NCBI GenBank assembly: GCA_977030845.1
Contig: OZ365119.1
Coordinates: 11,594,001 to 11,658,000, forward strand
Source of the DNA: Fimbriosthenelais zetlandica
Lineage: Eukaryota
Direction of reading: 5' to 3'
Length of the DNA: 64,000 nucleotides
In this document: positions 1 through 64,000 of the stretch, in pieces
Layout of the letters: every line of letters begins with the position of its first letter
How positions within the stretch are numbered: the stretch's first letter is position 1
Position numbers and translations under genes: made by a program
Notes under the pieces: model-generated
Seen by the model: only the letters and a program-made list of their open reading frames with translations
Database searches by the model: none
What the model was told of the DNA's origin: nothing

Positions 1-114
1 TAAACTAGACAAAAAAAACTTGGAAGTATTTTAAGTTAGAACTAAGAAAATTGTTGGCCTCTCTAGTACAATTCGTGAACTTTATCATAGATTCGTGCGG
101 TTTATTGAGTGTTT

Positions 115-695
115 TAATGGGATACGGTACCGGTATTTTAATGGGATACGGTACCGGTATTTTAATGGGATACGGTACCGGTATTTTAATGGGATATGGT
201 ACCGGTATTTTAATGGGATACGGTACCGGTATTTAATGGGATACGGTACCGGTATTTAATGGGATAGGGTACCGGTATTTTAATGGGATACGGTACCGGT
301 ATTTTAATGGGATAGGGTACCGGTATTTTAATGGGATACGGTACCGGTATTTTAATGGGATACGGTACCGGTATTTAATGGGATACGGTACCGGTATTTT
401 AATGGGATACGGTACCGGTATTTAATGGGATACGGTACCGGTATTTTAATGGGATACGGTACCGGTATTTAATGGGATACGGTACCGGTATTTTAATGGG
501 ATACGGTACCGGTATTTTAATGGTATACGGTACCGGTATTTTAATGGTATACGGTACCGGTATTTTAATGGTATACGGTACCGGTATTTTAATGGGATAC
601 GGTACCGGTATTTTAATGGGATACGGTACCGGTATTTTAATGGTATACGGTACCGGTATTTTAATGGTATACGGTACCGGTATTTTAATGGGATA
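115..695. repeat. 24-bp minisatellite (TTTTAATGGGATACGGTACCGGTA)n, about 24 copies
   Basis: Read directly. The unit contains a near-palindrome (ATACGGTACCGGTAT). Variants lack one T or carry GGG>GGT. The MGYGTGIL-repeat ORFs come from this array. Confidence 0.95.
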
Positions 696-879
696 GAGTA
701 CCGGTGTTGGTATAGTTGTTAAAACAGTCGCCTTGTGACTTGCAGACCGCCGTCTTGCTGCTGCGTATTGACGATATCGTCTCCGGCACAAAGAAAGCTG
801 GCGGTGACGCCTCGGCCCCGGCCGGCCCGCCCCAACCCGAGTAAAACACCATCTCTACATGAACCAGGGTTTAACACGA

Positions 880-895
880 CCACCAGGTGGCAGCA
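880..895 (+). promoter_or_regulatory. CTCF-type motif CCACCAGGTGGCAGCA
   Basis: Matches the bilaterian CTCF core consensus CCASYAGRKGGCRS. Lies in a GC/CpG-rich patch about 940 bp upstream of the ATPase ATG. Binding is not shown. Confidence 0.45.
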
Positions 896-1739
896 TGGTA
901 GTCAGATGTCATGGTACATTATAACCTAGTACATCCAACGCTCACCGCGCGCGCCACCCATCAATTATACACTTTATTTATAATCTGAAAATCAATTATT
1001 TCATATTTAGTTTCCTCCCCGCAGTGTCTCCGTTATATTTAAAATTTAATCCCGAGAAAAGAAATCCTGTTCAACCGCGTCTACTGGAGTCCGAATAAAA
1101 TATCCTTAGATGAATTCTCCTGCCTATTACAAGAGTGGAATGTGTTGGCAATTGAGCAGGAATTATTTTTCTCAGTAGAGAAGTGAGCTACTCTGATTTG
1201 CTCGTGGTCTTTGATAATGCTGGATGGAATGACGCCCTGGACGATTTATCATTCACAACTCAATGTGCTTTATTTTTTGTACTTTGCCCTAAATAAACTA
1301 TTACAGCTTTTCCAAAATATATATCTGGCTTCTTATTTTGTGTCTTTTGTGGGTTGAAATGGACAATTAATAAATGCCTGGATTTGATTGGAGGAAAAAG
1401 CATCGTCAGCAAAACAGATTCTTTAACTTATATATAGATCTTTATAGTGTAGGCCTAGGCTACTAGACGGAACTACTATAGTCAGTGTAAGCAGTATACT
1501 GAAATGGGGGAATGGTTCAGGCAGTGCGCTAGGCCTACCATACGTGGGGTAGTAGTACATTATAAAGGCCTAAATAACAGGCCTTACTTTGTGTTTATCA
1601 TTGTTTTTAGTATAAGCACGAGATATCCTTTGATATGTATAGATCTGATAATAAATCAGTTGCATTAGAATTAAAGTTTATGCACTTTGAAGCTAACTCG
1701 ATCACTTTTCCTGCAGGAATGAGGCGCTCCTGGGGTCGA

Positions 1740-1821
1740 TGACGTCACGATGATTGACAGGCTGAGCAGCTCGCCCCGGCTCCCCGTGACGTCACGCGCC
1801 AAGCTCCACCCTATTTCCAAG

Positions 1822-1830
<9 letters not shown>
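1740..1830 (+). promoter_or_regulatory. Putative core promoter of Na/K-ATPase exon 1a: two perfect CRE palindromes plus a YY1-type motif over the ATG
   Basis: TGACGTCA at 1740-1747 and 1787-1794. CAAGATGGCG at 1818-1827. Local GC enrichment. Confidence 0.55.
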
Positions 1831-17414
<15,584 letters not shown>

Positions 17415-17822
17415 GCCTTGGTTCCCGCTTGTGTGACTCGCTGCCCCGACCTCACACACCCACCCACCTCAACCTCCAGCACGCTGCGCTGCTCCTCTTC
17501 CCCTACAGTAATAACCTGCGCAGTATCTACCACTTCCATCGTCTGACGGGCCTAGCCGATGCTACGGGCGGCACCACCGTGGTCTGGCTGTGTATCGTGG
17601 TGATCGGCGACTGGCCCAGTAAGGGTGAAGCTGGTCTATCTACCGTCATCCTAGTCAGCTTCTTCCTACATAATCACTTTGCTTGTAGTTCTAATAATAA
17701 ATATCTATGTCGGTCTATACCCGTGCGATGAACATCTGGCCGGAATTAGGTGTAATTATATATGAAGTGACCTCCTGTATAAAGGGGCGCATTCAGGCCA
17801 TTCTCCACGCGATATCAGCTAC

Positions 17823-17930
17823 AAACTATACTTCACAGCCAATGCTTGTCATTTTAACAGTCATTTACCCCTAGTTGAGGCTAACTACTGACAAAATGAC
17901 AAGCATTGCGTGTGATTAGAAGTATAGTTT
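17823..17930. repeat. Inverted repeat / small MITE-like hairpin 3' of the ATPase stop
   Basis: AAACTATACTTC...CAATGCTTGTCATTTT pairs with AAAATGACAAGCATTG...GAAGTATAGTTT. Confidence 0.75.
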
Positions 17931-18669
17931 GGCGCAGCTAAGGCTTGGAGGATGGTCTCTATGTGAGCCAGTCTTAATGATAGCTGAATACTGTGGGTCT
18001 ACATCTACAGCTTTAGTCTGTAGGTATCAGGGCTGAAGGCATTTATTTGTATTAATCTCAGTAAGAAATGTGATAAGTCAGTGAGTGGGTGATTGTACCC
18101 ACTATAACGCCTGTACGTGTATAAGCTATATTACCACTTCACACTCAAATATCCCTGCACATTGTTAACACGGGGACAAAATCAGTTAAAGCGAAAATGA
18201 TTTAAAACAAAGCAGTTTCTGTAAGGTTGGAGTGTGCAGTATGGCGTTGTTAGGTGAGATGGGTGGAGAGCACGGTATCGACCCGGGCTCCACACTACAA
18301 TGATAATATGGTGAATCACTGTAGTCACTCGCACCGCTATCCCATCATAATAACCGATGTCACTAGATGAAACAACACAAAACATGGCACAATCAACCCA
18401 ACATTGATAAACCACTCTCCACCCACCATTTTATATGAAGGTGACATCATTTAGACTGTTGTAAAACACCAATATTTGGATGTTTAATCTCGTTGGTCGT
18501 TTGACCTGTTGTGTTTTTTGCATTTTACAGAGCAATAGATCTCTCTCTCTCTCTGGTTGGAGTGATACTCAGTTAGGCTGGTGGTCTATACGCTTGTTAG
18601 ATTTCTCGGGGCATCAGGTACTCCGGTACTTGTGGGACTTGTGATTGTCACAAGATAAAAGCTGATATA

Positions 18670-18887
18670 AGCCTGGCACACACTAATCCCATTCTCCAAA
18701 CCATCGCCTACCAATGATTAAAAATGTCTCAATGGTTAGCCTTTACTAGGTGTAAAGGTCTGTTCAATGGTTAGCCTTTACTAGGTGTAAAGGTCTGTTC
18801 AAATTACATTTTGTGAGAATAGAAATATAGGTTTGGACAGTTATCGGATGGAATCAGATGGAGAATCGGATTAGTGTATTCCAGGCT
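18670..18887. mobile_element. MITE family A, copy 1 (with an internal 35-bp duplication)
   Basis: About 28-bp TIRs: AGCCTGGCACACACTAATCCCATTCTCC / GGAGAATCGGATTAGTGTATTCCAGGCT. Shared internal core AATGGTTAGCC...TCAAATTAC...GAAATATAG...TATCGGATGG. Confidence 0.8.
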
Positions 18888-19266
18888 ATAAACTGGTAGT
18901 AAATTTAGACAAATTTTGACTAGAATTTTGGATATTATCTCATTTTTTGGATTACTTGTATCATGTTGATAGACGAATTGTTGTGTATCATACTTCAGAC
19001 CCCATCTTCTACACACCCCCTACCACCCGCACCACTACCCCACCACCCCCTACCACCACCCCCCACCACCCCCCATAGAGGAGAACCCCCCTGTTCCTCA
19101 TATATTCATATCACTGTGAGGATCTGTATATTGGAGGACGACCCAGTATTTTAATGTTAATGGCGGGCCTTAAGACAAGTTAGACAAGTTAGTGGATATT
19201 GACAATGTTTGATACATTCACAGCAGGGAATGCACACTGGCTCTGTTAGCGAGCCTTACATTCTTA

Positions 19267-19471
19267 AGCCTGGAATACAATAATCCGATTCTCCAATCCG
19301 TCGCCATCCGATACCCTATTTCAATCTCAAGATTGAAATTTTGTCAATGGTTAGCCCTACCTAAGCGTAAAGGACTTTTCAAATTACAAGCATTTCTTGT
19401 GAATAGAAATACAGTTTTGGGCATCTATCGGATGGCTCCGGATAGAGAATCGGATTAGTGTGTTCCTGGCT
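19267..19471. mobile_element. MITE family A, copy 2
   Basis: TIRs AGCCTGGAATACAATAATCCGATTCTC / GAGAATCGGATTAGTGTGTTCCTGGCT, with the same core as copy 1. Confidence 0.8.
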
Positions 19472-22346
19472 TTACTGGGTTAGAATCAATGACGTCACAT
19501 CAGGTCGACTGCCTTCTGGTAGATCACCAGTCAAATCTTAGGCCAATTGAATGAGTTTTAAAGAAAGAAAGACTTGGACGACAACTTGTGATAGAATGGT
19601 CAGGGAAACTGATACTAAAGTGAGAGAATTCACACACAAAATGCATGCAAAACTAGTACACTGTGTAGCCGGCCCAGGTTTGATAATAACATAGAGTCAA
19701 TGTTTGTTATGACTCGTCTATGCCGGTCAGTCTCATGCTATTTCCCTCACGTTTAACCTAACTTCCGTGTAACCAGCTATAATAAAGAGACCGCTGGACA
19801 TATATAAACCTTCATTTACTTACTACTCCATGTTGCTATTGAACTTCAAATAAGAAACATTCCACATTTGCTATCTGGAATTTTTTCCTTCGACTTTTAT
19901 CCACGTATCTTACATAATTTATTTATTTATCCATATATCTAAGTCTTTGTAAGGTTGTTTTTATTTTTGGTCACAAACCGAAGCCAAACGAGTCACACAT
20001 GAAGTGTCTGTGAGTGAGGTTGAGCTAGTCTATGGTTGACAAGTTTTGCTTGTTGTCTTTTACTGAACCATCTCTGATATTATATTGTTTATTACAGTCA
20101 TTTGTTCCGGCTATACATTCACCTGGTCATGCTAGTTACTGTATGTTGTTAAAGTCTGATGCAGATCGTTGTACATGACCGTATCTTCCTTCAATATTTA
20201 TGATTTATCAGAATGTTTGTATAAAGTACTGCGGCGTTGACTCCCCGGATGTTGACGGTGGAGCGTTCTCTCCCCCCACACACCCTGTACTCACCCATCA
20301 CTTTCAAATATTCCTCTACTACTCATTGATTATCCAGAATAAATTTATAAATCTTAAAAACCGAGTAGAGAATCACTGCGTGTGTGAGTGAATGAATGTG
20401 GTATAGGTGGATAGAGTACATTATAACTGGTGTAAATCTAGCCACTCCCCCGTACTTATTATAATCCCAACTACATTTCACCCACAGGGTCAGTTCATGT
20501 AGTTGGATATTTTAAAAAGAAGAAAGAATATAAAAATATATGGAAAATAATAGAGAAAGAAACGAAATCAAAGGGGTTAGATGGCATGAGGAATGCTGAG
20601 ATAATCTATATTTACATATAGAAGTTGTCAACCTTCAATCATGATATAAGTTATAAAGTCCTTGTATTCACCTTTGACATCAATATACTAAATTCCTCTA
20701 TTATCTTATCTACCTTAAGATGATAAAAGTTGCCTACTTAATCAATGGTAACGATTATGTTGATGTAGACATGTGAATTATCTCAGTCAATGTTCTAATC
20801 TCATCTCACAACGCGTCTACTGAAAGTGCTGCCTCATGCTTGACTAATGTTGACTAATGTTGACTAATGTTGACAAGCTCATTGATCTGTGAACATATTA
20901 CAGTTCAAAGGTGTGGTTATTAGAGACTGTCTGCAGGATTCAACACTTTATTTCGGATGACAGGGATCCATAGTACATAAGAGAAAACACACAGCAGCTT
21001 AAAAAAACAACAGCACCGATATACAAAAGAAAGAAGCACATAAATGATGAATACGTTTGTAGGTCTAAGGTCTTAGGTCTTTTGTAGAACTTTTAACCCC
21101 ATTATATCAAAGTCCTTATTCAACTCATATGTAAGACTTTCTATATTATAGTACAAGTACAATTGTGTATTCACTGGGCAATGTTTTGCAACGTTGGCTT
21201 AATGTTAATGTCTCTAGATATCTCAATCAATGCTGCAGTACTTTAGTCTATAGTAGACCTTCTGATACAATGTACTGAGAGAAGCTTAGGCTACTTTAAT
21301 TGTCACTAATTTATCTAAATTTATTTGAAAATTGACGATGTGGCCTTGTTCTGAATATGTTAGGATGATCCCAGTGTGCGAGCTTGCACTCCATTTTGAT
21401 AACTTTAGGGACTTTGGTCCTTGCACGCTATCACACCGCAACCGTGCACGTGTATACGTTACATCAGCATCTTTACTATTCAATAGTTGATTATTCATAG
21501 AATGTTAGTGCTAAAAGAGGACCACCAATATACTGTATGTTTGGTATACATGTATTGATGATGAAAGGAAGCTTATCTTCCGTCTTATCTCGCTCAAGGC
21601 CGGGAGATCTGTTTTTAACGACTTGACCATGACTTGCTTAAACACCTACCATTGTTACGTCGAAATCAATCATTTTTTTCATCCTGATTTTTCTTCTCTA
21701 ATGTTCCTACTCGTGATGCACTGACCCCATAGGGCTATTAGGTCATTACAGTTATCTTTTTCACGAGAATACATCAATAATTGAAAGGCTGGCAGCAAGC
21801 TTGTATTTACTAATCTCTCCAGCATTGACTGCTTGTAGGAGGTACTGAGATAAGAATCAGGTGACATTAACAGGTGGATCATAATTTATTATATCAAGCG
21901 ACATACTCACATATCTACAACACAAAGTCTCTCAACTTTATCTACATCACAACGTCTCCCAGCAAGGTGAAGACATAATCTCACCATCAAGTAAGTAACT
22001 GTAGTTACTAAACTATCTCCAAGCAGGCTTATATTACAGTATATCATCAATATGGAAGATTAGTTTGTGTGAGAGCATCCTGTATCAGCTCTCCTAGTTT
22101 TGGCCCACTCTTTAAATCCTCGCCAAATTTGAAACTTGTATATGAATATGGGGCAGGTGTTATGTAAGGTGTTCCTCCCTGTCCCTCAAGGCTCCTATGT
22201 CTTTTACCTTACATATATTATTCCGTGGTATTACATACGACCTTTCCCATCTGAGCCTTTAGATTAAGCAGTGTTCTCATATTTTGGCAGCCGGTACAAT
22301 AATAAAGGGAACCTAAACTATTTTGTTCTCCTCAGTCATATAAAAC

Positions 22347-25300
22347 ATGGCGGCCATCTTGGTCTGCACCTTGGCGGCCATCTTGGTTTCATCTTTCCAT
22401 GGTGAAGCTTCCATCATCTCAGGGGATGACGTCAAAGCAGGAAAAGGTGCTGCAGTAAGTGCAACTCATGTACATTCGTCTTTAATCTTAATTTTTGTTA
22501 ATACCCTACTATGGCATTTTGCACCTTTTATCGCTTACTGGTTAGAACCTGACAATGCCCAGGTTGACAAGTTTGATTGGCTGTTTGTGCCAATTTCAAG
22601 TGACTTTGATGGGATAGCTTTCCTGTGCGCCAGTCACAAATAGCGATAACCAAGCCGGGCAGTCACAAACAGCGATAACGAAGGTCCTGTGACCGGCTGA
22701 AAAGTATAGTTGTAGCAAGTTGTAGACGAAAGCGTGCTGCCATACCGGGAATCGAGCCCAGGACCTCTCACATTGGAAGCGAGTGTTCTAACCACTATAC
22801 CATCCTGACTCACACTTTCTCATTGCTACCCAGATCACCAGACAAGTAAGAGCATAGATGTGAAGGCACTCAAACTAGGGAGGTGGGTCGGGGTGCGAGG
22901 TTAGGATAAAACTAGGTTATGTGGGCGGGTGGGTAGGTGGGTGGGGAAGCTTAGTATGGCCACCAAAGGAAATGAACATGGTCGAGTATAGGCTAATACC
23001 AATTAAAGTGAACTCTGCAGGGAGACAAAAATAGTAGTTTCTTACCATTTTTGATTGGTAAACAGTGTCGGGTATTAACGGGATCAATGACCTCGCCTGG
23101 ATTGGCTCGGCAGGTTAGAGAAAAGCTATTGACTTCGGGCCTGACGGCCCTCAGTCATAGCTTTTCTCTAACCTGCCTCGCCAATCCAGGCGAGGTCATT
23201 AATCCCTAATTATAAAACATCAATATTTTAACACTTTGACAAACCAATTATCAATCATCGAATTCTCTTATCATTTTCTCCTCAGTTTAAAGCAGTGAGT
23301 GATGAAGGTTGTGGAGTGACTAAGACATGTTTCCACCGTCCAGACGACTGTTCTTTACCTCAATGTGATTACTTTATCTCCTGGATGACTAATGGAGATT
23401 ACATCGACTTTGAAGTTACCGGCAAAGTGGACGAGCAGGAATACATTGCTGTGGGCTTTTCAGATGATGGGGCAATGGTGGGTAGCCTTTGAGATTATTG
23501 TGATGCACTCAATCTTGTTTAACATTTCATGAAGTTTTGAACTCACCTTATTTGTTTTTTGTAGTTCTCTGCAGCTACTGTGAATTGTATGCAAGCTTCC
23601 CAAGACACCAGCATGACAATAGTGACGGCTGTGAATGCTGCTATAGGGACGAGGGACAACACTTTCTTAACACCAGTAAGTTGAACTGTTACTTGATGAA
23701 ATATCAAGGATTCTCTGGGAGATCTAGAGTGTTTTAACATCACTTTATTATTGCAGAGTGGACTTGGACTTGACAGAGAGAAATCCGAAGGAGAGAAAGC
23801 AGATGGCCATCTGTCATGTCGGTTCTCCCTCGTTAGATCTGCAGATTTGATCTCTGGAGAGAACAGTGAAGATGCTAAACATTTAGCAGACTTTGACAAC
23901 AATCGTTACCATCCCATCATGGCCAAGGGCGAGTTGGAAAGTAATGGTAAGTACGATTGGGGCATAAGAAGATAAAAAATACTTTGACTGTTTCTTAATA
24001 GTAATATGTTTTGATTTATTATTTGAGTTATTCAATTATTCTCGTTCTAATATTCCTAGGACATTTGCGATATCATGACGATCGTTTTGGAAGTTCAGAG
24101 TCTGTGGATTTCACTGAAGGCATCAAATCAGACATGAGTTCCTTTGCTCAGTTTAAACCAGTGAGTGATGAAGGTTGTGGAGTGACTAAGACATGTTTCC
24201 ACCGTCCAGACGACTGTTCTTTACCTCAATGTGATTACTTTATCTCCTGGACGACTAATGGAGATTACATCGACTTTGAAGTTAGCGGAAAAGTGGAGGA
24301 GCAGGAATACATTGCTGTGGGCTTTTCAGATGATGGGGCAATGGTGGGTACACTTTGATACCATTGTGATGAACTGAATGTTGTTCAGCATTTCCTAAAT
24401 GTTCTAGCTCACCCTATTTGTGTTTTGTAGTTCTCTGCAGCTACTGTGAATTGTATGCAAGGTTCCCAAGACACCAGCCTGACAATAGTGACGGCTGTGA
24501 ATGCTGCTATAGGGACGAGGGACAACACTTTCTTAACACCAGTAAGTTGAACTGTTACTTGGTGAAATATCAAGGATTCTCTGAGAGATCTAGAGTGTTT
24601 CAACATCACTTTATTATTACAGAGTGGACTTGGACTTGACAGAGAGAAATCAGAAGGGGAGAAAGCAGATGGCCATCTGTCATGTCGGTTCTCCCTCGTT
24701 AGATCTGCAGATTTGATCTCTGGAGAGAACAGTGAAGATGCTAAACATTTAGCAGACTTTGACAACAATCGTTACCATCCCATCATGGCCAAGGGAGAGT
24801 TGGAAAGCAATGGTAAGTAATAATGGAACACTAGAAAATACGAAATATTTTGACACTTCCATAACAGTAATAAGTTTTGAGTTAATATTTGAGCTATTCA
24901 ATTCTTCTTTCTCAACTATTTCTAGGACATTTGCGATATCATGACGATCGTTTTGGAAGTTCAGAGTCTGTGGATTTCACTGATGGCATCAAATCAGACA
25001 TGAGTTCCTTTGCTAAGTTTAAACCAGTGAGTGATGAAGGTTGTGGAGTGACTAAGACATGTTTCCACCGTCCAGACGACTGTTCTTTACCTCAATGTGA
25101 TTACTTTATCTCCTGGACGACTAATGGAGATTACATCGACTTTGAAGTTAGCGGAAAAGTGGAGGAGCAGGAATACATTGCTGTGGGCTTTTCAGATGAT
25201 GGGGCAATGGTGGGTAGACTTTGATACCATTGTGATGAACTGAATGTTGTTCAGCATTTCCTAAATGTTCTAGCTCACCCTATTTGTGTTTTGTAGTTCT

Positions 25301-28300
25301 CTGCAGCTACTGTGAATTGTATGCAAGCTTCCCAAGACACCAGCATGACAATAGTGACGGCTGTGAATGCTGCTATAGGGACGAGGGACAACACTTTCTT
25401 AACACCAGTAAGTTGAACTGTTACTTGGTGAAATATCAAGGATTCTCTGGGAGATCTAGAGTGTTTTAACATCACTTTATTATTGCAGAGTGGACTTGGA
25501 CTTGACAGAGAGAAATCCGAAGGAGAGAAAGCAGATGGCCAACTGTCATGTCGGTTCTCCCTCGTTAGATCTGCAGATTTGATCTCTGGAGAGAACAGTG
25601 AAGATGCTAAACATTTAGCAGACTTTGACAACAATCGTTACCATCCCATCATGGCCAAGGGCGAGTTGGAAAGTAATGGTAAGTACGATTGGGGCATAAG
25701 AAGATAAAAAATACTTTGACTGTTTCTTAATAGTAATATGTTTTGATTTATTATTTGAGTTATTCAATTATTCTCGTTCTAATATTCCTAGGACATTTGC
25801 GATATCATGACGATCGTTTTGGAAGTTCAGAGTCTGTGGATTTCACTGAAGGCATCAAATCAGACATGAGTTCCTTTGCTCAGTTTAAACCTGTGAGTGA
25901 TGAAGGTTGTGGAGTGACTAAGACATGTTTCCACCGTCCAGACGACTGTTCTTTACCTCAATGTGATTACTTTATCTCCTGGACGACTAATGGAGATTAC
26001 ATCGACTTTGAAGTTAGCGGAAAAGTGGACGAGCAGGAATACATTGCTGTGGGCTTTTCAGATGATGGGGCAATGGTGGGTAGCCTTTGAGATTATTGTG
26101 ATTCACTCAATCTTGTTTAGCATTTCATGAAGTTTTGAACTCACCTTATTTGTGTTTTGTAGTTCTCTGCAGCTACTGTGAATTGTATGCAAGCTTCCCA
26201 AGACACCAGCATGACAATAGTGACGGCTGTGAATGCTGCTATAGGGACGAGGGACAACACTTTCTTAACACCAGTAAGTTGAACTGTTACTTGGTGAAAT
26301 ATCAAGGATTCTCTGGGAGATCTAGGGTGTTTCAACATCACTTTATTATTACAGAGTGGACTTGGACTTGACAGAGAGAAATCAGAAGGAGAGAAAGCAG
26401 ATGGCCATCTGTCATGTCGGTTCTCCCTCGTTAGATCTGCAGATTTGATCTCTGGAGAGAACAGTGAAGATGCTAAACATTTAGCAGACTTTGACAACAA
26501 TCGTTACCATCCCATCATGGCCAAGGGAGAGTTGGAAAGCAATGGTAAGTAAGAATAGAACATAAGAAGTTAAAAAATATTTTGACAGTTCCATAAAAGT
26601 AGCAAGTTCTGAGTTATTATTTCAGTTATTCAAATGTTCCTTCTCAAATATTTCTAGGACATTTGCGATATCATGACGATCGTTTTGGAAGTTCAGAGTC
26701 TGTGGATTTCACTGAAGGCATCAAATCAGACATGAGTTCCTTTGCTCAGTTTAAACCAGTGAGTGATGAAGGTTGTGGAGTGACTAAGACATGTTTCCAC
26801 CGTCCAGACGACTGTTCTTTACCTCAATGTGATTACTTTATCTCCTGGACGACTAATGGAGATTACATCGACTTTGAAGTTAGCGGCAAAGTGGAGGAGC
26901 AGGAATACATTGCTGTGGGCTTTTCAGATGATGGGGCAATGGTGGGTAGCCTTTGAGTCCATTGTTATGAACTGAATGTTGTTTAGCATTTCCTGAATGT
27001 TCTAACTCACCTTATTTTTGTTTTGTAGTTCTCTGCAGCTACTGTGAATTGTATGCAAGCTTCCCAAGACACCAGCATGACAATAGTGACGGCTGTGAAT
27101 GCTGCTATAGGGACGAGGGACAACACTTTCTTAACACCAGTAAGTTGAACTGTTACTTGATGAAATATCAAGGATTCTCTGGGAGATCTAGAGTGTTTCA
27201 ACATCACTTTATTATTACAGAGTGGACTTGGACTTGACAGAGAGAAATCAGAAGGAGAGAAAGCAGATGGCCAACTGTCATGTCGGTTCTCCCTCGTTAG
27301 ATCTGCAGATTTGATCTCTGGAGATAACAGTGAAGATGCTAAACATTTAGCAGACTTTGACAACAATCGTTACCATCCCATCATGGCCAAGGGAGAGTTG
27401 GAAAGCAATGGTAAGTAAGAATAGAACATAAGAAGTTAAAAAATATTTTGACAGTTCCATAAAAGTAGCAAGTTCTGAGTTATTATTTCAGTTTTTCAAA
27501 TGTTCCTTCTCAAATATTTCTAGGACATTTGCGATATCATGACGATCGTTTTGGAAGTTCAGAGTCTGTGGATTTCACTGAAGGCATCAAATCAGACATG
27601 AGTTCCTTTGCTCAGTTTAAACCAGTGAGTGATGAAGGTTGTGGAGTGACTAAGACATGTTTCCACCGTCCAGACGACTGTTCTTTACCTCAATGTGATT
27701 ACTTTATCTCCTGGACGACTAATGGAGATTACATCGACTTTGAAGTTACCGGCAAAGTGGACGAGCAGGAATACATTGCTGTGGGCTTTTCAGATGATGG
27801 GGCAATGGTGGGTAGACTTTGAGATTATTGTGATTCACTGAATCTTGTTTAGCATTTCATGAAGTTTTGATCTCAACTTATTTGTGTTTTGTAGTTCTCT
27901 GCAGCTACTGTGAATTGTATGCAAGCTTCCCAAGACACCAGCATGACAATAGTGACGGCTGTGAATGCTGCTATAGGGACGAGGGACAACACTTTCTTAA
28001 CACCAGTAAGTTGAACTGTTACTTGATGAAATATCAAGGATTCTCTGGGAGATCTAGAGTGTTTCAACATCACTTTATTATTACAGACTGGACTTGGACT
28101 TGACAGAGAGAAATCAGAAGGAGAGAAAGCAGATGGCCAACTGTCATGTCGGTTCTCCCTCGTTAGATCTGCAGATTTGATCTCTGGAGAGAACAGTGAA
28201 GATGCTAAACATTTAGCAGACTTTGACAACAATCGTTACCATCCCATCATGGCCAAGGGAGAGTTGGAAAGTAATGGTAAGTACGATTGGGGCATAAGAA

Positions 28301-31300
28301 GATAAAAGATACTTTGTCTGTTTCTTAATAGTAATATGTTTTGATTTATTATTTGAGTTATTCAATTCTTCTTTCTCAACTATTTCTAGGACATTTGCGA
28401 TATCATGACGATCGTTTTGGAAGTTCAGAGTCTGTGGATTTCACTGAAGGCATCAAATCAGACATGAGTTCCTTTGCTCAGTTTAAACCAGTGAGTGATG
28501 AAGGTTGTGGAGTGACTAAGACATGTTTCCACCGTCCAGACGACTGTTCTTTACCTCAATGTGATTACTTTATCTCCTGGACGACTAATGGAGATTACAT
28601 CGACTTTGAAGTTAGCGGCAAAGTGGAGGAGCAGGAATACATTGCTGTGGGCTTTTCAGATGATGAAAATATGGTGGGTAGACTTTGAGTCCATTTTACT
28701 TAATTCAATGCATTTTGTCACGTATTGGAGATTGCTTCTCAACTTATTTTCTTTGTTTAGTATTCTGCAGCTACTGTGAATTGTCTGCAAGCTTCCCAAG
28801 GCACCAGCATGACAATAGTGACGGCTGTGAATGCTGCTAAAGATATGAGGGGCAACACTTTCTTAACCCCAGTAAGTTGAACTGTTACTTGGTGAAATAT
28901 CAAGGATTCTCTGGGAGATCTAGAGTGTTTCAACATCACTTTATTATTACAGAGTGGACTTGGACTTGACAGAGAGAAATCAGAAGGAGAGAAAGCAGAT
29001 GGCCAACTGTCATGTCGGTTCTCCCTCGTTAGATCTGCAGATTTGATCTCTGGAGAGAACAGTGAAGATACTGAACATTTAGCAGACTTTGACAACAATC
29101 GTTACCATCCCATCATGGCCAAGGGAGAGTTGGATAGTAATGGTAAGTAGAACTGAAGAGAAAGTAGGCAATGGAAAGCAAAGGTGACTTTTATCTTTCC
29201 TCTTATTCTGAAATATTTTTGGACCTGTGTCACTATAATTTAATAATTCATGTATTGCCTTTCAAAGTTCCCTTCTGTATAATTTCAGGACATTTGAAAT
29301 ACCATGGCTTCAGCAACCGTTTTGGAAGTCCAATTTCTGTGAATTTCACTAAAGGCTTCAAATCAGACGTGAGTCCCTGCCATCCTTGTTCCTTGGCTTT
29401 TCTCGTTCACCTTATGTTGAATAAATCGCTATAGATTTAATGTAGTGAGCTTTATTATAACACAAACCTTGACTTTCCCCTCAGTTTAAACCAGTGAGTG
29501 ATGAAGGTTGTGGAGTGACTAAGACATGTTTCCACCGTCCAGACGACTGTTCTTTACCTCAATGTGATTACTTTATCTCCTGGACGACTAATGGAGATTA
29601 CATCGACTTTGAAGTTAGCGGCAAAGTGGAGGAGCAGGAATACATTGCTGTGGGCTTTTCAGATGATGAAAATATGGTGGGTAGACTTTGAGTCCATTTT
29701 ACTTAATTCAATGCATTTTGTCACGTATTGGAGATTGCTTCTCAACTTATTTTCTTTGTTTAGTATTCTGCAGCTACTGTGAATTGTCTGCAAGCTTCCC
29801 AAGACACCAGCATGACAATAATGACGGCTGTGAATGCTGCTAAAGATATGAGGGGCAACACTTTCTTAACACCAGTAAGTTGAACTGTTACTTGGTGAAA
29901 TATCAAGGATTCTCTGGGAGATCTAGAGTGTTTCAACATCACTTTATTATTACAGAGTGGACTTGGACTTGACAGAGAGAAATCAGAAGGAGAGAAAGCA
30001 GATGGCCAACTGTCATGTCGGTTCTCCCTCGTTAGATCTGCAGATTTGATCTCTGGAGAGAACAGTGAAGATGCTAAACATTTAGCAGACTTTGACAACA
30101 ATCGTTACCATCCCATCATGGCCAAGGGAGAGTTGGATAGTAATGGTAAGTAGAACTGAAGAGAAAGTAGGCAATGGAAAGCAAAGGTGACTTTTATCTT
30201 TCCTCTTATTCTGAAATATTTTTGGACCTCTGTCACTATAATTTAATAATTCATGTATTGCCTTTCAAAGTTCCCTTCTGTATAATTTCAGGACATTTGA
30301 AATACCATGGCTTCAGCAACCGTTTTGGAAGTCCAATTTCTGTGAATTTCACTAAAGGCTTCAAATCAGATGTGAGTCCCTGCCATCTTTGTTCCTTGGC
30401 TTTTCTCGTTCACCTTATGTTGAATAAATCGCTATAGATTTAATGTAGTGAGCTTTATTATAACACAAACCTTGACTTTCCCCTCAGTTTAAACCAGTGA
30501 GTGATGAAGGTTGTGGAGTGACTAAGACATGTTTCCACCGTCCAGACGACTGTTCTTTACCTCAATGTGATTACTTTATCTCCTGGACGACTAATGGAGA
30601 TTACATCGACTTTGAAGTTAGCGGCAAAGTGGAGGAGCAGGAATACATTGCTGTGGGCTTTTCAGATGATGAAAATATGGTGGGTAGACTTTGAGTCCAT
30701 TTTACTTAATTCAATGCATTTTGTCACGTATTGGAGATTGCTTCTCAACTTATTTTCCTTGTTTAGTATTCTGCAGCTACTGTGAATTGTCTGCAAGCTT
30801 CCCAAGACACCAGCATGACAATAATGACGGCTGTGAATGCTGCTAAAGATATGAGGGGCAACACTTTCTTAACACCAGTAAGTTGAACTGTTACTTGGTG
30901 AAATATCAAGGATTCTCTGGGAGATCTAGAGTGTTTCAACATCACTTTATTATTACAGAGTGGACTTGGACTTGACAGAGAGAAATCAGAAGGAGAGAAA
31001 GCAGATGGCCATCTGTCATGTCGGTTCTCCCTCGTTAGATCTGCAGATTTGATCCCTGGAGAGAACAGTGAAGATGCTAAACATTTAGCAGACTTTGACA
31101 ACAATCGTTACCATCCCATCATGGCCAAGGGAGAGTTGGATAGTAATGGTAAGTAGAACTGAAGAGAAAGTAGGCAATGGAAAGCAAAGGTGACTTTTAT
31201 CTTTCCTCTTATTCTGAAATATTTTTGGACCTGTGTCACTATAATTTAATAATTCATGTATTGCCTTTCAAAGTTCCCTTCTGTATAATTTCAGGACATT

Positions 31301-34300
31301 TGAAATACCATGGCTTCAGCAACCGTTTTGGAAGTCCAATTTCTGTGAATTTCACTAAAGGCTTCAAATCAGATGTGAGTCCCTGCCATCTTTGTTCCTT
31401 GGCTTTTCTCGTTCACCTTATGTTGAATAAATCGCTATAGATTTAATGTAGTGAGCTTTATTATAACACAAACCTTGACTTTCCCCTCAGTTTAAACCAG
31501 TGAGTGATGAAGGTTGTGGAGTGACTAAGACATGTTTCCACCGTCCAGACGACTGTTCTTTACCTCAATGTGATTACTTTATCTCCTGGACGACTAATGG
31601 AGATTACATCGACTTTGAAGTTAGCGGCAAAGTGGAGGAGCAGGAATACATTGCTGTGGGCTTTTCAGATGATGAAAATATGGTGGGTAGACTTTGAGTC
31701 CATTTTACTTAATTCAATGCATTTTGTCACGTATTGGAGATTGCTTCTCAACTTATTTTCCTTGTTTAGTATTCTGCAGCTACTGTGAATTGTCTGCAAG
31801 CTTCCCAAGACACCAGCATGACAATAATGACGGCTGTGAATGCTGCTAAAGATATGAGGGGCAACACTTTCTTAACACCAGTAAGTTGAACTGTTACTTG
31901 GTGAAATATCAAGGATTCTCTGGGAGATCTAGAGTGTTTCAACATCACTTTATTATTACAGAGTGGACTTGGACTTGACAGAGAGAAATCAGAAGGAGAG
32001 AAAGCAGATGGCCAACTGTCATGTCGGTTCTCCCTCGTTAGATCTGCAGATTTGATCTCTGGAGAGAACAGTGAAGATGCTAAACATTTAGCAGACTTTG
32101 ACAACAATCGTTACCATCCCATCATGGCCAAGGGAGAGTTGGATAGTAATGGTAAGTAGAACTGAAGAGAAAGTAGGCAATGGAAAGCAAAGGTGACTTT
32201 TATCTTTCTTCTTATTCTGAAATATTTTTGGACCTCTGTCACTATAATTTAATAATTCATGTATTGCTTTTCAAAGTTCCCTTCTGTATAATTTCAGGAC
32301 ATTTGAAATACCATGGCTTCAGCAACCGTTTTGGAAGTCCAATTTCTGTGAATTTCACTAAAGGCTTCCAATCAGATGTGAGTCCCTGCCATCTTTGTTC
32401 CTTGGCTTTTCTCGTTCACCTTATGTTGAATAAATCACTATAAACTTAATGTAGTTAGCTTTATTATAATACAAACCTTGACTTTCCCCTCAGTTTAAAC
32501 CAGTGAGTGATGAAGGTTGTGGAGTGACTAAGACATGTTTCCACCGTCCAGACGACTGTTCTTTACCTCAATGTGATTACTTTATCTCCTGGACGACTAA
32601 TGGAGATTACATCGACTTTGAAGTTAGCAGCAAAGTGGAGGAGCAGGAATACATTGCTGTGGGCTTTTCAGATGATGGGGCAATGGTGGGTAGCCTTTGA
32701 GTCCATTGTAAGTAATTCAATGCATTTTGTGACGTATTGGAGATTGCTTCTCAACTTATTTGTACATGTATTTTGTAGTTCTCTGCAGCTACTGTGAATT
32801 GTATGCAAGCTTCCCAAGACATCAACATGACAATACTGACGGCTGTCAATGCTGCTATAGGGACGAGGGGCAACACTTTCTTAACACCAGTAAGTTGAAC
32901 TGTTACTTGGTGAAATATCAAGGATTCTCTGGGAGATCTAGAGTGTTTCAACTTCACTTTATTATTACAGAGTGGACTTGGACTTGACAGAGAGAAATCA
33001 GAAGGTGAGAAAGCAGATGGCCAACTGTCATGTCGGTTCTCCCTCGTTAGATCTGCAGATTTGATCTCTGGAGAGAACAGTGAAGATGCTAAACATTTAG
33101 CAGACTTTGACAACAATCGTTACCATCCCATCATGGCCAAGGGAGAGATGGAAAGCAATGGTAAGTGGGACTAAGGAGAAAAGGGGGAAGGGAAAGCGAA
33201 AAGTAACTTGTATCAACCCCTGAGAAAATAGTTGCAGGTTCAGAGATTTTCTACCTCTGTCACTATATTTTCTTAATCCATGTATCACATTTCAAGCTTC
33301 CTTTAATTCCCTTACACTTTTCAGGACATTTGAAGCATCATGATGATAGTTTTGGAAGTTCTATGTCCGTGAATTTCACTGAAAGCATCACCTCCGATGT
33401 GAGTCCCAGTCATCTTCATTCCTGTCTTTTCCCAAAAATCTCAAAGGTCTATAAATTATTCTAAGCTGTAGCTTACTACCCATCTTGACTTTTTATCAGC
33501 TGTTCTAGCACTGATCAGTGAGATAATAGTAGAACAGCCAAGGCCTGAAAAAGGCTTTATTTTGGGAGGTACCGTGCATGAAATAATAACATATAACAAG
33601 TGTTATATACCAAATGAAAGCTCTCAGCTATAAGGATCCAGGTAATATAATTGTTTGTCTTGTAGTTCCAGCCAGTAACCACGAGTGAATGCGGTAAGAG
33701 TAAGAGCTGTTTCAGACATCCTGCTAACTGTGAACCAGGTAACTGTGGTTACCTCGTCACCTGGAAAGTGAACGGAGATTACGTCGACTTTGAGTTGACT
33801 GGACCCACGGACAACACCAAGCAATACATCGCTCTAGGCTTCTCCTCCCATGGCAAGATGGTCAGCTTCATCTACACTTTAACAGAGTTCTATCTTAAAG
33901 CAACTATATGAATCTCTGTCCAGTTTTCTGGATTTATATGGGTTGTCCACCGGATGATGGGATTTTAGGTTGTCGTGATTCCGGAAAACTATGCAGTTAG
34001 CAGTAATATGGTTTTGGAATATGCCGTATTGCATTATTCTCAGTCAAAATTGTCAACAAAACCATTTAAATATCTATCATAAAGCAAAATACTCAGTCAT
34101 TGCCCTAAACTAAGTATCCTGGGGCTTCTTTCACAAGAAAGCGTTAGCCTACGGTTATGAAACAGGCCCCAAGTTTAGGGCAAGGACTATATCTATCTGT
34201 CTCACTTTGTTTCCAGTACACAGCACCTGTGGTGAACTGTATGCTGAATACCACTAGAGGAACTATTTGGGTGGCTTCAGCTGAGAACACAGACGCTCCT

Positions 34301-37300
34301 GCTAACAAGATTCTCTCACCGGTCAGTATCTCCCAGGCTACAGCTATCATTCTCCCACATTGACCATAGAAACAGGTGCGCCTACTCATCTTTTGCAGCT
34401 CTAAATGCTGACTCATAAATGATGATCAGCTGCAAAAGATGAGTTGGCGCACCTTGTATAGTTAGACAATGATTAGAAAAATCATGTAAATGTGGAAATA
34501 GATATAGTAGGAGACATCTTTGTGCTCCGAATTAGAAACATTATCAAGAAAGACAGTTCAAACATTTCTGATGAAGATCGTTTAGATATTTTTAATTTCC
34601 CTTTGCTGGATTAGTCTGACTTGGGACAGAAGTTGAACGCGTCATCAGGCGGGATGGTAGATGGTCAGATCTCGTGTAGGTTTTCTTATGTCAAGACTAA
34701 ACCTGTCGTACCTGAGACTGCTGTCCTACGTCCAGTCCTCTCCTTCCCTTATGACACCTACCTCAGTGATGACCGAGCCGCCGTCGCTGACCTGTCACAG
34801 CCCTGTCACCTCATCATGGCTAAAGGTCACGTCCAGTCAGGTACTCTTCACTTCCTATCTCCCTCTTGTACAATTAACTCTGCACCTGCACCTGCACAAA
34901 GGCTTACAGAGGCGACATTCCCTGATATGTAGACTTCCTATTCCAGGTAGCATAGTTTACCACGGCCCGGACAAGCTGGCGTCGGTTGACAAGTATAACT
35001 TAGATTCTCCAGTCTTCATCAATGTCGGGGGAGTCACCAAGAACACCCTCGTTCAGATTCATGGTAGGTTTTGGTTTTTTTTAGCTTCTATAAAAAGATG
35101 ACTGCTCCATTCCATTTTTAAACTGGCTGTAGTCCTTGAAAATCAACTTTATTGTAGAAATTCATCATTAAATGCCTTTAAGCCTGTCAGTGTGTTGATT
35201 GTTCACAGGTAGTCTCATGGTTGTTGCCTGGATGTTGCTGGCGGGGACGGGCATCCTCCTGCCTCGATACTTTAAACCCGCCTGGCCCAGTAAAACACTC
35301 CTCGGCAAACAAGTCTGGTTCCCTGTGAGCACAAAAATAACCCATACTCCCCAAACTTCTACCATCTTTCTATTGTCTTTCCTTTATAAGATAGACGTGA
35401 TTTCCTTTGTTCTATTTCTTCTCTTAAAATGCTTTACTCGAAATGTCTTTGAAAGAATTAATTTCTTTTTGGGTGGTGACGAGTTTGTGGCTGTAATACA
35501 TTTGTTTTGTCATACAGGTTCATGTCAGTCTGATGGTCTCTGCCTTCCTCCTCTCACTCTCATCTTTCATCATAATCTTTGTCCATGTTGGAGGATTCTC
35601 ATCGGTACGATACAGTCTATAAATACATAATAAAGATTGTATAATTATTAAGATGATTTTTTTTAGATTCTCCTGTCATTCAACTGCTAAACTATGATGT
35701 AAATGTCTTATGTTTTTCAGATGGATTTTTATCCTGACCAGGTCCATCCTATTCTGGGTATTATCACCATCTGTCTGGCTACTATCAATGTAAGTTGAGG
35801 CTCTCTACCACTTCATCTCGTAACTCTACAATTCCCGCTCTTCTTGTGTAACTTCTGGACCTCTCGCTGGCCTGCTCTTGTTCAGGTTTCTCTCGCTGCT
35901 AGCCTAGCGATGGCTTGGTGAACCTTCCGAATATCTTAGCTGTAGCACACGAGTTTGGGACAAGTTCATGTCAGTTACTGTATATTTATTTCTGTTTTTT
36001 TTTAGCCTGTTATGGGACTTTGAGATGTGACCCTGGTTCTATATTTCTATTTTTTTAGCCTGTTATGGGACTTTGAGATGTGACCCTGGTTCTATATTTC
36101 TGTTTTTAGCCTGTTATGGGACTGTTGAGATGTGATCCTGGTTCTATATTTCTGTTTTTAGCCTGTTATGGGACTGTTGAGATGCGATCCTGGTTCTATA
36201 TTTCTGTTTTTAGCCTGTTATGGGACTGTTGAGATGTGACCCTGGTTCTATATTTCTGTTTTTTTAGCCTGTTATGGGACTGTTGAGATGTGATCCTGGT
36301 TCTATATTTCTGTTTTTTTAGCCTGTTATGGGACTGTTGAGATGTGATCCTGGTTCTATATTTCTGTTTTTTTAGCCTGTTATGGGACTGTTGAGATGTG
36401 ACCCTGGTTCTATATTTCTGTTTTTTAGCCTGTTATGGGACTGTTGAGATGTGATCCTGGTTCTATATTTCTGTTTTTAGCCTGTTATGGGACTGTTGAG
36501 ATGTGACCCTGGTTCTATATTTCTGTTTTTTTAGCCTGTTATGGGACTGTTGAGATGTGACCCTGGTTCTATATTTCTGTTTTTTTAGCCTGTTATGGGA
36601 CTGTTGAGATGTGACCCTGGTTCTATATTTCTGTTTTTTTAGCCTGTTATGGGACTGTTGAGATGTGATCCTGGTTCTATATTTCTGTTTTTAGCCTGTT
36701 ATGGGACTGTTGAGATGTGATCCTGGTTCTATATTTCTGTTTTTAGCCTGTTATGGGACTTTGAGATGTGATCCTGGTTCTATATTTCTGTTTTTTTAGC
36801 CTGTTATGGGATTGTTGAGATGTGACCCTGGCTCCAGACATCGTCCGATATTTAATGTGGCTCATGCATCTGTTGGACAATGTGCCTTCCTAGGCGGAGG
36901 TGAGTGGTCACGGATAACTCATGTTTTTCTTTGTCAATGTCGACATGTGTGACGCGATCCTTTGCTTCTCTTGAAGCATCCGTCAGACTATAAGGGCCGT
37001 CCATCGTCTGTTATTGTGATTATTATGTTTTCAGCTGCTAACATCTTGATCGCCATGTTTATGAGTCAGACTAATGTTGCTGACTACAGTCGGTGGGTGG
37101 TTGTGGGTTACATCGCCTGGCATATAATCACTGAGCTCACTCTACTCATTCTATATCTCCTTCAAAACGACGCCACAGAGAGTAAGCCACTCTTACATTG
37201 TACAAACAATTCTCTATTGAACAAGTTGCCTTAAACTGCTTGAAACGAATCCAGAGAAAAGATGATAAATTGCCATTGACTATCTTTTGTTATTTTCAGG

Positions 37301-37842
37301 TTCATATAATTTTGCTAAAGATGTCGAAGTTGAAAAAGAATCGGGGGTAAGTAACATAAATCTTCTTGTAAGTTTTTATTCAATCTTGGAAATGTGAAAA
37401 GTGTGGAAACTGTTTTAAATGATATTAAATGATTGTATGGAGGTGAAGCATGCTGTCAGATGTCACATATACAGTACTCTCAGTTGGTATGTAATATCTA
37501 TATCAGGGTATTCCAATGGTGTCCAGTGGTTTAAGCGACCATGTGCTTGTCACACCATCACCGCAGCCTCTCATACTGGTGCGTGTACTCTACACCAGGG
37601 CCCGTTACATCACTCATTGTCTCTAACAATGGTTTATATAACAGGCCCAGCTCTTTACTTTAGTGCTTCTCTTCATGGGACAATTCGGTGGAGGCAAACC
37701 TTTACTTTTCCATAAATGTTAAAAGACGTTTTGGTTTTGTTTACAGGCTCCATATTCAACCCTTCAGTCGACCATCTTGTGCGTCTATGTTGTCGGGGCT
37801 CTCAGTTTTGCCATAGTTATCATCGTTTCTATAGTAACATAA
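22347..37842 (+). CDS. Multi-DOMON / cytochrome b561 ferric-chelate reductase-like protein (FRRS1/SDR2 family; signal peptide + 12 DOMON + b561, no Reeler seen), about 2,600 aa
   Basis: Signal-peptide exon 22347-22454. First module exons A 23286-23477, B 23565-23675, C 23757-23946, D from 24060. The module repeats 11 times to 33398. Divergent DOMON exons 33666-33860, 34217-34321, 34615-34840, 34947-35063. b561 and tail exons 35209-35324, 35518-35604, 35721-35789, 36800-36899, 37035-37181, 37300-37346, 37747-37842. Motifs: CGxTKxC, YIAVGFSDDxxM, CRF, YH; b561 His residues in IHGSLM, VHVSLM, VHPILG, AHASVG. Confidence 0.9.
22738..22809 (-). pseudogene. tRNA-like sequence (tRNA-derived SINE head or tRNA pseudogene) antisense in intron 1 of the reductase gene
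   Basis: Minus strand reads GTCAGGATGGTATAGTGGTTAGAACACTCGCTTCCAATGTGAGAGGTCCTGGGCTCGATTCCCGGTATGGCA. A box, anticodon arm (loop TTCCAAT, CCA) and B-box/T arm are present. The acceptor stem pairs poorly. Confidence 0.6.
23080..23206. repeat. Near-perfect long hairpin (about 55-bp arms)
   Basis: GGGATCAATGACCTCGCCTGGATTGGCTCGGCAGGTTAGAGAAAAGCTATTGACT pairs with AGTCATAGCTTTTCTCTAACCTGCCTCGCCAATCCAGGCGAGGTCATTAATCCC. Confidence 0.9.
23286..33398 (+). repeat. Intragenic tandem array of 11 DOMON-encoding genomic units (period 866 bp x6, then 1003 bp x4)
   Basis: The repeated A-exon ORFs end at 23492, 24358, 25224, 26090, 26956, 27822, 28688, 29691, 30694, 31697 and 32700. Introns are duplicated together with exons. 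Confidence 0.97.
34374..34454. repeat. Hairpin / mini-MITE (27-bp arms) in reductase intron
   Basis: AGGTGCGCCTACTCATCTTTTGCAGCT ... AGCTGCAAAAGATGAGTTGGCGCACCT. Confidence 0.85.
35985..36832 (+). repeat. About 53-55-bp minisatellite made of the 3' splice junction of the PVMGLLRCDPG exon (about 15 decoys plus the real acceptor at 36799)
   Basis: Unit TTCTATATTTCTGT(T)nAG|CCTGTTATGGGACTGTTGAGATGTGACCCTGG. The last copy continues as the real exon. Confidence 0.93.
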
Positions 37843-37896
37843 TGCTCTATATAAATACATGTATATAGGCTAGTGCATTTAACTACCCTGATCTCT

Positions 37897-40800
37897 TTAT
37901 CTGTGGTTAACTTCTGTTGGACAGTCTTTGTAGTCATGTGACCTCATGATAAGTCTCTCTATTTTGGAAGGTTTTAGTTCAGCTGGTGTTTGTGGTAAAG
38001 GTTTCTTGCTTGTTTCTGGTGGAATAAGGCAGACTAGTGCTGCCACCAAGCTGCACCCACCGTAAATTATAACCGGAATGGTCACATTGTACATCTCCTG
38101 AAAATAAGAATTTCAACAAAATAGTTACATATGCGTACTATGACATCTGTGGCCGAGGATCGGCACAGACTGACACATACTCACTTAAACCTGGAACACA
38201 CTAATCCCATTCTCCAGTCACCATCCAAACCCCCATTTCTAATGACATCCAATGATTGAAATGTTGTCAGTGGTTAACTTTACCTAAGTGTATAGGTCTG
38301 TTCAAATTACAATCATTTGGTGTGAACAGAAATATAGTTTCAGACATCTATCGGATGGAGCTGGATAGAGAATCAGATTAGTGTGATCCATGCAGGCTTT
38401 ATTGTTTTATTCTATTGATTATCTACAGACTTTTGTCGCTGGGAGAACTGGCACAGAGCTACACTGTGATGTATAAACTCAGTATCTGTATATTATCATT
38501 TCTCCCTGTTGTACGGGATCCACACTAGTTAATTTTCCAGTGTACTTTTGTCGCTGGAAGAACTGGCACAAAGGCATACATTTCCACACATAGGCTTACT
38601 GTTTCTACTATCATGTATATATATTCTTTTACAGCACAGAACTCTTTTAGCGAAGAATTGTATAACCTATATGGAGCAGCAAATAAATGCAAATTGGAAA
38701 ACGCATTAACCGACTGTGAACAAGTAGTAAGTAAGATGATGATTTTAGTCAGGAGATCCACATCTTCCCTCTTTGGCTTCTTACTGGATCATCATTTTCA
38801 CGACTGCCAATTAGCTTGTAAAAATCGACATGCGGCATTTTAAGCAGAAGAAAGGGGACCCTTGTATACCTTTATATATGTATAGGATTAAGAAAGCTTG
38901 GTGGAAGTAGAGGTGAGTACTGACCAGTTGCCATATGAAGGGAGCCAGAGTGCCGCCCACTTTACCGGCGATATTGGCCACACTGAGACCCACGCCTCTC
39001 TGGGTGGTGGGACACAGTTCAGCAGCGTAGATATACGCCGCATTCTCCGCACCTCCCATACAAAACCTGGCTACGAGAACCAACCCAGTCGCCACTGCCG
39101 AGGTTTCTGAATGATACCAATGAAAAAAGTGCTTAAAAAGGTTATATACTGCTCGCGCGATACGAGGGATATGTTTAACAAGCGGGACCCAGCCAACGAC
39201 TGCTCGCAGCCTTTTCCCTGCAATAGTTTTTTTTTCGGCGAGACTTGGCAGTGAGAGGTCCAGCGAGGGCTCGCAGGAGTTATGCAAAAGCGGGAATGAG
39301 TTAAATGGGGCTGAGTATGTACCCGATATAAGATGAGATGTAACGTGCCACTTGTTTATAAATACCTATTGGCGCAACTGTTGTAAGTAAGAGAGCCAAG
39401 CCCGCCGCGGAGAAGGTGAGGAAGCACGTCAGTCTACGACCAAGTCGTGTGGCTAGTAGAAGGTTAGCTGTAAAGCTTCCCGTGATGTAGGCCACTGACA
39501 GAATGAGCATGTTCAGGTACATGTTCCCAACAAAATTCTCAAGATGGAACAAGATGGCGAACCCAATCATGATGGCTGTAAACCTGGACAAGATCAGAAG
39601 ATTGATTTAACAAAGTCCTCAAAGCAAAAATACATTGCGATGTGCCTATAGTGAACTCCTGTGAGGATTGTCAGTGATAGAGACGAGGATGGTTTACCAT
39701 GTGAATGATATTAACATCACTCTAAACAGCAGTAGGCGATGGCACATGTCATTCACACATTTACCACTTGAAGAACTTTCCTGAAAAAATACGGATACAT
39801 ATTTCAGATGGCAATTAAAGAAAGAGAACATAGTGGCGATAGAAATATAGCTGTAGACGTATAGCTGTACTCCTAGTAGATTCCAGAATAAGCAACGACC
39901 AAGTTTTGAAGGATGACTTACCTCAGCTTTGATATTGAGACCATTGGGTAAAGATTTTTTGTTAACGCGAGCAATTCTGCTAAGATGCCTTCTACCTTCT
40001 GCCTGCCTGCCTTTAGCATAGTACCAGCGTGGTGATTCCGGAACGAAACTGGGTGCAAGAAACATGAGCTGCTAAAATTATCAACATTGAACTGGGTGCA
40101 AGAAACAGGAGCCCCTATATGGTTATCAACATTACATTGGAAGGTACATTCACTGGACAAATGTATTGCAACTTTCCCCCCATTGCAGAAGTTGAAGAGG
40201 GATGAAACGCAAATTATAGAACTTCTGCAATGGGCCTATTGCCTCATGGGTCATGTCTGAAGCTTATGCCTCGATACGTTTGTCTTATGGACTACATATA
40301 GGGGTCCATATTAATAAGATATGGGGAAACATCAGGCGATGTGTATATGGACTATACATACATAAAGATTAAGAGTACGACTGCAGGCAGAGTGTTGACA
40401 AGTTGAAGCAGCCAGCGTTCTCTGATGAAGTATGCTACTCCGGCCAAGAATGCGGGACCGAGAGCGAATGAGCATTTAAATATGGTTCCCACCGCCGCCC
40501 GCTCACCCGCCTCCACCAGCTCAGTTGCTGAAAAAAAACACCCGTATATCTTTTCCCACAAAGTCGACAAAAGGGATTTCATGGAGGATCTGTTGATTTA
40601 GATGTGGTTCCAGACATATACAAGACCAGTATACCAGTATAGTACAGTACTTTAAACATGAAAAAATACCCAGAACGATATCCTTACCAAAAATGAATAC
40701 TGCCAAGTAAATAGCCGTACTCAGGCCACATCTGATAAAGTAGAATATGGCGAAGACAGGGAAGGAATGGACGAACGCTTCAATGAGACGACAGATGGGA

Positions 40801-41900
40801 TAAACAATGGCGAAAACCACAACACTCGTCCTCCTCCCAATTCTGCAACATAACATGAGAAATCATTCACAATGAAAAGCGCACCAAAATCACTGACGGA
40901 TTCGGATCTAGAATGAAGCTATGAATATCTACAGGATTGGGATTCATGTTTGCATTAATTGTTAATCAATTTTATAGATTATCATTTAAAATAAAGAAGA
41001 ACTGACATGTCCAGAGAAAATCCCACGAAACATCCGCCAAAGAACTTGCCTAGGGAGGTGAGAGACTTGATGATTGGCACAAATATCTGCTTATCACACA
41101 CGAGATTGTACTGAAAGTCAGATCAAAAGCCCACAATCAACCGCTTTTTTATAAAGGAGTCTGAGATAGAGATTAATAAGATTTAATAGATTGATAATCC
41201 TAGGGCACATATAGGCGATTCACCAACCAATTTCTGCGCGAAACTAGTTATATTTCTAGTCACATCCAATCCTTGTAATTCTGTCAGTGATTAGGCTTAG
41301 CTAGGTGTAAACGTCTGTTAAAATTAAAAGCAATCGGGTGTGACTGGAAATATAGTTTGGCGCTGCTATCGGTTGTAGAATCGCCTCTATGTGCCCCAGG
41401 ATAATATACTCTGTGGCAGAATGTGTACTCTGTTCTGTTTGTTGTTGAACCTAGATCCATACCTCAGTCACGATGGTTGATTTAAACTGGGACGTGTCAT
41501 ACATCCAGGCTGTACATCTTTCTCTCTCATCCTGTGAACAGTTAGCCCCACTACATGATGATGATGATGGAGTGGGTGTGTAGAAACACTCTCTATCTGT
41601 CCCCGAGTCAGTCTCTCTACTACCACTCGTTACATTCTCTCCTTCCATGATAGCCATGCTCCTATTCACATCTCCTACTGTACCATTACCACCTGCGGTA
41701 CACCAGTATGTTGGTGTTGCAGCAACAAATACCACCTCAGCTGTATGGCAACCCACAAGAAAGGATGCAGCTCCTATGAGAAGCATGGTCAGCTTCTGGA
41801 AAGTTCCAAATCCTCCTACATGGTCTCTCAAAGCGTCCTCAAAGTGCACGCTGCATTCAGCAGACTCTCCCACCAGACCTACTTCTGTACTCTCCTCCAT
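37897..41900 (-). CDS. SLC22-family organic cation/anion transporter (MFS), 9 exons, about 556 aa
   Basis: Minus-strand exons 41900-41463, 41110-41007, 40842-40688, 40527-40362, 40048-39922, 39780-39698, 39583-39366, 39106-38925, 38097-37897, all phase-consistent. Motifs: FEDALxxxGGFGxFQ, Cys-containing first loop, NLVC, GRR, PESPRW, AELCPTTQRGVG, PET. Confidence 0.95.
38188..38398. mobile_element. MITE family A, copy 3 (last intron of SLC22 gene)
   Basis: CCTGGAACACACTAATCCCATTCTCC ... GAGAATCAGATTAGTGTGATCCATGCAGGCT, with the same core as copies 1-2. Confidence 0.78.
40179..40234. repeat. Short perfect inverted repeat (15 bp)
   Basis: CCCATTGCAGAAGTT / AACTTCTGCAATGGG. Confidence 0.8.
41199..41400. 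mobile_element. MITE family A-related, diverged copy 4
   Basis: TIRs CCTAGGGCACATATAGGCGATTC / GAATCGCCTCTATGTGCCCCAGG. Core resembles copies 1-3 (TAGGTGTAAA..TCTGTT.AAATTA...GAAATATAGTTTGG..TATCGG). ATAAT on both flanks. Confidence 0.65.
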
Positions 41901-42830
41901 CCTGCCCAGTCATTGAATGGCTGAGATAAAAACTTAAGGCCCCCTGGTTATCGTTGAAGGGGGTCCTACATTAAACTATTAATCTATGTATTTATCTAAA
42001 CTGTTGAGCCCCTCAAGACTTATCCCAAGCAGGCAAAATGACAGTGAGGATGGACAGAATAATTTTACTTCTGTGCCTTAGTTAATAGTGAATACAATAT
42101 AATCCTTTTATAATAGTAGTTCCAGTAAATCAATCATTAAATTTGTTAACAATAGCTATCATCCGCCATCCATGCATCAGACCCGTGACAGATGGTATGA
42201 TCGTAAATATTTACTCATATCTCTCCTTATAGACACATTGTTTTATTGTTTTGTCCAAAGTTATCCCTGTAACATTAGTTCCATGCCTCCACCAACAGAA
42301 CTGTTATAGATCAGCATGTGATATAGGGGTGTCTGTGCCATGCTATATTGTTACCTATAGGGGACTATAATCCATGTATACTTTACATGTATAGGTATCA
42401 GTAGATCATGATAGGACGGCTGATAAGATAATAAGTTAAACCCGGAGTATGTGAAATTTAAAACCAAGTAAAGCTTAGACATGCATCCTGTATGATGAGT
42501 GAATGTTCAGGGTTGGTTGAGCCTCATTCGGAGCATGTCCACAACCCTTAATTCCTCCACAGAACCTTTTTCTCACGACTATATTTGGGTTACGTTAATT
42601 CTGGACTATTTTCTCTTAAAACATATAACATTTAGGGAGACCTCAGAGAGGAATAGAGGCCCTTAGGCAAGTGTATTCCGTGTTACCTTTGAGTACTTGT
42701 AGGCCTATATATGCCTTATACAGGTGTCTATACACTATACTATCGAGTAATAAAATATGAATGCTTTATGTATCGGTGTAACAGCTTTCCGAGATGTTCA
42801 AGTACTTAGAGCAGATGAGTGTTGATGAAT

Positions 42831-43901
42831 TTAGAAGTATGAAGCATAGATTTCAGTGTTGCTATCCTGGCTGCTATTTCCATTACTTTCTCTCTCTTCA
42901 GTTTCTTTCTTTTTACAAAGTCCGCACAGAGAACAGAAGGTCTGTGTGACTGCGCGCCTGTATCTGGGGATGAACATGGCATACACAAAAGGATTAGCGC
43001 ACGAGTTAAACACAGACAACCAGACGCCTATCTTTTGTTCGGGCGAGTTTAGAACATAAGTAATGAGTTTGAGATTACCCAGTAAATAGTACCAGCAGTC
43101 GTAGCCGAGGGCTATAAAGAATATCACCGTCACTGTGAAGGCAGTCTTGGTCAACTCTGTGGTCGCCTTGTCTATCACCTGCCTCTCCCCTGCTACATGA
43201 AGATCAGGACACCTTTTTCTTTTTTGGAAAGTCCAGATCACTCTCCCATAAAAATAGATAAAGAAAGTACAAGGGATGATGTAGTAGTTGATGAAGATGG
43301 TGAAGCCAAAGATGAGGAAGAACCAGTCAGCTGATGGGCCATCCCACAGATGTTCACTGTAGCACTGGCCATCCTCCCTCATGCGAGTCTGGAGAAAACT
43401 CCCCACGTTACACACAAACGCCAGCACATACACCACCCCGACCAACCTGCGCACCCTGGTCCTGGTGAAAGCTTGGAATCTAAATGGTCTACAAACACAG
43501 AGGTACCTGTCATAGGCGATGAGTATAATGTTATATACTGAGACATAGACGGCCACCCAGTACAAACCCTGACCATGCCAGATATTACATATAAAGTCAT
43601 CCAACCCATCCACCCCGGGCACCCAGTGACAAGGTGCGACAAGAATGATACCAGCAAAGACGCACACCACGGCGTCTACTGCCGACTGGTGTGTGAGGAG
43701 GGTCACTATGGTTACACCCAGGTTATCACCATGCTTCATTAACGTCACCAGCGTCCCTGTGTTGGCAAGGAAGCCGATGAGAGTCATGACTAATTGACTC
43801 TGATCCAATATGACATTTAGTAGATTGAATTCACTGCTTGATTTAGAGCAGTGTGTGCCCGCTTCCTCATCCTCCATGCTTGCATTTGTGTAGGATTCCA
43901 T
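42831..43901 (-). CDS. Intronless class A (rhodopsin-like) GPCR, peptide/orphan-receptor-like, 356 aa
   Basis: Single ORF with seven hydrophobic segments, TM1 AN, TM2 D (SAVD), TM3 Cys and AYDRY, ECL2 Cys, TM5 YYIIP, TM7 NSCANPFVY, and an N-terminal glycosylation sequon. Confidence 0.95.
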   Translation of the reverse strand: MESYTNASMEDEEAGTHCSKSSSEFNLLNVILDQSQLVMTLIGFLANTGTLVTLMKHGDNLGVTIVTLLTHQSAVDAVVCVFAGIILVAPCHWVPGVDGLDDFICNIWHGQGLYWVAVYVSVYNIILIAYDRYLCVCRPFRFQAFTRTRVRRLVGVVYVLAFVCNVGSFLQTRMREDGQCYSEHLWDGPSADWFFLIFGFTIFINYYIIPCTFFIYFYGRVIWTFQKRKRCPDLHVAGERQVIDKATTELTKTAFTVTVIFFIALGYDCWYYLLGNLKLITYVLNSPEQKIGVWLSVFNSCANPFVYAMFIPRYRRAVTQTFCSLCGLCKKKETEERESNGNSSQDSNTEIYASYF

Positions 43902-44892
43902 TTATACGTTCCTTTGTAAATTAATATGTAAAGTATTTAAATGTTATATATATGGTTTTCACATGCTTATATATTCCCTATTCACTTGCTTATAAATTAT
44001 GATTCCTTGAAATTTCTTGAAATCTTTACTTTGTGTTGTAAGAGTTTAATGACATTAAAGCATTTCCAAGAATTTTCTGATACCTAATATTCTCCAAGAT
44101 ATTGATATATCATCTTGTGATTTTGAATATCACTTTTACTTTGGAATATGTCAGTTCTTATCCAAGCCACTTCCAGTCCGCATTGTGTTCTATATTTTAT
44201 ATCACACGGCTTATATAATACTTCCTCAAAGATCCAACCAAGCTTAAACAAACATCGTATAGATCACGATTATCCCAGTGAAGTAACTTTTCATTTGGCA
44301 AAATGAAAGTTTTCTTCAGCCTCCTACTGTCCAGCTACCTCCATATAGAGGTCTTGTGAATGTGGTGATAAATAATCTCACGACTACAGGAGCAAAGTGA
44401 CTTGCCAGTCACTTGTAAAACAGGACTTAATTAAGCCGAGGTGCCTTATACAACCACTCCCGCCAATCATTCTCACAAACTCTGATAGCGGACATTCATA
44501 ATGTCTTATCTCCTCTATCTGGATAATTTCTAGCTGACCACTTAAGAGAACGGAGTTAGGCTAGCCTACTTGGCAGTCACAATGCCTTCCAGCACGAAAG
44601 ATGATATAATTATTACCCTATAATATTATAATACATTGTAATAGGCTTTAATTATAAGTCCAGCCTATTTAAGTAATCAATGCATGGGTGCTAAACACGG
44701 GACAAGTCTTAAATTTAACTTCCAACTCATATATTTAAATTCTAATTAATGATCTACTAGAGATGAACGGTTCTATGCCCAGATCATGTAGGCCTAGATA
44801 GAGCATCCCTCCCTCCCTTGTACTAGTTGTAGTCCGCTATAGGGGGGCCAGTTAGGCTTGGATGTCAAGCCGGCTACATGTAGGCCTACATA

Positions 44893-45233
44893 CCATGTGT
44901 CTGGTGCTGCCGCCGTTATAGGCGGGAGTTAGTGGAAACAGTCCATCCAGCAGTCCCCTACACCGCTCGCTTGCTCCCTCTGCGAGGCAGCCCTCAAGCG
45001 GATGGGAGTGGTACTACAGTCTAAACCCAGACCCACACCACGATGTGTCTAGTGCTGCCACCACTACAAGTGGCAGTCGACGGAAACACGCCAAGCCAGG
45101 TCCAGACCACGATGTGTCTAGTGCTGCCACCACTAGGTGCGGCAGTCGGCGGAAACACGCCAACCCAGACCGGAAGAGGCCATATCCCAAAGCGAGGCTA
45201 CATGAATATTCATTACAAGGCCAAAATGGCCGC
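44893..45233 (+). promoter_or_regulatory. Putative USF3-like promoter: three copies of a ~60-69-bp motif, an ETS-like CCGGAAG and a YY1-type CAAAATGGCCGC
   Basis: ATGTGTCT(A/G)GTGCTGCC..C...GGAAACA at about 44895, 45043 and 45112. YY1-type motif at 45222-45233, 63 bp before the ATG. Confidence 0.5.
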
Positions 45234-45296
45234 TTTCAAATTTCTTAGAGCTCTTTCTTCGTGTTCATCGTGATTATTGTGGATTTATACGAGATA

Positions 45297-48200
45297 ATGA
45301 AGGACAAGAAGAAGGGACAAGGCGTCCCTAAAGGTAGTCCGGTGGTTTTCAACAGTGCCATAGGTAAGCTTGATAAGGAATCTCTCATTTTCTGACCCCT
45401 ATCGTTTCCATAACTTCACCTCGATTCCACTCGACAACAACATGGACAACAATATGTACTTGCCCAAAAGTGAAACGTAAAATCCCGGCCCCTGGTCCAT
45501 CTCATGGACAGAGTTTGTGAACTATTAAAGTAGAAATGGTATGAGGAAGGTTTACTGTATGTGATGGGAGCTTTGTATAGGACGTTCATTGGTTTGTGGG
45601 GGTGTAAATGGTGTCAGGTCACAGGCAAAACAACGTGCTGAGACTGGCGCCTTGCTAGCCTTGTACAGTGTCAATATGGGTGGGCCAGTCGTGACTCCTA
45701 TTGACAGAACTAATGTCACTCCGCTGTCACATAGCTGCAGAGAGTGAAGTTTACGTTCACACTTTTGTTTATTGTCCAGGGTCTGATACAAATTAAGAAT
45801 CTATACATTTAAATGGCCGTCACCGAGTAGCCACAATACACATGGGTTCTTTGTTTATTGGTTTTGAACCCAGTTGTGTATGGGGCCTACTATTTACTAT
45901 AGATCTAGCCTGAAATACACACTGCCACTGCCTTCACTCAGCTGTTGAGCAAGTGTGAGTGACTAATGCTGAAGCATTGATTCATCCATCTGTCACATCG
46001 TATTTCATACCCACTCAAAAACATGTCTTACACGGATGTAGATCTTCACACCTTTTTGACCATGCATGGGGCAAAATATTCTAAATTAAACTGGTCTATT
46101 CCTCATAATATTATAGGGTAAGCTATCAATATATTATAGGGTAATTTATCATGATATTTTAGGTTAATACATCATAATATTATAGGGTAAGCTATCACAA
46201 TATTATAGGGCAATTAATAATAATATTATAGGGTAATTCATCATAATATTATAGGTTAAGCTATCACAATATTATAGGGTAAAATATCATGATAATATAG
46301 GGTAAGTCATAATATTATAGGGTAAACTATCATAATATTATAGGTTAAAATATCATATACTGATATAGTTTAAATATATTAATATTAAGATGGTATTAGG
46401 AGCGTTAAATTCATATTAATCCATCTTATATTTTACACAATATGAATTCAAATGATCACGATTAGATGTTAAAATATATGCATGTATATATAATATTGAT
46501 AAGTAAAATAATTAATTTATAGAGTCTAACCCGAGCACTAGCAGTCAGGATGAGGGAGGGATGACCCGGCCTAACGGGGACGCCCCCGCCTCTACTGTAG
46601 CCTTTGACAAGTTTGCTTTCACAGATGAAGATGACGAAACTACGTAAGTTGCCATTCCAAATTAACATTCATGATCAACATTTTATGCCTTTCACTCAAA
46701 CTTAAAGTCCCTTTAAATGAATATATTAAATCCTGGTTAATTTGTAGGCCCTCCTCCGCTTCCCTGTTCAGTTTTCCTCTAGATATTCTCAGGAAAATAG
46801 TCTGATATTTGGATTGATATAAATATTGTATAATTTATTGATATCTTAGGATGAGAATGTAGAAGTATATTGTGTATAACTTGTTGATTATTACAGTGAG
46901 AATGTAGAAGTATATTGTGTATAACTTGTTGACTATTACAGTAAGAATGTAGACTATATTGTGTATAACTTGTTGATTATTACAGTGAGAATGTAGACTA
47001 TATTGTGTATAACTTGTTGATTATTACAGTGAGAATGTAGACTATATTGTGTATAACTTGTTGATTATTACAGTGAGAATGTAGACTATATTGTGTATAA
47101 CTTGTTATTTTTACAGTGAGAATGTAGACTATATTGTGTATAACTTGTTGATTATTACAGTGAGAATGTAGACTATATTGTGTATAACTTGTTGACTATT
47201 ACAGTAAGAATGTAGACTATATTGTGTATAACTTGTTATTTTTACAGTGAGAAGAAGCAGCAAGTTAACCTGTCCGCTCACCGCTCCACTGAACGTGCGA
47301 GGCGAGGCCGGATCTCTAAAGGCATACATCAACTATGGTGCCTTATACCCCCCGAGTTTAAAGGCGCATCTAGCAAAGAGGTAGGCATGAAAAAATACCA
47401 CAAAAACAACCATAATAGATGGAAACCTGATAAAATACCACTAAAACGACCATAATAGGTGGAAACCTGATAAAATACCACTAAAACGACCATAATACCT
47501 GGAAACCTGATAAAAATACCACTAAAACAACCATAATAGCTGGAAACCTGATAAAAATACCACTAAAACAACCATAATAGCTGGAAATGAGACCAGTAAA
47601 TATAGGGTCTAGTCAATTCACAATCATAACATTAAAACCCACCAAAATAGGCATTATTTACTGATCTACAAAATAGGCATTATTTACTGATCTACAAAAT
47701 AGGCATTATTTACTGATCTACATATAATAGAATATCAAGTCATTCCCTCATGATGTATTAAAACTATTAAACCGCCTTACTTAGTTATCTTCTAGTAAAT
47801 AAATAATGAGTACAATCAGTGAATATTTAGAGGTTTAATCATGATAATAATTGATGTTAATTATGTGATCATGTTGTTGTAGACGTTGGTGGGGATCCTG
47901 GATAAAGTGGCCGTCTACATACAAGAGACACAGCAGAAACTAGACGCGTGTTTCCACGGCGAGACGAGCTCCGTGCGAGGTGAGTACCCTCCTCTACCTC
48001 ACCTCAACATTCACCAAAATGGCCTTCTGTTCCTATTATTTGTGTTATTGGATTATCTGTATTAATATGAATTTTACTTCTAAGTTTGTTATTAAGGGAA
48101 TTGGAGTGGGGGTGAGGTTGTTGGGGTTCTACCAGTTTCATTGTTGCCGATGTATTACACGATTATTTTACAATTATATAGCTGAAAACCTTCCCTAATA

Positions 48201-51200
48201 TGGAAGAGCTATATACGGAAGGCTATAAATAAATAAATGAAACTCATACTCAGGCAAAAATGTCAAATATTTTCTGTTTATTTTTGCAGATTCTGAGATT
48301 GAAATGCTGCAGCAGAAAGTGGCGAAACTGACGGAGGAGAACCTACGATATACCGAGGCCCTGAAAACAGGAGGTGAGTGCTCTATTTTATTTATTTATT
48401 TATTTGTACATAATGACAAGAAGAATACAATAACAGCCTTTCATACAACTTGCATACCATTAAGACTTTGACCACCCATCTCTAAATGAGTGCCGATATG
48501 AATTAGTAATTACTATGACATAAGTAGGGATATCATTCTGGGGGGGGGGGGGGGGGATAGAGTGGGGATGGGGGTGGAGGAGGAGTGCACTTCGATAACA
48601 AAGCAGCACAGCTCATCAGTTAGTCCATTAATTAATTCTTAGGAAAAAAACATGTCTTTCTGCTCTATACAAGTAGTCTTATGGTTGTCTGTATTTATTG
48701 TAGTCCCTGGCTCCCAGACTAACAATTTAGCAGCTCTAGAAATGCTACAATTGTAAATATTATAAATATTTTGTAATTATAAATACCTTTTTTTTTGTAG
48801 TGACGCCTGATTTGATAGCTGACTGGAAGGGGAAGTCCCGACCTGCACCAGACTCCCCCACCGACCTCACCACACCCACGACTGATCCTAGTAAAGAATC
48901 AAAGAAACGTAGCAAAGGAAACACGGTACGGGAACATCTCAAACTAGGCGGTGGTCCCAACGATGCCGGGTTTGTGTCTGTGGGGAGTAATTCCGGATTA
49001 ATGAACCCTAACGGATTATTGAAGCCTTCAGGAGGAGACGGGGCGAGTCCAGTCTCACTGTCCCAGGTATCAGGACTAGTACTACCTACAGGAGTAGTGG
49101 CCCCCTCACCGACTACTGATAGTAGTAGTAATAAGATGATGCTACCAGCACCCACCACCACTACATCACCCTACATGATGCCAGCACCCACCACCACGAC
49201 TACTACATCACCCTACATGATGCCAGCACCCACCACCACGACTACTACATCACCCTACATGATGCCAGCACCCACCACCACCACCACTACATCACCCTAC
49301 ATGATGCCATCACTACTACACAATGCTGGTCAAGCGTCCAGTCCACTACTCAACCTCCCTCTCACCCCCGGACCTACCCCCACCCCCACCTCCTTCAATG
49401 TCCCGGGGGTGGGGCCAGTACAGGGGAACCTGGTACTACAGAATGGTCAGCTTATATTGATGAACAGTGACTTGACGTCAGCTGCCATGGCTGCCGCCGG
49501 AATAATGAACCCCCCGACCACGGACACCACGACGTTACCAACAGATGACGTCCACGACACGACCAGCGTGTCCTCCCCCGCCCCGCCCAATAATAAAACT
49601 GACCATCACAGTGACGCGAGTGACGCGGATTCACTGACTATAAACACGACTACAGTGGACGGACTACCCGTGTCCACTCTACCTAACGTCACCTCCAACA
49701 TGGTTAATACACCACCTGGTGGTCAAGCTGTGTCCACTGTGTCCACCCCCACCCTGCCTGTCCCCACCCCTACCCTCCCTGTCCCCACCCCTACCCTCCC
49801 TGTCCAGTCACCACTAATTCACCCTTCTTCTGTATCCACCTCCACCCTGCCCGCCCAGTCACCACTTATAAACCCGTCAACCCCCTCCACCCTGCCCGCC
49901 CAGTCACCCCTCATCCTGCCTGGGCAGAACCCTGGGCTGTCAGTCTTCCCCCAGCAGCAGGCCCAGATGACTTACATGACTCCCCAGGGTCAACTAGTCA
50001 GTCTACCCCACAACTTACACTCCAACCCCTCTACCCCCAACATCCTCAACACCCTCAACACCACCACACTCCCCAACAACCTGCCCAGCGCACTCCTACT
50101 GCCCAATGGTCAAGTGGTACCAGTGGTCACTCAACCATCGCTGCTCTTCTCACAGAGTGGTAGTACTGTCACACACATGTCAGCACCCACGACCAGTGTA
50201 CTAGGCAAGCCTCAGCTACCTAGTGTCCAACCATTGTCCATGGCGGCTGGACTAGGGGGTGGGTTACTGATGTCCACTACACCTACCACCCCTACCACCA
50301 AACTGACCAGTACTAAGGTACCTACACTGACTAATGTCCACCCCGGCCAGACGTCCACAGCCATACAACTGACAGGTATGTCACAGTCAATTCACAGCTC
50401 TCTGTTGTTGATGATTATTTAGGTGTAGGTGTTAATTAAGTGTTATGTTTTGTTGATGTAGATTTAAGCCTATAGTTAAGATCGTTACTCTTTATTTAAC
50501 AGCCGGAGCCTCGCCTGCCTGGACATCGTCTGATGCTGTCAGTTCCCCTGTCACCACACTGTCAGTGTCACAGCCCAGTGTCACTAGTGTCACGTACAGT
50601 CACATACATCCCACCACGACAGCCGCGCCAGCTACCACCACCACATGTGTCAATGTGCTACCACCAACACTCACCTCACAGACTGTCAGTGGTAGCACAG
50701 CTCCACCTAACGCTGTCATTAACAAGGCAGGCCACGTGACACTACAAGGTTCACAGGTGGGGGGTGGTGGTACAGGGAAGGCAGGCAGCCTACCACCCAC
50801 CATGACAGCTGTAGTGTCAGCTGATGGGTCTATAGTGCTCACACTACCTCAGGGTTCTCAGCCTGGTGGATTCATGTTGGATGCTAACACTATACCGTCC
50901 CTGTTACCAGGACTAGCTGCACCTACCCCCACCCCCACCCAGGTCAGTACAGGCGGCAAGAACAAGAAGAAGGGTGGACAACGGGCACTGCGACCCAAAC
51001 CACCGGACGCCATCTCTGTAGCTCCTGTAATGAACACTGTAGCCCAGCCTGTAATGAGCACTGTAGCCCAGACAAAATGGCTGACCACCGTACCTGCTGC
51101 CACCACGACCACAGACAGTTCACACGACAAGGTCAAGGATGCTGGTCAAGTCCTCAGCTCATCTGAGGTGGTCACTTCACCCCTCTCTATCGTTACCACA

Positions 51201-54200
51201 GAGGCGTCCAAGGTAACGACCAAAACTAACGCCAGTACAGCCTCAGCTCACGATATCCTGGCCCAGGCTGCGGAGTCCATATTCTCTACATCTATAGCTG
51301 ATATCTCACCTCCCATCAGCAGCTTCTATAACCCAGCTAATGAAGAGAACGCCTTACACATCGATACCAGCACCCCCGACAACCACCCAGACCACGACAA
51401 GGTGGTAGAGGTGAAGAAGAGCCCCAAAAAGATACCAGATAAAAATACAACCAACTCCTCCAAGAAGAGCAAGAAGAAGAAGAAGACGGAGGAAAGTGGG
51501 AAGAGTGGAAAGACAAAAAGTGAGAAGAAAAGTAAATCTACGGCACCAACTAAAATCCAGTCACCGCCCCACAACTCAACCACGGAGGAGAACGACGACA
51601 TGGTGATAGACCTTCAAAACGACCTCCTACAATCTCCTAAACCACAGAGTGACAAACCTGCCCCTGCCCCGGCCCCTGCCCCGGCCCCGGCCCCGGCCCC
51701 GGTGCCCACTCCTCCCACAGAGGTGAATAAAACCTCTGTGATGAACCTCAACATGCCTACTGACTTTGGTTCCCCTGAAACGAACCTTCAAACTAAAGAC
51801 GCTGGGTCTACTAAAGATAAAGATGATAAGGGAGAGGATGTGACTGACTTACTAGCTGATGTATTAGAGAGCAGTATGGTCGCTAGCGGTATCACGCCTC
51901 ACCAAGCTTCACCTCACCAAGCTTCACCTCACCAAGCTTCACCTCACCTCTCATCCACCACTCACCAACAATGTGCCTCTGTCCCGTACATCCTTCCCCA
52001 GTTTGGCGTCACGCCTCCAACAAAAACAGAAACCAAGAAAAAGTCAAAAGACAAAGACTCGAAAAGTTCTAAATCTTCCAAATCTAAAAGCAAACATAAA
52101 AAGCTGAAGCCGGCAGCTGATGTGTTAGACTGTAGCAAGGCTGTGTTGATGGAGCTAGACGACGTCAAGGATCACGTCACGTCTAAAAAAGAGAACGTCA
52201 ATCCCACCGTCGACGTGCTCACGTCGACGGTGGGCAGTGTCACCTCCACCCCACCCCCAGTCAACAAATCTAAAAAGAAATCATCAAAGAAAAACAAGGC
52301 AGTGGATCCTAGCGAGCTGCTGCCCGAGTCTATCTCATTCAGTGAGAGTGATCTAGCTGATGTATTAGATCAAGTAGAGAGTCTGGGAGCTAAACTCACT
52401 CCCTCACCAGTCAAACATGAACGGAAACGTAAAAAGAGCACCAACGGTGACAGCGAGACTCCATCCAAGAAGAAGAAGATGAGGAGTAAGGATGTCGTGA
52501 GTGGGGAGACTGAGCAATCTAACAGTATGGCTGCTGATCTACTGGAGAGAGCCATGAAGGACATAGGTCCGCTAGACATGGACCTATCAGAGTCAGACTC
52601 ACTCTCTGATCAACCCATCTTTACTAAGTTCCTCAGTGAGTCTAAATCTAAGTTGAGTCCAGTAAAGAGTCCCGCCTCCCCTCACCTTGTGGTCAGTACT
52701 AACCTATCAGATGATGATGAAGAGATGACACCAGCAGTGTCAGAGGGTGATAAACTACTGGTACTGGACACTGACCTGCCCTCACCCCCACCCCCCAGAC
52801 TGTCCCCTCTAGGTGATAAATGCCGTATCACCTCCCCCACTCCCCCCTCATCACCTGACCGCTCTCTGTTAGACAGTATCTCCTCTATAGTGGCTACCAG
52901 CTCAGAGACATTGACCCATGCTTCCACGGTCAGTCTAAATACACAGGCTTCTACTACAGCGACCACCACAGACACATACACCCACCATATCCCTACATCT
53001 ACCCCCCTCCTTACCTCTACCCCCCTCCTTACCTCTACCCCCCTCCTTACCCCTGCCTCTACCCCTCTACTTACTTCTGTCTCTACCCCCCTCTTCCCCC
53101 CCGTTTCCTCCCCCTCATCCCGCACCCCCGCCCCCCTCTTCCCCCCCGTTTCCTCCCCCTCATCCCGCACCCCCGCCCCCCTCTTCCCCCCCGTCTCCTC
53201 CCCCTCATCCCGCACCCCCGCCCCCCTCTTCCCCCCCGTTTCCTCCCCCTCATCCCGCACCCCCGCCCCCCTCTTCCCCCCCGTTTCCTCCCCCTCATCC
53301 CGCACCCCCGCCCCCCTCTTCCCCCCCGTTTCCTCCCCCTCATCCCGCACCCCCGCCCCCCTCTTCCCCCCCGTTTCCTCCCCCTCATCCCGCACCCCTG
53401 GCCCCCCATCCCCTGTTTTTACCAGCTCACCTGATCTGGATATTAAGCCTGCAGCGCGCCACATTAACCTAGTATCACTAGCTCAGAGTCTGGCTCCACC
53501 CACACCCAAACACACCATGAGTCATAAACCGGTGATGACGTCATCTAAAGCTCAGATGACCGGCGTCCAGTCTCCGGCTCACCTCCCATCATCTACACCT
53601 CACCTCCCATCATCTACACCTCACCTCCCATCCTCTACACCTCACCTCCCATCCTCTACACCTCCCGTGCCTGCTCTATCTCACCGCCCTCACTCACTGA
53701 CCACTACCTCTAATCACTCACTGACCACTACCTCTAATCACTCACTGACCACTACCTCTAATCACTCACTGACCACTGCCTCTAATCACTCACTGACCAC
53801 TGCCTCTAATCACTCACTGACCACTCCCTCTAATAACTCACTGACCACTACCTCTAATCACTCACTGACCACTACATCTAATCTCTTCACACCTCCCTCC
53901 ACACCCACTGACTCCTCCCAACACTCACAACATAACAACGGTAAGAAAAACAACAAAATTACCAAACCTGAGACATTATTACTGAACAATAGTCCGTCTA
54001 AATCAGACTGCCTGGAGAGTCGACTGTCTATAGATCTGACTGACACACCTGACCCTCCCTCCCCACCCTCCGCTATCTCCGGCCTTAGTCTACCAACACC
54101 CTCACCCATTATCAACATGAACAATGGTTTAAACAGTACAGGTGTGAACCCTATACCTTCACCTCACAGTCGACTGTCCAGCTCAGTGAAACAACTGACC

Positions 54201-56690
54201 ACAGCTAACCTGACGTCATCATCACAGGACAGTAAGCCTATCACGCCATCCCCGTCACCAGCCAGCTCCTACCACTCCCCGGCTCACAGTAACTACTCGG
54301 CTGAGCTGTTGTTCAGTCCGTCTAGTGTTTCTAACTCATCTAAATCAGTCAATGACACCATGGTCAGCCTGACCCAGCGACCATCCAGCTGTCATAGCCA
54401 GGGCTCATCACAAAGTCTCACTCCAACTCCTAATGTGGTGCCTACTAAAAACACTCACCCACAGCAACATCACCAGCAACAACAACAAGCTGAGCCAGCA
54501 ACATTAGCAGGCCAGCGAGCAGCTCATGACGCCCACCGCCCCCCCACCCACCCCCCATCCACCCACCCCCCTCATCACCTCCAACCAGGAGCACGTAGTA
54601 ACTTCTACACTGCTGAGAGCATGGTGTCTAAAGGTGGCTCCACCAACATGACTAAAGCCGCGTCATCATCATGTCGTCAGAGTCCTGGTCATGATCAGTT
54701 TACTGTACCCATGTTAGGTCATGGTAACATGAGGCCTAGTGACGTCACTAACAATCTACTGACGCCCTTCAGTCTGGCCTCGTCGTCTGGTAGCACCTTC
54801 TCCTTCTCTCTCTCTGGTACTCGTAATACCACGTCCACCACTAGTGGCAGGATGCAGTATGATGCACCATCTATATACGGTATTCCTGGTATTCCCCCCC
54901 ACCACCCACACCAGACACAGGGGCTGGGGGGTGGGGGCGGCGGGGGCGGGGCAGGGGGGCAGTTATCACCCATGTTCATGCCACCCGGTCCACCTAACCC
55001 TACACACCCACATAGTATACCACATCATACCACATCACAACATCATCGACCATCACGTCAACCATCTCAACCTCTCACCACACAGGCTGGTAATACATCC
55101 ACCACGGGTGATGTGAGCCCGGCCCCTCATCACAGACATTACCCCGCCTACAATCAGGATAACCCCAGCCGAGGTGTACATGGTGGACGAGATCACTACC
55201 ACCCCCCACCCCCACCCCCACCCCCGACATCCATGATGACAAATGACAATACAAACACTAAACCCCAGCCCCAGCAGGCGAGGAACGCCATGCCACCCTC
55301 CCTCCACCCCTCTCACAGTATGGGGGGAGGGGGAGGGGGGTCATCTAATAGATCAGGTAGGAATGATCCTCCCTACTTCCCAGGCTTCCCACCCCTCCCC
55401 GGCCAACCCCCACCCCTCCCCGGCCAACCCCCACCCCTCCCCGGCCAACCCCCACACATGGGGTCTACCAGTGCCCCGCACCTGCACCACCCTCCCCGCT
55501 CCGCCCCCGGCCCTCACCGCCCGGCCTTTGACCCGTCTAACCCGTCCCCCCAGCGCTACCCTCTCATGCCTGGTCAGGGTTTTAATGGCCAACCATTTGA
55601 CGCAGCTCACGTACAGTTCCAGTCACGGAGCCCGGGGGCTGGTGGTACTCAGCCTGGGGCACCCTACCCCCAGACAGGCTCAGTAGATAACACTCAACAC
55701 ATGAGTAAATCAGGGAGCAGCTCTAACGGTGGTCGAGCTAGTCTACCTACATCACAACATGGTCCACCCCCACCACAACGACCAAGTAACAAGACCATGG
55801 CCGCCACTGGTGGCACCAAGAACTCCACCAAATCAAGTAGCAGTAAATCTAAACAGAAGAAAGCTGCGGCAGCAGCAGCAGCTGCGGCAGCGGCAGCCGC
55901 GGCAAATAGATGTGAGGTGGACACTAACCTGTCTAACTCCATCTTTGAGACGAGTCGGAGTATGACACCTCTCTTCCCCATGGCTACCATGTCACCCCCC
56001 ACCACCCGGTCACTACAGACAGATGGACCCACCTACCTCCCCACCAACATCTTCACCAACACCCCGGGGCGCCCCCTCACCACCACCAACCCGCTACAAC
56101 ATAAAAACCCCGACATGAATCCACCATTTGGTCAGCTCTTCCAGCGGACCCGGCCTCAGAACGGTCTACCTCTCAACTTCCAGCCTGGCTTTGGTATGAA
56201 CTCTGTGCACTCCTCGCCTCATGTGACGGCTGGGGCGGCGCAGATGATCAGTCCTCACTCTAACTCAGGCTCAGTCGTCTCTCACATGACTAACTTTAAC
56301 CTCAACCTCTTCCCTGACGTCAGTAATGGACCTGGTGGACCCCCCGGACCGGGCCAGGGTCCGGACTCTCTCAATATGTCGCCTATAAAGTTCGCCTCAG
56401 CTCATGGTAACATCCTGGGCCCGCCGTCAGCCGCGCCTGGCGGTGGGTTAGATAACCCCGGATTACAACCACACCCGCCAGGTGGTGCTCAGATCTACCA
56501 TCAACACCGGCCACCTCACCAGATGGCAGCACCTAACATGTTACATAATATGACCATTAACTCACTACTCAGTCATAATCCACACAGCTTCGACCCTCGA
56601 CAAGTGGCTCCATCTATTAACGGATCCATGGGTCCACCATTCGCCGGTCACCCCCACCATCCATCCTTCAGTATGCCTCTCAACTTTTAA
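45297..56690 (+). CDS. USF3: USF3 (KIAA2018)-like giant bHLH-leucine-zipper transcription factor, about 2,750 aa
   Basis: Exons 45297-45363, 46523-46643, 47248-47380, 47883-47979, 48290-48373, 48801-50375, 50503-56690 are phase-consistent. Basic region HRSTERARRGRI, helix 2 ILDKVAVYI, zipper, then RYTEALK...DWKG. This resembles my recollection of USF3 (GRYIELLK...HWKG). A very long S/T/P-rich tail lies in a giant last exon. The symbol rests on recalled similarity, not a search. Confidence 0.72.
46100..46365. repeat. Degenerate AT-rich tandem repeat (TCATAATATTATAGGGTAA-like)
   Basis: Read directly, in USF3-like intron 1. Confidence 0.75.
46853..47253 (+). repeat. 44-bp minisatellite x9 containing the 3' splice junction of the bHLH basic-region exon
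   Basis: Unit GAGAATGTAGACTATATTGTGTATAACTTGTTGATTATTACAGT. The real junction is TTTTTACAG|TGAGAAGAAG at 47247. Confidence 0.92.
47405..47720. repeat. 37/38-bp repeat (GGAAACCTGATAAAATACCACTAAAACGACCATAATA) x~5 and a ~26-bp repeat x3 in USF3-like intron 3
   Basis: Read directly. Confidence 0.85.
53085..53400 (+). repeat. Coding 45-bp repeat x7 (PLFPPVSSPSSRTPA)
   Basis: In frame within the 2041-aa ORF. Confidence 0.92.
53690..53885 (+). repeat. Coding 24-bp repeat x8 (TTTSNHSL)
   Basis: In frame within the 2041-aa ORF. Confidence 0.9.
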
Positions 56691-57899
56691 CTACAAATAA
56701 TATTTATTTAATCAAGGTTTTACTGACTGCCTCAAACTCTGGCGGACCTGGATCATGTCAGAGAACGTCTGCTCAACTTGCTGTCTTCTCATTCTGATTT
56801 AGGTTAATTTTATTCACATTTGTTGACTTAGTGATATATAATATATTTCTGTTCTCGCGTTCTACACAGTTCTTAGATGAAATATTAGATATATTTCTTT
56901 TATTAAAAGCGATGTAAATTTTATTTTTTTCTTGAAGCCATAAATATTAAGTTTGCTTCAAGAGATGAGCAGAGTAAATGAGTAGTAGTGTAGATTTATG
57001 ATAGGTTTCTCATAACGCTACCCTGTGTCATGGACTATCAGGCTGACATGGGAACAAGGCCATCTTTGCCATTTATTGTGATATACTCTCTAACGTAGCT
57101 TGAATCCTTCTCGGTTACTGCAAAAAAAAAACCCGCTCATACCCCGACATCTTTAACTTACTGAACGCCCGCTCAGATAGGGACAAGTGTAATTATTTTA
57201 ATATCGACAACATTTGTATTATTCGAGATAGAATCTGGGAGCATTCAGACTAGTGTCTCCCTACAAATGCTATATTTTCCATGACAGATCCTTACGATAA
57301 AAAATATATATACATGTACATTATGTTTTTTTTAGTTTAAAAATAAGGATGATTATATATTTTTCCTAGTTTATAATCCCTACCCATCATGTATTTGATT
57401 TAATTTGAATTGACTGTTTTGTAAATATATTGATTTAATCTATAATTTTAGCCTGTAATGAATCCATGTACTGATATTACTATCATTTGTGTATACTGAT
57501 CACTGGGTAAAAAAACCTGAGTTAAATATATTTATATTATATTGTATTTAAAAGATATCTAAATGATTCACTTCATGTTATATATTAATTGGCTATGTGA
57601 AGAGTATGAGTTGCTGCCTTCGTTGTATTTCTTAGCTTTTAGTTTTTAAAACTAATCAAACTCGACTTTGACTTGTGTTTAAATCATTTTAAATACTTTA
57701 GTTTACAACTAGAAAAGGAGCCCAGTATTATGAGTAATCTGTAATAAGCTTACTCGGACGATTGTCTCATTCATTAATTATCATTTAAGTTTCATTCTTC
57801 GAACTTTAAGGGTTTTATTTGAAAATATTTGATGTTATTTGTCTTTTCGATGGATTGAAAAGTCCATGTAAAGAGTGTTGCAGGTTTGTTTTAGTAACG

Positions 57900-58200
57900 A
57901 CTGAAGGTTCCATGGTATAACTGAATGTTCCATGGCTGGACTGAAGGTTCCATGGCTGGACTGAAGGTTCCATGGTTTAACTGAAGGTTCCATGGCTGGA
58001 CTGAAGGTTCCATGGTTTAACTGAAGGTTCCATGACTGGACTGAAGGTTCCATGGCTGGACTGAAGGTTCCATGGCTGGACTGAAGGTTCCATGGTTTAA
58101 CTGAAGGTTCCATGGCTGGACTGAAGGTTCCATGGTTTAACTTAAGGTTCCATGGCTGGACTGAAGGTTCCATGGTTGGGCTGCATGTTCCATGGTTGGA
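57900..58200. repeat. 20-bp minisatellite CTGAAGGTTCCATGG(CTGGA/TTTAA) x~15
   Basis: Read directly. Two interleaved variants. Confidence 0.93.
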
Positions 58201-59541
58201 CATGGCTTATTTCTCCTCCATCATAGATCTCCATTTCACTTTATCAGAGCTTTATTTTTGCATGAAACAGGAAAATATTGACTTAAAAAAACTTGAGAAA
58301 CGATGACCAACTCTTTAATATTTTGGGTTGATTTATTCTCCAATTTAATTCTAGAAATTGCTGTTTTTAAGCTATTGTTGTATAGCAATATAAAGAAGAG
58401 ATTTTAGTTTACTTTCTGACATTTTCTTTATCCTTATTTGTGTTAACACATTTTATTTTGTGAGTTCTTTAAATTGTTGGTCATCTGGATTCACTTGTTA
58501 ATCCTATCACCATAGAAACAAGGTTGAATAACATTTAAAATTGAGAAAACTTGGTTAAATTTTAATTTAGAAGTTGTGTGTTTGGATGGGCAGGGTGTAG
58601 TGATACTGTTGGCCCTGTGATGATATCCCACCCTCTCTACCGCCATCATGCACAGATTTTATATCCACAAAAATAATAAAATTAATACCATGTAAAAGTG
58701 GAAGACATTTTTGCTTAATCATATATACATGTGTATTCTTGAAGGTATATTTCATACTAAATCAATGTTGGGGGCCAGGCTCCTAGATGATGAGCATAAG
58801 GGGATCGCCTGGGTGTATATAATACTAGCCTTGAACTCGTGACGTCATCATATGACGTAATGGCGTCTCATATAGCAGGTTGGCGTCTTTGCTATGTTTC
58901 TCTGATGTCAAAAAAAACGACGTCTTGAAGGATTGTCGGCAGCAATTTGTTGTATATTTTTCTGATATAAAAAGACATATCATAACTTTGACAGTTTGTT
59001 CTTCTTTTATACGGAAATATTTTCCAATGTATGTTTAACAAATACAGTTCAATGGATTCAAAATAGATATTGAGAATTGATAAAAGGTATATCTACCTTA
59101 TACATGTAGTATGCGGGCCGCAATTGTTTCTTCCATTGAGTTAACACTGAGCGTTAGTTCCCGCTTTTGCCGAGGGCGGCGTATAGCGTGGGTTGTGTTT
59201 GATGGGTTGGAGGTACCTGTACTTACATGTTATAGGGTAAAAATCCACACGCGCGACACGGCCCTATAATCATGATCAATTTTAAATAGTGACATGCAAA
59301 ATTAAATGAAAGTGACAAGCAGAATAAGACACCAAAAGGGAAAAAGGATGATCCCAAAGGGGATTCGAAAAGAGGACCTTTAGGTTTCAAATCCAACTCA
59401 GCATCCTCCATCCTTCCCCTAAGCCTTCTATGGCTTCCCCTATAGATAGTTTTAACATCTATCTACTATCTACCTATATCACTGCACCTTTTTCGGGCTT
59501 TTAGACAATAATATATCGTAGTATAATTTGTTTATGCAACA

Positions 59542-60043
59542 TGTTGATGATTGATTGGTACTGAAGCGCTGTAAGTTAATATATGCAGCTGCCAGGTCCA
59601 CCTGCAAATGTCACACACATCCTGTAGTTGGTGATCTTTTAGACATAATTGAGGACTGACGTGAAAACTTTGTTTCATAAGTTTATTTCTTCGTTGCGCC
59701 GTCAAAAAACTGCAATGTAATCAACGTACAATGGTATTTGGTAATTGGTATTTCAATGATGCGTAACATGTTTAAATATTTCAATATTAATAATATAATT
59801 GTACAATGTTACCAACCTTTGTCTTCCTTGTATTTTAACACCAACTTCAATTTCTATTTATTATCCATTTCTTGCTACTGTTTGTTGAAAAGGTGTGTGC
59901 TGAGAGGAGGTGTGCACCTGCCAGTGCCCAATGCGAGTGTGTGTGATTGGTATGTGGTTGGTCAGGTCGGTGGGTGTCGACCCCCACCTCCCTGCACATC
60001 CAAAGAGTGCCACTGAGGGCGCCACTGCGCATTGGCGGTTACA
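59542..60043 (-). mobile_element. Probable 3' LTR of the BEL/Pao element (about 502 bp, TGT...ACA)
   Basis: On the minus strand a purine tract GGTGGGAG is followed by TGTAACC at 60043. There is an AATAAA inside and the candidate end is CATCAACA at 59542. The second LTR lies outside the window, so the far boundary is tentative. Confidence 0.6.
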
Positions 60044-60240
60044 CTCCCACCAATCATAAATTTTTACAATATATGATTTACCTTTAGTAACATCGAAATC
60101 ACAAGAGACAATAACTGTCAGCACTTTGAACCACACCATATATAATAATAATACAATTATCATCACCAAAGGTGAACACTTTAACCGTTTTGTTTATAAG
60201 TAGAACCTTTCAATAGAAGCTAAAGCAAGTAAACCATGAT

Positions 60241-63200
60241 TTAGTTAGCTTCTAATAACACAATTAACTTTTGAATTGGCCTTTCTAGTACAGATGCCTT
60301 TTTTACCCGTTTACCATCATTGCCGAGATTTTTGTCACTTAACTCAACAGTTACTCGCCGTACCAATCCATCATCATCACTCTTTACAGCCTTGACCATA
60401 GCTACAGGCCATTCACATCTTGGAGTGTCATGATCTGTGACCAACACAACATCTCCCACCTTGAGATTCCTTCTGACTGTATTCCATTTTTGACGTCTTT
60501 GTAAGCACGCCAAGTATTCCTTGCGCCAACGGCTCCAGAATTGCTCTGCTATGAATTGAACTCGACGCCACCGTTTACGGATATAGAGATCCTCTTTCCA
60601 ATACAGTCCTGGGGGTGGCAAGAGATCTGATGGTTTCATGGTCAATACATGATTTGGAGTTAATGGCATTAGCTCTGGGTCATCTTGTGCGACAACGATT
60701 GGTCGACTGTTGACTATGTACATGCATTCATATAATACAGTTCTTAGTGATGAATCATCTAGTCGACTTGGACAGATAGCTAGAGTAGCGGTGAGTACAT
60801 TGCGAACAGTTCGTATTTGTCGTTCCCAGACACCACCGGTGTGACTAGCTGATGGAGCGTTGAATTTGAAGTCACACTGGCGTTTCAACAAATAGTCTTT
60901 CACCCTTCCTGCATCCATTTCTTTGAATGCTTTCTTCAGTTCATTGTTCGCGCCAATGAAGTTTGATCCTTGATCACAGAGAAGGCTTCTCACAGGTCCA
61001 CGGATAGATAAGAAGCACCTTAAGGCGTTGATGAAGCAGTCAGTGGAAAGATCATCGAGCATTTCAATATGAATACCTCTGCTACATAGACAAGTAAATA
61101 GGAGTCCATATCGTTTTGTTTGCTTTCGTCCTTGGTGAGTCAGGAATGGACCGAAACAGTCCATGCCACAGTATGAGAAAGGTGGACCAGGCTGCATACG
61201 TTCCTCTGGCAAGTCTGACATCATTTGTTCTTGTACCGGCCTTCTAAGTTTTCTACATGTGACACAGTCTTTGATGAGGGTTTTCACGATGCTGGTTTCT
61301 GTCCAGAATCCATTGCTCCTTAACGTGGCTACAGTAAACCCTCTTCCTTGATGTCGGATTTCCTTATGGTAGTGCCAGATTATTAAGTTTGTGATGTGGT
61401 TCGCCTTTGGAAGAATGACTGGGTGCTTTTCCTGCTCTGACAAGTCTGATTTGCGTATTCGACCACCAACTCTTAGTAACCCCCTTTTGTCAAGAAATGG
61501 TTGCAGGGTTTGGATGCGACTTGAAGGTATAGATTTCCCCTTCTGAAGAGTTTCTATCTCCGTTTGAAAGGCTTCTTGTTGAGCTAGTTTGATAACAATC
61601 ATTCCAGCTTCCTCTATTTCCTCCACAGTTAGAGGTTCCTTACGATTTCGCCCAGGTGACAGTCTTCTGATTCTGGCCACAACTCTCCGGAGAAGGTTCC
61701 AGCTAGAGAACCTTTGTAACCTGTCTATAATGTCAAAATTAGTTTTGGTTGTTAACAGGGATACTGTCCGCACTTCAGGATCTTCGGTGTGAATTTCAAC
61801 AATTTCTGGAGTAGAAATTTGAAGGTCAGGATTCCATAAAAAGCTTGGTCCTGTGAACCAGTTTGATTCCATGAGGTCTTTGATGAATAAGCCACGGGAA
61901 GCGTGATCTGCTGGATTGTTCTCTGATTGGACCCACTGCCATTGACTCAATTGGCTGTTCTCTCGGATGAATTGCACTCGGTTTGCTACAAATGTGTGGA
62001 ATCTCTTTGATTGGTTGCCGATGTAGGCTAATGCGACTTGTGAATCAGTCCAGAAGTATTCATTGTCTAGTTCCATTTTAAGTTCTTCTCTGAGTTTGAG
62101 GCTCAATTTAACTGCGACTACTGCAGCGGTTAATTCTAAACGTGGAATTGTAACCACCTTACTTGGAGCTATGCGGGCTTTACCTGCTACCAGGCTGCAA
62201 TGGACACTGTCATGATTCACAAAGCGTAAATAGGAACATACACCATACCCAATATTACTAGCATCCATGAAGTGATGGAGCTCTGTATAAGTACACTCAA
62301 AGTCGTAGGGCTTATAGGTCCTTGGTACATGGATTTCTGTCAAGTTTCCTAAGTCCATAAGCCAGTTCTCCCACCGTGGCAGAAGCTCTTCAGAGAGTGC
62401 GTCATCCCAAGACAGTTTGTTATGACATGCCACCTGGAGAATGGATTTTCCTATCAGGACAAATGGTGCTAAGAACCCTAAGGGATCGTATATCGAGGCT
62501 ACTGTAGATAAGATTCCTCTTCTTGTGTATGGTTTATTCTTTGGTTCCATGGAGAAAGTGAAAGAGTCTTGTTCTATGTTCCACTGAACGCCCAGAGTAT
62601 GTTCAATAGGTAAGTCCTTGTCAGGGCATATTTCAACTTCGCTGCATTTGGCTGATCGTTCTGTCACCGGGATACTGTTTAGGACTGTACGGCTGTTGGA
62701 GATGAATTTATGAAGTCTTAGTTTTGCCTTGTTGCATATACTTCTGGCCTCTTGTACCAACTGGATTGCTTCATCTTCTGTTGCAACACTTGTAACTCCA
62801 TCATCAACGTAGAAGTCATACAGGATAAATGATGTAGCTAGAGGATACTCGGAACCATAGTCCTGGGCCAACCGCTTCAGACTGAAGTTGGCGCAACCAG
62901 GTGAAGAGGAGGCGCCAAAGAGATGGACGTTCATGCGAAATGCCACTGGATCTACAGAGATATTGCCATCAGGCCACCACAAGAATCTCAGGAAGTCCCT
63001 ATCATCAGAGTTGACATAGAATTTGTGAAACATCCCTTCAATATCGCACATTAATGCCACTGGATGTCTCCGGAAACGACAGAGCACGCCAAGAAGGTTG
63101 TTAGTGAGATCAGGACCAGTCAGTAGGTGATCGTTGAGAGACGTTCCTTTATATTTAGCTGAACAGTCGAAGACAACGCGTAGTTTTCCTTTTTGAGGAT

Positions 63201-64000
63201 GTACAACACCATGATGGGGAATATACCATGTCTCTCCTGGTTTACCTTCTTCAGGAGCCAGTGAAGCTTCTTCGTTATGCAACATTTTATTCATGAAACT
63301 CGTGTAATCATCTCTGTATGTGGAAGTTTGAAATTTCTTTTTTAGATGTGACAGTCTTGTATTTGCCAATTGAAAGTTGTTCGGCAGTTTTGGTCGTTCT
63401 CTAAATGGCAATGACGTTTCATAATGACCCTTTTCATTTGGTTTTATTGTTTTTTCTAGGGTATCGATAAACTGAATGTCCTCCTGGGAAACCTTGGTAA
63501 CTTGATGTTTAGTGTCATTGAAGTCTGTTTCTAAGAGTTTCAAGACATCTTGGGGTGTGACCGCTGGACACTCTTGAACAGAAACACGATGACATGTAGC
63601 TGCGTTTGATTCCTCTTCATGATGTGTGCCGATGACTCCCCAACCTAGATCAGTCTTGATGCCAAAGGGCTCATATTCTTGGCCCTTTATTATTTCTGTT
63701 GGTAGAAGAGCTTGGCTGCAGTTATAGCCTATGAGGAGGCCGATGGGACATTCCAAATAAGGTGGTACCTTATCAATGAGTGACTTGAGATGGTCCCATC
63801 CTGCGACGGTCTCTCTTGTGGGAATATTTCTGGCATCAAATGGGATGGTGTGTCTGGTGTAAGCGGGGGGAAGATGAATGATCTTTCTTGATGTGTATCC
63901 TCGAATTTGTAAGTTGCTAATGCGATTGCTTTTCACTTCTGAGTTTTTATTTAGCACGGTTGTTAGTTTGAGTTTTACTGGCTCTCCCTCTATATCCCAG
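60241..64000 (-). mobile_element. BEL/Pao LTR retrotransposon polyprotein (protease-region remnant, RT, RNase H-like/Peptidase A17, integrase, C-terminal DUF5641-like), 5' part outside window
   Basis: Uninterrupted ORF of at least 1238 aa. Motifs: WYIPHHGV, RVVFDCSA, LNDHLLTGP, FGASSSP, FYVDD, YDPLGFL, TIPRLEL, HHCC (H..IRH..C..C), DCFGP, CDQGSNF, GVWER, WSRWRKEYL. Confidence 0.97.

What the first reader, a model, noticed from the sequence alone, without database searches (positions are those of the whole stretch)
23286..35063. Twelve-DOMON extracellular array on a cytochrome b561 anchor: candidate multi-heme electron-relay ferric reductase
Seen: a signal peptide, 11 near-identical 191-195-aa DOMON modules, one divergent DOMON and a six-helix b561 domain with all four His. 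Every exon I translated was open and phase-consistent. Every module keeps the Met of SDDxxM (SHGKM in the last) and the C-terminal His (YH, or HH in unit 11). Established: heme-binding DOMONs use a Met/His pair, and animal FRRS1/SDR2 typically carries Reeler + one DOMON + b561. Inference: this protein could display up to 12 b-hemes outside the cell, fed with electrons through the membrane b561. That would be a long redox arm or heme/ligand sponge, and I do not recall such an architecture being described.
Basis: partly seen in the sequence, partly recalled or inferred. Interest (0 to 1): 0.85.

Follow-up and report, generated by a model that had tools for sequence, protein, structure and literature searches.

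The report
Twelve-DOMON cytochrome b561 membrane reductase
This invertebrate gene very probably encodes a cell-surface iron-reductase relative whose outer haem-binding module has been copied twelve times in a row, the longest such chain I found, although shorter chains of five to eight modules already sit unnamed in databases for a brittle star, two bivalves and unidentified eukaryotes.

Summary
A 50-exon model (22347-37842, + strand, 2,593 aa) has no in-frame stop, and all splice sites are GT..AG. It encodes an N-terminal hydrophobic signal segment, eleven near-identical DOMON modules (195 aa x6, 191 x4, 189 x1), one divergent membrane-proximal DOMON, and a six-helix cytochrome b561 domain.

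All 12 modules keep the Met/His pair that ligates haem b in haem-type DOMONs. The b561 part keeps four His that are conserved in 45-46 of 46 relatives.

All eleven genomic units differ from one another, by 4-138 substitutions. Exons are about ten times more similar than introns 1 and 3. So this is neither a simple assembly stutter nor a set of decaying exons.

The claim of uniqueness is only partly right. Proteins with 5-8 DOMONs plus b561 exist in Amphiura, Pecten, Solemya and unidentified eukaryotes, and an ascidian protein has many DOMONs but no detected b561. All are uncharacterised. Their arrays arose by separate lineage-specific expansions, and 154 of 161 modules keep Met and His.

Twelve is the most I saw. 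The only paper found that counts DOMONs calls two uncommon in insects.

A two-module AlphaFold model shows a disordered 17-residue linker. The array is therefore better pictured as a flexible chain of redox beads than as a rigid haem wire.

It is a new variant of the CYBDOM/FRRS1 family.

The parts
22347..22454 (+). Exon 1: start codon, hydrophobic signal segment (MAAILVCTLAAILVSSFHG) and a short spacer. It ends in phase 0.
   Evidence: An in-frame TAA lies two codons upstream of the ATG, and the donor is GTAAGT. The Kyte-Doolittle peak is 1.96 for residues 1-19. The exon joins in frame to the exon at 23286.
23286..28481 (+). DOMON modules U1-U6. Each is 195 aa and occupies an 866-bp genomic unit. 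Each unit has three exons (284, 111 and 190 nt; the first exon of U1 is 192 nt).
   Evidence: Repeat families; splice sites; translation. Units differ by 22-63 substitutions per 866 bp. Pfam DOMON on the exon at 24062-24343 gives E 3.1e-09.
28482..32377 (+). DOMON modules U7-U10. Each is 191 aa and occupies a 1003-bp unit. Each has four exons because an extra 116-nt intron is kept before the FKPVSDEG exon.
   Evidence: Units differ by only 4-17 substitutions per 1003 bp, so these are the youngest copies and their number is the least certain.
32494..33398 (+). DOMON module U11 (189 aa). It is a mosaic of the two unit types, with KHH at the His position.
33666..35063 (+). Divergent membrane-proximal DOMON U12 (about 210 aa, 36% identical to U11, four exons). 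Its last exon runs into b561 helix 1 and holds the first haem His (codon 35060-35062).
   Evidence: Pfam DOMON on exon 33666-33860 gives E 9.5e-09. Met is at 33858-33860 and His at 34961-34963. In the module tree U12 is sister to U1-U11.
35209..37842 (+). Cytochrome b561 domain in seven exons, with six hydrophobic helices. The conserved His codons are at 35521, 35745 and 36863, plus 35060 in the previous exon. The stop codon is at 37840-37842.
   Evidence: BLASTP of U12 plus b561 against relatives aligns to the very C-terminus, for example 30% identity over 444 aa to Branchiostoma FRRS1 (P0042, E 3e-63). phmmer with the b561 part alone gives E down to about 1e-38. The aligned part of P0001 is a Pfam Cytochrom_B561 hit. 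Four conserved His. Six hydrophobic segments.
35987..36831 (+). A 54-bp unit repeated about 16 times, inside the intron before exon 36800-36899. Each copy repeats the acceptor site plus roughly the first 36 nt of that exon. Only the last copy is used in the model.
   Evidence: TRF and sequence read. A 54-nt copy read in the exon frame ends in TAG.

Best explanation
This is a real gene for a plasma-membrane protein of the CYBDOM family (FRRS1/SDR2-like, but without a Reeler domain). In this family cytosolic ascorbate reduces the inner b561 haem, which would here be held by His2414 and His2486. The electron then crosses the membrane to the outer b561 haem (His2373 and His2450), and from there reaches the haem b of the membrane-proximal DOMON, U12.

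Eleven further haem-type DOMONs hang beyond U12 on flexible linkers of about 17 residues. I propose that each binds one haem b through its Met/His pair. I propose that they are charged by transient docking of solvent-exposed haem edges, from neighbour to neighbour or by folding back onto U12. This is the way the mobile cytochrome domain of cellobiose dehydrogenase works.

On this reading the array is a long, multivalent, multi-electron reducing brush for extracellular acceptors. The likeliest acceptors are Fe(III) chelates or colloids. Cu(II) and oxidised matrix components are possible alternatives.

The array grew by unequal crossing-over of a 3-4-exon module whose flanking intron phases let whole modules be added or skipped in frame.

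Shown here: the architecture, the ligand residues, the constraint on exons, and recurrence in other phyla. Inferred: haem occupancy, relay between modules, the substrate, and inclusion of all 12 modules in one mRNA.
For: - Gene model: open reading frame with consensus splice sites throughout.
- Domain identity: Pfam DOMON hits on single exons.
- Fold: a module of the closest relative (48% identical to the first exon of a window module, pLDDT 89) matches the DOMON of human FRRS1 (TM 0.81, rmsd 2.4 A), and in the PDB matches the DBH DOMON and the haem-b cytochrome domain of cellobiose dehydrogenase.
- Ligands: Met/His are present in all 12 modules and in 154 of 161 modules of relatives.
- Disulfides: six Cys are near-invariant, as expected for an extracellular domain.
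- b561 domain: four conserved His. Conserved Arg/Lys fall on the loops that my topology inference places on the cytosolic side.
- Constraint: within U1-U6 the exons differ by 0.6-1.7%, but introns 1 and 3 differ by 14-17%.
- Age: P0004 and P0021 share modules one-to-one, so a multi-module array has been kept through speciation.
- Experimental precedent: a plant CYBDOM (HYP1) carries ascorbate-driven trans-membrane electron transport. Mutating the outer His pair abolishes it. Its DOMON is modelled with a Met90/His174 haem about 21 A from the outer b561 haem (PMC10784544).
Against: - No RNA or protein data were available.
- AlphaFold predicts no fixed contact between modules (linker pLDDT below 50, pTM 0.51). 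Adjacent haems could therefore be tens of angstroms apart most of the time.
- The window's modules have lost the acidic GxD that follows the Met in the insect and vertebrate motif SXDXXMGXD. They read MFSA or MYSA (PMC10691727).
- pN/pS among modules is only 0.3-0.8, on small counts.
- Part of the exon similarity is gene conversion: intron 2 is as similar as the exons.
- RefSeq models for the brittle-star relative include isoforms that are exactly 195 aa shorter. Shorter products are therefore likely here too.
Confidence: 0.5

Rival explanations
1. Only the membrane-proximal DOMON (U12) is coupled to the b561 haems. U1-U11 act as a stalk, spacer, or binding or adhesion array. They may or may not hold haem, and electrons do not reach them.
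For: U12 is the only divergent module, and it is sister to all the others, as expected if it alone is specialised for docking on b561. The linker between modules is predicted to be disordered and pTM is 0.51. FRRS1L, a DOMON-only protein with no b561 domain, is among the best fold matches.
Against: A pure spacer has no need for Met and His, yet 154 of 161 modules across phyla keep both, including modules only 30-45% identical to each other. PMC10691727 reports that the pair is lost in the sugar-binding and DBH DOMONs.
Confidence: 0.2
2. The genomic array overstates the protein. Whole modules are skipped in splicing, or copy number varies between individuals, so the usual product has far fewer than 12 DOMONs.
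For: Each module is a set of exons flanked by introns of matching phase, so whole modules can be skipped in frame. The RefSeq isoforms of the Amphiura relative are 1459 and 1264 aa, a difference of 195 aa, which is about one module. U7-U10 differ by only 0.4-1.7%, so unequal exchange is recent and probably continuing.
Against: All exons of all units are intact, with consensus splice sites, and they are far more conserved than introns 1 and 3. Exons that are never used should decay. The 6-8-module relatives P0021, P0054 and P0004 are single open reading frames. P0021 and P0054 lie on contigs barely longer than their coding sequence, which suggests transcripts or intron-free DNA.
Confidence: 0.15
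3. The chemistry is the same but the job is different. The array supplies electrons to an extracellular matrix process, such as redox cross-linking or maturation of shell, cuticle or tube proteins, rather than to iron uptake.
For: FRRS1-like Reeler/DOMON proteins are abundant in abalone nacre matrix, where a redox role in cross-linking was suggested (PMC6003135). A putative ferric-chelate reductase 1 is among the strictly mantle-specific transcripts of a snail (PMC5995198).
Against: Those proteins have Reeler domains and a single DOMON, which is a different architecture. The expression site of this gene is unknown.
Confidence: 0.1
4. It is an assembly artefact or a dead gene.
For: Tandem arrays are prone to mis-assembly, and U7-U10 are nearly identical. 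No protein at 50% identity or above exists in the libraries for comparison.
Against: Every pair of units differs, by 4-138 substitutions. The whole array is about 10 kb, short enough for a single long read to span. There is no stop codon or broken splice site in 50 exons.
Confidence: 0.05

Closest known systems
Unnamed multi-DOMON b561 proteins of other marine invertebrates: Amphiura filiformis XP_072017628 (6 DOMONs), Pecten maximus XP_033740429 (7), Solemya velum KAL5022071 (7), and an ENA eukaryotic contig protein P0004 (7-8). Phallusia mammillata CAB3247152 has 6-8 DOMONs with no b561 detected.
   Same: Signal segment, tandem haem-type DOMONs with Met/His and six Cys, no Reeler domain, and a C-terminal b561. 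Pecten also has near-identical distal modules (up to 98%) plus one divergent proximal module (38%). The Pecten module is likewise split into four exons of similar sizes.
   Different: At most 44% identical to the window's query exon. They have 5-8 modules against 12 here. The arrays expanded separately in each lineage. None has been characterised or, as far as I could find, discussed in a paper.
Animal FRRS1/SDR2 and its insect orthologue CG8399
   Same: DOMON plus b561, with the SxDxxM Met and the C-terminal His. The DOMON fold matches at TM 0.81 and rmsd 2.4 A. In vitro ferric-reductase activity has been reported for SDR2 and CG8399 (PMC10691727).
   Different: FRRS1 has a Reeler domain and one DOMON. 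Two DOMONs occur in only 19 of 888 insect CYBDOMs (PMC10691727). This protein has no Reeler domain and 12 DOMONs. The GxD after the Met is missing.
Plant CYBDOM proteins HYP1 and CRR
   Same: One polypeptide with an extracellular DOMON haem and two b561 haems. Ascorbate-driven electron export and ferric reduction have been shown experimentally (PMC10784544, PMC10784552).
   Different: They have a single DOMON and a five-helix b561 domain, and they belong to a distant lineage.
Cytochrome domain of cellobiose dehydrogenase (PDB 1D7B, 4QI7)
   Same: The same beta-sandwich fold, and a haem b ligated by Met and His (PMC10691727). It is a mobile haem domain on a flexible linker that shuttles electrons by docking. 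This is the working model I propose for transfer between modules.
   Different: It is fungal and secreted, has one domain, is fed by a flavin domain, and has no membrane anchor.
Bacterial multihaem outer-surface conduits (MtrC and OmcS type; from my own knowledge)
   Same: Many haems displayed outside the cell to reduce extracellular acceptors.
   Different: Those use covalently bound c-type haems (CXXCH) packed a few angstroms apart in a rigid chain. Here there are b-type haems, one per 190-aa domain, joined by disordered linkers. The resemblance is an analogy only.

Membership tests
CYBDOM (cytochrome b561 plus DOMON proteins) | At least one DOMON domain (Pfam PF03351) on the non-cytoplasmic side | tested here: met
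   DOMON hits above the gathering score on single exons. My HMM built from the window's own modules recovers 12 modules in the model. A relative's module has the FRRS1 DOMON fold.
CYBDOM (cytochrome b561 plus DOMON proteins) | A cytochrome b561 core with four haem-ligating His on four consecutive helices | tested here: met
   Six hydrophobic helices. His2373, 2414 and 2450 are invariant in 46 of 46 relatives, and His2486 in 45 of 46. The domain aligns to the part of P0001 that Pfam calls Cytochrom_B561. Pfam could not be run directly on the window's b561 domain because its exons are 16-49 codons long and the spliced protein has no reference.
CYBDOM (cytochrome b561 plus DOMON proteins) | Haem-type DOMON: a Met in the SxDxxM loop and a His in the last strand | tested here: met
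   12 of 12 modules have both. The columns were checked against 161 modules of relatives.
CYBDOM (cytochrome b561 plus DOMON proteins) | Bound haem b and ascorbate-dependent trans-membrane electron transfer | not testable with these tools
   This needs expression and spectroscopy or electrophysiology, as was done for HYP1 (PMC10784544).
FRRS1/SDR2 orthologue group (Reeler-DOMON-b561) | An N-terminal Reeler domain | tested here: not met
   The signal exon splices directly to the first DOMON exon. No open reading frame in the 831-nt first intron was a candidate for a further exon, judged by eye and not by a Pfam scan. The relatives with six or more DOMONs scanned show no Reeler hit either.
FRRS1/SDR2 orthologue group (Reeler-DOMON-b561) | The full SXDXXMGXD motif, with the acidic residues proposed as a metal pocket | tested here: inconclusive
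   SDDGAM and SDDENM fit SXDXXM, but the following residues are FSA or YSA, not GXD (motif from PMC10691727). The Amphiura relative keeps an Asp at Met+4.
Rigid multihaem electron wire | Fixed close packing of neighbouring haems (edge-to-edge within tunnelling range) | tested here: inconclusive
   The two-module AlphaFold model has a linker (residues 175-191) with pLDDT below 50 and pTM 0.51, so no defined interface is predicted. The tool returns no coordinates, and haem is not modelled.

The most novel reading that the evidence does not exclude
Some marine invertebrates carry an ascorbate-powered extracellular electron conduit. In this reading, a flexible chain of up to 12 b-haem DOMON domains passes electrons from module to module over tens of nanometres. 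That would let an animal cell reduce particulate or colloidal Fe(III)/Mn oxides, or matrix-bound acceptors, that a single-DOMON reductase cannot reach. It would be a eukaryotic, b-haem counterpart of bacterial multihaem outer-surface cytochromes, evolved repeatedly by module amplification.
Probability: 0.2. Interest if true: 0.85.

Novelty: new variant of a known kind. Interest (0 to 1): 0.5.

Why it matters
The in vivo role of animal FRRS1-type reductases is still unknown. Plant CYBDOMs were shown to be ascorbate-driven ferric reductases only in 2024.

A natural series of 1 to 12 haem-type DOMONs on the same membrane anchor is a ready-made experiment. The arrays expanded separately in several phyla, and the haem ligands are kept in nearly every module. 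One can therefore ask what the extracellular haem domain does, and whether haem domains on flexible tethers can relay or store electrons outside an animal cell.

The locus also records how such arrays grow: 866- and 1003-bp exon-set units, in-frame loss of an intron, and mosaic gene conversion.

Tried and rejected
1. The spliced protein or a whole window module could not be given to Pfam, AlphaFold or the homology tools, because it has no contiguous reference and I did not type long sequences. I used single exons and the closest relatives instead. The structure models are therefore of Amphiura modules, not of the window's own.

2. Pfam on the short b561 exons gave nothing. Homology was shown through relatives instead.

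3. Sequence searches of the PDB, with P0001's C-terminal part and with a 29-row module profile, gave no significant hit. Only the fold search worked.

4. A word-index search with the 94-aa exon found no close fragment. So neither this species nor a near relative appears to be in that collection for this gene.

5. P0005, P0012 and P0014, which showed 23, 11 and 13 matched 'stretches', are not multi-DOMON b561 proteins. Two have no DOMON hit at all, P0012 has only a sub-threshold one, and none has b561. I left them out.

6. An alternative splice pair (donor seven nt downstream, acceptor at CTGCAG) is also in frame, but it gives five residues between the Met and the next Cys. All relatives have seven, so I rejected it.

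7. I tried to name the organism and find a syntenic orthologue through the intronless GPCR at 42831-43901. The hits were unnamed, and one ENA contig had no DNA held and no DOMON neighbour. The metagenome scaffold that holds P0010 is only 1.5 kb.

8. Asard 2013, Verelst & Asard 2003 and Iyer 2007 are not held in the library. I therefore cannot exclude that one of them mentions multi-DOMON architectures.

9. The 119-aa minus-strand ORFs repeated in each unit are antisense read-through of exon B, intron 2 and exon C. They are not genes.


Full report
**What is in the sequence**

The region is an intron-containing animal gene. It lies between a Na/K-ATPase alpha gene upstream and, on the other strand downstream, what looks from its ORF translations like an SLC22-type transporter.

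A direct-repeat scan finds 11 copies of one unit. Start-to-start spacing is 866 bp for the first seven copies and 1003 bp for the last four, or 1003-1009 bp depending on the register used.

Reading the sequence and locating the splice junctions unit by unit gave a 50-exon model, 22347..37842 on the + strand.
- The CDS is 7,782 nt and the protein is 2,593 aa.
- There is no in-frame stop.
- All introns are GT..AG and are 81-1010 nt long.

Exon 1 (22347-22454) starts at an ATG with an in-frame TAA two codons upstream. It encodes a 19-residue hydrophobic segment, the only hydrophobic segment before residue 2360.

Then come eleven modules of 195 aa (U1-U6), 191 aa (U7-U10) and 189 aa (U11), followed by a divergent module U12 (about 210 aa, 36% identical to U11). 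The C-terminal domain has six hydrophobic helices.

The signal exon lies outside that range, and so does all of the b561 domain except the start of its first helix.

**Domain identity**

Pfam DOMON scores above its gathering cut-off on single exons that hold only the first third of the domain. The U2 exon gives E 3.1e-09 and the U12 exon gives E 9.5e-09.

The b561 exons are too short to score alone. The spliced protein has no contiguous reference, so I could not submit it.

BLASTP of U12 plus the C-terminal domain aligns end to end with relatives. It matches Branchiostoma FRRS1 at E 3e-63 and the Amphiura protein at 35% identity and E 4e-51. The aligned part of the Amphiura protein is a Pfam Cytochrom_B561 hit.

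In an alignment of 46 b561 domains, His2373, His2414 and His2450 are invariant, and His2486 is present in 45 of 46. Conserved Arg/Lys lie on two of the loops between helices. I infer those loops are cytosolic, because the first helix follows an extracellular DOMON.

On that topology, His2373/2450 hold the outer haem and His2414/2486 hold the inner one. This is the same pairing as shown for Arabidopsis HYP1 (PMC10784544).

**Haem ligands**

Every module ends its first exon with the Met of SDDGAM or SDDENM (SSHGKM in U12). Every module has the C-terminal His 106 residues later, or 116 in U12.

PMC10691727 reports three relevant facts:
- This Met/His pair corresponds to the haem ligands of the cellobiose dehydrogenase cytochrome domain.
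- It is universally conserved in animal CYBDOM DOMONs.
- It is absent from sugar-binding DOMONs and from DBH.

Across 161 complete modules of the relatives and the window, 154 keep both residues. Six Cys are near-invariant. That includes arrays whose modules are only 30-45% identical to one another.

One difference from the published motif SXDXXMGXD: the window's modules read MFSA or MYSA after the Met, so the acidic GXD is gone.

**Is the array real and functional?**

All pairs of genomic units differ:
- U1-U6 differ by 22-63 substitutions per 866 bp.
- U7-U10 differ by 4-17 substitutions per 1003 bp.
- The two unit types differ by more than 100 substitutions.

A simple assembly stutter is therefore unlikely. 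The number of U7-U10-type copies is the least certain point.

Divergence is strongly uneven along the unit. Within U1-U6, exons differ by 0.6-1.7%, while introns 1 and 3 differ by 14-17%. Intron 2 is as similar as the exons.

Constraint on exons and local gene conversion therefore both act. Synonymous divergence is about four times lower than mean intron divergence (binomial p = 5e-05). I cannot fully explain this. pN/pS is 0.3-0.8 on small counts.

The 866-bp units differ from the 1003-bp units by loss of a 116-nt intron. In the short units it is reduced to 18 nt read as MSSFAQ.

**Relatives**

An exhaustive phmmer search of 1.84 billion representative proteins with the longest exon found 367 hits. 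None was above 44% identity apart from short fragments, so this gene has no close relative in the libraries. A word-index search also found none.

Many hits have several matched stretches. Counting modules with an HMM of the window's modules, and b561 with phmmer, the numbers of long hits with b561 were:

| DOMONs | Hits |
|---|---|
| 1 | 11 |
| 2 | 23 |
| 3 | 9 |
| 4 | 2 |
| 5 | 4 |
| 6 | 6 |
| 7 | 2 |
| 8 | 1 |

The counts for 5 and 6 DOMONs include several Amphiura isoforms. The window's own model has 12.

The proteins with six or more modules are listed below. Module counts from Pfam and from my HMM differ by one or two for some of them.

| Protein | Source | DOMONs | b561 |
|---|---|---|---|
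| XP_072017628 | Amphiura filiformis | 6 (isoforms with 5) | yes |
| XP_033740429 | Pecten maximus | 7 | yes |
| KAL5022071 | Solemya velum | 7 | yes |
| P0004 | unidentified eukaryote | 7-8 | yes |
| P0021 | unidentified eukaryote | 6 | yes |
| P0054 | unidentified eukaryote | 6 | yes |
| CAB3247152 | Phallusia mammillata | 6-8 | not detected |

Where they are named at all, the names are 'uncharacterized' or 'putative ferric-chelate reductase 1'.

Three hits with 11-23 'stretches' turned out not to be multi-DOMON b561 proteins.

A maximum-likelihood tree of 65 modules groups modules by species. All 12 window modules form one clade (100/98), with U12 as sister to the rest. So the arrays expanded separately, or were homogenised, in each lineage. 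By contrast, P0004 and P0021 share modules one-to-one, which shows an old array kept through speciation.

Pecten repeats the window's pattern. It has near-identical distal modules (up to 98%) plus a divergent proximal one (38%). Its module is split into four exons of sizes similar to those of the window's 1003-bp units.

**Literature**

Full-text searches found no paper on arrays of more than two DOMONs. The insect survey calls two DOMONs uncommon: 19 of 888 proteins (PMC10691727). Three older key papers are not held in the library, so this gap is not proven.

**Structure**

An AlphaFold model of one Amphiura module (pLDDT 89, pTM 0.86) matches the DOMON of human FRRS1 at TM 0.81 and rmsd 2.4 A. 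In the PDB it matches the DBH DOMON and the haem-b cytochrome domains of cellobiose and pyranose dehydrogenases.

A two-module model has confident domains but a 17-residue linker with pLDDT below 50, and pTM 0.51. No fixed packing between modules is predicted.

The picture is beads on a string. My own estimate of its reach is several tens of nanometres.

**Mechanism and verdict**

The best reading is an ascorbate-driven trans-membrane reductase of the CYBDOM family whose outer haem domain has been amplified. U12 would take electrons from the outer b561 haem. In HYP1 the modelled distance between the corresponding iron atoms is about 21 A (PMC10784544).

The distal modules could be charged only by transient docking of exposed haem edges, as in cellobiose dehydrogenase. 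They would act as a multivalent, multi-electron reducing brush.

That every module keeps the ligands, in several phyla, favours redox-active modules over a passive stalk. The flexible linkers and the absence of any RNA or protein data keep the relay an inference.

Shorter isoforms are likely, because whole modules can be skipped in frame and the Amphiura models include forms 195 aa shorter.

A role in extracellular matrix redox chemistry rather than iron uptake is possible (PMC6003135, PMC5995198).

My confidence by claim:

| Claim | Confidence |
|---|---|
| Real multi-DOMON CYBDOM gene | about 0.9 |
| Haem in most modules | about 0.65 |
| Relay between modules | about 0.4 |

**Novelty**

This is a new variant of a known family, not a new kind of system. 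Unnamed relatives with 5-8 modules are already in public databases. Twelve modules is the largest number among the 150 best hits.

Noticed in passing
window 35987-36831: A 54-bp unit is repeated about 16 times in the intron before b561 exon 36800-36899. Each copy carries the polypyrimidine tract, the AG acceptor and roughly the first 36 nt of the exon. A 54-nt copy read in the exon frame ends in TAG, so using a decoy acceptor would truncate the protein.
   Followed up: partly
window 24134-24151 and the same position in the other 866-bp units: The 116-nt intron of the 1003-bp units (GTGAGT...CAG) is reduced to 18 nt (ATGAGTTCCTTTGCTCAG) in the short units. There it is read in frame as MSSFAQ. 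This is intron loss by internal deletion plus a donor mutation.
   Followed up: yes
window 23286-33160 (array units): Divergence along the unit is mosaic. Between the two unit types, intron 1 differs by 36% and intron 3 by 43%, but intron 2 differs by only 1.9% and the exons by 2-9%. Synonymous sites are about four times less diverged than the mean of the introns. Exon-centred gene conversion or selection on exon nucleotides could explain this, but it is not resolved.
   Followed up: partly
window 42831-43901 (- strand): An intronless 356-aa rhodopsin-family GPCR (Pfam 7tm_1, E 2.5e-21). Its closest database relative is 72% identical and unnamed.
   Followed up: partly
window 60241-63957 (- strand): A 1238-aa ORF of a BEL/Pao-type LTR retrotransposon, with Peptidase_A17, weaker reverse-transcriptase and integrase zinc-binding matches, and DUF5641.
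   Followed up: partly
window 48800-56690 (+ strand): Two long ORFs (540 aa and 2041 aa) in a stretch with G+C 0.48-0.57 and strongly negative GC skew. Neither has a Pfam hit.
   Followed up: partly
window 23090-23215 and 22690-22800 (intron 1): A palindrome of about 120 bp that looks like a miniature inverted-repeat element, and a stretch that looks like a reverse-complemented tRNA-derived element. Both were judged by eye only.
   Followed up: no
L001 1-1169 (Pecten maximus LR736842.1): The gene next to the Pecten 7-DOMON b561 gene, on the opposite strand, also encodes a DOMON protein (462 aa, cut off by the end of the locus). DOMON genes may therefore be clustered there.
   Followed up: no
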